Shown here: positions 1-64,000 of the stretch, one piece after another
Numbering within the stretch: position 1 is the stretch's first letter
Layout of the letters: the number at the start of each line of letters is the position of its first letter
NCBI GenBank assembly: GCA_963802945.1
Contig: CAWDKY010000028.1
Location: 128,001 to 192,000, forward strand
Reading direction: 5' to 3'
DNA: 64,000 bases
From: an uncultured delta proteobacterium
GTDB lineage: Bacteria; Desulfobacterota; RBG-13-43-22
Program-made: the position numbers and the translations under genes
Notes under the pieces: model-generated
The model's database searches: none
What the model was told of the DNA's origin: nothing
Seen by the model: the letters and a program-made list of their open reading frames with translations, nothing else

Positions 1-1068
1 GGATTGGTTATCTTTTCCGGATTATCCGACCGTTTAATTTTGGGTTGCATCCGTCCGTTTTCCTCTATGGCCGTAAGCTTATAGACGCCGCCCAGGGCTG
101 GGGTAGAGTAAGCGGTTACCAGTTTGGTTCCCACCCCCCAGGAATCAATCCGTCCTCCTTGCTTCTTGATACTTTTGATAATCCATTCATCCAGGTCACT
201 GGAGGCGAAAATCTTGGCCTCATTAAATACCTTCCCTATCCAGCATTTTTCTGGCTTCTTTGCTTAAGTAAGCCAGGTCTCCACTGTCAAGACGAATGCC
301 TTTCAATACCCCTTTACCCTGGGCTTTTAATTCCTTGCCGATTTTAATGGCATTAGGTATTCCGCTTTTCAGGGTATCGTAGGTATCCACCAATAACAAG
401 CACTCCTTTGGATACACCCGGCAATAGGCCCGGAAAGCTTCTAATTCCGAAGGAAAGGATTCGATCCAGCTATGGGCTACGGTCCCGCGAACCGGTAGGT
501 CGAATAATTTTCCGGCCAGGATATTGGATGTACCCTGGGCCCCGCCGATAAAAGCCGCTCTGGCGGCCCCAATGGCCGCATCCGGCCCATGAGCGCGTCT
601 GAGACCGAATTCAATCACCGGATCTCCTTTAGCGGCCGTACAAACCCTGGAAGCCTTGGTGGCGATCAGGGTTTGGAAATTCATAATGTTAAGCAAGGCT
701 GATTCAAGGAATTGGGCTTCAGGTAAAGGGGCCGTGACCCGGATGATGGGTTCATAAGGAAAAACAACCGTGCCTTCCGGCATGGCAAAAAGGTCACCGG
801 TAAAGCGAAACTTTTTCAAATACCGGAGGACCTCCTTGGGAAAAATTGCCAAATTTTTTAGGTAGGACAAGTCCTCGGAGGTAAAATGAATATTTTTTAT
901 ATAATCAACAACCTGCTCAAGGCCGGCGGCAATACAATATCCCCCTTCATCTGGGACCTTGCGAAAGAAGTAGTCAAAATTGGCCCTTTGATTTTCTTTG
1001 CCGTTGACCAGGTATCCGCCGACCATAGTCAGTTCATACATGTCGGTCAATAAAGCGAGATTACGCAT
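1..1068 (-). CDS. pncB: Nicotinate phosphoribosyltransferase, runs off the window start, frameshift near 225-235
   Basis: Motifs LLTDMYELTM, EFGLRRAHG, LVDTYD, GIRLDSGDL. After the stop at 223 another frame continues with AKIFASSDLDEW...WGVGTKL...LGGVYKL. Confidence 0.93.
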
Positions 1069-1142
1069 TCGGCTCTTTCTGCGGAGTGGTTATTTTTTTT
1101 ATTACATAGTTAATCTCTTTTGTTCAAGGGCTAATTTTTTTA

Positions 1143-1180
1143 TTGACACCCATACAAATGTATGGTATTTGATTCCATAC
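1143..1180 (+). promoter_or_regulatory. lexA promoter with candidate LexA operator
   Basis: TTGACA at 1143-1148; perfect palindrome CCATACA-AA-TGTATGG at 1150-1165; extra half-site CCATAC at 1175-1180; no SD before the ATG at 1182. Confidence 0.75.
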
Positions 1181-1181
1181 C

Positions 1182-1793
1182 ATGCAGACCCTTACGACTC
1201 GGCAAAAACAAATATTGAAATATCTCCGGGAATATCAGGCAGAACACGGCTATCCCCCTTCTTTCCGGGAAACGGCCAGGTTTTTTAAGATCAATCTGGG
1301 CACAGTCCAGGATCATCTAAAAGCCCTGACTCGAAAAGGATACCTGAGCCGGGAAGTCAACCGCTCCCGCGGACTTCATTTGATCCCTCCCTCCGGACCA
1401 TTACGAACCGTGCCTCTCTATGGAGCCATTCCGGCCGGCGATCCCCGGCAGATAGAAGAAGCCGCCGAAGGGTATGTTTCTCTTCCGGAAATCTGGGCCA
1501 GGGGTGCAGAAGTCTTTCTCCTGCGGGTGCGGGGAGAAAGTATGAGCCCTTACATTTTAACCGGAGATCAGGTCATTGTCCGCCGTCAGAGCCAGCTTCC
1601 TCAGGGGGCCGTAGGGGTCTTCCGTATTGGTGAGGAAATCACCTTGAAACGGTTCTACCGAGAAAAAGACAACGTTATCTTAAAAGGGGAGCATCCGGAA
1701 TTTCCTCCCCTGATCCTGAAAGGCCGGGATTTAGCAACCATGAGTATCCTGGGCAAGGTCGTCGGTATTTATCGTCCGATAGAGATAGGGTAG
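1182..1793 (+). CDS. lexA: SOS repressor LexA
   Basis: N-terminal winged helix (LTTRQKQIL, GYPPSFRE, HLKALTRKGYL), Ala-Gly cleavage site (GAIPAGDP), catalytic Ser (GESM) and Lys (TLKR). Confidence 0.95.
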   Translation: MQTLTTRQKQILKYLREYQAEHGYPPSFRETARFFKINLGTVQDHLKALTRKGYLSREVNRSRGLHLIPPSGPLRTVPLYGAIPAGDPRQIEEAAEGYVSLPEIWARGAEVFLLRVRGESMSPYILTGDQVIVRRQSQLPQGAVGVFRIGEEITLKRFYREKDNVILKGEHPEFPPLILKGRDLATMSILGKVVGIYRPIEIG

Positions 1794-1802
1794 GGGGGTG
1801 GG

Positions 1803-2393
1803 ATGGATTTTCTTCCCTGGCACAAGATGCAGTCCCTGGCCCTTTCAGGAGGCAGCATCCTTTTTTTTGGAGAAGCTATGGCCCGCCTTTCCGCCTACCT
1901 GATGGGCCGGTTATCGTTGCAAGGGAAATCCATCACCCTGGTCAATGCCACCCAATCCTTTGACCCTTATCTGGTGGCCAGGGTGGGCCGTCTGGCAGGG
2001 ACTCCTCCCCACACCCTTTTGGAGCGGATCCGTCTCAGTCGGGCCTTCACCTGCCATCAACTGGTAACCCTGCTCTGTGAGACCCTTCCCGGACAAGAGA
2101 TTAAAGGCCCCCTTTTTGTACTGGGACCAGGTGTCCTGTTCTATGACGAACAGGTCCCCATAAGGGAAAGGCAGGCCCTTTTTCGTCAGGTGGTCCGCTC
2201 GTTAGTCGTCATAAAAGAAAGAGGGCAGGGGTGTTACCTTTTCCAAAGTCCCATCGCCCGGCAGTTAAAAAACCGGCATTTTGGAAGAGAGCTGTCTAGG
2301 TCCGTTCAATGGGTTATCCGGGTCAGCCAGGGTGAACAAGGACTGGAAGGAAAATTATATCCTTCCCTTCTCCTTCCCGAAAGAAAGGGGTAG
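1803..2393 (+). CDS. Inactivated RadA/RecA-fold protein (PolB2-associated, ImuA analogue)
   Basis: SFDPYLVAR...LLERIRLSRAFTCHQL resembles the RadA core; no Walker A GxxxxGKT; lies between lexA and the polB2 partner gene. Confidence 0.75.
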   Translation: MDFLPWHKMQSLALSGGSILFFGEAMARLSAYLMGRLSLQGKSITLVNATQSFDPYLVARVGRLAGTPPHTLLERIRLSRAFTCHQLVTLLCETLPGQEIKGPLFVLGPGVLFYDEQVPIRERQALFRQVVRSLVVIKERGQGCYLFQSPIARQLKNRHFGRELSRSVQWVIRVSQGEQGLEGKLYPSLLLPERKG

Positions 2394-2395
2394 AG

Positions 2396-2692
2396 ATGGG
2401 AAGAACGGTTTTGCCCTTCAGTCAGATTATAGAGCGGGAATATGCCGACTGGAAAAAATTCCGCCGTGGTTTGCGCCGGGAAGATCAAGTGGTTCTGGAC
2501 CGCCTTTTCGACTTGGCCCGTCTTCACGTCCAGGCTGGCGTCTATGCCTCCCGTCCCTGGCCCCTGGAGACCATCCTGGTATCGATTCTCATTGAACAGG
2601 AAAAAGCCCTGGCCGCTTTGCGAGATGAACTGAAGGGGTTGGAGAATGCCGCCGAAAGAAAGAGTGGGGCTGATATCGACCCGGGATTGTGA
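2396..2692 (+). CDS. Small helical PolB2-associated protein (arCOG07300-like)
   Basis: MGRT...W.KFRRGLRREDQ...LF..AR.H..A....RP.PLE..L.SILIEQ pattern, recalled from small genes that accompany polB2. Confidence 0.75.
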   Translation: MGRTVLPFSQIIEREYADWKKFRRGLRREDQVVLDRLFDLARLHVQAGVYASRPWPLETILVSILIEQEKALAALRDELKGLENAAERKSGADIDPGL

Positions 2693-2700
2693 TTCAGAGA

Positions 2701-2730
2701 TTGACATCATTACAGCATGATGGTATGATG
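2701..2730 (+). promoter_or_regulatory. vapBC promoter with operator
   Basis: TTGACA(2701)-17 bp-TATGAT(2724) with extended TG; inverted repeat CATCAT-N6-ATGATG at 2705-2722. Confidence 0.8.
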
Positions 2731-2759
2731 GCAATTCATAACCATAAGGGGGGTACACC

Positions 2760-3011
2760 ATGAAACGCGCCCAGATCCAATTAGAAGAAGAAACCTTTGA
2801 GGTTTTGCGCCAACGGGCCTTTAAAGAGAAAAAATCCATTGCCGGGATTATTCGAGAGCTTATTCATAAGGAAATAGCCCATCCGGTCCGGGGAAAAAAA
2901 TTATCCGTAAAAGATTTCCGGTTTGTCGGAGCCGGTAAATCCCGGCAAGGATACCTTTCGCCGGTCTCAGAACGACACGACCAGGCCCTGGAGGAGGCGT
3001 TTCGAGAATGA
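2760..3011 (+). CDS. vapB: Ribbon-helix-helix (CopG-like) antitoxin
   Basis: MKRAQIQL...LRQRA...KSIAGIIRELI; overlaps the PIN toxin start by ATGA. Confidence 0.8.
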   Translation: MKRAQIQLEEETFEVLRQRAFKEKKSIAGIIRELIHKEIAHPVRGKKLSVKDFRFVGAGKSRQGYLSPVSERHDQALEEAFRE

Positions 3012-3397
3012 TTTTTTTGGATACATCGGCGATCTACGCCGTGGCGGATAACGCTGATCCAAATCATGCTTCGGCCCTTGAAAAATTCAACCAAGCCTTG
3101 TCTACCGGAGAACCCATTGGTCTTCATAACTATATTCTGGTAGAAAGTGCAGCCTTATTGCAGGCCCGACTTGGCCTCCGGGTGGCTTTGCAGTTTCTAA
3201 AGGAAGCAAACGCCTTTCAGATTGAATGGGTGGATCGCAACCTCCATAAAAAGGCCTTACAGGAACTGGAAAAAATCGGGAAGCGAGGGGTCAGTTTTGT
3301 GGACTGCCTGAGTTTTTTAGTGATGAGACAGAAAGGGATAAAAAGGGTTTTGGCCTTTGATCCCGATTTTGCGGATCAGGGGTTTGTGCTATATTGA
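3008..3397 (+). CDS. vapC: PIN-domain toxin
   Basis: IFLDTSA, ILVES, SFVDCLSF, LAFDPDF acidic PIN residues. Confidence 0.92.
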   Translation: MIFLDTSAIYAVADNADPNHASALEKFNQALSTGEPIGLHNYILVESAALLQARLGLRVALQFLKEANAFQIEWVDRNLHKKALQELEKIGKRGVSFVDCLSFLVMRQKGIKRVLAFDPDFADQGFVLY

Positions 3398-3681
3398 CGG
3401 GAAAAATATACAAAATCTAATAGGGTTGAATATAGATACAGGCATTGCCAAGGAAAAACCCGGATAACGGTGCTGTAATGGTTAGATTACTGTAAAGAAT
3501 ATGATTGAGAAAGATCTCGACGCCGTACACAAGTGGCTCATTGAGCTTCTGGAGATTTTGTCTCGGATGGATGGTTAAGAAAAAAGGGGTTGGAACTTTA
3601 CAGAACGTTTAAATGATTGACAAGGGAAAGCATAAAGGAATCCATAAAAAATAGCCTGCAGGTGAAAAAGGGAGGCGTGGA

Positions 3682-4731
3682 ATGACCAAGAGCTTCAAAC
3701 CCATCTTTACGATCACTAATCGGATCACGGCCGGGCTGACCCGCATTGAGCGGGCTCGAGGATTCCTGGAGGCCGCGACATTATCCGCGGCCTGGGTGCG
3801 TGAAATGGGCCGCCGCGCTTTGATCCTGGAAGCGCATCATACCACGCATATTGAGGGAACGCGCCTGACGCTGGAGCAGGCCGAGCAACTCCTGGCAGGG
3901 AAGCCGGTTCCCGAGGCCGATCCCAATGACGTACGGGAACTAATGAACTATCGAAAGGCGTTCGAGTTTGTCTCCGCATATCTTGAAGGAGAAGACCCTA
4001 TCACCGAAGGGCTGATCCGGGAAATTCATAAACGCTTGGTGGAAGGGGTCCGGGGTGGATCTGCGGCCCCTGGCGAGTACCGGAAAATTCAAAACTACGT
4101 GGTCAACTCCGTCACCGGAGAAACAATTTATACACCACCTCCTGCCTATGAAGTGCCGATCATGATGGCCGAGTTGGTGAAATGGCTAAACCGCAAACAG
4201 GAAATTCACCCCGTGTTGATGAGCGGCATCTCACAATTCCAGTTTGTACATATCCACCCTTTTTTAGACGGTAACGGCCGGACGTCCCGGTTGCTCTCTA
4301 CCCTTTGTCTCTACCGAGACGGATATGACTTTAAGCGTCTCTTTACGATCAGCGAATACTACGACCGGGACCGGCCTGCTTTCTACCGGGCCATCCAGAG
4401 CGTCCGCGAGAACGGAATGGACCTGACCGGCTGGTTGGAATACTTTGTAGGAGGATTATCCACCCAGCTTACCGAAGTCAGGAGGCGTGGGGAACAGGCC
4501 ATTCGCCGGGATGTACTCATTAAAGAGCACAAACTTTCGGACCGTCAGGCCAAGGCCCTCGGCCACATCCTGGAGCACGGCAGCCTGACCATTCAGGATT
4601 TCGAGCGCCTAAATTCCGATGTCAACCGCCGGTCTTTGCAACGCGATCTGAAGGCCATGGTGGATATAAGGTTGTTGTATTCAGAAGGGTCGACTAACAA
4701 GTTTGTTTATCGGCTTAAGGAGACGGACTGA
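3682..4731 (+). CDS. Fic family AMPylase with N-terminal inhibitory motif and C-terminal HTH
   Basis: [12 protein letters not shown] catalytic motif; TTHIEG fits the (S/T)xxxE(G/N) inhibitory motif; C-terminal [14 protein letters not shown] helix-turn-helix. Confidence 0.92.
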
Positions 4732-4780
4732 ACTTGCGACAATCTTGCGACATAACTTACGACAAGCACGCGACTCGACT
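4732..4780 (+). repeat. Phased ~11 bp direct repeats with a CGAC core
   Basis: ACTTGCGACA, ATCTTGCGACA, TAACTTACGACA, AGCACGCGACT, CGACT directly after the fic stop. Confidence 0.7.
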
Positions 4781-4859
4781 CATGATATCAACATCATTCA
4801 GTACATTCGACCCGTTGAATCCTTATTTCTTTAACTAATCATACCGAACAGTAACTTCC

Positions 4860-7051
4860 ATGATCGCCAAAGGCTGGCTTTTAGATTTATATGTCCAGGG
4901 GGACTTCCTAATCCTCTGGTTTCGGCTTAATTCGGGCGAACTCCTTCGCCTGACTGACTCTTTCAGTTTTCTTTTTTATGCTCAGGGCCCAAAGTTTGCT
5001 TTGCGGATCCTGGAAAAAAAATTGGCCCCTTATATTCGTCATACGGCCTGGACCCGGCGGATCGAGTTCTGGAGCGGTAAGACGATTTCAGTATTGGAAA
5101 TATCGATTCGATCTTTGGAAAAAATTCCTGAGGTCCTGCGCCTTCTGGCCGCCGGGTCGGAAGGCCTGACTTTTTATAACTGCGATCTGGGGATTCCCCA
5201 GTATTATGCCTGGCAGAAAGGCCTTTTCCCTTTATGTTCCTGTGAAATAGAGTGGGAAAGGAATGCCTTGAAACGGGTTACGGTCTTGGATTCTCCCTGG
5301 GGTCTGGATGCCTCGTTTCCTGATCTGAGGGTTATGGAAGTGGAATTGACGGCCCATTCGCAGATTCCTTTAAACAAGGGGAATTCCCTTCGGGTTACTT
5401 TTGATAATACTTCTTTTGATCTGGAGGCCTCAGGGGTAACTGAACTCCTGAAAGAACTGAATCACCTGGTAACTGAATATGACCCGGATCTTTTCCTGTC
5501 ACGCCATGGGGATGCGCAAATTTTTCCCTTCCTCTGGCAGGCTTCCCAAAAGGAAAAAAAGCTTTGCTTCTGGATCGGGACCCCTATCCCCCCAGTCGGA
5601 TGCGAGTAGGGCAGGGGCGCTCTTATTTTTCGTACGAACAGGTCCTCTATCAAAGCACCGCCTTTCTCCTTTACGGTCGACTGCATATCGATCAGAAAAA
5701 CTCCTTTTTCTATCGGGAATCCGGTTTGGAAGGGATTCTTTTTCTATCCCGGTTGACCAAGCTGCCGGTTCAGACCGTGGCACGGGCCACACCGGGCACG
5801 GCCATCACTTCGATGCAATTGGATCAAGCCGTTCAAAAGGGCATTCTCATCCCCTGGAAAAAGGGACGCCCTGAAACCTTTAAGACCGCCTGGGATCTCC
5901 TGGTGTCGGACAAAGGAGGGCTGGTCTTGCAGCCCCCTATCGGGCTTTGGGAACAGGTGGCCGAAATCGATTTTGTTTCTATGTATCCCAATATCATGGT
6001 CCAGCACAACATCTCTCCTGAAACCATGCTTTGCCGCTGCTGTCCTGAGGCCGTCGTTCCGGAAACAGGCTATAACATCTGTCAAAAACGGAAAGGTCTG
6101 GTGCCTGAAACCCTGGAACCGATCCTGGCCCTGAGAGCTGAGCTCAAAGCCCGGGCCCATGCCGGTCACCCTAAAAAGCTCCTTTATCAATCAATGCAAC
6201 AGGCCCTTAAATGGCTACTGGTGACCTGTTTCGGGTATATGGGATATAAAAATGCCCGCTTTGGCTGTATCGAGGCCCATGAGGCCATTACCGCTTTTGG
6301 CCGGGACAAACTCCTTTCAGCCAAGGAAGCGGCCGAAGAGAATGGGTTTCAGGTCCTTCACGGCCTCACGGATTCACTTTGGATCCGCGGACCGGAAATG
6401 ACCCCAGGAAAAATAGAGGCCCTTTTAAAGGAAATCACCAATCGAACCGGGGTGCCGATCAGTCTGGAAGGGATTTATCAGTGGATCGTTTTTCTTCCCT
6501 CAAAGGTTCGAGCTGATCGACCGGTAGCCAATCGATACTTCGGGCTTTTTACCAACGGAAACGTGAAAATACGAGGGATCGACTGTTGCCGCCATGATAC
6601 CCCGTTATTTATAAAAAAAGCGCAGGAAGACCTTCTTCTAACCCTGGCGCAAGCGAATAACCGCTCTGGTTTGGAAAGACGGATTCCAGAGGTCTTGGAA
6701 CGATTTAAAGAGTACGTGTCCTACTTAAAACAAGGCCAGGTCGATCCTCGTGAGCTGGTCATTAACCGTCATGTTGGGAAATCTTGGGAAGAATACCGGG
6801 TAAATACACCAACGCCCCTCGTTCTTCAACAACTCGAATCGGCCGGAATAACTCTCTATCCCGGTCAACGTGTAGGTTACCTTTTAGCAGAAGGATCGGC
6901 TCCTTATTCGTCTGATCAAAAATTAATTCCAGCCCCTTTTTTAAACGGTAAAGAGCGTTATGACCCCCGAGAATACATTGACTTGCTTTTTAAAGCGGTA
7001 CAAGAACTCACTATTGTTTTTAATTATAATATTAATAATATTTATGTTTAA
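4860..7051 (+). CDS. B-family DNA polymerase of the PolB2 group, split by a frameshift at the A-run near 5554-5560
   Basis: Motif A DFVSMYP, motif B ALKWLLVTCFGYMG, motif C variant HGLTDS, NRYFG, KIRGI. ORF 4860-5609 is the degenerate N-terminal/exonuclease part. Confidence 0.88.
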
Positions 7052-7520
7052 TATCATTAATTACTTTATTTTATTATTATTAAATAAAACAATAATTATA
7101 CTATTTAAATTAGTTAATATAATTAGTTACGTATTTAATGTAATAATTAACTTAATATTTTATATTAATCTTACGTTAATTACATAAAATTTTACTATAT
7201 AGTTATAGTAACTATTTTTTTTGTATCCGGTCCAATAGAATCAACGTAAATAAAATCTTGGACTTAACGGTAATACTTAAGGATGTGATTTCGATTTTAG
7301 AAAAAAATTATTCAAAGAAGGCAACATTGGAAATAACTTTATTAGATTTTGGATAATATTTTTCCTTATATCTACTTATAAAAAATATAAATATTAGTTA
7401 GTTAAGATAAAAAAGTAATAGGGTGATACTCATAATAGTTAATTTTTATGATAATTTTTAATTTGTTTACATAATATATCTTATCAGACATTATAATATG
7501 ATAAAACATATTAACGTTGC
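7015..7520. other. Extremely AT-rich non-coding tract
   Basis: Hand count gives 16 G/C in 180 nt at 7021-7200, about 9% GC. Confidence 0.9.
7464..7491 (-). other. dif: Candidate XerC/XerD dif site
   Basis: Minus strand ATGTCTGATAA-GATATA-TTATGTAAACA has the 11-6-11 layout with ATAA-N6-TTATGT core, compared with E. coli GGTGCGCATAA-TGTATA-TTATGTTAAAT. Confidence 0.75.
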
Positions 7521-7579
7521 TGGTTTAATTCTCTGAAAAGGTTAAAGCTTTGGGCTTGGTTAGGACTTTTTTGAAGTAA

Positions 7580-8236
7580 TCAGCGAGAAACCTGAGATTT
7601 GGAAATATTTTGCGCGGCGGACAGTTTTTCTTCGGGAAGGGTTGATGAAATGGCAAAGCAGAATATCACGGCAGAATTGGCAGCTTGAATCCCGGCAGGG
7701 GCGTTTTCAATAACTAAGCAGTTTATTGTGTCATGTTGTATTTTTTTAAGCGCTTTAAGGTAGGGGTCTGGGAAGGGTTTAAACCTTTTAGTATCATCGG
7801 CCGAGATAATAGCTGCAAAATAGGCTAACTCTTCTTCTTTCCATATTTTTTCAATCAGGTTTCTTCGTGAGCCGGTAACCAAACCCAGCAAAACTCCATT
7901 TCTTTTTAATAGCTTTAATAAAGGAATTGCTTCTGGATACAGCCTAACCTTTGATAAATATTGATTTAAAAACATGGAATTTTTGTTTAAATAAATATCT
8001 ATAATTTTATTATCATCAATAAGATACCCGTTTTCTTTAAATAATTTTTTTATAACTTCTGGCGCCATGGACCCTTCGTGTTCAAAGAGAAATTGATCGG
8101 ATACTTTAATATCTAAAGAGTCAAGTACTTTCTTCCAAGATTCAAGGTGATAATTCATACTATTCACCAAAACACCATCCATATCGAACAAGACCGCTTT
8201 GATTAGGGTATTTTTTGAAATATTTTCAAGTTCCAT
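7580..8236 (-). CDS. HAD family phosphatase (beta-PGM-like)
   Basis: FDMDGVL, LVTGS, KPFPDPY, VIENAPAGI. Confidence 0.9.
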   Translation of the reverse strand: MELENISKNTLIKAVLFDMDGVLVNSMNYHLESWKKVLDSLDIKVSDQFLFEHEGSMAPEVIKKLFKENGYLIDDNKIIDIYLNKNSMFLNQYLSKVRLYPEAIPLLKLLKRNGVLLGLVTGSRRNLIEKIWKEEELAYFAAIISADDTKRFKPFPDPYLKALKKIQHDTINCLVIENAPAGIQAANSAVIFCFAISSTLPEEKLSAAQNISKSQVSR

Positions 8237-8406
8237 GGGGAAAAGTTATATCTGAACCGGAATCGTAAATCAAGCCTAACCCAAGTAAATTAATTGACAC
8301 CCTACCCTCTTTTGTTTAAAAATATAAAAAGCTGTCTTAAATACGTTTATTAAATGTAAGGGCCGGTTTTAAAAACAGCCCTCAATAATCTAGAAGGATT
8401 TTTCTT

Positions 8407-9900
8407 ATGGAACTTCGCGAATTTCCCAAAAATATCCGACCTCATGTCATCCCCAAAATTGGAGGACAGTTGGAATACCGTTGCCTGGGTTGTCAGAAGA
8501 CCTATTCCATTGACAGCCTCTTATATATCTGTCCAGATTGCGGAGGGGTCTTACTTATTCATGATTTGGATGAAAAAAAGAAAAGGAAGCGTTCAGGAAA
8601 ATTATGGCAACAGATTTTTGATTATCGCCGGATGTCCACCATTCCAGCCTTACAGGGAATTTTTTCATTCCATGAGTTTATTGCCCCAATAATACCTCTT
8701 GAACATATTTTTTACTTAGGGGAAGGACATACCCCTTTAGTCGAAGCCAATCAAGAGCTCAAGAACAGGATCGGCCTAAGATTTTCTTTTAAAAATGAAG
8801 GTCAAAACCCGAGTGCTTCCTTTAAGGACCGTGGAATGGCCTGCGCCTTAAGTTATTTAAATTATTTAATTTATAAAAAGCGATTTAAAAATGTTCTGGC
8901 CATTTGTGCTTCTACCGGAGACACATCGGCTTCAGCTGCCCTCTATGCCGCCTATCTTGGTCAGAAAGTCCGGTCGGCTGTGTTGCTTCCAAAAGGGAAA
9001 GTAACTCCCCAACAACTTTCTCAACCCCTAGGCAGCGGGGCCACGGTCCTGGAGATCCCCGGTGTCTTTGATGATTGCATGAAGGTTGTGGAATATCTCT
9101 CTGACCATTATCCGGTGGCTCTTCTCAATTCCAAAAACGCCTGGCGGATTTTAGGGCAGGAATCGTATTCCTTTGAAGTAGCCCAGGCTTTGGATTATCG
9201 GATGGAAGAGACAGTCCTGGTTGTTCCAATCGGCAATGCCGGAAATATTACCGCTATTATTTCAGGATTTTTGAAATTATACCGATATGGGTTGATTTCC
9301 TCTTTGCCCAAGATTATCGGGGTGCAATCCCACCATGCTAATCCGGTCTATCGCTACTATCTTGAGCCTCGTATAGCCAGTCGGGTTTTTAAACCTGTTA
9401 TGGTTAAATCCAGCGTGGCCCAAGCGGCCATGATCGGAAACCCGGTATCCATGCCCAGGGTTATTGAAATGGTTGATCAATATACTCAGATCAGCGGGAA
9501 ACAAAAAATTTTCGTAGTTGAGGTCACAGAACAGGCAATTATGGATCATATGCTTTTGGCTAACCGAAACGGCCATATAGCCTGCACACAGGGAGGTGAA
9601 AGTCTGGCTGGTTTGGTGAAAGCCCTGGCCGAAAAAAAGGTTTCACCTAAAGAAAGGGCTATTCTAAATGCTACAGCCCATTCTTTAAAATTTTCGGGTT
9701 TCCAGGAAATGTATTTCAATAACACCTTCCCGCCCGAATTTGGAATTCATCCCAAGAAAGGATTGCAAAACCATCCGGTTTCTTTGAAATCCAAAAAGCA
9801 AGGACAGATTTCAGTTCCTAGGAAGATTCAATCACCGAAGGAATATCAGAAGTTCGTTGAAAAAATGGCCTTGAAGGTAGTCGGATTATTAGGAATGTGA
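8407..9900 (+). CDS. thrC: Threonine synthase
   Basis: N-terminal CxxC..CxxC; NPSASFKDRGM PLP lysine; CASTGDTSAS; PIGNAGN. Confidence 0.92.
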   Translation: MELREFPKNIRPHVIPKIGGQLEYRCLGCQKTYSIDSLLYICPDCGGVLLIHDLDEKKKRKRSGKLWQQIFDYRRMSTIPALQGIFSFHEFIAPIIPLEHIFYLGEGHTPLVEANQELKNRIGLRFSFKNEGQNPSASFKDRGMACALSYLNYLIYKKRFKNVLAICASTGDTSASAALYAAYLGQKVRSAVLLPKGKVTPQQLSQPLGSGATVLEIPGVFDDCMKVVEYLSDHYPVALLNSKNAWRILGQESYSFEVAQALDYRMEETVLVVPIGNAGNITAIISGFLKLYRYGLISSLPKIIGVQSHHANPVYRYYLEPRIASRVFKPVMVKSSVAQAAMIGNPVSMPRVIEMVDQYTQISGKQKIFVVEVTEQAIMDHMLLANRNGHIACTQGGESLAGLVKALAEKKVSPKERAILNATAHSLKFSGFQEMYFNNTFPPEFGIHPKKGLQNHPVSLKSKKQGQISVPRKIQSPKEYQKFVEKMALKVVGLLGM

Positions 9901-9976
9901 GGCATATTTAAACGTTCATCGTTCAGCGTTCGATATCTTCATCCTATAAATAATCACCCCTTCTCTCATTAAATAA

Positions 9977-10447
9977 ATGAAATTTGTAATCGTTACAATT
10001 GGAAAGATTAAAGAAGACTTCATTTTAAAAGGAATTAAGGAGTACAGCCATCGAATAGGACGTTACACCAAATTGGTTTTTTGCCCAATAAAAGAAGAAC
10101 GCCTTACTAAAGGGGCAACGGAGTCTTTGATATTGCAAAAGGAGGGGAAAAGAATATTAACCAAAGTCCCGCATGATGGTTTATGGGTGGCTATGGATCG
10201 TCAGGGACAGGAAATGAATTCCCTTCAACACTTTGAGTTTATCAACAAACAAGCTGAAATCGGGGTAAAAAAAATGTATTATTTAATTGGTGGTCCTTCG
10301 GGGCTTTCCCAAAAAGTTCTAAAACAATCCGACAGACTCCTTTCGCTCTCCCGGATGACTCTGACCCATGAAATGAGCGCCCTTCTCTTAATGGAACAAA
10401 TTTACCGTTATCTGAATTTCATGTCCGGAGAAAAATATCATAAGTGA
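9977..10447 (+). CDS. rlmH: 23S rRNA m3Psi1915 methyltransferase
   Basis: IGGPSGL, LSLSRMTLTHE, EQIYR, YHK C-terminus. Confidence 0.95.
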   Translation: MKFVIVTIGKIKEDFILKGIKEYSHRIGRYTKLVFCPIKEERLTKGATESLILQKEGKRILTKVPHDGLWVAMDRQGQEMNSLQHFEFINKQAEIGVKKMYYLIGGPSGLSQKVLKQSDRLLSLSRMTLTHEMSALLLMEQIYRYLNFMSGEKYHK

Positions 10448-10525
10448 ACGGTGTAAGGTCCAAGGCAAAAAGACATTGGCTCCCTTACCCTTCACCTTGA
10501 ACCTTGTACCGTGTACCTTACCTTT

Positions 10526-10750
10526 TCAGGCCGCTTCTACACTGGCCACTTCCGGAATCTGTTGTTTGAGGTATTTCTCAATGCCCATTTTAAGGGTCAT
10601 CTGGGACATAGGACAGCCCCCGCAGGCCCCTGTCAGACGAACCTTAACCTGCCCGGCGTCATTAACATCCACCAATTCCACGTCTCCCCCATCTGCTTGG
10701 AGTTGAGGTCGGATTTTATTTAACGCTTCTTGAATTTGTTCCTTGGTCAT
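10526..10750 (-). CDS. NifU/Nfu-type Fe-S carrier
   Basis: [23 protein letters not shown]. Confidence 0.92.
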
Positions 10751-10999
10751 AGGTGTTCTCCTTAATCTTCTTTAATCCTGATATTCAGCCAGTATACCTT
10801 AGCTAACATACTCTAAGATAAAATTTACGTTCATTATAGCAAACATTGCGTCAATCCACAACCCGAAATCAATAAACGTAAATCTTTCCCCCCCTACCCT
10901 TCTTTTTTCTCTATTAGATCATTATTTCCTTCAGGCTGTAAGCTCATCCTTGCCATTTTTCATAATCCTTCCACCCTGCAAGGTACGTAGCGATGAAGC

Positions 11000-11142
11000 G
11001 GGGTTCCCAGCAGAAATACCCTTGACTGCGAACATTACCCTTATCCCCTTTGACCTTAAATGAGGCGATTGCCTTCCACTTCACCTTCCAGGCCGCAATT
11101 CTGAGCGCGAAGGACACAACTGGTCTTATATTGTGTTCCCAT
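11000..11142 (-). pseudogene. Remnant of a molybdopterin oxidoreductase 4Fe-4S N-terminus
   Basis: Reads MGTQYKTSCVLRAQNCGLEGEVEGNRLI, then in a shifted frame KVKGDKGNVRSQGYFC; truncated afterwards. Confidence 0.6.
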
Positions 11143-11184
11143 AATTCTTTCCTATCTCCATTAATTTTTATATCTTATACTCCA

Positions 11185-11770
11185 TCAGATTTCGATGGAT
11201 TGTGGACTACCTAAAAATGAATATTTTACAATATGGAGAAAAATAAAAAATCCTAAAACCGCTATAAATAAAAGGAACAAGAAGAAAATGAACCCAATAT
11301 ACCAGACCCAGCGATTGACTCCGCCCAGTTCGGACAGGGAAAGGGCTATAGGGGTTGTCCCTCGGCGAGATTTGTATTCCAGAATTTTTTTTCTGCTATG
11401 CAAATAATAAAGATAATTGCCGACGATTCCCCAACCGATCATAGTCAGCGGTAAGGCCACCGGAGTAAAGGCGATAAAAAAGGCCAATGAGGCCCAAAGA
11501 TACATTTTTCTGTAGAGCATCCATATAAATCCCAGGAAGAAAGCCGACCAGCTCCAGGTAACCGCGAAACTGGTTGTCCCCTTGTCCCAAAAAGAACGGA
11601 ATTTGTTCAAATAGTAATCGGCCTTGTTCCCGATAAAAGCCCTGAACTCTTCTTCAATAATCGTTTCATTCGAGGGACCGATCACAAAAGGAGCGATCTC
11701 TTTTCCACAGTGGGGACAAAAGACACTTCCCATTTCCGTGGCTTTACCACAATGCCGGGCAGAAAGGCAT
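11185..11770 (-). CDS. Zinc-ribbon plus DUF2628-like membrane protein, frameshift near the start
   Basis: SD GGAGGAGG and ATG at 11770 give MPFCP..CGK; second CPHCG; TWSWSAFF...WMLYRKMY...GNYLYY. Confidence 0.75.
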
Positions 11771-11803
11771 TTTCCTCCTCCTAAATCCCGGTAATCTGTG
11801 CCT

Positions 11804-12461
11804 TCACTTCTTGGGATACCCTACCGATTGGGCCAGAGCAATCTTCTGGTCCGGTCGAAGTAGCAGGGCCTTAGCCAGAGCTGGTTTGTCAATGGAGGCC
11901 CGCACACCGGTAGCCAATCCTTCCGAAGCACAAAAAAGATACACATTCTGGACGATCACACCCGTGTCGGCAGCTGAATAAAACTCTTTATCTTCATTAG
12001 AGGCTTTGCCCATTCTTCGAAAAATCCGCCACATAAACAAGATTAACGGAGGCCTCCTTGACGAACGACTGGCGGCCGGTCATCCCTCGGATATCTCCCT
12101 TACTGACTGGTTGTAAAAGGTGATTTTTAGCATCATATAGATAGACACCTTCAGGGAGGACCACATAAAGTTCAATTTCCTGCCAGTTCACGGCCGAGGG
12201 GGCGGTACGTTTTCCTGAATCCGGCCTGTTGATTCCAAAGGCCGCCCAAAGCAGATTGGAAAGCATTTGAAGGGGTGGTTTCTCCGGACTGAAGGCCCGG
12301 TCAGTCTTCCGATCTTTCAATGCCTGCATCAAGGGGCGACCGCCATCGGTTTGGGGTTTCAATAGTTGGATCGGATTGAGCTCCTGGGCGTAAGTTATAA
12401 GGGGAAAGATAAACATCAGGGTCAAGACCAACGCAATGGTTTTTAAGCCTCTTTTTTTCAT
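11804..12461 (-). CDS. SagB/ThcOx-like nitroreductase, frameshift near 12020
   Basis: LSNLLWAAFG, RTAPSAVNWQ, then QNVYLFCASEGL and QSVGYP in the second frame. Confidence 0.85.
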
Positions 12462-12699
12462 GATCGTTTTCCTTTGAAATATTAATAAAGATTATTCGAC
12501 TGCCAATATTTATTTATAATATCTCAATTTAAAAGAAAATGTTATAAAAAATATATTGCTTGCAAATCCGGCTGATGGTAATTATTTTTCTTATAAAAAA
12601 AAGTATCAGGTAGGTTTAAAAGGTCTTCTTATTCATTTCAGGGAAGACCGAAGCAGTATCTTAATCCAGTAAAATCTTTCAGAGAAATCGGAGGGCATC

Positions 12700-13312
12700 A
12701 TGATCGTTAAGCAAATACCCATAGGGGCTTGGGATGTTTTCAGTTACCTTATCGGAGATGAGAAAACAGGGGAGGCCATGGTTATCGATCCGGGCGGGGA
12801 CGTGGACCTCATAGTGGCCAAAGCCAAGGACGAAAATCTGAATATCAAATACATTTTTAACACCCATTCCCACGGGGACCATACCTCCGGCAATGCAGCC
12901 TTGAAAAAATTGACCGGAGCCAAAATCGTTATGCATGCCCTGGAGGACAATTTAGTTAGAGGAGAGTGCAAAGGCGGACATTCGATTGAAAGATGAAAAA
13001 ACATTCAAGCTGGGTGAAATAACCTTTCAGGTTTTCCATACTCCGGGTCACTCCCCGGGCGGGCTTTGCCTCTACGCTGAAGGGCAGCTGTTTACCGGCG
13101 ATACGCTCTTTGTGGGAGACAGCGGCCGTACGGATCTGGCCGGTGGAAATCGCCTCGCCCTGGGCGCTTCCATACGCAGACTTATGGAACTTTCGGAAGA
13201 CACGGTTGTTTGGCCCGGTCATGATTACGGGCCGACTCCCAGCTCCACATTGGGTTGGGAAAAGAGAAACAACGTCAACGCCAGGGAATACGGGTATTAT
13301 GTGAAAGACTGA
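12700..13312 (+). CDS. MBL-fold metallo-hydrolase (glyoxalase II-like), frameshift near 12960-12990
   Basis: THSHGDH, HTPGHSPG, FTGDTLF, PGHDYG. Confidence 0.88.
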
Positions 13313-13324
13313 TAACCCCCGGTA

Positions 13325-14422
13325 TCAGGAGTTGAACTCTCGGCCGGCGCGTTTATTGACCGCACAAATGGGGTCGTCAGGATTCCATTTGCCGCTCTGC
13401 ATGGGTTTAAAACAGGCATTGCATGATTTGCAGAGCAGAATCGCGTCGGCCTTCCCTTCCTTCACTTTTTTCGGCCAGTACGGATCGGCGACCAACTGCC
13501 GGGCAATGCCAATAAGGTCGGCTCTTCCTTCTTGCAAAATCGATTTAGCCACTTCCGGCAGGTTGATCCGTCCCACGGCCATTACAGGAACAGAAACGAA
13601 TTTTTTTATGGCCTCAGCCAGATAGACAAAAGTACCCATCTTGGCCTGTTTCATGGGTGAGGCCTTCCGACCGACCGGAAGACCTATCGAGACATCAAAG
13701 ACATCGACCCCTGCCCTTTCAAGTTCCACAGCAAAAGATTGACTTTCTTTAATCGTGATACCGCCGGGTCTTTTTTCTTCTGCTCCGATTCGATAGAAGA
13801 TAGGGAACTCTTTGCCAACAGTCCCTCTTATGGATTCGACTATCTCGAGACTAAAGTGCATGCGTTTATGAAGATCACCGCCGTACTCATCCGTTCGTTT
13901 ATTGTCCGCTCCTGAAAAAAATTGACAGGGCAGATAACCATGGGCACCGTGCACTTCAACAAAATCAAACCCTGCTTCTTTGGCCACCCCGGATGCTGCC
14001 CCGAATTTGTGAATAATGGATCTTATTTCATCCTGGGTCAGTGCCCGCTTATTGTCTATGGCCGAAGGGGCTGTCAGTTGTGCCCCGGGAACCATCAATG
14101 AGCCGTCCCCCGCAGGCAACTGGTTTCCATGCCAAATTTGGATGCCTATCTTAGCACCGGCATTCCTGATTTCTTCGTTAAAGGACTGCATGCTTTCTAT
14201 AAAGCGCCGCACCCCATCCTGCCGACCCCAAGCCTGGTCGTCGATAAAGAGATCCACCGAAGTCGCACACATGATGATGGCCCCGGCGCCTCCCTTGGCC
14301 CGCTCCAAATAAAAGGCGCGGGCTCGCTGGTTTTTTAAGCCCAACAACAGTTGCATGGGCGGCATGACGATACGATTTTTTAACGTCATGCCTCTTATGG
14401 TTATGGGTTCAAACAATTTCAT
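13325..14422 (-). CDS. NADH:flavin oxidoreductase (OYE family) with C-terminal Cys cluster
   Basis: LKNRIVMPPM, EVHGAHGYL, NKRTDEYGG, CKSCNAC. Confidence 0.9.
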   Translation of the reverse strand: MKLFEPITIRGMTLKNRIVMPPMQLLLGLKNQRARAFYLERAKGGAGAIIMCATSVDLFIDDQAWGRQDGVRRFIESMQSFNEEIRNAGAKIGIQIWHGNQLPAGDGSLMVPGAQLTAPSAIDNKRALTQDEIRSIIHKFGAASGVAKEAGFDFVEVHGAHGYLPCQFFSGADNKRTDEYGGDLHKRMHFSLEIVESIRGTVGKEFPIFYRIGAEEKRPGGITIKESQSFAVELERAGVDVFDVSIGLPVGRKASPMKQAKMGTFVYLAEAIKKFVSVPVMAVGRINLPEVAKSILQEGRADLIGIARQLVADPYWPKKVKEGKADAILLCKSCNACFKPMQSGKWNPDDPICAVNKRAGREFNS

Positions 14423-14435
14423 TGACGAATTCCTT

Positions 14436-15578
14436 TCAATCCTTTTCTTGTTTTTCCCCGATCCGTTCCAAAAACTTCTTTTGACGTGTTCGGTCCCATC
14501 GGGAACAAAAGATCGGTTTGCCGCCGGCTAAACGGTTCATACACAATGAGCAGGTGGGTTCACAGGAAACAATCGGCTCGAGCACTGTTCCCTGGGCCTT
14601 CCTAACCCAAAGAGGATCAGTAAATAAGACTCTGGCCAGACCGACCAGATCGGCCTGTTTTTCTTCGATTATGCGATTGGCGAATTCCGGAGTTTTTATC
14701 CTTCCGGCAGTGATTATCGGCATCTGGGGGACCGCTTCTTTTATCTGCCGGGCAAAAGGGACCATATAGCCTTCCTTCTTTTCTGCCTCAACACATTCAG
14801 GAATAAAAAAGGAGTCATAAGTGCCGGCCATGACCGAGAGATAAGCCAACCCGCGCTTTTCAAGTTCCTTGGAATAAAGGGCCGTTTCTTCTAAATGCAG
14901 CCCATCAGGCAGCCATTCATCGGCCAGAAAACGATAGCCTACTGGGAAATCCGGACCCACAGCCTTTAAAACCTCATCAACCACTCTCAGGGGGAAACGC
15001 ATCCGGTTTTCCAGAGATCCACCATAGGCATCAATCCGTTTGTTGATTCTGGGCGACAAAAACTGGACGATCAGATACCCGGTCCCGCCATGAAGTTCTA
15101 CACCATCAAAGCCGACTTCTTTGACCCTGCGAGCCGATGTAGCAAAGGCCTCGATGGTCCGCTCGATATCATCCTCGGTCATTTCCCGGGGAACGGTCCC
15201 CCAAGTATCGACTGGTGAAGGGGCTATTTTCTCAGGTAGATAAGCATAGCGTCCGGTATGGTTAAGCTGGAGAATAGCTAAGGCCCCTTGCTGATGAATG
15301 GTTTTGGCCAGGCCGGAAAGACCGAGGAGAAACCGCTTCTCATCGATGCGCAGCGTAAAGGGGGATCCCAGGCCAATGGGATCAACACCCACATTTTCCA
15401 CAACGATCATAGAGACCCCTGAGGAGGCCATTTCCTGGTAATGATCCAGGACTAAGGAATTAACTGTGCCGTCCGGATTGGCATAACCGAGGAATAAGGG
15501 AGCCATGGTGATCCGATTTTTTAAGGTCAGGTTTTTTATTTGCAAAGGGGAAAACAGGGATGGATATTTGATACTCAT
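14436..15578 (-). CDS. NADH:flavin oxidoreductase (OYE family) paralogue
   Basis: LKNRITMAPL, ELHGGTGYL, YGGSLENRMRF, CEPTCSLC. Confidence 0.9.
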   Translation of the reverse strand: MSIKYPSLFSPLQIKNLTLKNRITMAPLFLGYANPDGTVNSLVLDHYQEMASSGVSMIVVENVGVDPIGLGSPFTLRIDEKRFLLGLSGLAKTIHQQGALAILQLNHTGRYAYLPEKIAPSPVDTWGTVPREMTEDDIERTIEAFATSARRVKEVGFDGVELHGGTGYLIVQFLSPRINKRIDAYGGSLENRMRFPLRVVDEVLKAVGPDFPVGYRFLADEWLPDGLHLEETALYSKELEKRGLAYLSVMAGTYDSFFIPECVEAEKKEGYMVPFARQIKEAVPQMPIITAGRIKTPEFANRIIEEKQADLVGLARVLFTDPLWVRKAQGTVLEPIVSCEPTCSLCMNRLAGGKPIFCSRWDRTRQKKFLERIGEKQEKD

Positions 15579-15674
15579 AGGTCTCTCCTTTCAGATTTGT
15601 TAGCTCAAGACAAAAATTGAAATCCTTTTCTTCAACTTTTTAACTTTGAGTTTTGAATTTTGGCTATCCTTAGA

Positions 15675-16643
15675 TTAAGGAGCCTTGTATTCATTTAGAT
15701 AGAGGGTAATAATCTGTTCACTTAAGCTGTAGGGATCCGATTTTTTATTAACCAGTTCCTGGATAAACTCCTCCCATTGACCAGTGCACGTCAGATTTTC
15801 CATAACAGTCTGAACAACATCCTGTTTAACCAGGTCAAAGAGTTCCATACGGGCTCGGTCATGTTGAAACTTTTTTAAATAGGCCGCATCTTTTTGAAAA
15901 AGAAAGGTTCGATGTTCCTCGATACCGGCCATCAATTCATTAATTCCTTCATTTTTTACCGCTTCAGTCGCATAGATGATCGGTTTCCAATCCCCTTTTA
16001 ATTTACGGGCTTTATCCATCTCGATCATCATCTGAAGTTCTTGACGAGTTTTATCGGCCCCTTCCCGCTCACATTTGTTGATGACAAAGATATCTCCGGC
16101 CTCCAGGATACCAGCCTTGATGGCTTGAATATCGTCACCCATACCCGGTATGAGGACAATCAGGGTGGTATGAGCGGCCCGGACGATTTCGATCTCGTCC
16201 TGTCCGACCCCAACGGTCTCCACCAGGATATAATCCTTGCCCGTGGCATCCAGAACAGCGATTGCCCCGCGGGTCGAAGGTGTGAGGCCGCCGAAATGGC
16301 CGCGTGTGGCCAGACTGCGGATAAAGACCCCCTCATCGGTGCTGTGCCTCTGCATGCGTATGCGGTCTCCAAGGATGGCCCCACCACTGAACGGGCTGGT
16401 GGGGTCCACGGCCAAGACCCCGACCGTTTTCCCTCGGGCGCGCAGAACCTGGATCATGCAATCCACCAGGGTACTTTTTCCCACGCCGGGTGAACCGGTA
16501 ACCCCAATAACATAGGCCCGGCCAGTATGAGCGTAAAGTTTTTTTAAGATTTTTCTGGCTTCAGGCTGGCCATCGTCGATGTCGCGGATCAACCGGGCTA
16601 CGGCCCGAAGGTCTCCGTTCAAAATTTTTTGCGTCCGGCCCAT
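15675..16643 (-). CDS. meaB: MeaB/ArgK GTPase chaperone of B12-dependent mutases
   Basis: GSPGVGKST, VDPTSPFSGGAILGDRIRM, ETVGVGQ. Confidence 0.95.
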   Translation of the reverse strand: MGRTQKILNGDLRAVARLIRDIDDGQPEARKILKKLYAHTGRAYVIGVTGSPGVGKSTLVDCMIQVLRARGKTVGVLAVDPTSPFSGGAILGDRIRMQRHSTDEGVFIRSLATRGHFGGLTPSTRGAIAVLDATGKDYILVETVGVGQDEIEIVRAAHTTLIVLIPGMGDDIQAIKAGILEAGDIFVINKCEREGADKTRQELQMMIEMDKARKLKGDWKPIIYATEAVKNEGINELMAGIEEHRTFLFQKDAAYLKKFQHDRARMELFDLVKQDVVQTVMENLTCTGQWEEFIQELVNKKSDPYSLSEQIITLYLNEYKAP

Positions 16644-16944
16644 ACTTACTGAAACAGTTCCCTTTCCGTTGAAGCTGGGGGTTTTCTACAATTCCTTTTA
16701 GAAGCGAAAAAAGCAGATATCGTCTAAATTCTATTTATTTTGTTAAACATGAAGTTATAATTTTGAACCATTTCACTCGAATCTTTAGCCTCTTGAATTC
16801 AGGTTTTAATGCTACCCCATTCTTCTTTTTTTTCAATAGATATTTTACTTTAATAATACATGATTTCTGAAGGGTGTAGTTTTCATCTGACAAATTCAAG
16901 GATGGCGCCCTGTTAGTTTCCAAATTATTTATATCTTTTTTTAA

Positions 16945-17150
16945 TCTGATAGGTGGAAAACGACTATCGGTTGCTGCCTAGTGAATAGGGTCTGAAAAAA
17001 CGAGACATGAGGCCCTAGACTGGTTTCTGTGCCGGAAGGACATGTCTTCCTCTGGGAGTCAGGAGCCGGAACACACCAAAATGATCGCTCAGCAGGGGAT
17101 AAAACGTAAGGAAGTCAATAAAAAAAACATGAAATGTCGTGCCGATAGCT
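16945..17150. ncRNA. Candidate structured non-coding RNA, family and strand undetermined
   Basis: GC-richer island in an AT-rich intergenic gap with nested stems TGCTG/CAGCA, TAGGGTC/GGCCCTA, CCGG/CCGG, TCCT/AGGA, CTATCGG/CCGATAG. Confidence 0.5.
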
Positions 17151-17331
17151 TCCTGTTTCCAACCGTTCCCTATCGACCAGGTTGTCCTTGTATTTTAACA
17201 ATATTGCTCTGGAATTTTATGAATTTGCTTGATTTATTATCTGAATTTGATTAGTAATAATTTTTAGTACTACTGGTACAAGATCAGATTTTTCTGGCAT
17301 AACCAACAAAAAAAGTAAAGGAGAATGTATT

Positions 17332-18543
17332 ATGGCACAAAGAGAAGTTGTTATAGTTGAAGGGGCCCGGACAGCTTTCGGTCGTTTGGGTGGAACCCTT
17401 AGGGACATTGGCGCCTCAAAACTGGCCGGAATTGGTATCAAAGGTCTGGCAGAAAAGGCAAAAATAAAAGAGAAGGGGGTTGTGGTCGACAGCGTATTTT
17501 TAGGCAGTGCCGCTCATTGCTCGATTGCCATGAACCCGGCCCGCTGGGCCTTGCTGGATGCCGGATTGGGCTATGAAGTTACGGCCTCTTATATTGAAAT
17601 GCAATGCGGTTCGGCCATTGATTCCATCAACCATGCTGCCTGGAAAATCCTGGCCAATCAGGCCGACGTGGTTATTGCCGGAGGTATGGAGTCCTACAGC
17701 CAGCTGCCCGCCAAGTTTTCCATGTCCACCCCCCCCTATAAACTGACTCCACCCATGCCTATTCGACTGCTGCTTTCGCCGGTCATGGAGGAAAACCTGG
17801 GCATGGGTATTACCGCGGAAAACCTGCAGGCCATGTATAATATTCCCCGCGAGGCCTCCGATGAATTTGCTTATAACAGCCAGATGCGGGCCAAAGCGGC
17901 CATGGATGCGGGTAAATTTATTGAAGAGATTGTCCCGGTCGTCTTCCCGGCTACGCGAAAAACACCGGAAGTCGTTTTTAAGGTGGATGAACACGTCCGT
18001 CCGGAATCCAAATTGGAAGTCATGCTTAAGCTGCCCCCGGCCTTTAAAGAAGGCGGGACGGTAACCGCAGGCAATTCCTCCGGGCAGAACGACGGGTCGG
18101 CTTTTGTGCTCATCATGAGCGCGGAGAAGGCCAAGGAATACGGTTATCAGCCCTATGCTAAGTGGCTGGCCGGTGCCGAAGCCGGCGTTGATCCAAAGAT
18201 CATGGGTATCGCCCCGGCCTATGCCGTTCCGAAGGCCTTAAAACGAGCAGGACTCAAGCTTTCCGATATGGATATAATGGAATGTAATGAGGCTTTTGCC
18301 GTTCAGAATCTGGCCGTAATCAAAGAACTTGAGAAGCAGACCGGCTCCAAGGTCGACATGAGCAAATGGAACCCTCTAGGAGGGGCGATTGCCTTCGGGC
18401 ATCCCAATGGGGCATCCGGAGCCCGTATATGCATGTTTGCCATGAAGGAAATGGCCCGAAGGGGTGGGAAATATGCTTTCTTTTCTTCCTGCTGCGGCGG
18501 CGGACTCGGCGTGGCGTCGGTTATTGAAAACTTAAGGCGATAG
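17332..18543 (+). CDS. Thiolase family protein
   Basis: QCGSA, NEAFA, GGAIAFGHPNGASG, CCGGG. Confidence 0.93.
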   Translation: MAQREVVIVEGARTAFGRLGGTLRDIGASKLAGIGIKGLAEKAKIKEKGVVVDSVFLGSAAHCSIAMNPARWALLDAGLGYEVTASYIEMQCGSAIDSINHAAWKILANQADVVIAGGMESYSQLPAKFSMSTPPYKLTPPMPIRLLLSPVMEENLGMGITAENLQAMYNIPREASDEFAYNSQMRAKAAMDAGKFIEEIVPVVFPATRKTPEVVFKVDEHVRPESKLEVMLKLPPAFKEGGTVTAGNSSGQNDGSAFVLIMSAEKAKEYGYQPYAKWLAGAEAGVDPKIMGIAPAYAVPKALKRAGLKLSDMDIMECNEAFAVQNLAVIKELEKQTGSKVDMSKWNPLGGAIAFGHPNGASGARICMFAMKEMARRGGKYAFFSSCCGGGLGVASVIENLRR

Positions 18544-18640
18544 GGTTTCGTCAAAACCTCAGATTTTTTTAGGCGGTTTTTTTGTGGCGTGGAAATTAAT
18601 AAACCGCGAGATAAAAGTCGAGGAGTCTAGAAGTTAAGAG

Positions 18641-18677
18641 AAGTCAGGACCATCAGCAACGCCGGTGGTCCTGACTT
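18641..18677. terminator. Hairpin between convergent genes, probable bidirectional terminator
   Basis: AAGTCAGGACCA ... TGGTCCTGACTT, perfect 12 bp arms. Confidence 0.7.
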
Positions 18678-18704
18678 GTTTCTTATTGATCGTTGTCGCC
18701 TCTT

Positions 18705-19469
18705 TTAAGTCTCTTTCCAGACCGCTTTTCTCTTTTCCAAAAAGGCCTTCAAGCCTTCTTCGGCATCCTGGGTTTTCATTAATTCCTGAAGATAGATTTT
18801 TTCGATTTCTTTCAATCCCAGGGAAGAAGGGTCCATCAAGCCGGCACGAAAGGCTTTTTTGGTCAAAAACATGATCAAACCACTTAGCGATAAAAGTTTT
18901 TCGCAGAATTTTTCCAGCTCCAATTCCAGGGTTTCAATGGACACCACTTTATTGATCAGCCCTAAAGACAAGGCATGCTGAGCATTGATCGTTTCTCCCG
19001 TCAGGATCAATTCCAGGGCTTTTTTCCTGTTTATGATTCGGGGGAAAATCAAAGCGGCTATGGGCGGGAAAACCCCTACCTGAATTTCAGGTTGTCCGAA
19101 TTTGGCCTTTTCCGAGGCCAGGACCAGATCACAATATAGGGCTAACTCACACCCGCCTCCCATGGCCGCACCCTGCACCGAGGCTATAGAAACAGCAGGC
19201 AGGGCATCCATCCGCCTGAAGATCCCATGAAAGACCTCGATCATCTCTTCTACTTGGTCCCCGAGATGTTCCCCAACATCCACCCCGGCGGAAAAGGCCC
19301 TGCCCTTGGCCTTGAAAAGAAGCAGCTTGATTTTCTCTCCTTTTAAAGAATCCAGGGCCTGATTGATTTCTTTCATCATGGCGATATTTAGAACATTAAG
19401 GGGTTCCCGGTTTAAGATAATCGTGGCCAATCCTTCTTTTAATTCTGTTTGGATGTGTTGATAGTTCAT
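18705..19469 (-). CDS. Enoyl-CoA hydratase, resembling cyclohexa-1,5-dienecarbonyl-CoA hydratase (Dch/BamR)
   Basis: AFSAGVD, GGGCEL, FGQPEIQVGVFPP, C-terminal EKIYLQELMKTQDAEEGL. Family is secure, subtype is inference. Confidence 0.8.
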   Translation of the reverse strand: MNYQHIQTELKEGLATIILNREPLNVLNIAMMKEINQALDSLKGEKIKLLLFKAKGRAFSAGVDVGEHLGDQVEEMIEVFHGIFRRMDALPAVSIASVQGAAMGGGCELALYCDLVLASEKAKFGQPEIQVGVFPPIAALIFPRIINRKKALELILTGETINAQHALSLGLINKVVSIETLELELEKFCEKLLSLSGLIMFLTKKAFRAGLMDPSSLGLKEIEKIYLQELMKTQDAEEGLKAFLEKRKAVWKET

Positions 19470-19537
19470 TTATCCCCCCTTAATTAAAAGTGACGTTTAG
19501 TACCATTTGAATTTTAAAAAACTTTCTGGAAAAAATG

Positions 19538-19676
19538 TGATGGTTTTGAAAAAAGCTCCAGAGGCGAGGCGCGTAAATCCTGAGGAGTGAGGCGTACTAT
19601 CATGTATGCTGCAACGACAAAGGATGCCGCGGAATCCGCGAAACGCGGGACTGATGGACTTTTTACGAAGCCATCA
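19538..19676. repeat. MITE-like element with terminal inverted repeats
   Basis: TGATGGTTTTGAAAAAAGCTCCA ... TGGACTTTTTACGAAGCCATCA; one end overlaps the prfB stop. Confidence 0.7.
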
Positions 19677-20760
19677 TTTGTTCTTCAACCATAAAAAGGC
19701 CTCTATAAACGGATCAATCCCTCCGTCCAGCACATCATCCACGTTGCCTATATCCAATTGACTTCGATGATCCTTAACCAACCGATATGGGGCCAGGATA
19801 TAGGAACGAATCTGGCTTCCCCAGGCGATATCGGCCTGGCCCTCGTGGATCTCCTTCTTTTTTTCTTCCTTCTTTTCCAGTTCCAAATCATAGAGCCTTG
19901 ATTTTAAAACCTTGAAGGCCATGTCTTTGTTCCGGTGTTGGGATTTCTCGTTTTGGCATTGAACGACAATGCCGGTCGGCAGATGGGTCAAACGGATAGC
20001 CGAACTGGTCTTATTGACATGTTGGCCTCCGGCCCCGCTGGCCCGGAAGGTATCCACCCGGACATCGGCTTCATTGATTGCGATCTGAATATCGTCTTCA
20101 ACTTCAGGATAGACGAAAACAGAGGCAAAGGAGGTATGGCGACGTCCCCCGGCATCAAAAGGAGAAATGCGGACCAGACGATGGATCCCGGTTTCCGAAC
20201 GCAAGTATCCGTAGGCGTATTTCCCTTCAATGGTAAAAGTTACACTTTTGAGCCCTGCTTCGTCGCCGGGCAACTGATCGATGATTTCGGTTTTAAATCC
20301 TCGTCGCTCACTCCATCGTAGGTACATGCGGAGCAGCATCTCGGCCCAGTCTTGGGCCTCGGTGCCCCCGGCACCGGCGTGAATGGCCATGATGGCAGGG
20401 CAAGCATCCTCTTCACCGGAAAGAAGTTTATTAAACTCCATTTGGGCCAGGAGTTTTTCCAGACCCTTGAGACGGTTTTGAACTTCGGACAGGGTTTCCT
20501 GGTCCTCTTCAGCCAAGGCCAGGTCAAGAAGAATCTCTGCTTCATCGAGTCGGGTTTGTGTCTGTTCCCACTCGGAAATGATCTGACTCAGTTTCCCCTT
20601 TTCTTTGAGTATCATTTTCGCCCGGTCTGGATCATCCCAGAGGGTGCTTTGCGCACTTGTTTTTTCCAGGACGGCCAGGCGTTCTCTCTTGGAGGTCAGG
20701 TCAAAGATAGTCTCTTAACTTAACCATTTTTTCTTTAAGGCGTATGATTTCTTCTTTCAT
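19674..20760 (-). CDS. prfB: Peptide chain release factor 2 with programmed +1 frameshift
   Basis: GGQ and SPF motifs; MKEEIIRLKEKMVKLRDYL-stop, CTTTGAC at 20700-20706, and the +1 frame joins the main ORF. Confidence 0.96.
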
Positions 20761-22313
20761 AATTTTTGTCCTCTTCTCTTTTTACTACCCGAATAATAAT
20801 TCCGATCAGGAAAATAATCCCGCAAAAAACGATCAGCAACGTCCCCATAACGGTTATAAAAGGTTTTTTCTCCTCGGAGAGGAATGGCGGCATAAGTCCC
20901 GCCTGTTTGAAACAGAGGGATCATTTTAAGGATCCGTCCGGAAGAATCAATAAAAGCGCTGAAACCCGTATTAGCCGCACGGGCAATCCAGACCCTGTTT
21001 TCGACGGCCCGGAATGTAAGCATGGATAGGTGCTGATATGGCGCCGAGGTACGTCCGTACCAGGCATCATTAGTTATATTGACCAATATCTGGCAGTCTT
21101 CCTGTATGAAAGCCCGACTCAATTCCGGAAAAATGGTCTCAAAACAAATTAAAACCCCTATTTTGCCCTTGGGATGGGAAAGCCCGTAACTACCCGATCC
21201 GGGATTGAAGTCTCCTATAGCTTGAATCATTTTCCCCACAAAGGGTAAAAATCGCCTTAAGGGAATATATTCTCCAAAAGGAACCAGATGAATTTTGTCG
21301 TAAAAGCTCAATTGCCCTTCCGGACCTAACAGATAAGCCCGGTTATAAAAATAGATTTTCCCTTGCCGAAAGGTGGCCGCCGGACTGCCGAACAAGAGAT
21401 GGGCTTGAATTTCCTTGGCCAGTTGAAAGACAACAGGGGTCAAGTGGTTTTCATTCAAAAAATAAAACGGAACTGCCGTTTCCGGCCATACGACCAAGTC
21501 AGGAGTTTTAGGTAAAGCTTGTCGTGTTAGGTCCTTATAGATCTTTAATGTTTCTTCCTGAAAAGCCGGATTCCATTTTATGGATTGATCAATATTTCCC
21601 TGTATGACTGATACGTTTAAGGTCGGGGCCTGTTGATTTTTTTGCCTTTGATTGGCTAAGGACCAATAACCGAAGATTAGGGTGAAAGTTAGTATGGATA
21701 AGGCAAAAACCGCTTCTTTCCATTTCCGGGACCAATTCTGGAAAGGATGGTCAAACCATAAAAACAGGTAAAGAGTCTGATTAACCAACATGATCAGAAA
21801 AGAAATCCCGTACACCCCGGAGATTTCAGCTACCTGAATAACTGGTAGAAGGTTATACTGGGAATGCCCCAATAACTCCCATGGGAACCCGCTTAATAGA
21901 TGCGCCCTTAAAAATTCCAGACCCACCCAGATGGATGGAGCCCAAAGCAAAGAAAAAAGATCTTTGGGAGGAAACAGACCCCAAAGCCAGGCAAAGACAC
22001 CGAAATAGAGGGCTAAATAAAGAACCATCAAAAAAAGGATAAAAAAACTGGTCATCGTGTCCAGCCCTCCAAAATGGCGCATGGCATGGGTTACCCAATA
22101 AAAAATACCAAGAGAGGAGAGGATACCGGCAAGAAATCCCAGTTGGAATCTTTTTGTGGCCGGTTTATTTTCCAACGCTTTAAAAAAAGGGATGAACGCC
22201 ACCCAGGCCATGAAGGACCAGGAAACCTTAGGGAAGGAAAGGATATAGAGGATTGTACCGAAAAGGATTAAGAGATAAGGAGTAATAGAGTCTTTTGTGA
22301 TATAAATTCTCAT
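20757..22313 (-). CDS. lnt: Apolipoprotein N-acyltransferase, C-terminus probably frameshifted
   Basis: QGNI, WPETA, KIHLVPFGEY, ICFE, NDAWYG, RAVEN. Confidence 0.95.
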   Translation of the reverse strand: MRIYITKDSITPYLLILFGTILYILSFPKVSWSFMAWVAFIPFFKALENKPATKRFQLGFLAGILSSLGIFYWVTHAMRHFGGLDTMTSFFILFLMVLYLALYFGVFAWLWGLFPPKDLFSLLWAPSIWVGLEFLRAHLLSGFPWELLGHSQYNLLPVIQVAEISGVYGISFLIMLVNQTLYLFLWFDHPFQNWSRKWKEAVFALSILTFTLIFGYWSLANQRQKNQQAPTLNVSVIQGNIDQSIKWNPAFQEETLKIYKDLTRQALPKTPDLVVWPETAVPFYFLNENHLTPVVFQLAKEIQAHLLFGSPAATFRQGKIYFYNRAYLLGPEGQLSFYDKIHLVPFGEYIPLRRFLPFVGKMIQAIGDFNPGSGSYGLSHPKGKIGVLICFETIFPELSRAFIQEDCQILVNITNDAWYGRTSAPYQHLSMLTFRAVENRVWIARAANTGFSAFIDSSGRILKMIPLFQTGGTYAAIPLRGEKTFYNRYGDVADRFLRDYFPDRNYYSGSKKRRGQKL

Positions 22314-22439
22314 AGTATTGCGCCGTTGAAAAAAGCCTTTTTATGCTGCTTCACAATCTGTTCTTTAACACAAGCTTATCGATCAGAAAAGGAAAATTTA
22401 TTCTTTAAGTTCAGGTAAGTAAGAAAGAAGGGGCAAATA

Positions 22440-23042
22440 TCAGCTGGTCCGGTTTCTTTGATAATAGGCAAAATATCGAAAAACCTGCTTGATATATTTT
22501 TTAGTATCTTTAAAGGGTGGGATCCCGTTATGTTGAAAGACCCGGGAGGGACCGGCATTATAAGCGGCCAGGGCGAGTCTTTGGTCCCCTTCAAAGGCGT
22601 CCAATAATACCTTCAGATAACGCACACCGCCATCGATATTATGCTTGGGATTAAACGGATCCTTGATCCCCATTTCCTTGGCTGTAACAGGATCGATCTG
22701 CATTAACCCGACTGCCCCCCGGGGAGAAACGGCCATAGGGTCAAACTTGGATTCGGCAAGGATAACTGCCTTCACCAGAGCCGGATCCAGAGAATGTTTT
22801 TGGCAGGCGGACCTGATCCAGGGGTCATAAGTAGAAACTGAAACTTCTAATTCTTCGGGGGTCAGTGTTGTTGAGTAGGTGGGGTTTTTGTCAAAAAAGT
22901 TTAGCGGAAGATCAATCCGATTCAAATACTTATTATTAACGGAAAGGACCTGGGCCGTTAATAAAAAATAAAAGCCATTTACGCTTAATAAACTGAAAAG
23001 AACCAAACCGACCGATATTTTTTTTATATAATGGTTGTCCAT
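22440..23042 (-). CDS. Lytic transglycosylase (SLT domain)
   Basis: AESKF, GAVGLMQ, AAYNAG; N-terminal TM segment. Confidence 0.9.
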   Translation of the reverse strand: MDNHYIKKISVGLVLFSLLSVNGFYFLLTAQVLSVNNKYLNRIDLPLNFFDKNPTYSTTLTPEELEVSVSTYDPWIRSACQKHSLDPALVKAVILAESKFDPMAVSPRGAVGLMQIDPVTAKEMGIKDPFNPKHNIDGGVRYLKVLLDAFEGDQRLALAAYNAGPSRVFQHNGIPPFKDTKKYIKQVFRYFAYYQRNRTS

Positions 23043-23485
23043 AATTATCGCCTAACTTGTTTGAAAATCCGTCTGTAACTCCCTGATAGAAAACAGGGGT
23101 TCCCTTGAACTGAATTAGCAGCCTAATGTTTTGCCTCGAATACATAAGTATCTCCGAAGGTATTCCACAGGCTGTCTTCATAAATTCAATCCCCATTTCT
23201 TTTTATGTTCTTATCTATTAACATAAAAATTTTCTTTGTCAACCTTTTTAAATATTTTATTGAAGGAAACTATTGATAAAACATAATTAATCAAATAAGT
23301 TATAACAAAATGAGTTTTTTAAGGCAAAAATCATTCTGGTCTGGTCTTGAGAGCAAAAAAATGGTAAAAAAGGGTTAAACCCTCTGAGGTTGGAATCATT
23401 GAAAAGTCGGCCGTAAAGTCAGCCTATTGGACTATATTTTAATAATATCAGTAAATTAAAAAGCTTAAACTGAGAAAGGACTGCT

Positions 23486-24485
23486 ATGTCTGCCAACCAG
23501 GCCAAAGTTATTGGAGTCGACTTAGGAGGAACCCGTATTAAAACAGGGCTTGTTGATGCCCGAGGTAAGATACTATTTTTAAAAAATTATTCGACCCGCC
23601 TCGAGTTGGGAAGAGAAAAAGTCGTAAAAAGGATGGTGAAGGTAACAAAACAACTAATTGAAATATCAATTAAAAATAGAATAAAACCCAATTTGATTGG
23701 CTTGGGGGTTCCTGGTGTTATTGACCGCGAGGAAGGGATTATTCACCATTCTCCGAATTTTCCTGATTGGAAAGATGTGCCCTTAGCCCGAATCATCTCT
23801 GATGAGGTCAGCCTTCCCGACTTATATGGATAAAGACGCCAATGTCGTAACGTTAGGTGAAAAATGGGTCGGGGCAGGAAAAGACTGGAATCATTTTGTC
23901 TGTTTAACCCTGGGAACCGGGGTAGGGAGCGGACTTTTCTTAAACGGCCGACCCTGGTACGGCAGTCAAGGCAGCGGACCGGAATTCGGACATATCACCA
24001 TTGAACCTCGGGGGGAACATTGCGGCTGTGGTAACCGGGGTTGTCTGGAGACCCTGGCTTCAGCTACTTATCTAGTTAAAAAAGCTCAAAAGGGGCTGGA
24101 TAAAAAGGTCCACACCCTGCTTTCGGAAATAGTCAACCAAACATCGGAGCCCCTTTCGGCCAAACTCCTTTATGAGACGGCCAAAAAAGGAGACCCGTTT
24201 TGTATCTCCCTTTTTGCCGAGTTGGGACGTTATCTGGGGATTGCTTTGGCCAACCTTATCCATACCATCGGTTTAGAAGGGGTTATTTTGGGAGGGGGAT
24301 TGAGCAAGGCTTCCACTATTTTCTTGCCATATTTGGAAAAAGAATTTAAAAAACGAATGACCATGATTCCAGGGGAATTGCCTCCCATCCGGATTTCATC
24401 CTTGGGGGACAAGAGCGGTATCCTGGGGGCCGCCAAGATGGCGATGGAAAGAAGCAAAGAAAAGTTGAAAGCTTATAGTTTATAG
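23486..24485 (+). CDS. glk: ROK family glucokinase, frameshift near 23820
   Basis: DLGGT, LGTGVG, EFGH, CGCGNRGCLE. Confidence 0.85.
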
Positions 24486-24569
24486 CTGAAAGGAAAAAGG
24501 GGTTTTGACCTTTACCCTTTAAGCTAACAGCTAAGGTATCAGCTACGAGCTAATACTAATAAGGAAAGG

Positions 24570-25235
24570 ATGTTATGGCCGGAAAGAAAAAAATCAGTCA
24601 GAAAAGAACTTCTCAAGAAACCGGATGAGTTTATTACTCTTTCAACCCGTACGCTGAATTGGGTAAAAGATAACTACCAAAAAGTCATCTGGATAGGATC
24701 AGGAATCGTTTTGGTCTTAATTCTTTTTTTTGGGTATTCCGCTTACCGGAACAGACAGGAAAAGCAGGGCCACGAAAAGTATTTTTCCAGCCTGGAGGTA
24801 TCTGATCCGGATCAAAAATTGAAAAAGTTGGAGGAAATTATTAAAGATTACCCAAGGACTAAGGCCGCCTATTCCGCCTTAGTGACTGCCGGGCATCTTT
24901 ATTTTCAAAAAAAAGATTTTCCCAGGGCAGTATCTTCCTATCAAACGGCCCTGGACAAGGGGAAATTTCCTCCGGCCTTTAGAACCCTGATCCAGGGGAA
25001 TCTGGCCTATGCCTATGAGCAAAAAGGTGATTTACAGCAAGCAGCTAAAACCTTTGCAGAGATCACCCAAAGCAAGGAAAATTTATTAAAAGAGGATTCT
25101 CTGATTAATCTGGCCCGGGTATATCAAAAAATGGGTAAGAAGGCGGAAGCCAAAGCAACCTACCAAACCTTCCTTAAATCCTTCCCCCAATCGATTTATG
25201 CCAAAGTGGTTAAAGATCGCTTAGCCGGACTATGA
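24570..25235 (+). CDS. TM-anchored TPR protein (YfgM-like)
   Basis: KELLKKPDEFIT, single TM, TPR-like helices. Confidence 0.7.
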   Translation: MLWPERKKSVRKELLKKPDEFITLSTRTLNWVKDNYQKVIWIGSGIVLVLILFFGYSAYRNRQEKQGHEKYFSSLEVSDPDQKLKKLEEIIKDYPRTKAAYSALVTAGHLYFQKKDFPRAVSSYQTALDKGKFPPAFRTLIQGNLAYAYEQKGDLQQAAKTFAEITQSKENLLKEDSLINLARVYQKMGKKAEAKATYQTFLKSFPQSIYAKVVKDRLAGL

Positions 25236-25291
25236 TCATTACATGAATGACAGACCAAGTTGATTGAAGTTGATTGAAAAGGAGTTATACT

Positions 25292-27142
25292 ATGCATGAG
25301 CTAATAAAAGGAAAACCCGGAGATAAGCTGTTGTTACTGGGCAATGAGGCCATTGCCCGGGGGGCCATTGAAGGGGGACTGGCTTTTGCCACGGCTTATC
25401 CGGGAACCCCTTCCTCTGAAGTGGCCTTAAACTTTTATCAGATCAAACAGGAAACCGATCTTTATTTTGAATATTCCACCAACGAGAAGGTGGCCCTGGA
25501 AGTGGCGGCCGGGGCGGCGGTCTCAGGTCTAAGGACCATGGTGGCCATGAAGCATGTAGGGCTGAATGTGGCGGCCGACCCCTTGATGACCCTGGCCTAT
25601 ACCGGGGTCAACGGAGGCATGGTCATCCTGACCGCCGATGATCCCTCGCTGTTTTCCAGCCAGAACGAACAGGACAACCGCTATTATGCCAGGCTTTCCG
25701 GGTTGCCCATGTTGGAGCCTACCACCCCCCAGGAGGCCAAAGAAATGACCTTGGCGGCCTTTGATTTGTCTGAAAAATTAAAGGTGCCCGTCTTGCTGCG
25801 CACGACCACCCGTATCAATCATTCCCGGGGGATCGTCACCCTGGGGACAATACGACCCAGAAAGACCAAGGGGAATTTTAAAAAAGACCCGTTCAGTTAT
25901 GTAACGGTGCCGGCTGTCTCCAGAAATCTGCACGTCAAACTTCTACAAGTTTACGATCAGGCCCTTTCCTTGGCCAACCAGTCCACTTTTAATGAAATTA
26001 TCGGACAAGGAAAATGGGGGATTGTCGCTAATGGGGTCGGTTTTTGTTATGTCCAAGACGCCCTGGATGACCTGAAGGCCAAAGAATCATTTTCTGTGCT
26101 GAAGCTGGGGTTTTCCTACCCTTTCCCGGCAGAGATTGTTAAAAAATTCCTGTCCGGAGTGGAAAAGGTCCTGGTTGTGGAGGAATTGGAGCCTGTCATG
26201 GAACAGGACCTGCGGGCCGTTGCTCAAGCCATGGGACGAACTATACCCATTCAAGGCAAGGGAGTGGATCGGTTAAGCCGCCTTTTTGAATATGAACCAT
26301 CTCGGGTGCGAAGCGCCATTTCTCAATATTTCGGAATATCCGCTCAAGGCAAAAAAACGGTTGATCTTTCCGATATACCCCCACTTCCGGGCCGTCCACC
26401 CAACTTATGTCCGGGGTGCCCGCATCGTTCCACCTTCTATGCCGTCAAAAAAGTGGCCGGAGAAGAGGCCATTTATCCTACTGACATAGGCTGTTACACT
26501 TTGGGCCTGCTCCCGCCTTTAAGTGCGGCCGATTTTCTGATCTGTATGGGTTCAAGCGTCAGCACAGCTTCCGGTTTTTCCTGGGCATTAAAAGATAAGC
26601 ATGTCATTGCCTTTATCGGGGATTCTACCTTTTTTCATTCCGGGATCACCGGTCTGGTCAATGCCGTTCATAATAATCACAAATTCACCTTGATCATTTT
26701 GGACAATGAAACTACGGCCATGACCGGGCACCAGCCTCATCCGGGAGTCAATATGGCCTTGCTGGGACAACCCAACACCCAGGTCTCCATTGAAGCAGTA
26801 GTTAGAGGGGTTGGGGTCAAACATGTTGCTGTGGTCCAACCCCGAAAGGTCAAACAGACCATGGAAGCCGTTCAGGAGGCCATTGATTTTGACGGGGTTT
26901 CCGTCATCATCTCCAAAGAGATCTGCCCGCTGTATGCCAAAAGGGTGGCCCCACCAACGAAAACTCGTACATTTATGATTAACGAAAAACGATGCAAAAA
27001 CCACCGGGATTGCGTCAACTTGTTTGCCTGCCCGGCCTTTTACACGGAAGGAAATCAGGTCCGGATCAACGAAAATTTGTGCATCGGATGTGCGGTCTGT
27101 TCCCAGATCTGCCCGGAAAATGCTATTATTCCCAGGAAATAA
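25292..27142 (+). CDS. iorA: Indolepyruvate:ferredoxin oxidoreductase alpha subunit
   Basis: GNEAIARG, YPGTPSSE, CPGCPH, GDSTFFHSG, C-terminal ferredoxin motif. Confidence 0.95.
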   Translation: MHELIKGKPGDKLLLLGNEAIARGAIEGGLAFATAYPGTPSSEVALNFYQIKQETDLYFEYSTNEKVALEVAAGAAVSGLRTMVAMKHVGLNVAADPLMTLAYTGVNGGMVILTADDPSLFSSQNEQDNRYYARLSGLPMLEPTTPQEAKEMTLAAFDLSEKLKVPVLLRTTTRINHSRGIVTLGTIRPRKTKGNFKKDPFSYVTVPAVSRNLHVKLLQVYDQALSLANQSTFNEIIGQGKWGIVANGVGFCYVQDALDDLKAKESFSVLKLGFSYPFPAEIVKKFLSGVEKVLVVEELEPVMEQDLRAVAQAMGRTIPIQGKGVDRLSRLFEYEPSRVRSAISQYFGISAQGKKTVDLSDIPPLPGRPPNLCPGCPHRSTFYAVKKVAGEEAIYPTDIGCYTLGLLPPLSAADFLICMGSSVSTASGFSWALKDKHVIAFIGDSTFFHSGITGLVNAVHNNHKFTLIILDNETTAMTGHQPHPGVNMALLGQPNTQVSIEAVVRGVGVKHVAVVQPRKVKQTMEAVQEAIDFDGVSVIISKEICPLYAKRVAPPTKTRTFMINEKRCKNHRDCVNLFACPAFYTEGNQVRINENLCIGCAVCSQICPENAIIPRK

Positions 27143-27154
27143 GAGGAGTACTCT

Positions 27155-27748
27155 ATGGATATTAAACGGATCGTTTTTGTCGGTGTCGGGGGGCAGGGAA
27201 ATCTGCTCTCTTCCCGAATATTAGGAGAAGCCGCTTTGTTGGCCGGGATTCCGGTCAATGTCAGCGAAGTTCATGGTATGGCCCAACGCGGCGGTGTGGT
27301 CGAATCGGCCGTAGTCCTGGGAGGTGCCATGAGCTCCATTGTCTCCAATGGAGAGGCCGATGTTCTGATCGGCTTTGAACCTTCGGAAACCTTGCGGGCC
27401 CTGGAAAAGTGTTCCCAGGAGAGCACGGTGATTAGCAACGTGACCCCTTTGATGCCCTTTACCGTAGCAGTCGGCAAAGGGGTCTATCCCGATATCAAAG
27501 AAGCCCTGGAGTTGATTCGTCGAAAGGTGAAGCGGCTGATCGCCATTAATGCCGATGCCTTGGCCGTAGAGGCCGGTTCGGCCTTGGCTGTCAACATCGT
27601 CATGCTGGGGGCTCTGGCTCAAAGCAACACCGTACCAGTCAACGCCGAACAGATGAAAGAGGCCCTTAAGATGAACCTTAATAAAAAGCTTTGGGAAATC
27701 AATCTGAAGGCTTTTGATTTGGGGTATGAAGCGGCAAAAAAGGCGTGA
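27155..27748 (+). CDS. iorB: Indolepyruvate:ferredoxin oxidoreductase beta subunit
   Basis: GVGGQG, SEVHGMAQRGG. Confidence 0.95.
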   Translation: MDIKRIVFVGVGGQGNLLSSRILGEAALLAGIPVNVSEVHGMAQRGGVVESAVVLGGAMSSIVSNGEADVLIGFEPSETLRALEKCSQESTVISNVTPLMPFTVAVGKGVYPDIKEALELIRRKVKRLIAINADALAVEAGSALAVNIVMLGALAQSNTVPVNAEQMKEALKMNLNKKLWEINLKAFDLGYEAAKKA

Positions 27749-27813
27749 AGTATATGCCATGCGGCGAGAGGTGCGAGGTATGATGCATACTACCTCGTGC
27801 CTCTCACCTTTTT

Positions 27814-29109
27814 TTATTTAAATCGCTCTTCAACTGCTTTGGCATGAAGCGGCAGCCCTTCCTTTGTAGCCAAAAGGGTAATGGTTTTTTTCAAGCCCTG
27901 TAATCCTTTTTTACTCAGGTATTGGAAGGTCGGCTTCTTGATGAAGTCATCTACAGAGAGACCGGAAAACATCCTGGCACATCCGCCGGTCGGCAAGACA
28001 TGGTTGGTCCCTGAGGCATAATCTCCGGCCGGAATCGGGGCGTACGGACCCATAAATATGGAACCGGCATGGTTGATCATAGGCAAGACGACCCAGGGAT
28101 CCTCGGTAACAATCTGCAAATGTTCGGCAGCATAGGCATTGGCAAAATCAATGGCTTCCGTAAGATTGGAAGTTACTAAAACCGCTGAATGGCGGACTAA
28201 GGCCCTCTGGATTATTTCTTTCCGTTCCAATCTAGGTAATTCCCGATTGATAATTTCACATACCTTTTCGGCCAAAGTCATAGATGGGGTAATGAGAACA
28301 GCAGCGGCATCCGGATCGTGCTCGATCTGAGAGAGAAAGTCCCAGGTCGTCCAATCGGGCCGGGCCGTCTTATCGGCCACGATGAGGGCCTCGCTCGGAC
28401 CGGCAGGGGAATCAATATCAACCGTCCCAAAAACAGCCATCTTGGCCGCGGTAACATATTTATTGCCAGGTCCGACTATCTTATCCACTTTCGGGATGGA
28501 TTCAGTGCCATAAGCCATTCCGGCCACGGCCCAGGGTCCTCCCACCTTGAATAGGTAATCCGCCCCGGCAAGATCGGCGGCCACGATCGTTACCGGATCG
28601 GCTTTCATCCCTTTTTGTGGAGGGGTGCAGGCCACAATATTCGATACTCCGGCCACACGAGCTGGAATAATGTTCATGAGAACGCTGGAAGGATAATTGG
28701 CCTGACCTCCTGGAACATAAGCCCCGACGGTTTCCATGGGCCTCCGAACCCTCCCGGCCAATATCCCTGGTTTGACCTCAATGGACCACATTTCCCTTTC
28801 CAATTGGGCCTGATGAAATTTTTCGATATTTTTTGCCGCTTGTTTAAGGGCCTGCTGTACGAATTTATCAACCTGTTTATAGGCCTTTTTAATTTCGTCC
28901 GGTTGAACTCTAAGGTCTTTTGTCCCAATATCGGATTTATGTTTGCGATAGTGTTGTAAGATAACCTGATCTCCACCTTTTTGGACGTCTTGGACGATGG
29001 CCCGGGTTTCTTCATAAATATCGGAGATGTCTTCCATAGATCTTTTAAGCAGGGTATCTTTCCTCTTGGAGGATAAATTCATCAGCTTTTCAGGTTTAAT
29101 GAATTCCAC
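27814..29109 (-). CDS. hisD: Histidinol dehydrogenase
   Basis: YVPGG, GPGNKYV, AGPSE, EHL, GDYASGTNHVLPT. Confidence 0.93.
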   Translation of the reverse strand: MEFIKPEKLMNLSSKRKDTLLKRSMEDISDIYEETRAIVQDVQKGGDQVILQHYRKHKSDIGTKDLRVQPDEIKKAYKQVDKFVQQALKQAAKNIEKFHQAQLEREMWSIEVKPGILAGRVRRPMETVGAYVPGGQANYPSSVLMNIIPARVAGVSNIVACTPPQKGMKADPVTIVAADLAGADYLFKVGGPWAVAGMAYGTESIPKVDKIVGPGNKYVTAAKMAVFGTVDIDSPAGPSEALIVADKTARPDWTTWDFLSQIEHDPDAAAVLITPSMTLAEKVCEIINRELPRLERKEIIQRALVRHSAVLVTSNLTEAIDFANAYAAEHLQIVTEDPWVVLPMINHAGSIFMGPYAPIPAGDYASGTNHVLPTGGCARMFSGLSVDDFIKKPTFQYLSKKGLQGLKKTITLLATKEGLPLHAKAVEERFK

Positions 29110-29126
29110 TTTTTTTCACTCCTTAT

Positions 29127-29687
29127 TCATAGTTTTTGTTGTAGGGCAAAACGTTTTCCATAATCGATTAACGCATCACGGGTGCTGGGAAAAGCCAGGT
29201 CCGACCAGGGAATTTTTGTATAGGGGAACAGGCCTACTTCCAGGGTTTCGTCCAAGGCGGTCGGGACACCGGCTACAAATTGGGCTAAATAAGCAGCAAC
29301 GATTACTGTGTTTCCCGGATAGGAATAGACATTGAGCAGGGAATGGATTTGGACTTGAAGGTTGGTCTCTTCCCGGGTCTCCCGGACAGCCGCCTCTTCC
29401 AGGGTTTCCCCTCGATCGACGAATCCTCCCGGGATGACCCATTTCCCATATCCTGGGGAAATCGCCCTTTTTACCAACACGATTTGTTCTTCAAAAAGGG
29501 TTACCGTTACGGCGGCCACTTTGGGATCAAGATAAAACACAAAGGAACACCGGCTGCAAACCAAACGGTCCGGTTCCTGATCCTTGATCTGCTTTTTTTC
29601 CAGACTTCCACCGCATAAGGGGCAAAAGCGAAAAGGGGGCTGGACTTGATGGGTTGAGTGGATTTCGGGTATAATGGGCTGGTTCAT
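29127..29687 (-). CDS. NUDIX hydrolase with zinc ribbon
   Basis: FCPLCG, CSRC, GGFVDRGETLEEAAVRETREE. Confidence 0.9.
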   Translation of the reverse strand: MNQPIIPEIHSTHQVQPPFRFCPLCGGSLEKKQIKDQEPDRLVCSRCSFVFYLDPKVAAVTVTLFEEQIVLVKRAISPGYGKWVIPGGFVDRGETLEEAAVRETREETNLQVQIHSLLNVYSYPGNTVIVAAYLAQFVAGVPTALDETLEVGLFPYTKIPWSDLAFPSTRDALIDYGKRFALQQKL

Positions 29688-29834
29688 AACTATCGATATT
29701 ATTTTGAATCTTAAAAAAAAGAAAGACTTTTTTCTTGATTCCTGACAATATTCCCGTTATGAAAGAGGCAACATATAATTTATTGGACTAACGAAGTATC
29801 GTTATTCTCGAGGTTTTTGTCAAAGGAGGACTTA

Positions 29835-30488
29835 TTGAAAACAGAAAAACTTAAAAAAGATAAGCCGGAACGAAAAAAATCGATTTTTCGAGAGTATGCG
29901 GAATCAATCGTTATTGCCATACTCCTGGCCTTGTTGATCCGGGCTTTTGTCATCCAGGCCTTTAAGATACCTTCAGGATCCATGAAACCCACCTTGCTGG
30001 TTGGAGACCATATTTTGGTCAATAAATTTATCTATGGAATAAAACTTCGAGTTCCTTTTACCGCACTCAATTATAACCTGCTCCCTATCAGCACCCCGAA
30101 AAGGAATGATGTGGTGGTCTTTATTTTTCCAGTGGAACAAAACAAGGACTTCATCAAAAGGGTGATTGGGCTTCCGGGAGATACGGTCCAGATCAAGGAT
30201 AAAAAAGTTTATATCAATAACCAGCCCATGGAAGACCCTTACGGGACCCACACGGACCAAAGAATTATCCCAGAAATGGAACAACCTCGAGACAATACCG
30301 GACCCATTATTGTCCCACCCAATAAATTTTTTGTTATGGGAGATAACCGCGACGAGAGCTTTGACAGCCGATTTTGGGGATTTGTTGATCAGAAACAGGT
30401 CCTCGGGAAGGCCTTTATTATCTACTGGTCCTGGGATCGGACAGAGTTTGGGGTTAGATGGAGGAGATTAGGGTATTTGATTCATTAA
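29835..30488 (-). other. No minus-strand gene here; the antisense ORFs are shadows of lepB
   Basis: ORFs 29780-30022 and 29973-30284 lie opposite the well-supported lepB and have no recognisable motifs. Confidence 0.3.
29835..30488 (+). CDS. lepB: Signal peptidase I
   Basis: IPSGSMKPTL, FIKRVIGLPGD, GDNRDESFDSR; SD AAGGAGG before TTG at 29835. Confidence 0.95.
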   Translation: MKTEKLKKDKPERKKSIFREYAESIVIAILLALLIRAFVIQAFKIPSGSMKPTLLVGDHILVNKFIYGIKLRVPFTALNYNLLPISTPKRNDVVVFIFPVEQNKDFIKRVIGLPGDTVQIKDKKVYINNQPMEDPYGTHTDQRIIPEMEQPRDNTGPIIVPPNKFFVMGDNRDESFDSRFWGFVDQKQVLGKAFIIYWSWDRTEFGVRWRRLGYLIH

Positions 30489-30506
30489 CGTAACCGGCGA
30501 GGACTT

Positions 30507-31328
30507 TTGAAAAAGACTAAAAAAGCACCTTTCTCACTGGGCCTTCCGAGTATTCTCCTGACCAATGATGACGGTATTTTTGCCAAGGGACTGGCGACCC
30601 TGGTAACGTTATTGAAAAAGAAGCATCCTATCTGGGTGGTGGCTCCGGAGTCCGAACAGAGTGCAGTGGGACATGCCCTGACCTTGACCCAGCCATTACG
30701 GGTAAAAAAAATTTTTAAGAATGGGGAATTTTTCGGTTATGGGGTCAGCGGAACACCGGCCGATTGTGTTAAGATCGCTCTTAACGAACTGATCTCTCCC
30801 CCACCCCGCCTGCTCATCTCAGGCATCAATTTGGGTCCCAATGTCGGGATCAATGTTATTTACTCGGGCACTGTTTCAGCCGCCACTGAAGGGGCCATGA
30901 TGGGGCTGACTTCAATAGCCGTCTCCATTGATTCCTATCAGACCCATAAATTTGAACCCGTAGCTAAGATTGTTTCAGCCCTGGTAGATCTCCTCATAGA
31001 ATCTCCGCTTCCTACGGGTGTCTCCTTAAATGTCAATGTACCGGCCCTGCCCTTGTCGGCAATCAAAGGGATTCGTTTGGTCAGGCAGGGGACCTTTCGT
31101 TTCAAGGAACGCTTTGAACGTCGTCTTGATCCCCGGGAAAATGTCTATTACTGGCAGGCCGGAATCTTGCCTCCCCCGGGAGAGGCCCCGGATACCGACC
31201 ATGCCCTTCTGTCGGCCGGTTATGTCACCTTGACCCCGATCAGTTTTGATCTAACCCACTACCCATCCCTTTCCAACTTGACCTTTCTGGAGAAAATGAC
31301 CGTGGGGAAAAAATCCAAATTTGCATGA
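30507..31328 (+). CDS. surE: 5'/3'-nucleotidase SurE
   Basis: LTNDDG, GTPADCV, SGINLG, YSGTVSAA. Confidence 0.96.
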   Translation: MKKTKKAPFSLGLPSILLTNDDGIFAKGLATLVTLLKKKHPIWVVAPESEQSAVGHALTLTQPLRVKKIFKNGEFFGYGVSGTPADCVKIALNELISPPPRLLISGINLGPNVGINVIYSGTVSAATEGAMMGLTSIAVSIDSYQTHKFEPVAKIVSALVDLLIESPLPTGVSLNVNVPALPLSAIKGIRLVRQGTFRFKERFERRLDPRENVYYWQAGILPPPGEAPDTDHALLSAGYVTLTPISFDLTHYPSLSNLTFLEKMTVGKKSKFA

Positions 31329-31365
31329 TACTTTTTTTTCTGATGAGTACCCCGTAGAGGAAACT

Positions 31366-31740
31366 CTAATCATGGCCCAGAGGCCGATGGTCGACCTTTG
31401 GAAGTTCTGACAGACGAAGCAATAAGGCAAGGATAATGCCGGTTACAACAAAGGCGAAGTCGATGGAGAAAGGAATAAAGTGATTTACCGTGGCATCATA
31501 GAGGAATCCGGCCGGGCTCGGACTGCCGGCGCTGATCAGCGTTACCACCAGTATGGGTCCGCCTGAAGTCAGCACCAAAGAGATTGGCCATCAGGACAAT
31601 CCTGCCTCCGAAACCGATCCCCATGGGTAGATAATAAAGGAAATGAATAAAATTCCTTAAGCATGCATCAAGGAAATAATCCCAGTTTACATGTAGGTCA
31701 GAAAGAAAACCGCTGAATGTCACTCGTCAAACCGCATACC
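31366..31740 (-). pseudogene. Possible degraded MFS transporter C-terminal fragment
   Basis: Hydrophobic fragments across frames (GIGFGG...ANLFG; AGFLYDAT...IILALLL). Confidence 0.35.
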
Positions 31741-31916
31741 GAGAAAGACTCAAGCCAGTTTACCGGGAGGCTATTATGTTGACATAAATATAGTTCTCTA
31801 ATATTATAAAATAAATAAAACAATTAAATATCCTGTCGTTTTTGTCTATTGCTTCTCATCGAATCCGCTGCGGCTGAAATGCCCTATGCGGTGGCCTAAA
31901 AGTACGGAGGGGAAAG

Positions 31917-34621
31917 ATGGCTATAAAAAAACGCCCATTCATTGCTTTGGTGTTGTTCCTTTTAGTTCTTTTCATTGTCGGTTCCGGTCTCCTGGGATTC
32001 TACACCGAATGGCTTTGGTTTCAATCCCTGGGATACACCTCGGTCTTCCTGCGGCTCATCAATTATAAATTGCTCTTAGGGGGCATCTTCGGAATTCTTT
32101 CCGCCCTCCTGTTTTATTTAAACGGCCGACTGGTTTTCCGTTTGGCCCATACCCCTTATCCTATGAATACAGAAGCCATCCCCATCAACCTTCCGGTCTG
32201 GCTGGAAGGACGTCTGCAGGCTTTCTTACTTCCGGCAGCCATCTTGGTCGGAATTTTTGTGGGTCTGGGGGCCGCCGGCCAATGGGAGTCTTTCCAACTC
32301 TTCCTCAATACCCGGCCTATCGGACAATCCGACCCTGTTTTCAATAAAGATATTTCTTTTTATCTTTTTCAACTTCCTTTTCTACATTATCTGAGCAGTT
32401 GGTTCGGTGGACTGTGGTTTGTGTCTCTCTTATCGGCCGTGGTCATCATTGTTTTCCGGTTCCAATTTCAGGTTAATCCCCGGGGGGTGACCCTTAAACC
32501 CTGGGTGAAAAAATACCTTTTTGCCTTTTTTGGGATCTTATTTATTTTTCTGACCTATTATTTTTTCCTTTCCCGATATGATCTCCTTTTTTCCGGCCGT
32601 GGGGTGGTCTTTGGACCCGGTTATGTGGATCAAAATTATCTTATGCCGATTCTGGGTATCATGATGTCGATTTCCCTTTTAACCGGTCTGCTTTTAATAT
32701 TTCAGGCCTTCAAGCCGGGAGGACGCTGGATTTACGGCGTTCTGGCTTTTTTTATCGCAGCCTATATTATCGGAATATACATCCTGCCTGGATTTGTTCA
32801 GCGCTTTATTGTCACCCCCAATGAGATCCAAATAGAAACCCCTTTCCTTTCCCGTTACATCCAGGGTACTCTTCAAGGCTATGGACTCAATCAGGTGGAA
32901 GAACGTCAATTAGCCGGCCGAGACGACCCTGACCCCTGCCAATATCAATGCCAACAGCCTGACCATAAAAAATATTCGTCTCTGGGATCACCGTCCTTTA
33001 TTGGAAACCTTCAGCCAGATCCAGGAGATCAGGACTTACTATAAATTCCAGATCCGTGGATAATGACCGTTACTTTATCAATAATGAATATCGCCAGGTC
33101 ATGCTTTCTCCGCGGGAACTCTCCTATGCCGATCTGCCCAGCAAAGGTTGGATCAATGAGCACCTGATTTATACCCATGGATATGGGTCTGACCCTCGGG
33201 GTGGTCAATCAGGTAACCCCTGAGGGGCTTCCTGACCTGCTTATCCAGGATATTCCTCCGGTTTCCAAAAGCAATCTGAAGGTGACCCAGCCGGAGATCT
33301 ATTTTGGAGAAATTGAAAACGACTATATCGTTGTCAATACCCGGCAAAAAGAATTCAATTATCCCTCCGGGTGAACAAAATGTCTTTGAAAGTTATCAGG
33401 GGAAGGGAGGTATTCCTGTCGGAGGATTCCTAAGAAAAGCTTTATGGTCTGCCCGCTTCGGCGCCCTGAAAATTTTACTTTCTTCGGATATTAACGCCCA
33501 AAGCCGCATTCTGTTTGATCGTTCCATCCGAACCCGGGTTCAAAAACTGGTCCCCTTTCTCCAGGTGGATGAGGATCCGTATCTGGTGGTTTCGGGCGGC
33601 CGGCTGTATTGGATACTGGATGCCTATGCCCTGTCCAATAATTACCCTTATTCCCGACCGGTCAAAAAAATGGGTAATTATATCCGCAATTCCGTAGTGG
33701 CCGTGGTCGATGCCTATGAGGGTTCAGTCCAACTGTACATCAAGGATGAAAAAGATCCTTTGGCCCAGGCTTACAGCCGTATTTTTCCCGATCTTCTTCA
33801 AACCGCTGGCGGCCATGGATCCGGACCTGAAAACCCATTTGCGTTATCCTCATTTTTTGTTTGATATCCAGGCGCGCATCTATGCCACTTATCACATGAC
33901 GAATCCTCAGACCTTTTATAACCGGGAGGATACCTGGGAAATTCCGGGAAATTTGCAATCGGCCAAGAAGGACATGGAGTCTTACTACACCATCATGCGG
34001 CTTCCCGGCGAAAAGAAAGAAGAATTTATTTTAATGATCCCTTTTACGCCCCTGAAAAAAGACAACCTGGCCGCTTGGATGGCCATCAGATGCGATTTTC
34101 CGAATTTCGGGAAATTTATTGTCTACCGTTTCCCCAAACAGCGGCTGGTTTACGGTCCCAAACAGATTGAATCCCGGATCAATCAGGACCCGGAAATTTC
34201 CCGGCAACTCTCCTTATGGGACCAGCGAGGTTCAAAGGTAACTCTGGGAACCCTTTTGGTCATCCCCATCGAAGGGTCCCTGATTTATGTTCAACCTTTA
34301 TATATCAAGGCGGAGAGCGGGCAGATTCCGGAACTAAAAAGGGTCATTGTGTCCTATGAAAACCAAATTGCCATGGAAGAGACCCTGGAAAAATCTCTGG
34401 ACCGAATTTTTGGACAGGATGTCAAAAAAAGCCGTGAAGAGACGGTCGCCCTCCCTGCTACGGAAGGAAAATCCCAGTCCTCCCAATTCTTGGGAGATCT
34501 GGCCTGGCAGCACTATCAAAAGGCCCGGAATGCCTTGAAACAGGAAAACTGGACCGCTTACGGTCAGGCCCTGAAAGATCTGGAACAGGTGTTGATACAA
34601 ATGAAGGAAGGGAAAAAATAA
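31917..34621 (+). CDS. UPF0182 family membrane protein, broken by several frameshifts
   Basis: [50 protein letters not shown]. Confidence 0.9.
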
Positions 34622-34622
34622 T

Positions 34623-36285
34623 TTAAGGCTTTGCCGCTTTTTCTCGCTCCATCTTCCTGAGCTCAATTCGCCGGATTTTTCCGCTGATAGTCTTCGGAAG
34701 ATCGGGAACAAACTCGATTTTCGCGTGGGTATTTATAGGGCGCTGTAACCCTTTTCACGTGATCCTGTATCTCCTTCACCAGTTCGGCGCTACCCTGGTA
34801 TCCGGGACGAAGGATGATAAAGGCTTTTACGATTTGGCCCTTGAGATCATCCGGAACGCCGATCACCGCGCTTTCCATCACCGCCGGGTGTTCCTGTAGC
34901 GCGCTTTCGACTTCAAACGGCCCGATGCGGTACCCGCTCGATTTAATAAGATCGTCCGCTCGACCGACAAACCAAAAGTATCCCTCATCGTCTTTATAAG
35001 CTCTATCACCCGTGAAGTAGTAGTCATTTATAAACGAGGAATTGGACGCATCCTTCCAATACCCTCCAAAGACCGTCGGGGGATGATTAGGTTTCACCTT
35101 AACCGCGATATGCCCTTCTTCATTCGGTGGCAGGATAGCGCCGGTGTCGTCGACGATATCCACGACGGACCCCGGAGTGGGCTTGCCCATGCTTCCCGCT
35201 TTAATCGGAAGGCAGGGAAAGTTGGCGACCAAGGGAATCGTCTCTGTCTGTCCGTAGTAGTCGTAGATTTGCCGGCCGGTATAGTCCTTCCAGGCTTTGA
35301 TGACCTCGGGATTGAGCGGCTCCCCGGCCGAGAGCGAATGCCTGAGTTCGCTCCAATCGTATTTTCGCAAATCGACTTGTCCGATGAGAACCCGGTAGGC
35401 GGTTGGCGGCGCGCAGAACACCGTCACGCCGTATTGTTCGATGATCTCCGGTAAATACTTGGGGTCGAATTTACTGCCCATTCGCCACTGCAGAACCGAG
35501 GCGCCCACAATCCACTGTCCAAAGAGTTTTCCATAGGCGGTCTTTGCCCAGCCCGTGTCGGCGTGCACCCAGATAATATCGGTCGGACGCAGATCCTGAA
35601 TATATCGGGCCGTTACGATATGAGCGATGGCATAGCTTTGGTTGTGGCGCACCATCTTTGGATTTCCCGTCGTCCCGGAGGTAAAGAAGATAAGCATCGG
35701 GTCGGAGCTTTTTGTTTTGCCGCCGAAGTCGTCCTGGTTAAAGACCCGGGACGCCTTGGCCATCGATTTGTTAAAGGACTTCCAGCCTGGTTTTGTCGCG
35801 CCGACGATCAGGCTGCATTTCAAGCTGGGAAGTTTTGTTCTGACGGCATCGACCTTTTCAGCGCCCTCTTTGTTGGCTATGGCCATCACGGCCTCGGCGC
35901 TATTGATTCGGTACTCGATATCGTGGCCGGTGACGAGATTCGGCGTTGGCATGGCCACGACTCCCGCCTTTATCATTCCAAGCATGGCAACATACCACTC
36001 GATAGAGCGCGGCAGCATGAGTAAAACTCGATCGCCTTTCTTCAGGCCGAGACTATTCAGAACGTTGGCAAACTTATTGGCGAGAATGCTAAGCTCCCAA
36101 AACGTGAGTTTCGTGGAGCTGCTGCCATCCTCAGAAACCGTGATCAAAGCGATCTTGGTTTTATCCTTGATCCCCTTATCAAAACTATCAAGAGCGAAGT
36201 TATAGTACTCGGGAATCTCCCATTTAAATTCCTTCACGGTTTCTTGGTAATCCTTCATATTGTGTTGATCGAGTGACATAGTCAC
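34623..36285 (-). CDS. Short/medium-chain acyl-CoA synthetase, frameshift near 34720
   Basis: FTSGTTGNPK, YGQTE, GRADD, EVES; the shifted frame gives IEFVPDLPKTISGKIRR with stop at 34623. Confidence 0.92.
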
Positions 36286-36427
36286 GTGGGATTCCTCCTA
36301 TAGATAAAATGATGAGCTACCGACTGCTTTGCCGTTTTCGCTATAACGATTGGTCAATCGCCGCTGCCTTTCCCAAGTCTAGAACGCCAAAAAGAAAGCG
36401 CCTAATGTGTTCGATCTATGGAAATTT

Positions 36428-36961
36428 TTACCTTTCGATACCCTTTCTGTCCGAAACCCCATCGTTAAAATAATGCTTTTGGTTTTTCATTTCCGTGACC
36501 AGATCGGCCCTTTCCAAAATCTTCGGGTCCGCATATCGACCGGTTAAAACCATTTCCATCGAATCGGGTTTCAGGTCAATCAATTCCAAAACCGCCTCGA
36601 TTGGCAAAAGTCCAAAGGCTATGGCTACGTTGATTTCATCCAAAATCAATAAATCAATAGACTGGCCCAGCATGATTTCCTCGGCATATTCCAGGGCCGT
36701 CCTGGCCAATAATTGATCTTCAGGGTCCGGCTTGTCTTTATTGATAAATCCTTTTCGTCCCATGGGTTTAATAGTCAATAAAGGGGCCAGTTTCTGGGCG
36801 GCCATCAATTCTCCTGTCGGTTCCGGCCCTTTCATGAATTGAATCATCACTACCCTGCGATTGTGCCCAACGGCCCTGAGGGCCAATCCCAGGGCGGCCG
36901 TGGTTTTGCCTTTGCCGTCTCCAGTGTAAACCTGGACCATCCCTTTGGAAAAATTTTTCAA
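36428..36961 (-). CDS. cobO: Cob(I)alamin adenosyltransferase (CobA/CobO/BtuR)
   Basis: YTGDGKGKTTAA, QFMK, LDEI, LTGR, ADLVTEM. Confidence 0.92.
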   Translation of the reverse strand: MKNFSKGMVQVYTGDGKGKTTAALGLALRAVGHNRRVVMIQFMKGPEPTGELMAAQKLAPLLTIKPMGRKGFINKDKPDPEDQLLARTALEYAEEIMLGQSIDLLILDEINVAIAFGLLPIEAVLELIDLKPDSMEMVLTGRYADPKILERADLVTEMKNQKHYFNDGVSDRKGIER

Positions 36962-36962
36962 T

Positions 36963-38121
36963 CTAACTTATCCTTCCCAACAATGCCCTGGCAATCACCA
37001 GACGTTGAATCTCCGAGGTCCCTTCATATAAAGTAGTCACCCGCACATCCCGGGCCAGTCGTTCCACCGGGTAATCGGCAATATACCCGTATCCTCCCAA
37101 AATCTGTATCGCATTATAACAGGCCCGATTGGCCGCCTCTGAAGCCAACAGCTTGCCCATAGAAGCCTCGGTAACAAAAGATTTTCCTGTTTCTTTAAGG
37201 AAAGCAGCCCGAAGGACCAACAACTGAGCTGCTTCCAATTCGGTATAGGTGTCGGCTATCATCCACTGTATGGCCTGGAACTGGGAAATGGACCGATTGA
37301 ATTGCTCCCTGTTCATGGCATAATTTGATGCAAAATCCATGGCTGCTCGTCCGATGCCTATGGACATGGACCCGATCCCGATCCGTCCACCGGCCAGCTC
37401 CATCAAGGAAATCCGAAAACCATCATTGAGGGAACCCAGGAGATTTTCCTTGGGAATATGGCATTGATCGAAAATGAGCTGGTTAGTGCTTGATCCTTTC
37501 TGTCCCATCTTTTTTTCGTCGGTCCCAACAATATACCCTGGTGTATCCTTTTCGACGACGAAAGCGCTGATGCCCCTCCCCTTGGGTGCACTCTTGTCGG
37601 TTACGGCCCAAGCCACAACCACCCCGGCATACTCGGCACTGGTAATGAAAAGCTTCTGACCATTGATGACCCATTCATTTCCATCTAAAACAGCTGTGGT
37701 TTTTATTCCCGCCGCATCCGATCCGGCCGCTGCTTCGGTCAGGCCGAAGGCTCCGGCAGGATATTCTCCGGAGCAAAGGCGCGGGATATATTTTTTTTTG
37801 GTTTCTTCGGTCCCGAATTCCAGTAACACCTCGGCCACCATATTGGTCACCGACATGGTTACAGCCGTGGCCGCACAACCGGCCCCGATCTCGGTCATGG
37901 CCAGACTGTAAGCCACGACCCCACTTTTTGACCCCCCGTAGGATTCAGGAATATTCATGCCCATGAGACCCAACTCAGCCATTTTTTTTAAATTAGCCTT
38001 TAAAATAGTCCGATCCCGTGGTCTCATCCAAACGGGCGGCTTGAGGAGCCAGTTCGTTCTGGGAAAATTCCCGACACATCTCCTGGACCATCTTTTGTTC
38101 TTCAGTTAACGCAAAGTTCAT
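36963..38121 (-). CDS. Acyl-CoA dehydrogenase, frameshifted near the N-terminus
   Basis: MNFALTEEQ start at 38121; LTEAAAGSD, REQF, GGYGY, YEGTSEIQ. Confidence 0.92.
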
Positions 38122-38247
38122 AGTGATTTTTTTTTAACGCTTCTAATCTTAATTAGATAGTTTCCAGGGCCTATCGGGAATAGTTCGGAGTTCAGAGTTT
38201 GGAGTTTGGAACCTGTTAAAATGGGCAATTAACTCCGAACTTTCTGC

Positions 38248-39397
38248 TTACTTCCTTTTTAAGATGTTATTGGCAATGACAACCCTCATAATCTCGTTGG
38301 TACCTTCGTAGATCTGGGTGATCTTGGCATCCCGCATGTGGCGTTCCATGGGGTATTCTTTGCAATAACCATAACCACCCAGAATCTGAACCCCCTCAAT
38401 GGCCGCCTGCATAGCTGTATCCGAGGCATACATCTTGGCCATGGCCGCTACTTTTTCATAAGGTTGGTGATTGTCTTCCAACCAGGCGGCCCTTAATGTA
38501 AGAAGCTCGGCCGCATCCAAACGGGTGGCCATATCGGCGAATTTCCATTGAATGGCCTGGAGGGCAGCAATCGGTTGACCGAATTGTTCACGAGTCTTGG
38601 CATATTCAAGGCCCTCTTCCAGAACCGCCCGGCCTATTCCAAGGGCCTGGGCGGCGATGCCAATCCGCCCCCCATCCAGGGTAGTCAACATTTGTCTAAA
38701 TCCTTCTCCGGGTTTGCCCAGCAGGGCGTCCTTGGGCACCCGGGCATTGTCGAAAATCATTTCCGCCGTTCCGGAGGCATTGATCCCCATTTTTTCTTCC
38801 ACTCTGCCCAAAGAATATCCGGGGGTGTTTTCCAAATCAACAATAAAACTACTGATTCCTCTTGAGCCTTTTCCCTTATCGGTGACTGCGGCCAAAACAC
38901 AAAAACCAGCCACATTCCCGCTGGTGATGAATTTTTTTTCGCCATTAATGACCCACTCATTACCATCTAAAACCGCCGTGGTTCGCAGGCGACCCGGATC
39001 CGATCCGGCCCCGGCTTCGGTCAGGCCGAAGCAGCCCAGTTTTTCACCGCTGGCTACAGGGGACAAGATATTTCATCTTTTGTTCATGGGTCCCAAAGGC
39101 CATGACCGGAAAGCAATAAAGGGAGTTGTTCACCGACATAATCACTCCAGTGGAAGCACAGGCCTTGGAAATCTCGATCAAGGCAATTACATAACTGACA
39201 TAATCCATGCCTCCGCCTCCGTATTCCTCGGGAACGGCAATGCCAAGAAATTTAAGGTCGGCTAGTTTTTTACAGATCTCGGCCGGATGTTCATGGTTGG
39301 CGTCCAGGCGGGCGGCTACCGGTTTGATTTCTGCCTCGGCAAACTTACGGGCCATTTCCCGGACCATCTGTTGTTCTTCAGTTAAATTAAAATCCAT
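38248..39397 (-). CDS. Acyl-CoA dehydrogenase (butyryl-CoA type), frameshift near 39060
   Basis: MDFNLTEEQ, LTEAGAGSD, REQFG, RDAKITQIYEGTNE. Confidence 0.92.
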
Positions 39398-39496
39398 ATC
39401 CAGTCTCCCTTATTCCGAGTTACGGGTACAGAGTTGCATATTAGATACATTTACTCCCTGCGAGTATAAAAAAATTGCTTTGGTTGAGATTGGATT

Positions 39497-39573
39497 GTCG
39501 TTCCGGCGAAAGCCGGGAACCAGGTTAATATAAACATCAAGATTCCTGGATGCCGGATCAAGTCCGGCATGAC
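39497..39573. repeat. REP-like bipartite palindromic element
   Basis: GTCGTTCCGGCGAAAGCCGGGAACCAG ... CTGGATGCCGGATCAAGTCCGGCATGAC. Confidence 0.75.
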
Positions 39574-39659
39574 GGCAAACAAATAACTCAAAAACTCAGT
39601 TCGTGGATATTGCGTGTTAAAACCTATGACCCTTCACGAACCGTAACCCGTAATTTTTT

Positions 39660-40838
39660 TTATTTCCTCTCAAGAATCATGGCTGCCCCCATGCCTCCGC
39701 CGACACAAAGGGTAGCCAAACCTAAAACAGCCTTTCGTTTTAGCATTCCATAAAGTAAAGTAATCAATATTCTGGCCCCACTGGCCCCGATCGGATGCCC
39801 CAGAGCAATGGCTCCACCACTGATATTGACCTTTTCCATATCCCAGCCCATTTCTCGGTTGACATAAGCTGCCTGTGATGCAAAGGCCTCATTGGCTTCG
39901 ATCAGGTCTAAGTCCTTTACTGAAATCCCGGCTTGTTTTAAGGCCTTTCTGGAGGCCGGGACAGGACCTGTGCCCATAATGGAAGGATCCACACCGGCTG
40001 TAGCGTAAGAACGAATATAAGCCAAGGGCTGAAGCCCCATCTCCCTGGCCTTATCCAGAGACATGACCACTAGAGCCGCACCTCCGTCGTTGATACCCGA
40101 AGCATTACCGGCAGTCACAGTTCCGCCTGGTTTAAAGGCCGGCTGAAGTCTGGCGAGGTCTGCCAGCGTTGTTGCCCTGGGATGTTCGTCGGTGTCAAAC
40201 AATAAGGGTCCACCTTTTTTCTGGGGAATGGGAACGGGTATGATCTCGTCTTTAAACCTTCCTTCGGCTATGGCCTTGAGGGCGTTTTCTTGACTCCTCA
40301 AGGACAGCTTGTCTTGTTCCTCCCGGGATATTCTAAATTGTTCAGCAATATTTTCGGCTGTAATGCCCATATGAACCTGGCTGAAGACATCCAAAAGCCC
40401 ATCATAGATCATCAGATCGACCATTTCACCATTGCCCATTCGAGTACCCCAACGGGCTTGCCTCAAACCATAAGGGGCCATACTCATGCTTTCAAAGCCG
40501 CCGGCCACAAGAATATCGGCATCTTCGGCTTTAATGGCCTGAGCCGCCATCATGACTGATTTCAAACCAGAGGCGCAGACTTTGTTGATGGTGGTGGCTG
40601 GAACCTCTTTGGGGATTCCGGAATGAATCACTACTTGCCGGGCGGCATTTTGACCCTGCCCGGCTTGAAGGACATTACCCAAAATAACCTCATCCACTTT
40701 TTCTGGAGGAACCGACGCCCGCTTCAAGGCTTCTTTTACAGCGATAACCCCTAATTGAATTGCAGAGATCTCTTTAAGCCCCCCTCCGAATCTGCCTACC
40801 GGAGTTCGGGCTGCGCCAACAATCACTATTTCTTTCAT
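39660..40838 (-). CDS. Acetyl-CoA C-acetyltransferase (thiolase)
   Basis: [26 protein letters not shown]. Confidence 0.95.
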
Positions 40839-41012
40839 TGAATAAAACCTCCTTTAGAAAATAGAATTCAAAATTAAGAATGGGTCACTAAATCTCCATT
40901 TCACGTTCCGGACCTAATCGTGCCTGGAAAGGCAACGTCGTCTGTCATATTTGACATTAAGTAACACGTTCCGATTCTGTATTCTGACTCCTGTCTTCTG
41001 GATTCTGTTTTT

Positions 41013-42200
41013 TTATGCTTTTTCCACTATCAAACTGACCGCCTCTCCTCCTCCCAAACAGAGAGAGGCCATGCCGCGTTTGACCCCCCTCTCTTTCATA
41101 GCATAGAGCAAGGTGACCAGAACCCTGGCCCCACTGGCCCCGATCGGATGTCCTAAAGCGACTGAGCCGCCATGAACATTGACTTTCTCAGGATCCAGCC
41201 TCAGTTCATTAATCACGGCCACCGTAGAGGCCGAAAAGGCCTCATTGACCTCTTGGAGATCGATGTCGTCAATAGACAAGCCGGCTTTTTTAAGGACCTT
41301 GGGGATGGAAAGTAAAGGGGCCACTAAAACGTATTTGGGGTCCAATCCCGACGAACCTTGTGCACCTACCCTGACCATCGGCGAAATATTAAGTTCCCGA
41401 ACCTTGCTTCCTGACATCAATACCAGGGCAGCAGCCCCATCGCTGATCTTGGAGGCATTTCCGGCCGTCACCGTGCCGTTGGCCATAAAAGCCGGCTTTA
41501 ATTCTGAGAGGGCTTCCAGACTGGTTTCCTTTACTATTTCGTCCTGATCAAAAACCTGCGGCCCTTTCCCCTTTCGAGGAATGGAAATGGGTAAAATCTC
41601 TTCTTTAAACTTGCCTTCAGATCTGGCCTGCAAAGCCTTCTGATAAGAACGATAAGCAAATAAATCCTGTTCTTCTCTGGTTATCCTATATTTTTCAGCA
41701 CAGTATTCAGCGCTGACACCCATCAGAAAATCATTATGGATATCCCTTAAACCGTCATGATCGAGGGAATCGATAAGTACACCATTGCCCATGCGATATC
41801 CGGTGCGGACCTGTTCCAAATAAAAAGGGGCTTGGCTCATATTTTCCAGTCCGCCGGCCACGACCACTTCGGCATCTTTCAGGGCGATAGCCTGGGCGGC
41901 CAACATCACGGCCTTCAATCCTGAACCGCAGACCTTATTGACCGTAATGGCCCCTACATCATAAGGTAGCCCGGCCTTGAGCATGGCCTGTCGGGCCGGA
42001 TTTTGTCCCAAGCCAGCAGGAAGGACATTGCCCATAATGACCTCATCCACCTGCCCCTTGGCCAGCCCGGCCCGTGCGATGGCCTCATTAATGACAATGG
42101 CGCCCAACTCGGTAGCCTTAATGGCGCCCAAACTTCCATTAAAAGCCCCAACAGGGGTCCTTACGGCGCTGACGACATAAACCTCTTCCCGCATAGTCAA
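41013..42200 (-). CDS. Acetyl-CoA C-acetyltransferase (thiolase)
   Basis: [26 protein letters not shown]. Confidence 0.95.
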   Translation of the reverse strand: MTMREEVYVVSAVRTPVGAFNGSLGAIKATELGAIVINEAIARAGLAKGQVDEVIMGNVLPAGLGQNPARQAMLKAGLPYDVGAITVNKVCGSGLKAVMLAAQAIALKDAEVVVAGGLENMSQAPFYLEQVRTGYRMGNGVLIDSLDHDGLRDIHNDFLMGVSAEYCAEKYRITREEQDLFAYRSYQKALQARSEGKFKEEILPISIPRKGKGPQVFDQDEIVKETSLEALSELKPAFMANGTVTAGNASKISDGAAALVLMSGSKVRELNISPMVRVGAQGSSGLDPKYVLVAPLLSIPKVLKKAGLSIDDIDLQEVNEAFSASTVAVINELRLDPEKVNVHGGSVALGHPIGASGARVLVTLLYAMKERGVKRGMASLCLGGGEAVSLIVEKA

Positions 42201-42354
42201 ATTCCTTTGATTTTTTTTGGAAAGTGCCTGGCAAGAATATTCTTCATCACTTGGAAATTATTGAGGGAAAAACAGCCATCCATGTTTTCATCGCTAATGA
42301 AATTATCAAAGATTCTCCTTAAGAACAACAGCGCAGGAAATGGGGTATGGGCCT

Positions 42355-42825
42355 TTATTGGAAGCTTCGAGCTATCTCTCCTAAAATATCCACACTTCGG
42401 ACCATCCCTATGATCTTTCCGGCGTCAGCGACCGGTATTGCTTCCAAATCACGATCATCCATGATCCGGATCACTTCGAACAATTTCTGACTGGGCCGCA
42501 CGGAAACTTCAGGAAACAGCATGGCATCATTGACCGTAATCAACGAGTCGTTCTTACAATAATCTCCAAGCTGAGTGATCCAATCCTCTCTCTTCCCCTC
42601 ACGAGTAAACTTGCTATGAAGGTAAATGATATATTTTAAAATATCTTTTGTCGTTATCAGGCCCAGATATTCCCCTGAAGCCCTCATAACAACCAGGCCG
42701 TGAATTTCCTGTTTTTTCCTACTTGAACCGGTCAGGATAGTACAGGCTTCTTTCAGAGGGGTTTCCGGGGTTACGGTTATAAAATTCGGATCCAATACAT
42801 CCCAAACGCGTTTTTCCAACGGCAT
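42355..42825 (-). CDS. CBS domain protein
   Basis: ITVTPETPLKEA, GLITTKDIL, IPVAD.GKIIGMV. Confidence 0.85.
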   Translation of the reverse strand: MPLEKRVWDVLDPNFITVTPETPLKEACTILTGSSRKKQEIHGLVVMRASGEYLGLITTKDILKYIIYLHSKFTREGKREDWITQLGDYCKNDSLITVNDAMLFPEVSVRPSQKLFEVIRIMDDRDLEAIPVADAGKIIGMVRSVDILGEIARSFQ

Positions 42826-42978
42826 ATTCTTGGCCTCCTAAAAAGGATCGACTTAGATGTTCAAGAAAAATAGAATTAAGGCCCCTGAATATTCAGAAAA
42901 ATTTCTTGTCAAATTAAAGAGTTTTTATGATATAAGATGATATAGTTTTAAAAATAAATTGTCAAGCAAGGGTGTGAA

Positions 42979-44334
42979 ATGAATAAAATTATTTTTATGG
43001 CCCTGGCGATTTCCCTGGTCTTCCTGCTATGGGGTTCGTTATCTCGAATCCAGGCCGAAGGTTTCGAACAAATAACAGAAAGGCGGCTGGACAATGGATT
43101 ACAGGTCCTTTTAATGCCCAATACGAAAGCACCGGTGGTTACGGTCCAGGTCTGGTATAAAGTGGGGTCCGGCAATGAACCCTATGGGCAGTCCGGATTG
43201 GCCCATCTTACCGAGCACCTCATGTTTCGAGGAACTAAAAAATATGGGCCCAAGCAATTTTCACGCATTGTTCAAAGAAATGGAGGGCAGGATAATGCCT
43301 TTACTGACCGGGATTATACGGCCTATTTTGAAAACCTGGCTTCCGACCGACTGGCCGTTGCCCTAGATCTGGAATCCGACCGTATGATGAATTTATTGGT
43401 GGAAAAGGACCTATTCCTGACCGAAAGAAAGGTGGTTCAAGAAGAACGCCGGTTAAGGATCAAAGATGACCCTTCGGCTTCCTTGTTTGAAGAAATTATT
43501 GCCACGGCCTTTAAATCCCATCCTTACAAAAGACCCGTAACCGGTTGGATGGAAGATTTGGAAGGACTTACCCATTCGGATTTCCTTTCTTTTTATCGGC
43601 AGTACTATCAACCGGCCAATGCCACTCTGGTTGTAGCTGGCGATTTTGATAAGGCCGCCATTTTCCCCATGATAGAAAAAACTTTCGGCCGGATTCCTAA
43701 AGGGCCCGATCTTCATCCTGTAATCATCAAAGAGCCGCCCCAGGAAGCCGACAAACGGGTTATCCTTCGCCGGGAGGAAGCCCAACTTCCTTATGTGGTT
43801 ATAGCCTATCATGTCCCATCTTTTCCTCATCCAGATTCCTTTGCCTTAGAGGTCATGTCTCAAATCCTGGCCGGAGGGAAAAGTTCAAGGATGTATCAAA
43901 AAATCGTTTATCAGGAACAAACGGCCTTGGAGGCCGGGGCGGATTATGCCTTTTCTTCGAAAGACCCTTTTCTTTTCTTTTTTTATGCCCAGGCCATGCC
44001 TGATCGCACGCCGGAAAAAATAGAAGAAAGGCTCTTGCAAGAATTAGAGACCTGGGAAAAAATTCCTCCTACCCAGGAAGAAATTGAAAGGGCAAAAAAT
44101 CAGATCGAAGCCTCTTTTATCTTTGCCCAGGATTCAATCTATTATCAAGCCAACCTGTTAGGAAGATATCAAACCCTTGGAAACTGGAAGGACTTGAATG
44201 CCTTTCTGCCGGGGGTTCGGGCCGTTCAATCGTCCGATCTTCTGCGGGTCTATCAAACTTATTTTAAAGGCCGGAATAAGACCGTGGGAATTTTAATTCC
44301 CGCTAGTGAGGAAGAAGAAAAAAACAAACAGTAG
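42979..44334 (+). CDS. M16 zinc peptidase, catalytic subunit
   Basis: Signal peptide; HLTEH inverted zinc motif; NAFT; EERR. Confidence 0.92.
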   Translation: MNKIIFMALAISLVFLLWGSLSRIQAEGFEQITERRLDNGLQVLLMPNTKAPVVTVQVWYKVGSGNEPYGQSGLAHLTEHLMFRGTKKYGPKQFSRIVQRNGGQDNAFTDRDYTAYFENLASDRLAVALDLESDRMMNLLVEKDLFLTERKVVQEERRLRIKDDPSASLFEEIIATAFKSHPYKRPVTGWMEDLEGLTHSDFLSFYRQYYQPANATLVVAGDFDKAAIFPMIEKTFGRIPKGPDLHPVIIKEPPQEADKRVILRREEAQLPYVVIAYHVPSFPHPDSFALEVMSQILAGGKSSRMYQKIVYQEQTALEAGADYAFSSKDPFLFFFYAQAMPDRTPEKIEERLLQELETWEKIPPTQEEIERAKNQIEASFIFAQDSIYYQANLLGRYQTLGNWKDLNAFLPGVRAVQSSDLLRVYQTYFKGRNKTVGILIPASEEEEKNKQ

Positions 44335-44362
44335 GCTTCTGGCTTTAAACAATCCGGGAGCC

Positions 44363-44503
44363 TTTTGCAAAAGTCCAGTGACGTCATTCCGGCGAACGCC
44401 GGAATCCAGTCCAGCCATTCGAGGGATGGTTCCCGACTTTCGTCGGGACGATGTCTGGACACCGGCTTTCGCCGGTGTGACGAAATTTTAGAGAGTTGCA
44501 AAA
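44363..44503. repeat. REP-like bipartite palindromic element, same family as 39497
   Basis: GTCATTCCGGCGAACGCCGGAATCCAG ... CTGGACACCGGCTTTCGCCGGTGTGAC, flanked by TTTTGCAA/TTGCAAAA. Confidence 0.75.
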
Positions 44504-44565
44504 ATCACTCGATTTACCATTTTTTATCTTCCTTATTAACTGATTTTATGCAGAAAGAATGAACC

Positions 44566-45912
44566 ATGATCCGAAAGGTCTTGACTGTAATGCTTACCTT
44601 ATTAACCTGTTTAGGAGCAATGGCTCCAACTTCTTTGTCCTGCGCCGAATCGTCAGCCCGAAAAACTACCCTTTCCAACGGATTGACTTTAATCGTCTCG
44701 GAAAGAAATCAGCTCCCGACCATCCATCTTCAGGTTTTGATTCGTGCCGGATCGACATTGGATCCCCCCAACCTCATAGGCCTGGCCAATCTGACAGCCG
44801 AATTATTGACCCAGGGAACTAAGCAAAGGGATGCCACTCAGATCAATCGAGAGATCGAATCGGTCGGAGGCTTCCTTTCCTCCTCATGCGAATCGGACTA
44901 TGCCTTCTTAAGTTTGTCCATCTTAAAAAAAGATCTGCCTCTTGGTCTTTCCATCCTTTCGGACATCCTTTTGAATCCCCTTTTCGCTCCCCAGGAGGTC
45001 GAACGTAAGGTTTCGGAATTCAAAGCCCGCTTGAAACACATGGACGAAGATCCCAGGCAAGTAGCTCAACTGGCTTTTTCTAAAAAATTATTCGGAACCC
45101 ATCCTTATGCTTATCCTACTGAAGGCTCGGCAACGGCCCTTTCTTCCATAACCCGGGACGACATTCCCCGTTTTTACCAGGCCTATTACCGACCCAATAA
45201 TGTCAGTATCGTCGTGGTAGGCCAGATATCCTTGGAAGAAGGGACTCGACTGCTTGAACCTCTTTTCAAAGAATGGAAACCTGCTTCTGTCGTACGCCCT
45301 GCCCTTTCTCAACCGTCTACTTTGACCGGTCAGTTGATCGAAAAGATCGATCGGCCGATAACCCAGGCCAATATTATCTGGGGCCACCTCGGGATTGCCC
45401 GATCCAACCCGGATTTCTATGCCTTACAAGTCATGAATTATATCCTGGGAGGAGGAGGTTTTGTTTCTCGCCTGGTAGATAATATTCGTGACAACCTGGG
45501 CTTGACCTATGGGATTTATAGTTTTTTCGATGCCCGGGAATACCCCGGCTCTTTTCAAATTGCCGTTGAAACTAAAAATCAAAATGCTAATCAGACCCTT
45601 TCAGAAATATTAAAAGAATTACGACATTTTCTTGAAAAAGGGATTTCTCAAACCGAACTTTCCGAGGCCAAGGCCTATCTGACCGGCAGCTTCCCTCTAC
45701 GGATGGATACCAATGCCAAAATGGTGCGACTTTTGGCCGCCATGGAATTGTATGGTTTGGGAATGGATTTCCCGGAAAAGTACTCGAAGCTTATCAATCA
45801 GGTGACGTCAGAGGATGTTCTACGAGTGGCTCGGACCTATCTCAAACCGGACCAATTTTTACTTGTCGTGGTAGGCAATCAAAAAGAGATCGGACTGAAA
45901 GAAAGCTGGTAG
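44566..45912 (+). CDS. M16 peptidase, non-catalytic partner subunit
   Basis: GLANLTAELL replaces HxxEH; LGGGGFVSRL..IRDNLGLTY. Confidence 0.88.
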   Translation: MIRKVLTVMLTLLTCLGAMAPTSLSCAESSARKTTLSNGLTLIVSERNQLPTIHLQVLIRAGSTLDPPNLIGLANLTAELLTQGTKQRDATQINREIESVGGFLSSSCESDYAFLSLSILKKDLPLGLSILSDILLNPLFAPQEVERKVSEFKARLKHMDEDPRQVAQLAFSKKLFGTHPYAYPTEGSATALSSITRDDIPRFYQAYYRPNNVSIVVVGQISLEEGTRLLEPLFKEWKPASVVRPALSQPSTLTGQLIEKIDRPITQANIIWGHLGIARSNPDFYALQVMNYILGGGGFVSRLVDNIRDNLGLTYGIYSFFDAREYPGSFQIAVETKNQNANQTLSEILKELRHFLEKGISQTELSEAKAYLTGSFPLRMDTNAKMVRLLAAMELYGLGMDFPEKYSKLINQVTSEDVLRVARTYLKPDQFLLVVVGNQKEIGLKESW

Positions 45913-46022
45913 AAAACCAGCACAACGGTAAAGATTAGGCCGGTTCAATTGTAGAAACAAATTCTACGATCTGGTAAAAAAAGAATCCAATCACCCCTAG
46001 ATGGCCCTTTTCTAGCAACCCT

Positions 46023-47042
46023 TTAAAACAAAGCCCGGACAAATTCATCGGGATTGAAGGGCTGCAAATCTTCCACCTTTTCACCGATACCGATATATTC
46101 AATCGGGATCTTCAGTTCATTGCAGATCCCGACGATGATCCCCCCTTTAGCCGTGCCGTCCAGTTTGGTTAAAATGATTCCATTGATTTCCATGGCCTCA
46201 TGAAATAGACGGGCCTGGGAAATGGCATTCTGCCCCATGGTGGCATCCAGGATTAACAAGGTTTGATGGGGACCAGTGGGGATTTCTTTCTGGATGACCC
46301 GTCGAATTTTTTTTAGCTCTTCCATCAGGTTAGCACGGGTATGAAGCCTTCCGGCCGTATCGATCAGAACGATGTCCATCTCCCTGGCCCTGGCGGCCTT
46401 CAGGGCATCAAAGACCACGGCCGAAGGATCGGACCCTGCTTTCTTACGGATGATCTCTGCCCCGGCCCGTCCGGCCCAAATTTCCAATTGTTCACCGGCT
46501 GCGGCCCGAAAGGTATCACCGGCCACCAATAAGACCTTTTCCCCTTGGGCTTGAAAGCGCTGGGCCAATTTTCCGATAGTCGTAGTCTTTCCTACCCCAT
46601 TTACCCCGATGACCAGAATGATAAAAGGCTTTTCAGAAAAATCGAGAGGTTTTCCCGGCACTTTCAAAAAGCGATGGATCTCCTGTTGTAGATAGGCTTT
46701 CAGTCGTTCGGGATCATCCAGCTCTTTTCTTTTGACTTTCTGTTGAACCGAATCGATCAAGGCTTGGGTGGTTATAACTCCTAGGTCCGAGGTGATCAAT
46801 ATTTCTTCCAATGCTTCCAAAAGGTCTTCATCGATCTCCTTTTTACCCAGGACCAGACGATCCATTCGGGTGACCAAAATTTCCCTGGTCTCGGTTAATC
46901 GTTCCTTGAGACGAAAGAAAAAGCCTTTTTTATTCCCATTCGACTCTTCCGAATCGGGAGATAATTCCTTTTCTTCCCTATCAATTTCAGGTTGATGATC
47001 ATTATTTTCTTGTCCTTTTGGACGAAACCATTTCACCTTCAT
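46023..47042 (-). CDS. ftsY: SRP receptor FtsY
   Basis: GVNGVGKTTT, DTFRAAA, DTAGR, TKLDGTAKGG. Confidence 0.97.
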   Translation of the reverse strand: MKVKWFRPKGQENNDHQPEIDREEKELSPDSEESNGNKKGFFFRLKERLTETREILVTRMDRLVLGKKEIDEDLLEALEEILITSDLGVITTQALIDSVQQKVKRKELDDPERLKAYLQQEIHRFLKVPGKPLDFSEKPFIILVIGVNGVGKTTTIGKLAQRFQAQGEKVLLVAGDTFRAAAGEQLEIWAGRAGAEIIRKKAGSDPSAVVFDALKAARAREMDIVLIDTAGRLHTRANLMEELKKIRRVIQKEIPTGPHQTLLILDATMGQNAISQARLFHEAMEINGIILTKLDGTAKGGIIVGICNELKIPIEYIGIGEKVEDLQPFNPDEFVRALF

Positions 47043-47137
47043 GGGCGCTTTTATTCCTTATTTAATTATTTTCTTTCAAGAAAGAAAACTTAGGCAAGAG
47101 TATAATAGATTATTTTTGGATAAAGAAGGAAATAATA

Positions 47138-47491
47138 TTATGGGTTCAGATGCTTTTTAATAAAAACGCCAAGTTCTGCAAAAATATCATCTTGTAAATC
47201 GACAAAAGAAAGTCTGGTTTCGTAAATATTATCCTTAACTATTTCCTTGGAATCAACAACATTTCCCAAAACCTCTACCCGCTGGGGGACAAAAGGAAAT
47301 TTTATGGTCAGGGCCAATTGTGTACCAGGAGCAAATTTCTTGTTCGTCGTTAGAACCAATCCTCCCTGGCTGACATTTTTAGTTTGGCTAAGATCATAAT
47401 CTTTTGGAATATACTTATTCCGATAACTGACTATAAAATTAGCTTTGATCCTCGGGTAATTTCTTCTTTCTGGGCCATGATATTTTTCCAT
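47138..47491 (-). CDS. PilZ domain protein
   Basis: RRNYPR and NVSQGG c-di-GMP binding motifs. Confidence 0.85.
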   Translation of the reverse strand: MEKYHGPERRNYPRIKANFIVSYRNKYIPKDYDLSQTKNVSQGGLVLTTNKKFAPGTQLALTIKFPFVPQRVEVLGNVVDSKEIVKDNIYETRLSFVDLQDDIFAELGVFIKKHLNP

Positions 47492-47632
47492 TTTATCCTC
47501 CTGTTTCCTTAAAAAATCGCTGAACCAGAAAAGGGTAGATTTTTAAAAGTCTTCTCATGAGCAGTTATCAAAAAGTGTGCGGGGCAACCAGCTTCCGAAT
47601 TTTATTCCCTTGTTAGTCCTACAGATCAAAAC

Positions 47633-50600
47633 CTATTGAATCGTGTCCAATCTGACCGATACCAATTTAGATATCCCCGGTTGCTCCATGGTCACCCCAT
47701 AAAGGGTGTCGGCCATTTCCATAATTCGCCGGTTATGGGTAATCAGGATGATCTGTGAATCCCGGACGATACTTTGCACTAAATTTTTAAATCTTTCAAT
47801 ATTGGCCTCATCTAAAAAGGCGTCAATTTCGTCCAATAGACAGAAAGGGCTGGGTTTAACCAAATAGGTCGAAAATAAAAGGGCCAGGGCGGTAAGGGCC
47901 TTTTCCCCGCCGGAAAGGAGCGACATGCTGGTCACCCGTTTTCCCGGAGGATGCACCATAATATCCACCCCGGATTCCAGGGGGTCATCTTCGTCGGTAA
48001 GAGACAGCTTGGCAGTACCTCCTCCGAACAACACCGGGAATACTTCGTCCATCTTTTCCTGAATAACTTTAAAAGTGGATAAGAAGAGTTCCTTGGAGGT
48101 CAAATTTATCTTTTGGATGGCCCTCTTCAAGGCATCCATGGATTTGAGCAGGTCTTCTTCTTGCGTGTGATAAAAATCATATCTTTCTTTGAAGGCATTA
48201 TATTCTTCCAGAGCAGTCAGATTCACCTCTCCTATTTGTTCCAACTTTTCCTTAAACTCTCGGCGTTTTATGGTTAAAGCTTCCAGGTCTTCATCACCCT
48301 TTAAATAATGGGAAACCGCCTCCTCCGGAGTCAAGCCGGATTGTTCCAGTGTCCTTTCTTTTAAGTGATCGATTTTCATCTGCGTCTGGGCCAATTCCAT
48401 TCGAAGATCGTTTTCCTGTTGCTCGGCCTCATTCAGAAAACCCCTGGTTTCTTTTAACAACGTTTCCCGATCTTCTTTTTGTTTAATCATCTTATCCCAG
48501 GTTTGATTGGCGGTTTGGATCTGGGCTTCCAGATTATCGACTTTGACGAGTAAATTCTTAGCCGCCTTCTCACCCAAGGCTACTTTTTCAATTAAACCGG
48601 CTTGGATCTGGTTTCCTGTCAGGATTTTTTCCCGAAGTCTTTTTCGCCTGGTTTGCCTTTCAAACAGGGATTCTTTCAATCGTTCCCATTCCTTTCCAAT
48701 ATGTTCTCCTTTTTCTTTCAAAGCCGACAACTGGGTATAGGTCAAGGTCAAGGATTGTCTTTCCTGTTCCAGCTTGCCTTCCAGGATGTGGATCTCTCCG
48801 TCCTTGTCCTGAATGTCTTTTCGCAAACCTTCTATTTCCCGGTTTAAAGTTTCATCTTGCCTGGAAAGGGCTTGTTCCTCCAAGGCCTGATCTTCCTCTT
48901 GGGTCCGATATTCTTCCTCTTCCAGGATGAGCAACTGCAGGCGGCGCTGCATTGGTTTGGTTTCTTCCTGATGACCGATGATGCGCTTCTCCAGTTCGAG
49001 GATCTGCTCTTCTTCCTCCCGTTTCCCGTCCTCCAAGGCCTTGATTTGTTTGATTTGCTCACTGAGGTCTGTTTCTATAGTCCGGATCATCTCTTGTTTC
49101 AGGTTGATCTTTTCCTGCCATTCCTTAACGTTGATCTCTAATCTATGAATAAGGTTCTTTTGAAAAAGCAGGCCGCTCTCTGGTTTTCTGGAACTACCGC
49201 CGGAAATGATCCCTTTGGAATCGATTAGGTCGCCTTCCAAGGTAACTATGCATACCCGGCTGGAATTATTTTTCCAGACCTCTAATCCTTGAGTTAAATC
49301 CGGGACCAGGACAAAAGAGCCCAATAAAACCTCCAGCCAGGGCCGTAATTCTTCTTGGACAGAGATTTTGGATAACAAGGGGATTAATCCTCTTTCTTCC
49401 CAATACCTGGAAGTTATCCCATCTGAAGGCAAATGGATATTCAAAGGTAGAAAGGAGGCCTTGCCTTGTTCCCGGTTTTTCAAAAAGCCGATTCCTTTAA
49501 CGGCCCAAACAGGGTCTTGTATCATCAGGGCCTGCAAGGCCTCTCCCAAGGCAGCTTCCACCGCTGTCTCACAGCCGGGTTCAGTTTCCAGACCTTCCAC
49601 CAACACCTGCCGGAACATCGGGGACGGCGATGAATCTTTGGCCCAATCAGCCTGAAGCAAGGCCCGGACCCCGTTTTGATAACTTTGAAAATTATCCCGG
49701 ATCTCCTGGAGATTCCTGATTTGAGCTTGGTCCTGTTTACTGGCCTGTTCCAAATCCCTTAATTCGTCTTCCAGTTTTTTTTGGGTTTTTCCGGCGTCGA
49801 TCTTTTGCTGCTGGGCCTGAGCAATTTTTTCTATGGCTTGTCGTAAGGATTCCCTTTTTGCTACCAGCTTGATCTCTGCTTCCTGAATAGAGATATTCAA
49901 AAAATCCAGTCGGGCCAATAATTGGGCCTTTTCTTCACCCTGGCGGATAATTCGCCGTTGTCGGTCCTCCTGTAATTTAACCAAACCGGCCCGCATATTC
50001 CTCACTTTGGTCAGTTCCGTCAACTTGGTAACCAGAAAATCTTTGGTCTGCTCAATTTGTTCCTGACTTTTGGTTAATTTTTTTTTGGATTCCTCCAGCG
50101 ATTGTTCCCTTTTCAGCACCCCTTCTTCTTCCCGGGCCAGCGTCTGGGTGAAAGAACTTACCTCTTTTGCCAGCGTCTTTTCCGTGGTTTCATTTTCTAT
50201 TATCCACTGTTCTGTTTCTTGGACCTCCCTTTCAATTTCAACAGCTTCAGTTTCAATATTTTTCAATTCGTTATGATACTGTTGGATCTGGGCCTCTTGT
50301 TTCTCCAGATCGGCTTTCTGCCGATAAAATTGCTCCTGCTTTTCCTTCAACTGCTTTTCCAGTCCTAAGAGCTCAGTCTGCAATTGTTCCAGGGAGGTCT
50401 CATGGGACTGACATTCGTCCCTAAATTCATCGGTCTGCCCCTGCTGACGTCCAAATTCCTCTTCCTTCTGCACTTTTCCTTCCAGCAACGATTGATATTC
50501 CTTGGCTAAAAGGACCAACTCAACCGCTCTGGATTGTTTGCGGATCTCTTTATACCGTTCGGCCTTCTTGGCCTGGCGGTAAAGGGAATTCATCTGCCTT

Positions 50601-51205
50601 CTGATTTCGGCGATGACATCTCCGACCCGTAAAAGATTCTGTTGGGTCAAGTCCAATTTCCGCAGGGTCTCATTCTTTTTGCTCTTATATTTGGCAATGC
50701 CGGCCGCTTCTTCGATCCAGTAACGACGATCCTCAGGCTTGGAATCGATAATGGCCCCGATCCGTCCCTGTTCAACCACTGAATAGGCCTTGCTTCCAAC
50801 CCCGGTATCCATGAATAAGTGGGTTATATCTTTAAGCCGGCATGGTTTATTATTAATGGTGTATTCGCTTTCTCCGTCCCGAAACAACCGGCGGGTGATG
50901 ACCACTTCTTTGAAATCGGCATACTCCTGCGGAATGGAACCGTTGTCATTGTCCAGCACCAGGGAAACCTCGGCCATGCCCACGGAGGATTTTCCATTGG
51001 ATCCGGCAAAGATCACATCATCCATTCCCTTCCCGCGAAGCTGCTTGGGACTTTGCTCGCCCATGACCCATTTGACGGCATCCACAATGTTGCTCTTTCC
51101 GCATCCATTGGGACCCACGACTCCGCTTATTCCTTTCGGAAAAGAGACTATTGTCTTTTCTGGAAAGGATTTAAACCCATTAAGTTCTAATCTTTTAAGT
51201 TTCAC
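47633..51205 (-). CDS. smc: Chromosome segregation protein SMC
   Basis: GPNGCGKS, long coiled coils, hinge, LSGGE, LDEID. Confidence 0.97.
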   Translation of the reverse strand: MKLKRLELNGFKSFPEKTIVSFPKGISGVVGPNGCGKSNIVDAVKWVMGEQSPKQLRGKGMDDVIFAGSNGKSSVGMAEVSLVLDNDNGSIPQEYADFKEVVITRRLFRDGESEYTINNKPCRLKDITHLFMDTGVGSKAYSVVEQGRIGAIIDSKPEDRRYWIEEAAGIAKYKSKKNETLRKLDLTQQNLLRVGDVIAEIRRQMNSLYRQAKKAERYKEIRKQSRAVELVLLAKEYQSLLEGKVQKEEEFGRQQGQTDEFRDECQSHETSLEQLQTELLGLEKQLKEKQEQFYRQKADLEKQEAQIQQYHNELKNIETEAVEIEREVQETEQWIIENETTEKTLAKEVSSFTQTLAREEEGVLKREQSLEESKKKLTKSQEQIEQTKDFLVTKLTELTKVRNMRAGLVKLQEDRQRRIIRQGEEKAQLLARLDFLNISIQEAEIKLVAKRESLRQAIEKIAQAQQQKIDAGKTQKKLEDELRDLEQASKQDQAQIRNLQEIRDNFQSYQNGVRALLQADWAKDSSPSPMFRQVLVEGLETEPGCETAVEAALGEALQALMIQDPVWAVKGIGFLKNREQGKASFLPLNIHLPSDGITSRYWEERGLIPLLSKISVQEELRPWLEVLLGSFVLVPDLTQGLEVWKNNSSRVCIVTLEGDLIDSKGIISGGSSRKPESGLLFQKNLIHRLEINVKEWQEKINLKQEMIRTIETDLSEQIKQIKALEDGKREEEEQILELEKRIIGHQEETKPMQRRLQLLILEEEEYRTQEEDQALEEQALSRQDETLNREIEGLRKDIQDKDGEIHILEGKLEQERQSLTLTYTQLSALKEKGEHIGKEWERLKESLFERQTRRKRLREKILTGNQIQAGLIEKVALGEKAAKNLLVKVDNLEAQIQTANQTWDKMIKQKEDRETLLKETRGFLNEAEQQENDLRMELAQTQMKIDHLKERTLEQSGLTPEEAVSHYLKGDEDLEALTIKRREFKEKLEQIGEVNLTALEEYNAFKERYDFYHTQEEDLLKSMDALKRAIQKINLTSKELFLSTFKVIQEKMDEVFPVLFGGGTAKLSLTDEDDPLESGVDIMVHPPGKRVTSMSLLSGGEKALTALALLFSTYLVKPSPFCLLDEIDAFLDEANIERFKNLVQSIVRDSQIILITHNRRIMEMADTLYGVTMEQPGISKLVSVRLDTIQ

Positions 51206-51329
51206 TTGAAAATATCTCCCCTGTTAATAAAGAAAACCTAATCCCGTGGCTGGTTTTATCTAAACCACTATCTCTTATTAGAAACTTTAATCCAATTGTA
51301 ATAAAAAAAATCATTTTGTAAAGAAAAAA

Positions 51330-51375
51330 ATACTATATGAGGGACTTATTAAAAAAAATATACAATATATAGTGG
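51330..51375. promoter_or_regulatory. Probable NrdR box with a weaker tandem partner
   Basis: ATACAATATATAGTGG at 51360-51375 matches acaCwAtATaTwGtgt at 14/16; half-match ATACTATATGAGGGAC starts 30 bp before. Confidence 0.6.
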
Positions 51376-51612
51376 GTTAGACTTCCCTAAAGAATCCTGG
51401 ACCTTTCCCCTAAAACCAATAAATTCGATAATCTTCACATCTGCTTTTTATAGCCTTTTTTAATAGATAGTCTGAGTTGGCCGTAAAACGGCGGGATTCC
51501 AGGTTTTAGATTGGGTGATTCATTGATTTTATTTAATAGTTAGTGTATCCTGTAAACAAAAAAACGGATTTATCGGTCTTGGCTGGAAAAACCCCAAATC
51601 AGAGGAGGGAGT

Positions 51613-51909
51613 ATGGCGCTTTTTAATGGATGGAAGGGAAATATTTTAGGAGGATTGGCAATCGGGATCGGAGCCTCGGTGGTTGGACCGGTGGTGAAAC
51701 CCATCTTGGCTACCGTCGCTAAACCCCTGACCAAGGCGGCTATCAAAGGCGGCTATTTACTTTATGAAAAAGGGAAAGAAACCTTGGCCGAAGTGCAAGA
51801 GGTAGTTGAAGATCTGGTCGCCGAGACCAAGGCTGAAATGGAAGAGGTGCAAGAAGCCCCATCTGTTCTGGTGGATTCCGAACCCGCGGCTCAGCCCAAA
51901 GCCGAATAA
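51613..51909 (+). CDS. Small GXXXG membrane protein (DUF5132-like)
   Basis: Strong SD; GGLAIGIG, AKPLTKAAIKGG, EDLVAETKAE. Confidence 0.7.
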   Translation: MALFNGWKGNILGGLAIGIGASVVGPVVKPILATVAKPLTKAAIKGGYLLYEKGKETLAEVQEVVEDLVAETKAEMEEVQEAPSVLVDSEPAAQPKAE

Positions 51910-51918
51910 GGTCATATC

Positions 51919-52419
51919 ATGTTTGATTTTCCTGAAGATACTTATGTCAGTCATGCCTCTCAAGGAAGGCTGCGTTTAAGAATACCTTCGAAAAAAAGGG
52001 ATGCCGCCTTTTTTGCCCAACTTCAAGCGGTCCTTTCCTCTATTCCAGGCCTTGATCAAATCAAAGTAAACCCCTTGAGCGGCAGTCTCCTCATCCTCCA
52101 TAGCGAACTTCCCGAGGAAATGGCCTCGTTTGTTAAAACCTTGGCCGGTCTCTCCCCAAAAAGTAATTCCACGGGTAAACCAAACAGCATTTATCAGAGG
52201 TTTACAGGGACATTTCGTCAAGTAAATACCCAAATACAAGGATTTACTAAGGGTGAATTGGATATCCCGACGTTAAGTTTTATTGCCCTTTTAGTCGTGG
52301 GAATCTACCAGATCAGTCGGAAAAATTTCACTGCCCCGGCCTGGTACACGGCTTTTTGGTATGCCTTAAATATTTTTTTACAATCTAAGGAACGATCATG
52401 GTCAAGAAACAGGACTTAA
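51919..52419 (+). CDS. HMA_2-like domain plus C-terminal membrane segment
   Basis: SHASQGRLRLRI...VNPLSGSLLILH; C-terminal GIYQI...PAWYTAFWYA. Confidence 0.72.
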   Translation: MFDFPEDTYVSHASQGRLRLRIPSKKRDAAFFAQLQAVLSSIPGLDQIKVNPLSGSLLILHSELPEEMASFVKTLAGLSPKSNSTGKPNSIYQRFTGTFRQVNTQIQGFTKGELDIPTLSFIALLVVGIYQISRKNFTAPAWYTAFWYALNIFLQSKERSWSRNRT

Positions 52420-52469
52420 ATAAAAAGTTACCTCTACCCGCTAAGCAACCAGCAAAAAGGAGAACGAAT

Positions 52470-53126
52470 ATGCCCAACAAACAAGAACCCAAAAGCCCTG
52501 CCCAAGGCCCGGGCATCGGCAAGGTTGGAACGAGCGTCAAAGATGGAGTGGTCAGCAGCCTTAAGGGAATCAATGAGATCGAAGCAGAAATAGTGACTTT
52601 GGTTAGAAACACCGTTTCCACTACCTTGCGGACCACCGGTTCTTTGGCCGGCGAAAGTTTAAACGTCGCCAAAGAAGTGATTAAGGGGGCCATCCAGGGC
52701 ACCGAAGAAGTGGGCACAGGTCTTATCCTGAGCACAAAAAGCGTTGCCAAGGGAATGATCATGGGCATCAGTGATGTAGGTGGAGATGTGGTCGACATGG
52801 CCAATCAAACCGTCAAAGGGGCCGTCAAAGGCGCTTCCGAAATTGGAGCCGATGTGGGCCTGGTAGCCAGAAGGACGGTAGACGGCGTCATTGAAGCCAC
52901 CAAAGAGATCGGGGGAAATGTGGAAGAGGTCGCTAAGGTGGCTGTCGGCGGGGCCATAGAAGCAGCCGGGACCATTGGGACTATGGCCGTCCGCTCGGTA
53001 AAGGATATGTTGGTCGGGGTGGCCGAAGGGGTTAAAGAAGTGGCCTCCAATTTGGTTCTCAAAACCAAATCGGGCCAAGCTCCGGAAATTAACTCCCGGC
53101 CCAAGGGTGGAAAAGGGAAAGCCTAA
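52470..53126 (+). CDS. Hypothetical protein with tandem 22-residue amphipathic repeats
   Basis: SD AAGGAG before ATG at 52470; at least six gap-free 22-aa units. Confidence 0.75.
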   Translation: MPNKQEPKSPAQGPGIGKVGTSVKDGVVSSLKGINEIEAEIVTLVRNTVSTTLRTTGSLAGESLNVAKEVIKGAIQGTEEVGTGLILSTKSVAKGMIMGISDVGGDVVDMANQTVKGAVKGASEIGADVGLVARRTVDGVIEATKEIGGNVEEVAKVAVGGAIEAAGTIGTMAVRSVKDMLVGVAEGVKEVASNLVLKTKSGQAPEINSRPKGGKGKA

Positions 53127-53424
53127 CATTTGATCCGGTCGATTCATGTCGCGGTAGAAGGCAGTGTCCGTTTTCGGGTTTTGCCTTACCTTAATTGTTG
53201 TCTCACTTATGCGGTGTTCAATAATAATCGTGCCCCTGTTTTTTCTTGCTGGTTTAATAGCCATGGCACTGAAGGAAAGAAAAGAAACAAAACTGGACGA
53301 GGCAAAGAAAGCCCCCCTGTTACCGGTGTAACGAAGGAAAGCACGATTCCAAAGCAGAAGTAGCTTCATTTAGAAGTGGCATCAGTCTGAAAATGTCAAA
53401 CAGCGGCGAACGGCAACTGAGGAG

Positions 53425-53994
53425 CTAACCGTTGGGCTGAGAAATCGGTGCAGGCTGGTGGCTGGGATGCAGCTTTACGAAGGAATCAAAAGCCAGCCAG
53501 AGGAAGACCCAACCTGGGACTTGTTCGAATCTAAGACCGCTTCGTAGTATAGTCCACACCCCCACCCCAACAAAGGCCAAGGGAAGGGCTATTTTGAGGT
53601 TGATATTGACTCCCGTCATCTGGGATAAACGCTTGTTCAAGTCCTCTACAGCTCCGACGAAAGTCAATGGAGCTTCGCTCTTACCATTCGTCGAAAGTGA
53701 TGCATCGATAGATGGTGCCTCGGACAGATTTCCAAAAATTACATCCATATCTTCAAATACCTGACGGATCTCTGACACGTTGTGCTGTTGTGGATTATAG
53801 TTGACGGTGACGCTCCCGGTAGCAGCGTTTACATTCACCTTATCAATGGCGTCATGCTTCCCCAAATGTTCATTAATACGGTTCAACACAGATGGATGCC
53901 TGCTCTCTGGGCTGAGTTTGATCCGCAACCGGCCCGGAACATGGCTCGCCACTCGAGCCTGGTGAACTTGATGCGGTTTCTGAGGATTCACCAT
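53425..53994 (-). CDS. HMA_2-like domain plus C-terminal membrane segment
   Basis: SHVPGRLRIKL...VNAATGSVTVNY; LPLAFVGVGVW...PGWVFLWLAF. Confidence 0.72.
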   Translation of the reverse strand: MVNPQKPHQVHQARVASHVPGRLRIKLSPESRHPSVLNRINEHLGKHDAIDKVNVNAATGSVTVNYNPQQHNVSEIRQVFEDMDVIFGNLSEAPSIDASLSTNGKSEAPLTFVGAVEDLNKRLSQMTGVNINLKIALPLAFVGVGVWTILRSGLRFEQVPGWVFLWLAFDSFVKLHPSHQPAPISQPNG

Positions 53995-54135
53995 TGTCTT
54001 CCTCCAAGCAAATCAAGCGAGTTAGGTTTTAAATCTACCCTGGATTCTCCTTCATGTGGTTTCAATTGCATTTTCTTTATACCATTTATCATCGATGATT
54101 TCAAACGGTAATCCTTGTTTCCCAACGACTTGGTT

Positions 54136-54165
54136 GACCAACAAGTTATTCTAAAGGTTCTGTCT
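54136..54165 (-). other. attI-like site, copy B
   Basis: CCAACAAGTTATTCTA at 54138-54153 is identical to 58915-58930 at the head of the cassette array. Confidence 0.5.
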
Positions 54166-54222
54166 GACTCTACACCCTAAATACTTTATTAAGGTCTCTA
54201 TAAAAAAAACTTACATTGTCTA

Positions 54223-54450
54223 TTAGAAAAAATTTTTCGTTTTTATCATGGCTATATTCGGAATTGGTTTTAATATTAAGAGGATCGTAGGTAAAGGGAA
54301 TGCTGATGGATTGGATGGATCTTTTGAAACATGGATCTGGGCCATAAATCTCCTTAAGAACCTGGAGAGAGTTTTACCAATACTGATATTATGACAAGGT
54401 TAGCATAACCGTGTAATTTGTCAATAAAATTCTCAGAGAAGAAATCAATT
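54223..54450 (-). repeat. Promoter plus small ORF module, copy B
   Basis: About 170 bp similar to 60321-60495; TTGACA-16-TAACCT, SD AAGGAG, ORF MAQIHVSKDPSNPS at 54345. Confidence 0.8.
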
Positions 54451-54879
54451 TAGTTAGGGGATGAAGGAAAAGATTATAACGTGTCTATTGGGGATTGGGT
54501 CGCACAAAAAATTGCTTAATAATTTTTTTTAAAAGGTCAGTCTGATCTTCCCCCAGTATAACGGACAATTGATTAGGGATTAAAAAATTACACAGCTCAT
54601 AAAATTAAGTATGCTTTCTCCGGAATTTATGAAAACTTGAAAAGGAATGGTCAGGGAATTGGCAGCCGTACTGAATGGAACAACGAATGGGGATGGATCC
54701 GTATTCCAGAAGAATCCCCTTCAGACCTTGAAAAATACACCCCCGTGACTGCTTCGAAAATTTCTGGCAACAGGCAAGTCCCGATCGCTACTTCCCTCAG
54801 GTTAAAAAGAACGGAGTAGCTGCCGTTCCCAAGCAAAAGGAAATCCGACCGGAACAAATTATTCCAATGGAAGAAGATT

Positions 54880-55383
54880 TTAAAAAATTTTAAAGGAACT
54901 AAAACAAGAATAAACCCTCAACATTTCCTTCAATTGCTCAACACGCGGCTCAGTGGGAGCCGGGTTTTTCGGCGATCCACGGCAGCCGATGGTTAGCGTT
55001 CTATTTGCTACGATCCGTGTATGGGCGCGTTGGTGCTCCGGTGAATTGCTCTTGTTATCTCTTAACTTGTTCAGATTGTCTTTTGCTTCTGGATTGATGT
55101 CTAATTCAAACTGTAGTTCTTTGCAGGGAAAATCAGCACATTCAATGCAGGAATTGTACTCCCTCTCGACGCAACATTTACGCATTTTACATAAATTGCG
55201 GCAATTAAATGAAAGCCTTTTACCTGCTCTACAACCATCGCAGATTACATACTCAGGTTTTACATCAGTACGATACAACTTCGACAAATTTTCAGCGACT
55301 CTTACTAATTCTTCATCATTTCCTGATTGGGTTGCATGGTAGCTATCACATTTCGAACAGTCTATTCCGCAATAAGCAATCAT
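54880..55383 (-). CDS. DUF3795-like Cys-rich cassette protein; ORF reads through the damaged attC
   Basis: IAYCGIDCSKC, CDGC, C..RKCC, CIECADFPC. Confidence 0.8.
   Translation of the reverse strand: MIAYCGIDCSKCDSYHATQSGNDEELVRVAENLSKLYRTDVKPEYVICDGCRAGKRLSFNCRNLCKMRKCCVEREYNSCIECADFPCKELQFELDINPEAKDNLNKLRDNKSNSPEHQRAHTRIVANRTLTIGCRGSPKNPAPTEPRVEQLKEMLRVYSCFSSFKIF
54936..54998 (-). mobile_element. Integron attC site 4
   Basis: CGCTAAC ... imperfect palindrome ... GTTGAGC, 63 bp, similar to attC1. Confidence 0.85.
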
Positions 55384-55402
55384 TTAGTTCTCCATATTAT
55401 TA

Positions 55403-55459
55403 AGATAACACTAAAAGTCAGCGGTGGCTTCAGCCATCCGCTGGAATTTGTAGTTAGAA
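55403..55459 (-). mobile_element. Integron attC site 3
   Basis: TTCTAAC...CAGCGGATGGCTGAAGCCACCGCTG...GTTATCT, 57 bp. Confidence 0.85.
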
Positions 55460-55591
55460 GATCACAGTTAGTTTTAATGTACTTTTAAGGGGTCAAATAT
55501 TTTGCGTTGACAATTCTTCCTTCATTTACTTTTTAATATTCGTCTATAGAAAAGATTTGACATCTTTCTGCCCCTCTCTTTTCCCTGACCT

Positions 55592-57094
55592 TTATCCATT
55601 CTGTGCTATCAATGTATCTAAGTAATTCTTTAGGCCATCAAGAATACCAAGCTGTAAAGCTAAAAAGTCTTCCTTTCCAAGCAGTTGTATACTTAACTTT
55701 CCAGAATATTTCATAACTGTTTTAGTGAGCTGTTTCTCTTTAGCCCTAATTTTAGACGCCTTTCCATGATCCAAATCATGGCGTAGATCTATACGCAACG
55801 CAACTATATCTCTAACCATGTCTGGCAAAGTAGATCCCAATCTTGTACCAGACCCACTCCCCTCATAGATGATTTTATAAAGCGCATCAATAAATTGCCC
55901 ATATAATTCCTGGTTCTTTAAGGTACTTTCAATAAGACGTAACCCTTTTGCAGTTTCATTTGTCGCCTTGAATAGGTCCTCACCATTTTTACTACGATAT
56001 ACCTCATTACACTTGTAAACTAAGTCTCCTACGCGGGTGGCCAAGGATTGAATTTGCTTTTCGATAGATTTTTCCATCGATCCAGTTTTCAAAAAGCATT
56101 GTGCATAAGAGGGATCAAAGAGGATTAGTTTCTTGACCAGGATTTCATTTCTCTTTTCAATTGATTCACGATCTGCAGTACCATAGTTAATGGCCTGCTG
56201 GTATGCTATCAAGTCACCGTCAGTTGCCAGTTTTCCCTTCTCAACTTCAGATCTCAAGTTATGAGAGAATTTTTCAAAAAATTCCCCCGACCTTTTTTCC
56301 ATTTTCCTTAATTGTCCTGAATCCTGGATTTGAGCTGAAAGATAGCAAAAGGAGACAATTGACGCTCGATTTCTTAAGGTGCTCGTTTTAGCTGGGAACA
56401 TCTTATTCATTGAATCAAACAATGATTTCAATTTCTTACCGAGAGTAGATCCCGATGAAAAGTTGATATTCTCCCTGAACATCTTCTCTAGTTCTGCAAA
56501 CCTCATGCGTGGCTGTATGCCCTTCAAAATTAAAAATGCAACCTTTGCACAAGTATCAAAGTGGGCGTACCTTGTGTCTTGGGCCGCAACTTTTTCTTTA
56601 AAAAAAGTATGCTTGGTGAGTTCACGAAGAAAATCCCGCAAGCCACTCTCAATTGCATTAAGTTTTTCAGGAGTATTGAGAGCTGTTCCCAGTTGCAGTC
56701 GTTGAAAAAGCTCCTTGACTTCATCATCGGTTGCGTCTTCGATTTCTTCAACCTGTAAAACAAAGTCGTCGAATTTATCTGATATAGCGGGCTTTAGATC
56801 CTCATACAGAGGGCCACCATAAGATTTTTGTGATTCCTGAGACAAAGGAATTTTATTGTCGAAAAATTCCCAGATTGTGATTAACCGTTGTTGACCATCA
56901 ACACATTCAAAAGTTTCGTCTCCAACCTTACGAAAGTAAAGGACAGGCACGTGCCATTCTTTAAGGATTGTATCTAAAAATTTTTGTTTCTTTTTTGGAG
57001 GCCAAACCGCACCACGCTGCCAGTCAGGTATCTCAATTCTATCTCGTCGCTTATAAAGCTTATCCAATGCTCGAGGACGAAGCTCCATTCTCAT
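55592..57094 (-). CDS. DUF262 (GmrS/ParB-like) protein with possible C-terminal HEPN-like domain
   Basis: PDWQRGAVW and VDGQQRL motifs; C-terminal RIDLRH fits RX4H. Confidence 0.8.
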   Translation of the reverse strand: MRMELRPRALDKLYKRRDRIEIPDWQRGAVWPPKKKQKFLDTILKEWHVPVLYFRKVGDETFECVDGQQRLITIWEFFDNKIPLSQESQKSYGGPLYEDLKPAISDKFDDFVLQVEEIEDATDDEVKELFQRLQLGTALNTPEKLNAIESGLRDFLRELTKHTFFKEKVAAQDTRYAHFDTCAKVAFLILKGIQPRMRFAELEKMFRENINFSSGSTLGKKLKSLFDSMNKMFPAKTSTLRNRASIVSFCYLSAQIQDSGQLRKMEKRSGEFFEKFSHNLRSEVEKGKLATDGDLIAYQQAINYGTADRESIEKRNEILVKKLILFDPSYAQCFLKTGSMEKSIEKQIQSLATRVGDLVYKCNEVYRSKNGEDLFKATNETAKGLRLIESTLKNQELYGQFIDALYKIIYEGSGSGTRLGSTLPDMVRDIVALRIDLRHDLDHGKASKIRAKEKQLTKTVMKYSGKLSIQLLGKEDFLALQLGILDGLKNYLDTLIAQNG

Positions 57095-57107
57095 ATTAAT
57101 ATTCTCC

Positions 57108-57164
57108 TTCTAAAGACAAAATCAGCGGCGGCTGTAAGATGTCTACTGGATTGCTTTGTTGGGC
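57108..57164 (-). mobile_element. Integron attC site 2 with mutated crossover (TTT for GTT)
   Basis: GCCCAAC ... TTTAGAA, 57 bp, similar to attC3. Confidence 0.75.
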
Positions 57165-57220
57165 TATTCTTGTCTTCCCTTTGTCCGCCGCCAATGGCTA
57201 ACCCCACCGCCTTCGTATTT

Positions 57221-57670
57221 TTAGGAGGTGGAAAGCGATTTCCTTTTGAAAACAGCAATGATCAATGTTGCAAGCATTGATGATATAACACCCAAGATGA
57301 AAGAAATTCCTCTATCAAGCCATAACTTTCTTGCCGAAACCTCCGATTGCAATCTAAAAATTGCTTCAATAGTTTTCCGATCAGCCTCGATAACAGGCTT
57401 AATCTTCTTTTCTTCTTCTTTTAATTCTTTTATGGCTTTCTCCGACTCGACTAAATTTCTCTTCTGGTCGTTGACAAATGTTTGTAGTCTCGCCAAATTG
57501 TCACTCACGTTATCTAATGTTTTTAATTGGGAGGAATATTCAAATTCGTGTTTAGATTTCTTAAGTACATATTTATCATGAATGAGAACGGGTACGCTAG
57601 CAAGCAAACCGATCACAAGTGCAATGATCACGTGTCCTGGAAAATATTTTAGAAAACCTCTATCAACCAT
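57221..57670 (-). CDS. Cassette protein, TM-coiled coil-TM
   Basis: Two hydrophobic segments flanking a heptad-rich region; SD GAGGT. Confidence 0.7.
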   Translation of the reverse strand: MVDRGFLKYFPGHVIIALVIGLLASVPVLIHDKYVLKKSKHEFEYSSQLKTLDNVSDNLARLQTFVNDQKRNLVESEKAIKELKEEEKKIKPVIEADRKTIEAIFRLQSEVSARKLWLDRGISFILGVISSMLATLIIAVFKRKSLSTS

Positions 57671-57690
57671 TTGACGACCTCACTATCTGT

Positions 57691-57754
57691 GCCCAACATC
57701 ACGTGTCACCGGGAGCCGGATTTATCGGCGATCCGGTGCAACCGCTTGTTGGTA
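57691..57754 (-). mobile_element. Integron attC site 1
   Basis: TACCAAC...CACCGGATCGCCGATAAATCCGGCTCCCGGTG...GTTGGGC, 64 bp. Confidence 0.88.
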
Positions 57755-58464
57755 TGTTTATACTTTTTAAGTTCCGAAAAGTTCGCTATCCTTCCTTGTG
57801 TCTTCTGGGTGCCATAAACGATGTTAATGCCATACCTATTTGAAAGTTCTTGTCTAATTACTTCGGCATGACCTGACGGCACCCCTGTAAAGACTATCAT
57901 AGGCGAAAAATGAATACCAGTTCTGTCGATCATTTTCTTTCTTGATATGAAAGCAGGCAGAAACTCCAGTACAAGGCCAGTGAATCCAAACAAGGCCTCG
58001 GGAAATGGGACTAAATGTTTAACCTCAACAAATGAGAAAAGTTGTTGGTTGCCCACATAGCTGTGTCGCCTTCCGTTCTTAAGTTTGACGGTAACCGCCC
58101 CATTCACAGCACATACAGCAACATCCGGCGTATAATATAGATGTTCGTTATGTGCAGATTGAATTTTGGTATTGTGAAAGATACATATGGGTTTCTTGGA
58201 AGCCAGGTCTGTAGCTTCAAAATAAGAAAAATTATCTATCAAGCCTGTCGAGACTATCTTATAACGAAAGGACTTCCTAGGGCCTAGGTTTTTGGCGGTC
58301 AAATTGAATCCTCGGTCTTGGTAATAGGCTACAACTGAGTTGTAGGTGGCTACTTCTACCAGGCTGGAAATTCGTTTGGCATTTGTTCTGCGAAAGTAAC
58401 CGTTTTTCCTTATGAATTCTTTCGCTTGATCTATTAGCGTTTTCCGGTCAATCCACGGTTGCAT
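57706..58464 (-). CDS. Cassette protein, putative PD-(D/E)XK nuclease
   Basis: E..TYN helix, YTPDVAV, FVEVKH; stop lies inside attC1. Confidence 0.6.
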   Translation of the reverse strand: MQPWIDRKTLIDQAKEFIRKNGYFRRTNAKRISSLVEVATYNSVVAYYQDRGFNLTAKNLGPRKSFRYKIVSTGLIDNFSYFEATDLASKKPICIFHNTKIQSAHNEHLYYTPDVAVCAVNGAVTVKLKNGRRHSYVGNQQLFSFVEVKHLVPFPEALFGFTGLVLEFLPAFISRKKMIDRTGIHFSPMIVFTGVPSGHAEVIRQELSNRYGINIVYGTQKTQGRIANFSELKKYKHTNKRLHRIADKSGSR

Positions 58465-58906
58465 GTCCTACCTTCTCCTGAACAGCCTGGACATTCCTTA
58501 TAAAGGACTTTAAAGTATCAAAGGAAAGCACCTCGACAGGAATCTTGTGAAAGGCCAAAAGCTCGTGAAACGCCATTACACAACCGGTGAACTTTCTAAT
58601 TGTCTGTGATGTCAGCTTGTCGCGGCCCATTCTGACATGCGTTGCTTTTGCAGTGTGGGCTAAAGACAAAAGAGACCTTCCACTTTCTAGCGGGGAAATG
58701 ATTTCTGTATAGAATAGCGATATTGCCAAAATGTCCACAATTTGCTGTTGAGTCGAAACATCCAGTAGCTTAAAAGCCGGGTCCTTCGGGAGGCGTGATT
58801 TTAGCTCATAGTAAGATGAGCGCACCCTGCGACCGAGTACAGTGCCAACTCCATCTGTCAACGCGAAAATCATGCCCATGTCTAACTGAGTGTTTGTATC
58901 ATTCAT
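58448..58906 (-). CDS. Hypothetical protein, first gene of the first cassette
   Basis: ATG lies 6 nt after GTTGGGG; overlaps the next gene by 17 nt. Confidence 0.65.
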   Translation of the reverse strand: MNDTNTQLDMGMIFALTDGVGTVLGRRVRSSYYELKSRLPKDPAFKLLDVSTQQQIVDILAISLFYTEIISPLESGRSLLSLAHTAKATHVRMGRDKLTSQTIRKFTGCVMAFHELLAFHKIPVEVLSFDTLKSFIRNVQAVQEKVGHATVD

Positions 58907-58912
58907 AATTTA

Positions 58913-58945
58913 CCCCAACAAGTTATTCTATAATTTTCTGTATAT
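58913..58945 (-). other. attI-like site, copy A (head of array)
   Basis: Minus strand ATAGAATAACTT-GTTGGGG precedes the first cassette with no attC palindrome upstream. Confidence 0.6.
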
Positions 58946-59003
58946 CTTTCCATGCTAAGGGGGGCCTTCAAGGGTATAATTAATAGCCATTTATCTTGAA
59001 TTA

Positions 59004-60138
59004 TAGTGAACGTCTTAAATAAGTGGACATAAAGATTTTATCTTTTGAGGTTTCCATCGTTGCGACCTTTTAAAGACAGAGACCTCCAGGGTTTCAAGAG
59101 TCTCAAAAAAGGCATTCGTTGTTTCCTCATAGCGCATGGTTCGCCAAAGAGTTTCTTGATAATTCAGCTCCGGATGGTAGGGCGGAAGATAGTGAAGATG
59201 CACTCGACGGTGTTGACTCCGAAAGTGCTCCACCATCTCTCCCCTGTGCCATGGGGCTCGATCTATCCAAAGATCGATACTCTTATCTTTGAAACGTATC
59301 ATGATGCTTTTGAGAAGCCGCATAAAGCCCTCGGTATTGCCCTTCCTCCATTTCATCATGCCATGCAGCCCATCAACGGGAGCGACCCATCCAAAGAGAT
59401 TAAGCCGCTTCTGATGTTGGCTCCGGGTGGAGACGTACGGTTGCGTTCCTTTCTTTACCCAGACACGACCCAGCCTCGGATGAAGACTAAACCCGCTTTC
59501 GTCCTCAAACAGAATGATTCTTCTTCCTTCGCTCTTTTCGGCCTGGCGGAGTTTTTTTTAATTCCCTCTGAAATGCCTCTACCCCTTCCTGGGAAGCCTG
59601 AACAAACCGGTACATCGGCTGCCTCAGGGAATACCCCAACTGACGTATCCACCGTTGGGCATGGCGGACATGGATGGTTATGCGATGAAAACGCTTCAAA
59701 TATTCCGTCAAGACCACCCCATCCCACCGGACCCGGGCAATGCCATAGTCTTTCGGAGACTTGGACAAGACCACGTCCAGTTCCCTCTTCAAGCGATCAT
59801 CCAAGTGGGAAGGCCGGCCAGGGCGAAATCGATCGCGGACAGCCCCAATTCCCTCCTCGTTGCTCTTATGAATCCATTTCACCACCGTCCACCGGGTCAA
59901 CCCGAACAGTTCGGCAACAGCCGTGGATTTCCACCCGGCCAAGAGCAGAAGATAACCGGCGATCCGCATGCCGATCCAAGCTCCCGGAATTTCATCGGCC
60001 ATTCGTAACAAGGTCTCTCGCGTCATCTTTGGGTGATCGAGGCTTAGAGCTTTCATGGCTTTCCTCCCAATGTGATTTTATTGGGAGTCATTATAGCATG
60101 GAATGCACATAATGTCTACTTATTTATGGCGTTAACTA
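59004..60138 (-). mobile_element. IS630 family insertion sequence
   Basis: TIRs TAGTGAACGTCTTAAATAAGTGGACAT / TAGTTAACGCCATAAATAAGTAGACAT; TA duplication at 59002-59003 and 60139-60140. Confidence 0.92.
59015..60056 (-). CDS. IS630 transposase in two frames joined at an A8 run near 59552-59559
   Basis: HTH ORF 59505-60056; second frame has FEDES, IDRAPWH and PELNYQE (DDE triad). Confidence 0.9.
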
Positions 60139-60218
60139 TAATTGCTCGAAGACATCCCCCCAAACCATATTCCTTTTAAATCATTATCAATAATTTCCTG
60201 AAAGTCTCCTTCAACAGC

Positions 60219-60495
60219 TTATTCAATCCTTCTGTATATCATGTCATTTTTAAGGTTATATAGAAATGGGAGAATCATTCCTGTGTTACAATTACTATAA
60301 CCGGAACGAGGTTTAACATAAAGAGGATCGTAGGCAAAGGGAATAGGTGATGGATTGGATGGATCTTTTGAGACATGGAACTGAGCCATAAATCTCCTCA
60401 AGAACCTGGAAAGGGGCGTAACAATTTTGATAGTATTTCAAGGATAGCATAACCGCTTAATTTGTCAATAAAGTTCCCTGAAAAGAAACCAACTT
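60219..60495 (-). repeat. Promoter plus small ORF module, copy A (56 aa ORF 60219-60389)
   Basis: TTGACA-16-TATCCT with extended TG, SD GAGGAG, MAQFHVSKDPSNPSPIPFAYDPL. Confidence 0.8.
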
Positions 60496-60555
60496 GATGT
60501 CGTCGAGGATTTAATAAATCAAGCGATGTTGGCTGTTGATTCTGGAGGAAAATGT

Positions 60556-62637
60556 TCAAGACGAAGAACTGAATTTAGAGAACAGGGCAAAACGATTGAA
60601 CAGGGAAGTCAATTGAAAGAGTAAGGCCAAACGGTTATTTTTGATTTTTTCATCCGGGGCCATGACCAGAACTTGATCAAAAAAGGCATCGATGGTCGGA
60701 CGCAACTGGGCCAAATGGAGAAGGTATTCGGCATACCCTTTTTGCCGGAAAAGACTTTCCAACTCGGCTTGTTTCTCTTGGACTTTTTGGAAGAGTTCCT
60801 TTTCCTGAGGTTCTATTAATAATTCAGGTGTTACCTTTCCGGCGTCAGAAGGAGACATCCCTTTTAAGATATTCAAGGCCCGTTTGCAGCCGATGGCCAA
60901 CGATGGAAAATCCGGGTGCTCTTGAAATTCCTGAAGAGCCTGAGTCCGGAGTTTCACTTCACAGAAATCATCCCATTCGGTGGCCAAAACGGCCTCAATG
61001 GTTTCCCTTCCGATTCCTTCACCTTCCAACAAATACTGCAGACGCAAGGCAAAAAAGTCCCGAAGGTTTTGTTTGATGGTTGCGGCCTTTTCTTGAAACC
61101 GTCCTGAATACGGAATTAAGGCCTGTTCCAAGACCTTCTTTAAAGATAGGGGATAGCCTTTATCCCAAAGGATCAGGATAACGGCCTGGGCCTGGCGGCG
61201 TAAGGCATAAGGGTCAGCCGAGCCGGTGGGGATTTGACCCAGGCCGAAAAAACCGACTAAGGTATCCAGACGATCGGCCAAGCCGACCAAGGCCCCGGTG
61301 ATCGTCCTGGGCAGGGCACTTCCCACCGAAACCGGCAGATAGTGCTCAAAGATTCCTTGAGCTGTTTCTTCCTCCTCTCCGGATCGTAGTGCATATTCCC
61401 GGCCCATAATCCCCTGGAGAGTCGGAAACTCCCCTACCATCAGGGAAGTCAGATCGGCTTTGCACAATAGGGCACATCGTCTGATCATAGATTCTTTTTC
61501 CGGGGCCAGATTCCTGGAAAGATAAGCAGCCAGTTCAATAATCCGCTCAACTTTTTCAAAAGAGGTTCCCAAACGGGAATGAAATACCACGGTCTTCAAG
61601 GCGGCAACTTTTTCGGACAGAGGTTTTTTCAAGTCTTCCTTGAAAAAGAATTGGGCGTCAGAAAGGCGGGCCAGTAGGACCTTTTCGTGCCCTTGGACCA
61701 CATGGCGGGTATCCTTCACCCGGGTATTGTTGACGGCAATGAAACAAGGGAGCAGGTCACCATGCCCGTCGACCATGGGGAAATAGCGCTGATGCTCCTT
61801 CATGGAGGTAATCAGGACTTCGGGAGGTAATTTTAAAAAGTCAGGATCAAATCGACCGCAAACCGGTTCTGGAAATTCAATCAGAAAATTGACTTCCTGA
61901 ACTAATTCGGGATCGGCCAAAACCCGGCCCTTGAATTGGCCGGCCAAGGCCTCAACGGATTTCTGTAGCAGATCTTCCCGTTCTTTAGGGTCCACAATGA
62001 CCTGAGCCTGGCGGAGTTGCGATACATAATCCCCCGCTCCCTTGAGGGATATTGCCTCAGGGGCCATAAAACGATGCCCATAAGTCTGGTGGCCGGAGGA
62101 AATACCTTCCAAAGAAAAAGGGATCACCCGGTCCCCCAAAAGGGCAACGATCCAATGAATAGGGCGGGCAAAACGAAAAGATGAATTTCCCCAACGCATA
62201 AATTTAGGAAAAGGCAAATCTATAATCAATTGAGGCAGAAGTTCAGACAAGACCACAGCCGCTGGAAGTCCTTTGATGATCTTTGTTAGGCCCAGATAAA
62301 CCCCTTTGGGGGTTTCAATGAATTCCAATTCCTCAACATTCACCCCTTTGGCCTTGGCGAAACCAAGGGCGACTTTGGTTGGACGGCCGTCCAATGAAAA
62401 AGCCGCCTGTTTCGGAGGACCCATAATATTTTCCGTCTTATCCGATTGAAAAGGGGGAAGGCCGAAAATCAAAAGAGCCAGCCTTCGAGGCGTGCCGACG
62501 GTCTTTATTTCCCGGTGTTGGAGACGGGATTGTTGGAATCGCTCCTGGGCCAATTCTTTCATGGCCTCCAACGCCCCAGGGATAAAACGGGCCGGAATTT
62601 CTTCGGTCCCGATTTCGAACAATAAATCTTGTTCCAT
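60556..62637 (-). CDS. glyS: Glycine-tRNA ligase beta subunit
   Basis: LLFEIGTEEIP, TPRRL, FARPIHW, EFPTLQGIMG, DPYALRR. Confidence 0.97.
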   Translation of the reverse strand: MEQDLLFEIGTEEIPARFIPGALEAMKELAQERFQQSRLQHREIKTVGTPRRLALLIFGLPPFQSDKTENIMGPPKQAAFSLDGRPTKVALGFAKAKGVNVEELEFIETPKGVYLGLTKIIKGLPAAVVLSELLPQLIIDLPFPKFMRWGNSSFRFARPIHWIVALLGDRVIPFSLEGISSGHQTYGHRFMAPEAISLKGAGDYVSQLRQAQVIVDPKEREDLLQKSVEALAGQFKGRVLADPELVQEVNFLIEFPEPVCGRFDPDFLKLPPEVLITSMKEHQRYFPMVDGHGDLLPCFIAVNNTRVKDTRHVVQGHEKVLLARLSDAQFFFKEDLKKPLSEKVAALKTVVFHSRLGTSFEKVERIIELAAYLSRNLAPEKESMIRRCALLCKADLTSLMVGEFPTLQGIMGREYALRSGEEEETAQGIFEHYLPVSVGSALPRTITGALVGLADRLDTLVGFFGLGQIPTGSADPYALRRQAQAVILILWDKGYPLSLKKVLEQALIPYSGRFQEKAATIKQNLRDFFALRLQYLLEGEGIGRETIEAVLATEWDDFCEVKLRTQALQEFQEHPDFPSLAIGCKRALNILKGMSPSDAGKVTPELLIEPQEKELFQKVQEKQAELESLFRQKGYAEYLLHLAQLRPTIDAFFDQVLVMAPDEKIKNNRLALLFQLTSLFNRFALFSKFSSSS

Positions 62638-62761
62638 AAGCCTCTTTCTTAAATGAAATGATACACGATACAAAATCCAGGATGCAGGATAAATGTAAAA
62701 ATTAGGTAGCCTTTTCCCTTCATCACGAATCTGTTATTTTGTATCTTGCATCTCTTGCATA

Positions 62762-63640
62762 TCAGGCATCCTGATTAAGTAACGGAAACCCTAGGGCCTC
62801 TCTCTGGGAAAGATATTCCTGAGCCACTGCTCGGGCCATTTCCCGAATCCTTCCAATATATCCGGTCCTCTCCGTAACGCTGATGGCCCCCCGGGCGTCC
62901 AGGATATTAAACACATGAGAGCATTTAAGACAGAAATCATAAGACGGACGGGGCAAGTTCATGGCCGTTAACCTTTTGCTTTCCTGCTCATAAGAAATAA
63001 AAAGAGTTCTCAACTGTTCTACATCAGCCTGGTCAAAATTATAGGTTGAAAATTCAAATTCGTCTTGGTGATGGATTTCACCGTAAGAGATCCGGTCATT
63101 CCATTTCAGATCAAAGACGTTGTCCTTCTCCTGAATATACATGGCAATCCGTTCCAAGCCGTAAGTTAGTTCAACCGAAATGGATGACAGGTCAATGCCA
63201 CCGCATTGTTGAAAGTAAGTAAATTGGGTGATCTCCATTCCATCCAACCAGACCTCCCAACCCAGGCCCCAGGCCCCAAGTGTCGGTGATTCCCAGTCGT
63301 CTTCCACAAATCTCAGGTCGTGTTCCAGGGGATGTAGGCCAAAGCTCTCCAAACTTTTTAAATAAAGGTCCTGCACCTCCAGGGGAGAAGGTTTCAGGAT
63401 AACCTGATATTGATAGTAATGTTGTAACCGATTAGGGTTTTCGCCATAACGACCGTCGGTCGGGCGTCTGGAAGGCTCCACATAAGCGGCTTTCCAGGGT
63501 TCCGGACCCAAGACCCTCAGAAAAGTGGCCGGGTGAAAAGTCCCAGCCCCGACTTCCAGATCATAGGGTTGTAAAAGCAGACATCCCTGTTTGGCCCAAT
63601 AGCCGTTCAGGGCTTCAATTAATTCTTGAAAGGTTAGCAC
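62762..63640 (-). CDS. glyQ: Glycine-tRNA ligase alpha subunit
   Basis: [39 protein letters not shown]. Confidence 0.98.
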
Positions 63641-63719
63641 ATAACCTCCTATTTTTATTTATAGTTTAAGGATCAAATTGAAGATCACGTTGCTTTCAGC
63701 TTTGAGCTGGCCTCTATGG

Positions 63720-64000
63720 TCATCCATAGATTTCCTGGATTTGTTTAAGATATCGGGCCGATCCCAGTTCCTTTCCCATAATTTGGCAATTAAAGGACTG
63801 CAAGAGGTCTTCAATTTCTCCCCTGATTGCTTGGGTAAAGCGAACCCGAAAAACATTGGGCAACTGCATGTTCATAGACTGGCGAATACTTTGAACCGCA
63901 CCGGGTGACAATCGAATCCCATTTTCTCCCTTAAGGCAGTTTGGGCAGAATACCCCTCCCCTGGACAAAGAAAAGAAAGGATCAGGAATCTCCTCGATTT
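63720..64000 (-). CDS. recO: DNA repair protein RecO, C-terminal part
   Basis: GGVFCPNC zinc-finger half, GKELGSARYL ending, and recO-glyQ-glyS gene order. Confidence 0.8.
   Translation of the reverse strand, partial: IEEIPDPFFSLSRGGVFCPNCLKGENGIRLSPGAVQSIRQSMNMQLPNVFRVRFTQAIRGEIEDLLQSFNCQIMGKELGSARYLKQIQEIYG

Follow-up and report, generated by a model that had tools for sequence, protein, structure and literature searches.

A lexA-headed operon in a 64,000-nucleotide stretch of DNA from an uncultured delta proteobacterium (the whole stretch is called the window here) very likely belongs to the bacterial PolB2 mutasome operons already described in the literature, standing under the genome's sole lexA and carrying a polymerase gene, polB2, that is frame-broken in this strain. 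The four genes named by the first-pass annotation, namely lexA, a RadA-fold gene lacking Walker A (iRadA), a 98-aa helical gene (PPB2) and a B-family polymerase gene, are all present and co-oriented on the + strand by ORF reading (Table 1), and its identification of a LexA-headed cassette of inactive RadA, small helical protein and PolB2-type polymerase is borne out by profiles, fold and motifs; TIGR00498 matches lexA and PF00136 the polymerase. Two amendments are needed: the polymerase, although of family B by its PF00136 match, occupies two frames rather than a single ORF, and three genes that had gone unmentioned (RHH, PIN and Fic) separate the 98-aa gene from the polymerase. Operons of this kind are already known, and the locus adds one further member. 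Bacterial linkage of lexA, iRadA, arCOG07300 and PolB2, e.g., at Leptospirillum ferriphilum LFML04_0990-0993, was published by Makarova, Krupovic and Koonin in 2014 (PMC4104785), and a three-protein mutasome, archaeal as well as bacterial, was modelled in 2025 by Timinskas, Timinskas and Venclovas (PMC11791011). The logic of an SOS mutasome holds, but not its novelty.

Table 1. Features of the locus, in window coordinates
Feature	Position	Strand	Basis or remark
lexA promoter	1143-1171	+	sequence reading: -35, palindrome, -10-like
lexA	1182-1793	+	TIGR00498 E 4e-48, 163.7 bits vs. cut-off 110.95
iRadA (RadA/Rad51 fold, 196 aa)	1803-2393	+	profile, AF2 model, Foldseek
PPB2 (arCOG07300 / DUF8156), 98 aa	2396-2692	+	three helices, MGRT N-terminal arm
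Promoter-like site of toxin-antitoxin pair	2701-2729	+	TTGACA-17-TATGAT, 11/12 matches; CATCAT/ATGATG repeats
RHH antitoxin candidate	2760-3011	+	RHH_1/RHH_4 weak matches, E 0.02, below cut-off
PIN-domain (VapC-like) toxin candidate	3008-3397	+	PF01850 E 6.3e-11
Fic-family protein, C-terminal wHTH, SoFic-like	3682-4731	+	PF02661 E 6.4e-20
Three direct repeats (CTTGCGACA, CTTGCGACA, CTTACGACA)	4733-4764	+	spaced 11 and 12 nt, right after Fic stop
polB2 N-terminal part, 234 in-frame codons	4860-5561	+	aligns with N-terminal parts of full-length relatives
A7 run	5554-5560	+	site of -1 frame change in polB2
polB2 C-terminal part	5561-7051	+	PF00136 E 1.8e-36; catalytic motifs

The grouping of these genes recurs elsewhere. 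When the neighbourhoods of 22 related loci from several phyla were compared, 13 had iRadA and PPB2 immediately upstream of the polymerase, so that their linkage is not due to chance, and the polymerase itself was present in 15 of the 18 other genomes of the family. The order iRadA-PPB2-PolB2, the sole bacterial one given in the accessible sections of PMC11791011, is matched in the window with lexA nearby and the three cargo genes interspersed. The PolB2 of the published operons is group G2/PolB2 in PMC12926913.

A profile built from 29 iRadA relatives matches RadA chains (E 1.3e-9), and the AF2 model of iRadA (pLDDT 88.5) has RAD51, DMC1 and RadA as its top Foldseek matches, at TM 0.63-0.75. 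The protein has the ATPase-core fold only, lacking the RadA N-terminal domain. Its translation contains no Walker A motif (G-x4-G-K-[ST]), the P-loop position reading GEAMARLS; residues 41-43 do read GKS, but this is not conserved in relatives, and in the profile alignment Gly occupies the Walker B Asp position. PPB2, modelled as three helices, begins with an MGRT that all 15 aligned sequences share, and every one of its closest clusters in the ESM Atlas belongs to DUF8156 (PF26485; score 0.95).

The polymerase likewise shows the PolB2 pattern. Motif C reads HGLTDS (6359-6376), where E. coli Pol II has YGDTDS in the alignment; in all 11 aligned sequences L, I, Y or V stands in place of the first Asp of DxD, and D270, the second Asp, never varies. 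The DK motif (D116-K117; 5909-5914) has an invariant D116, and the motif A Asp lies at 5969-5971. Among NCBIfam models the best is of the PRK05761 type (420 bits), Pol II models reaching 38-66 bits; identity to E. coli Pol II is 25% over 320 aa (71 bits). Judged from its sequence, the N-terminal part consists of degenerate exonuclease-side domains: the 249-aa N-terminal piece matched no Pfam family, exonuclease included, at E up to 0.1, and the relatives' alignment of this region has no conserved acidic residue where we take the ExoI and ExoII motifs to lie.

In a structural model of three chains (both pieces of polB2, plus iRadA as the partner that was scored), iRadA and the polymerase scored 0.74 against 0.00 for the best of 3 controls, a level that 58 of the 80 solved complexes in the calibration attained, as did 2 of its 110 mismatched pairs, although the model used custom alignments and three chains and the calibration differed on both counts. 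Part of the score may reflect likeness, because Rad51-FxxA peptide complexes have already been solved. The runs shared at least 95% of contacts, with iRadA pLDDT at least 79, and placed the interface on residues 99-113 of the 495-aa C-terminal piece, just ahead of the DK motif; this predicted iRadA-binding stretch includes FKTA (5879-5890), and its location agrees with the accessible account in PMC11791011, where the stretch precedes the D(K/R) motif.

Profile search found a single LexA gene in the genome, and its translation retains a readable Ala-Gly site (PAGDP), Ser (GESM) and Lys (LKR). Between a -35 hexamer (TTGACA, 1143-1148) and a -10-like TATTTG (1166-1171, the ATG following 10 nt further on) lies a 16-bp palindrome, CCATACAAATGTATGG (CCATAC-N4-GTATGG, 1150-1165), a putative LexA operator. 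Between differing flanks, this exact 16-mer recurs at that place in the promoter of the lexA loci of 12 relatives, making 13 with that of the window, and exactly 1 perfect copy occurs in the 4.37-Mb genome, where 0.26 would be expected. Position 1143, at which the first-pass annotation had begun the locus, is the start of this -35 hexamer.

Searches of the genome, which is scored 100% complete, found single genes for LexA, RecA, DnaE and a Y-family polymerase. Its sole PF07733 (DnaE-type) match is the 1189-aa dnaE and its sole PF00817 (Y-family) match is dinB, so that the cassette stands where ImuABC might. Membership of the ImuA-ImuB-DnaE2 cassette itself was considered and rejected, there being neither a second C-family polymerase nor an ImuB-like protein.

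Across the family, variable defence and restriction-modification cargo occupies the gap between PPB2 and polB2, which here holds 2.2 kb comprising an RHH-PIN pair, whose genes overlap by 4 nt, and a SoFic-like Fic gene. RHH homologues of 73-84% identity follow PPB2 in loci L027/L056, L029/L030/L060, L061, L065, L068, L069 and L079, with the promoter-like site of 2701-2729 seen again upstream of the RHH gene in L065. The Fic protein has the motif HxFx[DE]GNGRxxR and matches PADLOC SoFic (E 1.3e-65 over residues 15-340), while the NCBIfam equivalog gives 74 bits vs. a cut-off of 550; L004 and L005 have Fic homologues (81-85% identity) upstream of polB2, followed by arrays of four GCT[AG]TGACA units that resemble the direct repeats at 4733-4764. 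Because this cargo intervenes with its strong promoter-like site, and inspection of the sequence upstream of polB2 found no operator there, LexA control of polB2 itself is uncertain.

The two halves of polB2 (ORF 4860-5609, then ORF 5564-7051 in the -1 frame) can be joined only if the frame moves by one base at the A7 run, read in the incoming frame as A_AAA_AAG (5555-5561). The best 34 relatives (64-88% identity) each have one open frame of 721-768 aa, none of them split. Contigs of runs X2, X3 and X4, near-identical to the window, carry A8, one A more (2 other differing letters in 169 for X3, 1 in 218 for X4), and a 151-nt contig of run X1, of depth 2 and possibly from the same sample as the window assembly, carries A7 with 0 differences from the window; such contigs are few and of low depth, and a single mutation would also account for the two lengths. 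In two further near-identical assemblies the gene calls start at the same post-shift codon. We lean towards a real base loss in the sampled population. Being short of one A in the poly(A) run, polB2 probably yields no catalytic subunit, or yields it by rare slippage only. Together with the three inserted genes, the break weakens for this strain both 'LexA-controlled polymerase' and 'functional mutasome'.

The break may instead be an error, because the assembly is prone to indels: of 124 orthologue-like ORFs compared with a genome of the same genus (G009), 17 are broken by indels of non-triplet length, almost all of them single bases at short runs, and dinB is broken as well. The cell would then have an intact polB2 of 730 aa and a fully functional cassette, a possibility that we take seriously but think rather unlikely. 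It suits the position of the break within a homopolymer, the intactness of all of the best 34 relatives, and the fact that both pieces are otherwise open and keep every family-invariant alignment column. It sits less well with the X1 contig, identical to the window including A7 (its short-read origin being inferred from its length), and with the shared post-shift gene start in the two near-identical assemblies, though shared data or systematic error could account for the latter.

It is improbable that the operon serves as a carrier of variable, damage-transcribed cargo (toxin-antitoxin, Fic, restriction-modification) with a heritable poly(A) switch or slippage acting on polB2. If it did, genes in the PPB2-polB2 gap would be transcribed upon DNA damage, and the A8/A7 difference between near-identical strains could turn induced mutagenesis heritably off or on, or leave a trickle by slippage.

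We give little credence to a function for the run itself, either as a heritable switch (A8 on, A7 off) or through -1 ribosomal or transcriptional slippage yielding little PolB2. A7 and A8 do both occur in near-identical DNA from different runs, the incoming frame presents A_AAA_AAG, which we take to be a slippery heptamer of the dnaX type, and a -1 shift gives a protein of exactly the relatives' length. However, loss of one base from A8 creates the heptamer automatically, and runs of 8 A or 8 T are common (1010 in the genome); relatives at 63-88% identity lack the poly(A), using other codons; the sole SD-like AAGGA stands right against the site and not ~10 nt upstream; and the 96 nt at 5555-5650 fold with a z of +1.08, 173 of 200 shuffles being at least as stable. 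A dnaX-type programmed -1 frameshift was rejected, since despite the heptamer the run is not kept, the fold is unremarkable by this z value, and 34 of the best 34 relatives are unsplit.

For the locus as a member of the PolB2 mutasome operon, we propose that a LexA dimer on CCATAC-N4-GTATGG, in the spacer of its own promoter, would repress lexA-iRadA-PPB2 and the genes downstream. DNA damage would then act through RecA filaments to cause LexA self-cleavage (the cleavage site, the Ser and Lys residues and a recA gene are all present), allowing transcription of the operon; iRadA, a PPB2 trimer and PolB2 would assemble as in the model of Timinskas et al. (PMC11791011), and the proofreading-dead polymerase would extend damaged or mismatched primer ends, as experimentally shown only for Sulfolobus Dpo2. 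The listing of sequencing runs that contain this DNA had no RNA run. A role in replication restart or regulation instead, or a catalytically dead LTD polymerase, is very unlikely: the 2014 authors judged these polymerases inactive and suggested that they act at stalled forks or in the regulation of origins (PMC4104785), and the literature searched yielded no experimental assay of any bacterial PolB2 member, as the first-pass annotation had remarked, but Sulfolobus Dpo2, whose motif is altered in the same way, is active, is induced by damage and is needed for targeted mutagenesis (PMC11791011), and the lexA linkage in the window points to a damage response.

With the bacterial PolB2 mutasome operon the locus shares the three proteins and their order, lexA at the head, the MGRT arm on PPB2, the replaced first Asp of DxD, the want of an exonuclease-domain match and the iRadA-binding stretch before DK. 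It differs in a polB2 one base out of frame, in a putative operator sequence that is lineage-specific, and in the three cargo genes inside; PMC11791011 mentions operons 'interspersed with other genes', whose identities are not given in its accessible sections. The operon of Sulfolobus islandicus and S. solfataricus that combines Dpo2 with arCOG07300 and inactive RadA is homologous to the window's, but archaeal, regulated by Orc1/Cdc6-type factors instead of LexA, and with the motif IID for LTD; Dpo2 is the sole member with experiments in the accessible sections of PMC11791011, covering damage induction, translesion extender activity and a requirement in targeted mutagenesis.

Likeness to lexA-imuA-imuB-dnaE2 is one of analogy only: both are LexA-headed and combine an error-prone polymerase with a RecA-fold protein that lacks ATPase motifs, but the window's polymerase is of family B, not C, no ImuB-like Y-family protein is present, and nothing in the dnaE2 cassette corresponds to PPB2. 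E. coli Pol V (UmuD'2C-RecA) also binds its polymerase to a RecA/Rad51-family protein via an oligomerisation-like motif, has a small subunit that inserts an N-terminal arm, and is under SOS control (PMC11791011, accessible sections); its polymerase, however, is of the Y family, its RecA is active and not a dedicated dead paralogue, and its small subunit is a dimer, that of the modelled PolB2 mutasome a trimer. E. coli Pol II (polB) is SOS-linked and of family B, but has DTD, an active proofreading domain and a single subunit. As in the window, a toxin-antitoxin pair lies within an SOS-controlled translesion-polymerase operon in E. coli dinB-yafN-yafO-yafP, where the toxin is YafO instead of PIN and the polymerase is of the Y family.

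The cassette is a member of the PolB2 mutasome operon that has already been described; here its catalytic gene is frameshifted and cargo genes are embedded in the operon. The co-oriented lexA, RadA-fold (iRadA), 98-aa (PPB2) and family-B polymerase (PolB2) genes claimed in the first-pass annotation were all found, in that order (table below). Its interpretation of them as a mutasome had the logic right, but the system was not new: a 2014 paper already linked bacterial PolB2 to arCOG07300, an inactivated RadA and lexA, citing Leptospirillum as an example (PMC4104785); a 2025 paper set out a heteropentameric mutasome model, one bacterial gene order, operons with other genes interspersed, and lexA enrichment (PMC11791011); and a 2026 survey names the group G2/PolB2 (PMC12926913). 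We found no bench work in the literature on any bacterial PolB2 member, in agreement with the annotation's remark that the bacterial version lacked experimental characterization. The locus leaves the definition of the system as it was, and its local details (lineage-specific operator, apparent one-operon LexA regulon, cargo site, A7/A8 alleles) are modestly interesting. It does offer handles on the PolB2 mutasome, which is derived from archaea, was recognized only recently and is an alternative to Pol V and ImuABC in damage-induced mutagenesis. The LexA is the only one in the genome and has one sharply defined operator, the predicted iRadA-PolB2 interface is clean, A7 and A8 alleles of the polymerase probably exist in nature, and the cargo shows how defence genes settle within an SOS operon.

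Genes of the cassette, with the split open reading frames found elsewhere in the window
Feature	Coordinates	Strand	Evidence
lexA	1182-1793	+	Curated equivalog model TIGR00498 passed, 163.7 bits vs. cutoff 110.95
iRadA, 196 aa	1803-2393	+	RadA profile match and predicted fold
PPB2, 98 aa	2396-2692	+	Three helices, MGRT start
RHH candidate, 83 aa	2760-3011	+	Weak ribbon-helix-helix match
PIN-domain gene, 129 aa	3008-3397	+	PIN E 6.3e-11
Fic gene, 349 aa	3682-4731	+	Fic E 6.4e-20; PADLOC SoFic E 1.3e-65
Polymerase N-terminal piece	4860-5609	+	Matches no Pfam family
Polymerase C-terminal piece, 495 aa	5564-7051	+	-1 frame; PF00136 E 1.8e-36
Split ORF	11804-12461
Split ORF	12700-13309
Split ORF	15678-16821

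The proposal depended on these genes keeping company elsewhere, and they do: of 22 related loci, 13 have iRadA and PPB2 immediately upstream of the polymerase gene; they belong to Thermodesulfobacteriota, Acidobacteriota, Chloroflexota, Bacteroidota and one Heliobacteriaceae-labelled MAG. The remaining nine comprise two that start at a contig end, one with PPB2 only, and six with neither gene. A second scan, with a polymerase alignment, returned at least 563 relatives from many phyla, the best 80 of which were bacterial loci plus one labelled Hadarchaeota. The polymerase was found in 15 of the 18 other genomes of the family, and the window's own genome has one each of lexA, a Y-family gene, a DnaE-type gene, polB2 and recA.

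Both small proteins match the descriptions of iRadA and PPB2 by Timinskas et al. 2025 (PMC11791011). Searched against the PDB, a profile of 29 iRadA relatives matched chains of RadA, DMC1 and RAD51, at best with E 1.3e-9 over profile positions 40-154, and the AF2 model (pLDDT 88.5) superposed on RAD51, DMC1 and RadA cores with TM 0.63-0.75. Neither the RadA N-terminal domain nor G-x4-G-K-[ST] is present in iRadA; the P-loop place after the first strand reads GEAMARLS, and the Walker B Asp of RadA aligns to Gly. PPB2 is predicted to fold as three helices, its N-terminal MGRT is identical in all 15 aligned sequences, and the family link comes from its nearest ESM Atlas clusters, all DUF8156 (PF26485).

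For the 495-aa polymerase piece the best NCBIfam model was a PRK05761-type polymerase at 420 bits, vs. 38-66 bits for Pol II models. NF004416 was tried as a PolB2 discriminator and dropped, since it also matches E. coli and four archaea, none above cutoff. Motif C is HGLTDS; all 11 aligned sequences have L, I, Y or V at the first-Asp position and keep the second Asp; E. coli Pol II is 25% identical over 320 aa, its DTD aligned with LTD. We had taken LDRDP, just past the frame break, for the D(K/R) motif of PMC11791011, but replaced it with SDKGG some 110 residues on, on the strength of its invariant D116-K117 and the modelled interface.

A complex model of three chains, the two polymerase pieces and iRadA, supports a predicted iRadA-polymerase docking. 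In this model iRadA docks on PolB2 residues 99-113, immediately before D116-K117, a segment that contains F-K-T-A, resembling the Rad51-type FxxA. The iRadA-PolB2 score was 0.74 (best of three controls 0.00); in the calibration, 58 of 80 solved pairs and 2 of 110 mismatched ones attain that mark. Our job differed from the calibration in its custom alignments and three chains, and solved Rad51-peptide complexes may also help the model to pass. At least 95% of contacts were shared by runs, with partner pLDDT of at least 79. Separately, Chloroflexota iRadA (L017-L022) end in Q-x-x-L-W-E and several PolB2 (L009, L014, L015, L022) have S/L-L-F-P-like C-terminal tails, sequences that are candidates for the clamp-binding motifs described in PMC11791011; by eye, no clear clamp-binding motif is apparent in the window's iRadA or PolB2.

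The lexA promoter comprises TTGACA (1143-1148), a 17-nt spacer and TATTTG (1166-1171), and the spacer contains a perfect palindrome, CCATACAAATGTATGG (1150-1165; form CCATAC-N4-GTATGG). The window and 12 relatives in the family, 13 lexA loci in all, have it at the same promoter position between diverged flanks, and we infer that LexA binds it. The 4.37-Mb genome holds one copy vs. 0.26 expected; most of 79 further sites, at one or two mismatches, fall within long ORFs, and no copy with up to two mismatches was found upstream of recA, dinB or polB2. With a single lexA in the genome as well, this LexA seems to regulate its own operon and nothing else. Both in the window (1166-1184) and in relatives, 10 nt separate the -10-like hexamer from the lexA ATG, so the lexA mRNA is probably leaderless or nearly so.

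In a comparison of the window with loci L054-L082, the same 13 promoters bearing CCATACAAATGTATGG go with the LexA helix INLG[TS][VA]QDH or IYPGSVQDH. Six other lexA promoters have CTGTA-type boxes (CTGT-N8-ACAG), and at the corresponding place in the helix their LexA proteins carry PN[AST] or INA: four read VYPN[AST]IQDH, one SPNAVQEH and one SINAVRGH. Both operator types occur together in two genomes, G012 and G013. This covariation of operator and recognition helix resembles a specificity switch, which would keep two LexA regulons apart. A second cassette type in the same genus (L007, L066, L077, L078, L081) has a CTGT-type lexA directly followed by polB2, with no iRadA or PPB2 between and with polB2 identity of 44-52% in the N-terminal part and 63-77% in the C-terminal part; in G012 the polB2 closest to the CCAT-type lexA-iRadA-PPB2 set is about 600 kb away.

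A -1 shift at GGAAAAAAAGC, whose A7 run occupies 5554-5560, links the two polymerase pieces, and the joined protein has exactly the relatives' length at that point; the best 34 database relatives (64-88% identity) are 721-768 aa, in a search of proteins of 272-867 aa only. We think it probable that A7 and a longer A8 form are a real difference between near-identical strains. Among contigs of four public sequencing runs compared with polB2, the sole indel listed was one extra A at the run, seen in a single contig from each of X2, X3 and X4 (the X3 contig differing from the window at 2 letters in 169, the X4 contig at 1 in 218), while a 151-nt contig of X1 spans the site with A7 and no differences, at depth 2 and from what may be the source sample. 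Two further near-identical assemblies have gene calls that begin at the same post-shift codon, each with additional breaks of its own. Searches with the exact A7/A8 site patterns gave no match in metagenome or genome contigs; no public run had more than 0.15 of the sampled words, and no RNA run was among those listed.

An assembly artefact is the less likely reading, yet it must be taken seriously, because split genes are frequent here. The ORFs compared, 170 in number and each 150 aa or longer, came from 12 stretches of the closest species, in the same genus; 147 had a match in the window's genome, 124 of them with a best match at 60% identity or more, and of these orthologue-like ORFs 104 were intact, 3 partial and 17 split over more than one frame, three of the split ones within the window (table). 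Sixteen of the 17 could be aligned, 15 with a single non-triplet indel (one a 10-nt deletion) and one with three, nearly all one-base. The sole Y-family gene, dinB (contig C27; L025 798-1971, - strand), is also split, into 243 and 166 aa, not at a long homopolymer. With so many one-base breaks, any single frameshift in this assembly needs independent support; for this one the identical X1 contig and the shared post-shift start in two other assemblies speak against an artefact. That the poly(A) run serves as a functional switch or slippage site is improbable, as it is missing from relatives, so that the break is not a conserved recoding site, and RNA 5555-5650, from the heptamer, shows no folding advantage over shuffles (z +1.08).

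If the A7 allele is true, the cell could in principle make the two polymerase halves as individual chains; the complex model folds them together (pLDDT 87). The C-terminal piece opens with a TTG at 5564, and an SD-like AAGGA stands 9 nt upstream of it (5550-5566).

The window and L001 share flanking synteny, NAPRTase on one side and an HAD hydrolase on the other; the cassette is thus, from gene order, chromosomal, and only its inner PPB2-polB2 gap varies. PPB2 abuts polB2 in the closest species, L001 has a single 125-aa ORF in the gap, and three longer contigs have gaps of 8.5-10 kb: G008 with RHH-PIN, an XhoI-type endonuclease and three methyltransferase-like genes, G022 with RHH-PIN, two DNA methylases and DUF5131, ASCH and GyrI-like genes, and G021 with DNA methylase, protein kinase and HEAT-repeat genes. 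The gap amounts to a defence-type islet within an SOS operon. Its cargo (window 2693-4859; L166, L167, L168) varies over three genera: toxin-antitoxin, SoFic-like Fic, XhoI-type RM, methylases, kinase, DUF5131 and ASCH. G008 and G022 both have a 736/743-aa methyltransferase and a 347/356-aa gene adjoining polB2. RHH-PIN comes straight after PPB2 in L027/L056, L029/L030/L060, L061, L065, L068, L069 and L079, with RHH alone visible where the locus ends. Upstream of the window's RHH is a strong promoter-like site, TTGACA-17-TATGAT (11/12 matches), with CATCAT/ATGATG repeats (2701-2729), so the RHH-PIN pair can putatively be read independently of LexA; there is no terminator-like site between operon genes and no promoter-like site before polB2.

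The Fic protein matches PADLOC SoFic over nearly its whole length, and its NCBIfam equivalog score is far under the cutoff. Direct repeats follow the Fic stop, three to four per array (window 4733-4764, about 11-12 nt apart; also L004 and L005), with the unit CTT[GA]CGACA in the window and GCT[AG]TGACA in relatives; these may be sites for a regulator, perhaps the wHTH of Fic. Rfam gave no match on window 1-12000. The 530-bp gap between the convergent polB2 and HAD-hydrolase genes (7052-7579) is very AT-rich, with GC around it of 0.27-0.32 in 1-kb windows vs. about 0.47 for the genome.

Follow-up and report, generated by a model that had tools for sequence, protein, structure and literature searches.

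Ferrosomes demonstrate that a P-type pump together with a few tiny membrane proteins suffices to build an organelle in bacteria. A preprint on the underlying fez clusters (Grant et al., bioRxiv 10.1101/2020.01.10.902569) describes the pump FezB as a P1B-6 ATPase with the transmembrane motifs D[Y/F]SCA and HNxxT, an R-rich N-terminal motif that is common to FezB and FezC, and an enrichment of the Fez proteins in ferrosome isolates. In Microcystis aeruginosa PCC 7806, genes for DUF5132 and CoBaHMA-hairpin proteins flank ccyA and cax and share their expression pattern (bioRxiv 10.1101/2024.07.07.602159). CoBaHMA domains, as defined in PMC8890360, contain no CxxC motif and carry a conserved His before strand b1 as well as basic residues in b1/b2.

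Here, we describe a 2.6 kb cassette of four small genes in the genome of an uncultured delta proteobacterium. The original prediction for this DNA had proposed either a split or relict fez locus or a related membrane-compartment module. We favor, with a probability of roughly 60%, that the four genes derive from a different operon by relocation and loss of the pump gene, and that their products are accessory in trans to the pump encoded by a fuller copy of this operon on contig C30 of the same genome.

The four genes and their genomic site

The window, that is, the whole stretch of 64,000 nucleotides that was analyzed, contains the cassette at 51522-54143, with genes on both strands. These coordinates correspond to the match to locus L022 of the congeneric genome G138, which shows ~84-88% nucleotide identity and lies at a different genomic site. 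The smc-adjacent site of G138 itself (L157) matches the window up to 51521 and again only from 54628, and cassette proteins are encoded within 1.5 kb of the smc 5' end in 0 of 13 other genomes of the genus; the cassette was therefore inserted at the smc site in the window relative to its congeners. It adjoins smc and a GmrSD-like gene and has no Pho genes next door.

All four open reading frames are full length and agree with what had been noted before, namely a GxxxG protein, two Cys-free HMA_2 proteins with aromatic tails and a 22-mer repeat protein. The first gene (51613..51909, + strand) encodes a DUF5132 protein of 98 aa (PF17195; E 4.5e-12, 46.3 bits at a family cut-off of 25). It is built from an N-terminal Gly-zipper/GxxxG hydrophobic segment, the only hydrophobic stretch (residues 9-36, two GxxxG motifs), and an acidic C-terminal helix; it contains 0 Cys, 17 columns are invariant in an alignment of 46 sequences, and the dN/dS of the gene is 0.13-0.28. 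The second gene (51919..52419, + strand) encodes HMA2a, 166 aa, a CoBaHMA (HMA_2) domain followed by a C-terminal aromatic membrane hairpin, which matches PF19991 over model positions 3-153 of 154 (E 8e-20, 71.8 bits, cut-off 30). HMA2a contains 3 Trp, a C-terminal hydrophobic/aromatic segment and 0 Cys, hence no CxxC; across 47 sequences Arg17 and Arg19 never vary and His12 is kept in at least 90%, and the conserved motif reads APAWYTAFWYALNIF. Its AF2 model has the topology b0-b1-a1-b2-b3-a2 followed by three helices (strands 9-14, 17-21, 45-51 and 56-61; helices 29-40 and 66-76; pLDDT ~78-92 there), such that an extra N-terminal strand b0 is predicted on the ferredoxin-like HMA core. Foldseek returned no match to this model at E<=0.001, and HMA and KipI-like chains were matched weakly (E >= 0.011).

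The third gene (52398..53126, + strand) encodes REP, a protein of 242 aa with a period of 22 residues, predicted to form an alpha-solenoid with basic disordered tails. No family was assigned by Pfam and NCBIfam and no hydrophobic segment was found. The periodicity is supported by autocorrelation (compared with 300 shuffles, z = 8.6 at a lag of 22 residues and z = 9.1 at a lag of 44) and exists at the protein level only, as Tandem Repeats Finder detected no repeat in the DNA. The AF2 model (pLDDT 73, pTM 0.63) contains seven helices and is nearest, among solved folds, to designed helical repeats (5cwb, E 8.5e-5). Out of 1.84 billion searched, 703 cluster representatives match REP at E<=1e-3, and a search of the ESM Atlas gave unnamed clusters only.

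The fourth gene (53425..53994, - strand) is convergent with this trio and encodes HMA2b, a second CoBaHMA (HMA_2) and hairpin protein of 189 aa (PF19991, E 7.8e-11, 42.6 bits, cut-off 30; HMA, E 1.5e-5) with 0 Cys, 3 Trp and a C-terminal hydrophobic/aromatic segment. An ortholog at 87% identity was found in G138 only (dN/dS 0.33 against L022), and HMA2b is nearly confined to the genus; metagenome homologs with 51-52% identity adjoin three tandem DUF5132 genes. In line with the CoBaHMA definition, Cys is lacking from HMA2a and HMA2b alike, and the His12/Arg17/Arg19 set is conserved in the HMA2a alignment. A role of the HMA-like proteins as metal chaperones was considered and rejected, since both lack Cys entirely.

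As had also been stated at the outset, the cluster lacks a P-type ATPase gene and shows no clear Fur box: the E. coli-type consensus, which is perhaps not suited to the host phylum, had 0 matches in the window with up to 3 mismatches. The Pho box consensus, subject to the same reservation, likewise gave 0 matches in the window at <=3 mismatches. No riboswitch or other RNA family was detected by an Rfam scan (E<=1) of window positions 50800-55000 and the C30 locus, and scans for sigma-70 promoters and terminators gave sites no commoner than in shuffled sequence. A TAATGA motif is present in 48 of the 64 upstream regions examined at related loci and is missing from the window cassette. None of the public sequencing runs listed is of RNA, and the best DNA runs cover 0.23 of the sampled words.

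The parent operon and its calcium-type pump

A search for related loci found 244, of which 80 were kept for counts. They define a widespread parent operon, found mainly in MAGs of Nitrospirota and Thermodesulfobacteriota, with the gene order DUF5132, HMA_2/hairpin, REP, CoBaHMA-fused P2A ATPase and MetK paralog. DUF5132 and HMA_2 genes lie upstream of REP in the same order in 59 of the 68 loci with enough upstream DNA, an association far beyond chance. The ATPase gene directly follows REP in 66 of 75 scorable loci, usually with tight spacing, and is itself followed by MetK in 57 of 66, while REP stands solo at eight loci. Among the 75 scorable loci only L022 resembles the window in its pump-less state. 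The literature consulted on DUF5132 and CoBaHMA yielded no description of the parent operon; ATPase fusions may be mentioned in the key paper on CoBaHMA (Proteins 2024).

The fuller paralog on C30 runs from the trio through the ATPase to MetK. Its ATPase comprises HMA_2, Cation_ATPase_N, E1-E2 and Cation_ATPase_C domains, and the gene encodes a VPEGLP motif and DKTGT. The best solved relatives of the pump are SPCA1 (1.5e-151), LMCA1 and SERCA (structures including 8iww, 6zhf and 1iwo); its best NCBIfam model is of the PMR1 type, with the best calcium-pump models scoring below their NCBIfam equivalog cut-offs. Compared with SPCA/PMR1, LMCA1 and SERCA, the operon pump aligns across the whole catalytic core and the 10-TM body, and it retains PEGLP in TM4 and N..E / N..SD in TM5/6 of P2A pumps, residues which we take to be its ion sites. 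It differs from SPCA and SERCA by an extra N-terminal CoBaHMA extension of ~140 aa, and no such pump is present in the window itself. The transported ion would be of the Ca2+/Mn2+ type, judged from family resemblance.

In the assembly, the pump gene on C30 is broken up into three ORFs by 4-nt and 1-nt insertions relative to intact orthologs, so that a functional partner pump for the cassette may be lacking from the cell. Given that a second P-type ATPase gene (C37) also looks split, an assembly error may be responsible.

The C30 operon sits among three pst operons, PhoU and PsiE, and of 37 loci with complete flanks, 24 have phosphate genes (Pst, PhoU, PsiE or PhoB-like) within 10 kb. Genes that recur next to the related loci encode Pst, PhoU, PsiE, acyltransferases, CorA and CDF, and no Fur, DtxR or Feo family was seen in the 30 largest neighbor clusters (recurrent unidentified ones were scanned). 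Because the parent operon lies among phosphate-starvation genes, the system probably couples a divalent cation to phosphate status.

Loss of the pump and persistence of the putative accessory genes

Alignment of the window to C30:25363-27045 (83-88% nucleotide identity) breaks off 50 nt inside the ATPase ORF. The first three genes share order and orientation with 77-87% protein identity, whereas the window copy is without pump and MetK, has acquired the convergent HMA2b and a different promoter region, and lies at a new location next to smc. Directly 3' of the REP gene lies the relic of the ATPase gene (53130..53180, + strand), recognized by similarity to C30, which covers ~17 codons of the CoBaHMA::P2A 5' end and reads MIRSIHVAVEGSVRFRV compared with MVRTIHAAVKGRVRYRV, with which the C30 ATPase begins. 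Similarity to C30 and to a third copy on C15, which may be a separate locus or a strain variant, ends at 53180, and the breakpoint in L022 is identical. The cassette is derived from the parent operon, from which everything beyond pump codon ~17 was lost; it gained the convergent second CoBaHMA/hairpin gene, and it occupies different loci in the two congeneric genomes. In a REP tree the seven genus-level copies form a polytomy, and no clade of the two pump-less copies was resolved.

A chimeric join at a repeat would mimic such a loss. The host genome is a MAG, estimated to be 100% complete with 6.7% contamination, the 99%-identical C15 copy at a contig start continues into ATPase sequence, and none of the public Logan contigs of 150-640 nt bridges 53177-53264, two of them diverging with loose ends at 53177. 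However, L022 stems from an independent MAG and spans the 53180 junction through HMA2b, and past this point the sequence is as well conserved as the genes themselves. Since a second MAG crosses the same junction, we consider it to be real and an assembly artefact to be extremely unlikely.

The cassette could also have no function and be what is left of a duplicated operon in the course of being lost. The deleted pump gene would fit this explanation, as would the frank decay of ATPase and metK in the C15 copy and the patchy distribution in the genus, with REP present in 5 of 12 other genomes. It is nevertheless a very improbable one: the reading frames are intact, the architecture is kept in two species at ~87% nucleotide identity, and the four genes give dN/dS of 0.215, 0.324, 0.233 and 0.328 between the window and L022. 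Pairwise dN/dS lies at 0.13-0.42 in every comparison, that of the two pump-less cassettes included, which argues against decay. A pump-less copy that is common to two species with dN/dS <1 implies that the accessory proteins act in trans or have a value without a pump of their own.

The latter possibility would make the trio and HMA2b a self-sufficient membrane module, acting for example in anionic-lipid or polyphosphate binding or in membrane shaping, with the pump merely as a frequent neighbor. In the host genome each of the three copies of the trio is intact, but the pump is split on C30, truncated on C15 and gone in the window; HMA2b-like genes accompany three DUF5132 genes without a pump on metagenome contigs of 2.8-4.9 kb; the eight solo REP loci point in the same direction; and a passage citing Gaschignard 2024 gives binding of anionic lipids as a hypothesis for CoBaHMA domains. 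We hold this module to be conceivable but doubtful, because those contigs are too short to show that a pump is absent, the pump lies directly and usually tightly downstream of REP in most scorable loci and bears the same CoBaHMA domain at its N-terminus, and G138 has kept an intact pump beside its cassette. As G138 combines the pump-less cassette with an uninterrupted pump reading frame of 1067 aa, action in trans is plausible.

We therefore return to the relocated derivative acting in trans, in which the cassette most likely serves as a supply of accessory membrane proteins. Its products would be two membrane-anchored proteins and one soluble protein. The Cys-free CoBaHMA domains, with their conserved His/Arg patch, would be held at the membrane by the aromatic helical hairpin, DUF5132 would insert by its Gly-zipper segment, and the REP solenoid, without a hydrophobic segment, may form a scaffold or coat. 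Together they could act in trans to organize or regulate the CoBaHMA-tagged Ca2+/Mn2+-type pump of the C30 operon, in a manner that would parallel FezC and FezA accompanying FezB in ferrosome clusters. Handling of the divalent cation would probably follow phosphate status and may involve a store bounded by a membrane. A more far-reaching reading, which we regard as rather unlikely, is that the cassette is the minimal, mobile and pump-independent shell kit of a prokaryotic membrane compartment, which the parent operon, regulated by phosphate status, would load with Ca2+/Mn2+ and phosphate. This would be a calcium-type counterpart of the ferrosome, with kit copies moving in the genome and persisting without their own pump. 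The shell kit would consist of the two CoBaHMA hairpin proteins, the Gly-zipper protein and the solenoid coat.

The window thereby provides a natural experiment, in which relocated accessory genes without a pump are common to two species with dN/dS well below 1. Together, they offer a test set of four small genes for the question of whether CoBaHMA modules define general pump-associated membrane domains or storage bodies.

Comparison with the Microcystis ccyA neighborhood and with ferrosomes

The pairing of DUF5132 and CoBaHMA also occurs beside a calcium-carbonate marker gene in Microcystis. There, genes for DUF5132 and CoBaHMA/helical-hairpin proteins stand side by side near a calcium transporter (cax), as they do near the pump in the parent operon. 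The ccyA neighborhood differs in belonging to a cyanobacterium, in having calcyanin as a marker and in its transporter, a Ca2+/H+ exchanger and not a P2A ATPase; REP and the MetK paralog are not reported there.

For ferrosomes, the comparator was a cluster defined by motifs (L148; DYSCG, HNACT, DtxR next door) and not one of the experimentally studied operons. The HMA2a profile aligned full-length with its 187-aa FezC-like protein (hhalign probability 99.0, E 8.1e-18, 149 columns), itself a full-length HMA_2 match (1.2e-41), and HMA2b matched the same protein by BLASTP at 2e-07. A FezC-like component, with an N-terminal HMA/R-rich domain and two membrane helices, thus appears to be present, the comparator being putatively FezC-like. 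The DUF5132 profile aligned over 18 columns with the 84-aa FezA-like GxxxG protein of L148 at a probability of 16.6. The similarity to Fez families that had been anticipated consequently holds for HMA2a and is not detectable for DUF5132.

A true set of fez accessory genes, working with a P1B-6 iron pump from another locus, would account for the FezC-like HMA_2/hairpin protein and the small GxxxG protein. Yet no ORF of >=300 aa with both D[YF]SC[AG] and HNxxT exists in the host genome, whose estimated completeness is 100% and which had been proposed for a P1B-6 ATPase search; the E1-E2 matches are CopA (CPC motif), KdpB, two MgtA-like proteins, the P2A paralog and a fragment. The homologs had been expected to co-occur with each other and with P1B-6 ATPases, and the former is borne out by the conserved trio, whereas at none of the 80 related loci was the trio seen beside an ATPase with P1B-6 motifs. 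Furthermore, the relic at 53130-53180 matches a P2A pump, the E. coli-type Fur consensus, which may not suit this phylum, found no site, and related loci adjoin Pho rather than iron genes. This explanation is close to refuted, and we assign it hardly any probability. From the original prediction of a split or relict fez locus, what survives is the remnant of a pump gene; the lost pump was P2A and not P1B-6, and the remaining genes are not decaying. The alternative offered there, a related undescribed membrane-compartment module, is a candidate reading in agreement with the evidence.

The locus extends a ferrosome-like layout to another pump class, with a FezC-type CoBaHMA-hairpin protein partnering a calcium-type P2A pump. 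Shared with fez are the HMA-like domain with an RxR motif and a two-helix membrane anchor, the occurrence of a small hydrophobic protein with GxxxG and, in the parent operon, an ATPase with the same domain at its N-terminus. The differences are the parent pump (P2A with VPEGLP and Cation_ATPase_N/_C instead of P1B-6) and its lack from the window cassette, the additional REP and MetK-paralog genes, a DUF5132 protein without detectable homology to the FezA-like protein, and a context of related loci made up of Pho genes rather than Fur, DtxR or Feo. The cassette resembles the gene sets of iron-storage organelles, yet it is not one of them.

Four small proteins and their predicted folds

In the 4.37-Mb MAG of 72 contigs from which the window on contig C28 derives, the cassette (51522-54143) comprises a gene with a DUF5132 family match (51613-51909, + strand), HMA2a (51919-52419, +) with a full-length HMA_2 match (model positions 3-153 of 154), REP (52398-53126, +) with no family match and, convergent with this trio, HMA2b (53425-53994, - strand), encoding a second HMA_2 protein. 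All four proteins are devoid of cysteine. The DUF5132 protein has a single hydrophobic stretch and two GxxxG motifs, HMA2a and HMA2b alike carry three tryptophans and a C-terminal hydrophobic/aromatic segment, and no hydrophobic segment was found in REP. The gene content of the original prediction, i.e., open reading frames at this place for a GxxxG protein, HMA_2 proteins lacking CxxC and a 22-residue repeat protein, was borne out.

The 22-residue period of REP is genuine (z 8.6 at lag 22 and 9.1 at lag 44), and the protein is predicted to fold into a seven-helix alpha-solenoid (pLDDT 73, pTM 0.63), the nearest solved relatives of the model being designed helical repeats. In some REP homologs (P0001, P0003 and others) the solenoid is joined to a DNA-binding module, a MucR/ROS zinc-finger domain (PF05443) at the C-terminus. 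In the HMA2a model, the elements b0-b1-a1-b2-b3-a2 lead into an amphipathic helix and then a hairpin of two helices, and this predicted fold agrees with CoBaHMA as far as the domain is outlined in the accessible parts of two sources (bioRxiv 10.1101/2024.07.07.602159; PMC8890360).

The parent operon and its pump

Searching the genome with HMA_2 and DUF5132 identified a paralogous cluster on contig C30 with the order DUF5132, HMA_2, REP, ATPase (in pieces) and MetK. The ATPase pieces cover HMA_2, Cation_ATPase_N, E1-E2, Cation_ATPase, Hydrolase and Cation_ATPase_C domains and include both VPEGLP and DKTGT. An intact ortholog (locus L023, 1066 aa) matches SPCA1 at 1.5e-151, followed by Listeria LMCA1 and SERCA, and its top NCBIfam model is of the PMR1 type with a score under the equivalog cut-off. 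These motifs and matches identify the ATPase as a P2A-type pump, extended at its N-terminus by a CoBaHMA domain, and not as a P1B ATPase. The other E1-E2 matches in the genome are CopA (CPC motif), KdpB in a kdpABC set, two MgtA-like genes and a fragment on contig C15, and no ORF of at least 300 aa in the genome has both P1B-6 motifs as defined in the accessible part of the ferrosome preprint (bioRxiv 10.1101/2020.01.10.902569). The expectation that the missing pump would be of the P1B-6 type is contradicted by this search and by the P2A ATPase of the C30 paralog.

Relative to the intact 1066-aa orthologs (L023, L024), two insertions, one of 4 nt at ~C30:28995 and one of 1 nt at ~29770 in a G/T homopolymer stretch, break the C30 pump (C30:26995-30152 = L013:11995-15152) into three ORFs. 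Since a MgtA-like gene on contig C37 looks split too, the break could reflect either an assembly error or decay. Pumps are intact in genomes G301 and G229, and G138 holds both an intact 1067-aa open pump frame and the cassette.

The start of the cluster-linked MetK (C30:30149-31360 = L013:15149-16360) overlaps the ATPase stop by 4 nt. The protein is a paralog, 41% identical to a second genomic MetK on contig C25; it passes the metK model. It has EMNLRN, IKNQVT and IHSGLTGRK in place of the conserved motifs EQSPDI, GAGDQG and GDAGLTGRK of the aligned solved enzyme, positions which may include methionine-binding residues. A MntP-like gene lies 1 kb past MetK on C30, and solo REP paralogs (L067, L068, L082, L095, L033) repeatedly adjoin an MntP-family (PF02659) membrane protein.

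The parent operon has a wide distribution. REP has 45 homologs in a set of 5.8 billion proteins, and a search of 1.84 billion gave 703 matching cluster representatives at E<=1e-3. Scanning species-representative genomes revealed 244 related loci, of which 80, mostly from Nitrospirota and Thermodesulfobacteriota MAGs, were kept; these were chosen via REP, and the counts are silent on DUF5132 or HMA_2 genes without it. Where 600 nt or more of downstream sequence is available, an ATPase follows REP in 66 of 75 loci; where 1300 nt or more is available upstream, DUF5132 and HMA_2 precede REP in 59 of 68; and MetK follows the ATPase in 57/66. Eight of the nine ATPase-less loci are solo REP genes, and the ninth (L022) has the window architecture. 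At least one of PstS, PstC/A, PstB, PhoU, PsiE or a PhoB-like regulator occurs in 24 of the 37 loci with full 10-kb flanks, and further recurrent neighbours are PlsC- and GNAT-type acyltransferases, GT21, CorA, CDF, and small Zn-ribbon and DUF3562-like proteins. A motif, TAGGCAAGTAATGAAAG, lies ~70-90 nt 5' of DUF5132 in L026, L028, L039, L047, L052 and others, its TAATGA core being present in 48/64 upstream regions, and may start a tiny leader ORF (MKELMD...). Direct-repeat arrays resembling TGTTAC/ATGAA occur further 5', and the motif is missing in the window, C15, L021, L022 and L023. In Microcystis, the accessible part of one preprint describes two DUF5132 and two CoBaHMA genes that adjoin, and are co-expressed with, ccyA and a Ca2+/H+ exchanger gene (bioRxiv 10.1101/2024.07.07.602159).

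Truncation, relocation and selection

From just 5' of DUF5132 to 50 nt inside the ATPase ORF, and no further, the window aligns with C30 at 83-88%; it reads MIRSIHVAVEGSVRFRV at the position where the C30 pump starts MVRTIHAAVKGRVRYRV. The window copy is a truncated derivative of the parent operon. The pump-less junction is most probably no artefact, since L022, which belongs to another MAG of this genus (G138), aligns with window 51522-54143 at ~84-88% across both the breakpoint and the convergent HMA2b. At the smc-adjacent site, G138 matches the window up to 51521 and resumes at 54628, and the 1.5 kb next to the smc 5' end hold no cassette proteins in any of the 13 other genomes of the genus. 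Together with the L022 match, these cassette-free smc sites show that the location of the 2.6-kb cassette differs between two species. It has no flanking transposase in L022. In the window it is bracketed by an AT-rich imperfect direct repeat of 44 nt (73% identity; 51328-51371 and 54179-54222), the left copy of which lies within intergenic sequence conserved across the genus; this repeat may be a recombination footprint or a chance occurrence.

A further copy of the trio stands at the start of contig C15 (C15:1-3549, L016) and is 98.96% identical to window 51060-53180, 146 nt of smc included. Beyond the trio, ~1 kb of frameshifted ATPase 5' sequence (~79% identical to C30) is fused to metK, of which the final 159 codons remain, with 99% amino-acid identity to the C30 MetK. 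One public contig, from run X1 (possibly the source sample), backs this form, which may represent either a strain variant or a third locus.

Several smaller features accompany the cassette. A short hairpin, TCCGG-N6-CCGGA, lies in the DUF5132 5' leader (window ~51560-51590, L022, L023, L024); loop and stem vary among these four closest loci, the window stem being weakened (ATCGG...CTGGA). The relic spacer that separates REP from HMA2b contains a small hydrophobic ORF (53164-53331, +; core 53209-53331), which is kept in L022 as a ~40-aa version (MRCSIIIVPLFFLAGLIAMALKE...) despite an upstream 7-nt length difference and may be a real single-TM micro-protein or chance. On the 3' side of the cassette (54880-58464, -) are a DUF3795 Cys-rich gene, unannotated ORFs and, at 55592-57094, a gene of the GmrSD_N/DUF262 type, a content that resembles a variable or defence-type region.

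The cassette genes have dN/dS values well below 1. Pairwise values for the window genes against C30, L021, L022 and L023 are 0.13-0.42, and between the two pump-less cassettes they are 0.215 (DUF5132), 0.324 (HMA2a), 0.233 (REP) and 0.328 (HMA2b). The cassette is thus a pump-less copy, at a new location, of accessory genes from an undescribed P2A-pump operon, and its products would work in trans with a pump as accessory membrane proteins in phosphate-linked divalent-cation handling.

Relation to ferrosome clusters

According to the ferrosome preprint (bioRxiv 10.1101/2020.01.10.902569), FezC consists of an HMA domain and two membrane helices, FezA is hydrophobic and contains GxxxG, and FezB and FezC share an RxR 'R-rich' motif at the N-terminus. 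As a comparator, a P1B-6-like pump was sought in 401 genomes of the phylum using the CoBaHMA-P1B ATPase from L023 as query. The pump found in G297 combines a CoBaHMA N-terminus with the motifs DYSCG and HNACT. Encoded next to it are a 187-aa protein with HMA_2 domain and hairpin (full-length match, 1.2e-41), a GxxxG protein of 84 aa, two further HMA_2 proteins and a repressor of the DtxR type. Against the 187-aa protein, the HMA2a profile scores a probability of 99.0% over 149 columns that span domain and hairpin alike, and HMA2b matches this protein at 2e-07, whereas the DUF5132 profile aligns with the GxxxG protein over 18 columns only (probability 16.6). The HMA_2/hairpin accessory type is thus homologous between the cassette and this fez-like cluster, a comparator identified by motifs, while the profile comparison detected no kinship for the GxxxG type; the proposed accessory likeness stands for the FezC-like protein.

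P1B ATPases that are fused to CoBaHMA and carry a CPC motif (not P1B-6) occur at L023:9425-11635, L125 and L135, in several genomes within a few kb of the P2A operon or adjacent to HMA2b-like genes; CoBaHMA-hairpin proteins thus accompany more than one pump class. While membership of the cassette in a fez locus, as originally considered, founders on the pump that defines fez, its layout does parallel that of the ferrosome clusters.

Follow-up and report, generated by a model that had tools for sequence, protein, structure and literature searches.

Organization of the two copies

The window analyzed here is a 64,000-nt stretch of DNA from an uncultured delta proteobacterium, and all positions are counted from its first letter. 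Between glyS and smc it contains two related units, referred to as copy A and copy B, with the following features:

60556..62673, minus strand: glyS, the conserved left border
60441..60495, minus strand: predicted promoter region of copy B (TTGACA -35, 16-nt spacer with TG, -10)
60219..60399, minus strand: Shine-Dalgarno (SD) sequence and recombinase 5' stub ORF of copy B (ATG 60389, stop at 60219, 56 aa)
60144..60170, minus strand: downstream block of copy B, part before the insertion sequence (GGGGGGATGTCTTCGAGCAATTA), matching the block of the C29 copies
58999..60143, minus strand: IS630-family insertion sequence (approximately 1.1 kb), splitting the downstream block of copy B
58915..58998, minus strand: downstream block of copy B, part after the insertion sequence, ending in the shared motif (16-mer at 58915-58930)
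54880..58906, minus strand: genes behind copy B (products of 152, 252 and 149 aa without a family found; a GmrSD_N/NsnA-like protein; a DUF3795 protein of 167 aa)
55592-57094, minus strand: the GmrSD_N/NsnA-like gene among the copy B cargo (500 aa)
54397..54451, minus strand: predicted promoter region of copy A (left homology edge, TTGACA -35, degenerate -10)
54223..54355, minus strand: SD sequence and recombinase 5' stub ORF of copy A (ATG 54345, stop at 54223, 40 aa)
54138..54222, minus strand: downstream block of copy A, ending in the shared motif ..CCTTTAGAATAACTTGTTGG, with an unrelated gene next
53425..53994, minus strand: gene for an HMA_2/HMA domain protein behind copy A (189 aa)
47633-51205: smc, the right border of the variable interval

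The two diverged copies of the original prediction were confirmed by BLAST, with their extents revised to 54243-54451 and 60286-60495 (82-83% identity over approximately 209 nt, E 1.6e-52) and their strand to minus. Both carry a TTGACA -35 box (54419-54424 in copy A, 60463-60468 in copy B), a 16-nt spacer with TG, and an SD sequence (AAGGAG at 54350-54355 and GAGGAG at 60394-60399, respectively), as had been proposed. The extended -10 element is TATCCT (60441-60446) in copy B; its counterpart in copy A, TAACCT (54397-54402), matches at 3 of 6 positions and falls below the promoter-scan threshold. Promoter-like sites were not in excess in the region as a whole, where 14 were found and 14.6 expected. 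The promoter region of copy B begins 60 nt past the glyS stop.

Codons 1-14 of both copies read MAQ(I/F)HVSKDPSNPS. The peptide had been described with synonymous changes, and there are two of these together with one non-synonymous change. Copy A has lost one nucleotide near 54302/54303 and is frameshifted as a result, while all three relatives compared (copy B, L170 and L183) keep the base; the indel had been assigned to the wrong copy. The same 16-mer does follow each copy, with exact matches at 54138-54153 and 58915-58930. The block that it ends lies 190 nt downstream in copy A and after the IS630 insertion in copy B, and the mutual similarity of the window copies stops at ..AACTTGTTGG. Because the IS630-family element sits between them, the 16-mer of copy B is 1.46 kb from the ATG; the next gene begins 9 nt past the block.

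Distribution and conservation of the stub

A search for further copies, suggested along with the original prediction, recovered at least eight in the window's genome, including the two in the window. Of 13 other genomes in the genus, 10 had family matches, and none of 8 genomes from other families did. A 37-nt core pattern matched exactly 27 times across 26 metagenome loci, each time in a short stub (longest ORF, 133 aa). The stub is therefore multi-copy and genus-wide. It does not always precede attC arrays, a point put up for checking with the original prediction; other copies stand before ordinary single genes.

Across 32 copies, the sequence from -18 to +30 around the ATG is almost invariant. 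A regular expression for the -35 box alone located a TTGACA-like sequence ahead of the ATG in 20 of the 32 unique copies; the 16-nt spacer, TG and TATAAT-like -10 were seen by eye in the alignment of unique copies, uncounted. Stub conservation far exceeds that usual for integrase pseudogenes.

Identity of the short ORF

We compared 55 stub peptides with a 14-member alignment of tyrosine recombinases of approximately 370 aa. The two aligned start to start, residues 1-33 onto 1-33, with an hhalign probability of 95% (E 2.5e-8). The copy B stub alone aligned over residues 1-26 onto 1-26 (E 6.5e-5), and L170, the unframeshifted orthologue of the copy A stub, matched the recombinase alignment at E 1.5e-5. 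In two further loci, L043 and L175, an 89-aa product joins the N-terminal 55 residues of the recombinase in frame to its C-terminal 33; L043 matched the recombinase P0001 at E 3.6e-31, and the two fusions matched the family HMM at E 6.8e-31 and 4.7e-23, respectively. The parent family has the domains PF13495 and PF00589, and its members P0003 and P0004 pass the NF040815 model with 241 bits (cut-off 220). It also carries about 90 extra N-terminal residues with the motif ..FPYDP..KVK.I.GRRWHP..K.WSFP, whose match to HARP is weak (E 0.001).

Based on these alignments, the stub is recognizable as the first ~30 codons of a XerA/integron-integrase-like tyrosine-recombinase gene, the rest of which appears to have been deleted. 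The window copies have no full-length catalytic domain, the ~30 N-terminal codons lying upstream of it, and no detectable C-terminal recombinase remnant; just 2 of 67 modules have one. Neither the genus nor the order nor the metagenome scan yielded a full-length gene with this 5' end, and the window's genome has no recombinase of the parent type. The original prediction had treated the ORF as an unknown leader peptide and named, as the finding that would speak against it, that the ORF is part of some longer gene already known. This was tested and turned out to be the case (hhalign for the stub peptides and the L043 match). The description as an unknown leader peptide therefore does not hold, and the unit, its stub being a decayed recombinase gene, is integrase-dead rather than integrase-free by design.

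A working leader peptide, that is, a translated sensor or attenuator with the downstream genes as its regulon, would account for the near invariance of the SD, start codon and first 10 codons in 32 copies, for a terminator-like hairpin between stub B and its cargo, and for a possible pairing, judged by eye, of the SD with codons 6-7. However, third codon positions are invariant too and codons 3, 4 and 11 freely change amino acid, and these two features together indicate conservation at the DNA or RNA level rather than selection on the peptide. The ORFs vary in length between 15 and 133 aa and their tails are unrelated, copy A is frameshifted, no Rfam family matched, single-strand folds were no better than shuffles (z +0.8 to -2.2), and an origin as a gene fragment already explains the peptide. 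We consider this explanation very improbable, and a leader-peptide attenuator was rejected on the varying tails and lengths, the non-significant folds and the lack of an Rfam family.

Integron-like layout of intact relatives

In other phyla, the parent recombinase has intact relatives, in which a conserved two-palindrome site ending in (G/A)AAC(G/A)AG|TTA lies within approximately 110-130 nt behind the gene; the conserved 3' flank ends AAC.AG|TTA. Cassettes with attC-like ends are inserted exactly at that site. Two loci, L094 and L095, are identical through gene and site and then differ by a 1.43-kb cassette at ..AAAGAG|TT. The 12 nt after the junction recur downstream as the reverse complement in 5 of 15 loci, with 0.1 expected in total, and the recurring cassette ends have the form GCCTAAC-ACGGTGTTTG...CAAACACCG-...GTTA. 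Downstream on the same strand, attC-like sites occurred in 21 of 41 loci (0.283 per kb), compared with 4 of 58 upstream (0.024 per kb). The intact relatives thus have an integron-like layout, with the integrase pointing the same way as the cassettes.

The proposed integron-platform architecture finds some support in this attI-like site behind the gene in intact relatives, but none in an attC array at the window copies. Using a scanner that was positive in 6 of 7 control loci, we detected no attC-like site in contig C28 at 175-192 kb, and hence no array bracketed by the two copies as first envisaged; the genome had no cluster of three or more, with 85 hits genome-wide against approximately 44 expected by chance. 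No integron integrase in the genome exceeded the TIGR02249 cut-off (best 79.6 bits vs 265), and the parent family itself scored 212-243 bits, below that cut-off. Aligned with IntI4 VchIntIA (2A3V), the parent recombinase matched in two blocks, with about 40 residues absent between them. The window units are not a complete integron, as they have neither an IntI with its specific additional domain around patch III nor attC-bounded cassettes. Nor is the region a CALIN, for which at least two attC sites would have to lie a few kb or less apart. Cargo borders at the window copies do not lie at G|TT.

The glyS-smc island and its cargo

The interval between glyS and smc holds variable cargo and is a defense island with both window units. 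G005 shares the glyS-stub junction, at 89% identity to copy B, and there a type I restriction-modification system comes next, ahead of smc. Compared with G005, the copy A unit differs by a 3.1-kb block with edges at approximately 54628 and 51521, off the motif. Elsewhere, homology of an SPFH-type gene behind the C15 copy with five other genomes begins 12-50 nt past the motif; at this locus, G004 has the stub and lacks the motif.

The shared motif

The 16-mer is the end of a motif of approximately 30 nt with about 19 sites in the window's genome. An exact 12-mer occurs 14 times, against approximately 0.5 expected for a 12-mer in 8.7 Mb, and 33 times with one mismatch. At all 19 sites, and at the one-mismatch sites C24 and C25, a co-oriented, unrelated ORF lies shortly downstream; according to the ORF list, its start is 9-204 nt from the motif (606 nt at one site, two uncertain). 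Of 48 unique stubs, 13 have the motif no more than 600 nt downstream and one has it upstream; none has it on the opposite strand. Since other leaders without a stub stand upstream at 13 of the 19 genome sites, the motif is partly independent of the stub.

By its position, the motif may be a relic of the parent's attI-like site. Position is the basis of this tie because profile searches failed both ways: a profile of 13 intact flanks, with E up to 10 allowed, matched none of the genome's window-type blocks and gave only a marginal match to L175 (E 0.2), and the reverse search gave 7 matches, compared with 9 in a reversed-sequence control. Genes behind the motifs lacked cassette-like closure, with 0 to 2 weak reverse-complement matches across the 19 sites.

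The modules could alternatively be non-autonomous, MITE-like derivatives of a recombinase-bearing element, moved in trans as mobile promoters before resident genes, with both termini kept (the promoter-side left edge and a right edge ..AACTTGTT) and the interior deleted. Length variants with 118 to 384 nt from ATG to motif do retain both ends. Copy number also varies strongly among species of the genus: a 14-mer with at most one mismatch occurs 18 times in the window's genome, 16, 20 and 10 times in G005, G008 and G011, and 3-4 times, the control level, in G001 and G002. The SPFH-type gene occurs without the module in five genomes and with it in two, although this comparison yields no clean empty-versus-filled site, as the module-less loci differ in their whole upstream context. 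Gene-ward orientation at 19 of 19 motif sites is unexpected for random insertion, though selection could yield it; neither terminal inverted repeats nor target duplications were seen, left edges vary among subfamilies, and the genome has no trans-acting recombinase of the parent type. We regard this origin as unlikely.

Judged quite unlikely as well is that the modules derive from rolling-circle insertion sequences of the IS91/ISCR type, each being a solo outer end (oriIS) with its promoter. The motif terminates in CTTG, which would on this reading be the IS91 target tetranucleotide, a 285-aa recombinase with 40% identity to the parent family is found on some IS91 elements of the genus, and in G004 an intact recombinase-plus-IS91 element begins exactly after a module's ..TAGAATAACTTGTT. 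The oriIS end of ISCR1 carries outward promoters, as described in PMC13393415. Against this, the modules have the order promoter, stub (recombinase N-terminus) and motif, and they lack any transposase remnant. Two IS91 transposases used as tblastn queries matched all 4 positive controls but none of 56 stub loci; across 80 loci with a full-length recombinase they matched one fragment, weakly and on the opposite strand. By comparison of coordinates across 19 genomes, none of 32 IS91 transposase places in 14 genomes of the genus sat immediately ahead of a motif in the same orientation, nor did any of 8 in five further genomes. Two intact IS91 elements were examined, and their right ends are unlike the module. 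The genome's only intact IS91-family gene has nothing in common with the modules. Assignment as an IS91/ISCR family end was rejected on the 56 stub loci, the differing intact ends and the lack of co-oriented adjacency in the 19 genomes.

Comparison with known systems

In archaeal integrons, attI lies immediately downstream of intI, and Spirochaetota integrases in "reverse orientation" are also mentioned, both according to Ghaly et al. 2022 (PMC9668308). Intact relatives resemble such integrons in that the gene is followed by a conserved G|TT site and co-oriented cassettes with attC-like ends (R''-L''...L'-R'), and the window units keep the promoter end and, putatively, the site end. Unlike integrons, the parent recombinase has no IntI-specific insertion, scores below the integron-integrase cut-off (223 bits vs 265) and has an extra N-terminal domain, and the window itself has no integrase or attC sites.

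As with the Pc/Pint promoters of integrons and POUT in the oriIS of ISCR1, a mobile-platform promoter, here a predicted one, would read into the joined gene. In contrast to these, the promoter is predicted to be the dead integrase gene's own and is followed by a translated stub, and no IS91 transposase is linked to a window-type promoter. Lallement 2018 is among the references of PMC13393415.

The parent shares its catalytic core with XerA (NF040815; structures 4A8E and 5HXY), scoring the 241 bits given above and aligning contiguously with 4A8E over residues 96-354 (E 1.8e-42). Unlike XerA, it adjoins cassette-like cargo and has no chromosome-dimer-resolvase role, and the window has only its first ~30 codons. 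Integrative islands accrete in tandem at hotspots, with pseudogenised integrases. Two same-orientation stubs in one interval between core genes, with differing cargo in a sister species, fit this pattern; in contrast to it, the units show no att duplication or intact integrase, and their stubs are unusually conserved.

Putative remains of integron-like platforms

Because intact relatives carry a cassette site right behind the gene, the window units are best read as dead integron-like platforms: decayed front ends of recombinase genes that most likely now serve as promoters for the genes behind them (probability roughly 0.6). Each copy has kept the gene's predicted sigma-70 promoter, ribosome-binding site, start codon and ~30 codons, with the remainder deleted; the stub is followed by a short block ending CAGAAAAACTTTAGAATAACTTG|TT and then by an unrelated gene. 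Such a fossil platform would consist of an integrase promoter, a dead integrase stub and an attI-like relic, and two appear to be stacked in the variable defense island between glyS and smc. Since the genome has no recombinase of the parent family, the units are probably recombinationally inert. Most likely, they still provide the genes behind them with a strong predicted outward promoter and a translated 5' end. The stub promoter may drive the cargo, although the terminator-like hairpin between stub B and its cargo speaks against this.

More tentatively, the stubs might be the remains, in this genus, of an undescribed, cross-domain family of integron-like platforms, kept by selection as portable expression units, which IS91-borne homologous recombinases might still use as landing sites. 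If true, the platform would be run by a XerA-type recombinase without the IntI insertion and with a HARP-like N-terminal domain, and the integrase gene, attI-like site and attC-type cassettes would all be co-oriented. The portable unit, a promoter plus an invariant 53-nt translation start, would then serve defense and accessory genes.

The insertion in copy B

The insertion that splits copy B belongs to the IS630 family and has the expected DDE_3 and HTH domains, terminal inverted repeats and TA target. Its 32-nt terminal inverted repeats (58999-59030 and 60112-60143) match at 88%, and TA is found at each junction. The transposase is encoded in two ORFs, at 59505-60056 (HTH) and 59015-59359 (DDE_3), with the domains HTH_29/32/33 and PF13358 (DDE_3). 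Public contigs begin or end at 59002 and 60140-60144, and the element recurs with the same ends.

Two diverged modules between glyS and smc

Pairwise comparison confirmed the two diverged copies of the original prediction, which share about 209 nt on the minus strand at 82-83% identity (BLAST E 1.6e-52). The gene order around them is glyQ, glyS, copy B with an insertion sequence, three family-less ORFs, a GmrSD_N/NsnA-like gene, a DUF3795 gene, copy A, an HMA_2 gene, three genes on the opposite strand and smc.

Features of the two modules (window positions)
54243-54451, minus strand, homology block of copy A, from the comparison with copy B
54345, minus strand, ATG of copy A
54138-54153, exact 16-mer behind copy A
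60286-60495, minus strand, homology block of copy B, from the comparison with copy A
60389, minus strand, ATG of copy B
58915-58930, exact 16-mer behind copy B

Both copies carry the predicted -35 box TTGACA and a 16-nt spacer with TG, together with a Shine-Dalgarno sequence and the ATG; the -10 box reads TATCCT (copy B) or, in degenerate form, TAACCT (copy A). Codons 1-14 read MAQ(I/F)HVSKDPSNPS as described, although the differences comprise two synonymous changes and one non-synonymous change and are thus not all synonymous. The 1-nt indel is real but lies in copy A rather than copy B: a base is missing near 54302/54303 that is present in all three comparators (copy B and two metagenome relatives). 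One of these two relatives, L170, is an unframeshifted orthologue of copy A and also has the downstream motif. As predicted, the same 16-mer follows both copies; in copy B it is 1.46 kb from the ATG because an IS630-family element (1,145 bp, TA target, 32-nt inverted repeats, HTH and DDE_3 ORFs) has inserted between them. The borders of this element coincide with starts and ends of public contigs.

The "array" that the copies were thought to bracket was not borne out, as integron-like features are absent between them. No integron integrase was found in the window's own genome (best TIGR02249 score 79.6 bits against a cut-off of 265), and a scanner that detected six of seven positive-control loci returned no attC-like sites in the window's part of the contig and no cluster genome-wide. 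An Rfam search of positions 53000-61000 with E up to 1 yielded nothing beyond a chance microRNA match. Neither a structured leader RNA nor an attC-like fold of the modules was retained as an explanation: z scores ranged from +0.8 to -2.2 for single-stranded DNA folds of eight modules and were above -1.7 for the intergenic gaps.

Identity and conservation of the short ORF

The similarity noticed beyond the first codons proved real and equals the N-terminal pattern of tyrosine recombinases of about 370 aa, which start M..(Q)ISKDPSGR.IVSFPYDPL..KVKTI.GRRWHP. A profile of 55 short ORFs (stubs) aligned with 14 such recombinases, residues 1-33 on residues 1-33 (hhalign probability 95%, E 2.5e-8), and copy B by itself gave an E of 6.5e-5. 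In two loci, L043 from a genome of the genus and L175 from a metagenome, the ORF encodes 89 aa in which the first 55 residues of a recombinase are joined in frame to the last 33. The fusion matched these recombinases with a phmmer E of 3.6e-31, and with family HMM values of 6.8e-31 and 4.7e-23. Given the alignments with the recombinase N-terminus, it is close to certain that the putative micropeptide is the 5' stub of a longer recombinase gene. The unknown leader peptide of the original prediction is therefore replaced by a fragment of a longer gene known from databases, the outcome that the prediction itself named as its refutation, and this removes from the window both a supposed new micropeptide and a supposed new "integrase-free integron". 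A C-terminal recombinase remnant suspected by eye in copies A and B was unsupported on testing. No full-length gene with the 5' end of the stub was found in the window's genome, 14 genomes of the genus, 21 genomes of the order or an exact-pattern metagenome scan.

The search for further copies yielded eight in the window's genome. Copies were also present in 10 of 13 other genomes of the genus, with up to 10 per genome among the matches listed, and in none of eight genomes of other families; an exact search of metagenome contigs with a 37-nt core gave 27 matches in 26 loci. Almost no variation is seen from position -18 to position +30 relative to the ATG in 32 unique copies, third codon positions included. 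Codons 3, 4 and 11 of the stub vary in amino acid freely, and the ORFs range from 15 to 133 aa with unrelated tails. Judged from this pattern, conservation of the stub is at the DNA or RNA level and does not reflect peptide selection. Pseudogene stubs can stay nearly 100% conserved over 50 nt across a genus, which is a trap for small-ORF prediction. A regular expression for the -35 box alone found a TTGACA-like sequence upstream of the ATG in 20 of the 32 copies, and these, when aligned, have a 16-nt spacer, TG and a TATAAT-like -10 as judged by eye.

The parent recombinases and their integron-like layout

With 241 bits, the parent family passes the NCBIfam model NF040815 ("site-specific tyrosine recombinase/integron integrase"; cut-off 220), and it misses the integron-integrase model (212-243 bits against 265). 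It aligns contiguously with XerA (4A8E), whereas the alignment with IntI4 (2A3V) is broken into two blocks, between which about 40 residues of the special IntI insertion are skipped. Its extra N-terminal domain matched HARP weakly (E 0.001). When one genome per species was scanned, 601 relatives were identified. The 80 best belong to Nitrospirota, Desulfobacterota-type bacteria, Aminicenantes, Bacteroidota, Bacillota, Spirochaetota and a number of archaeal MAGs; they often lie at contig ends.

In intact relatives, the recombinase stop is followed by a conserved stretch of 110-130 nt that contains a pair of palindromic sites and ends at (G/A)AAC(G/A)AG|TTA, where similarity ceases. The first 12 nt past this junction recur downstream as reverse complement in 5 of 15 loci, against 0.1 expected in total, and the recurring ends have the form GCCTAAC-ACGGTGTTTG...CAAACACCG-...GTTA. 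Same-strand attC-like sites lie downstream of the gene in 21 of 41 loci (0.283 per kb); upstream, attC-like sites occur in 4 of 58 (0.024 per kb), and there were eight matches on the opposite strand. Two contigs of one Spirochaetota MAG (L094 and L095) are identical over 4 kb upstream, the gene and the site, after which one has an extra segment of 1.43 kb with a single gene, inserted at ..AAAGAG|TT. The far end of this segment carries GTACAAC, an inverted pair and ..CACCG|TT. In the arrays of these contigs, which differ by one inserted cassette, cassettes of about 584 nt with attC-like sites of roughly 160 nt follow a XerA-like recombinase scoring below the integron-integrase cut-off.

Archaeal integrons are reported to have attI immediately downstream of intI (PMC9668308). 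The intact relatives share this layout, with the site directly behind the recombinase gene, but differ from the integrons described there in that their recombinase is without the IntI insertion. XerA-like recombinases with such an N-terminal domain beside cassette arrays were not found described in the literature searched, although the supplements of PMC9668308 may list some of the archaeal loci identified here. Members of the parent family, which fails the standard integron-integrase test, nevertheless adjoin sites resembling attI and attC in both bacterial and archaeal genomes, so that surveys requiring IntI may undercount integron-like systems.

The motif behind the stubs

The 16-mer forms the terminal part of a ~30-nt motif, CAGAAAAACTTTAGAATAACTTGTT. 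An exact 12-mer of it occurs 14 times in the window's genome, where about 0.5 would be expected for a 12-mer in 8.7 Mb. At 19 motif sites of this genome, the ORF list places a co-oriented ORF start 9-204 nt downstream, except for one site at 606 nt and two that are uncertain. A stub precedes the motif at six of the 19, and the remainder have other leaders with their own TTGTCA-17-TATAAT promoter.

Motif sites with other leaders in the window's genome (contig, position)
C41, 21449 and 25967
C26, 1470
C53, 153216
C37, 15796 and 35327
C30, 216824
C33, 37483
C15, 174027
C28, 104349

These other leader families are about 125-150 nt long, share only their last ~30 nt (..CAGAAAAACTTTAGAATAACTTGTT) with the window modules and each precede a different gene. 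Three motif sites have RAYT-like Y1 genes nearby, as judged by eye.

In 48 unique stubs whose downstream sequence is long enough, the motif lies within 600 nt downstream in 13, upstream in one and on the opposite strand in none. Enrichment of the motif in the genome is seen in some species of the genus and not in others. A relic of the parent's attI-like site would fit the motif's place behind the stub, its AAC...GTT ending and the fact that it is the last sequence shared before unrelated genes begin. Homology of the motif to that site was sought in three ways and not detected: a profile of the intact flanks did not find the motif, and the reverse search, from the motif side against intact flanks, did no better than a reversed-sequence control. 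Only L175, with its fusion stub, matched the canonical site where one would be expected, and did so marginally (E 0.2). The reverse complement of the cargo start gave 0-2 weak matches among the 19 motif sites. Relative to G005, another genome of the genus, the copy A region differs by a 3.1-kb block, neither edge of which coincides with the motif. The SPFH-type gene behind the C15 copy occurs module-free and in other contexts in five genomes, its locus in G004 (also of the genus) has the stub without the motif, and its cross-genome homology begins 12-50 nt past the motif. Because of these block edges and homology starts, the motif is not demonstrably a precise junction in the genus.

The modules might alternatively be oriIS ends of IS91-type elements, as an intact recombinase-plus-IS91 element in G004 starts exactly after the motif of a module; its own ends, however, differ from the module. 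IS91 transposase fragments were absent from 56 stub loci, with all positive controls matched, and numbered one, weak, in 80 full-length recombinase loci, while no transposase lay directly upstream of the motif in 19 genomes. An IS91 origin is therefore a rival for the motif alone and is not supported for the stub family. The intact element (L151, G004:C38:64000-72500, at 2843-5389) encodes a 285-aa recombinase and a 390-aa Y2 transposase (NF033538, 468 bits), is inserted exactly after ..TAGAATAACTTGTT and has a second copy, 98% identical, at G004:C17.

Contig C15 of the window's genome also carries, at 11102-11200, a recombinase site in the canonical form with two palindromes, ending CAGAGTTAT. 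Such sites stand behind intact genes in other phyla; here a promoter-like TTGACA..TAGATT precedes the site, and a recombinase ORF is absent. Behind the C15 cargo gene lies a dispersed repeat of about 82 nt with a 21-bp stem and a single-stranded DNA fold z of -5.2 (L191 505-695, G000:C15:418504-418694). This hairpin has at least 30 copies in the genome, for example at window positions 39503-39523 and 44389-44475, and none between copies A and B.

A cargo hotspot and a proposed fossil platform

In G005, the end of glyS is 93% identical and precedes the same stub, which shares 89% identity with copy B and is truncated after about 15 codons. Genes of a type I restriction-modification system (HsdM, ORF6N, HsdS, an unknown ORF and HsdR) come next, with smc behind them. 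The interval between glyS and smc is a hotspot with variable cargo, a natural place to seek swapped defence systems in this lineage.

The units of the window are decayed integrase stubs, and they probably act as promoters in this defence-gene hotspot. Judged from position and from the relatives in other phyla, the stub-plus-motif unit is at present best explained as a fossil integron-like platform. The integrase gene of the parent platform would have decayed to its 5' stub, leaving a promoter and an attI-like relic behind which cargo genes sit. The surviving promoter would read outward into the defence genes, a present-day role that we infer; a terminator-like hairpin near 60144-60165, between stub B and its cargo, counts against it.

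Within the interval, HMA_2 (PF19991) genes at 51919-52419 (plus strand) and 53425-53994 (minus strand) face each other, with two overlapping unannotated ORFs between them (52398-53126, plus; 52659-53369, minus). G005 lacks this whole block in its syntenic interval. Two copies of a 45-nt repeat (78% identity) make up the 3' coding ends of the DUF3795 gene (54950-54994) and a 252-aa gene (57706-57750); the latter copy (57705-57750) is found in many unrelated contigs of four public metagenome runs, with flanks unlike on both sides.
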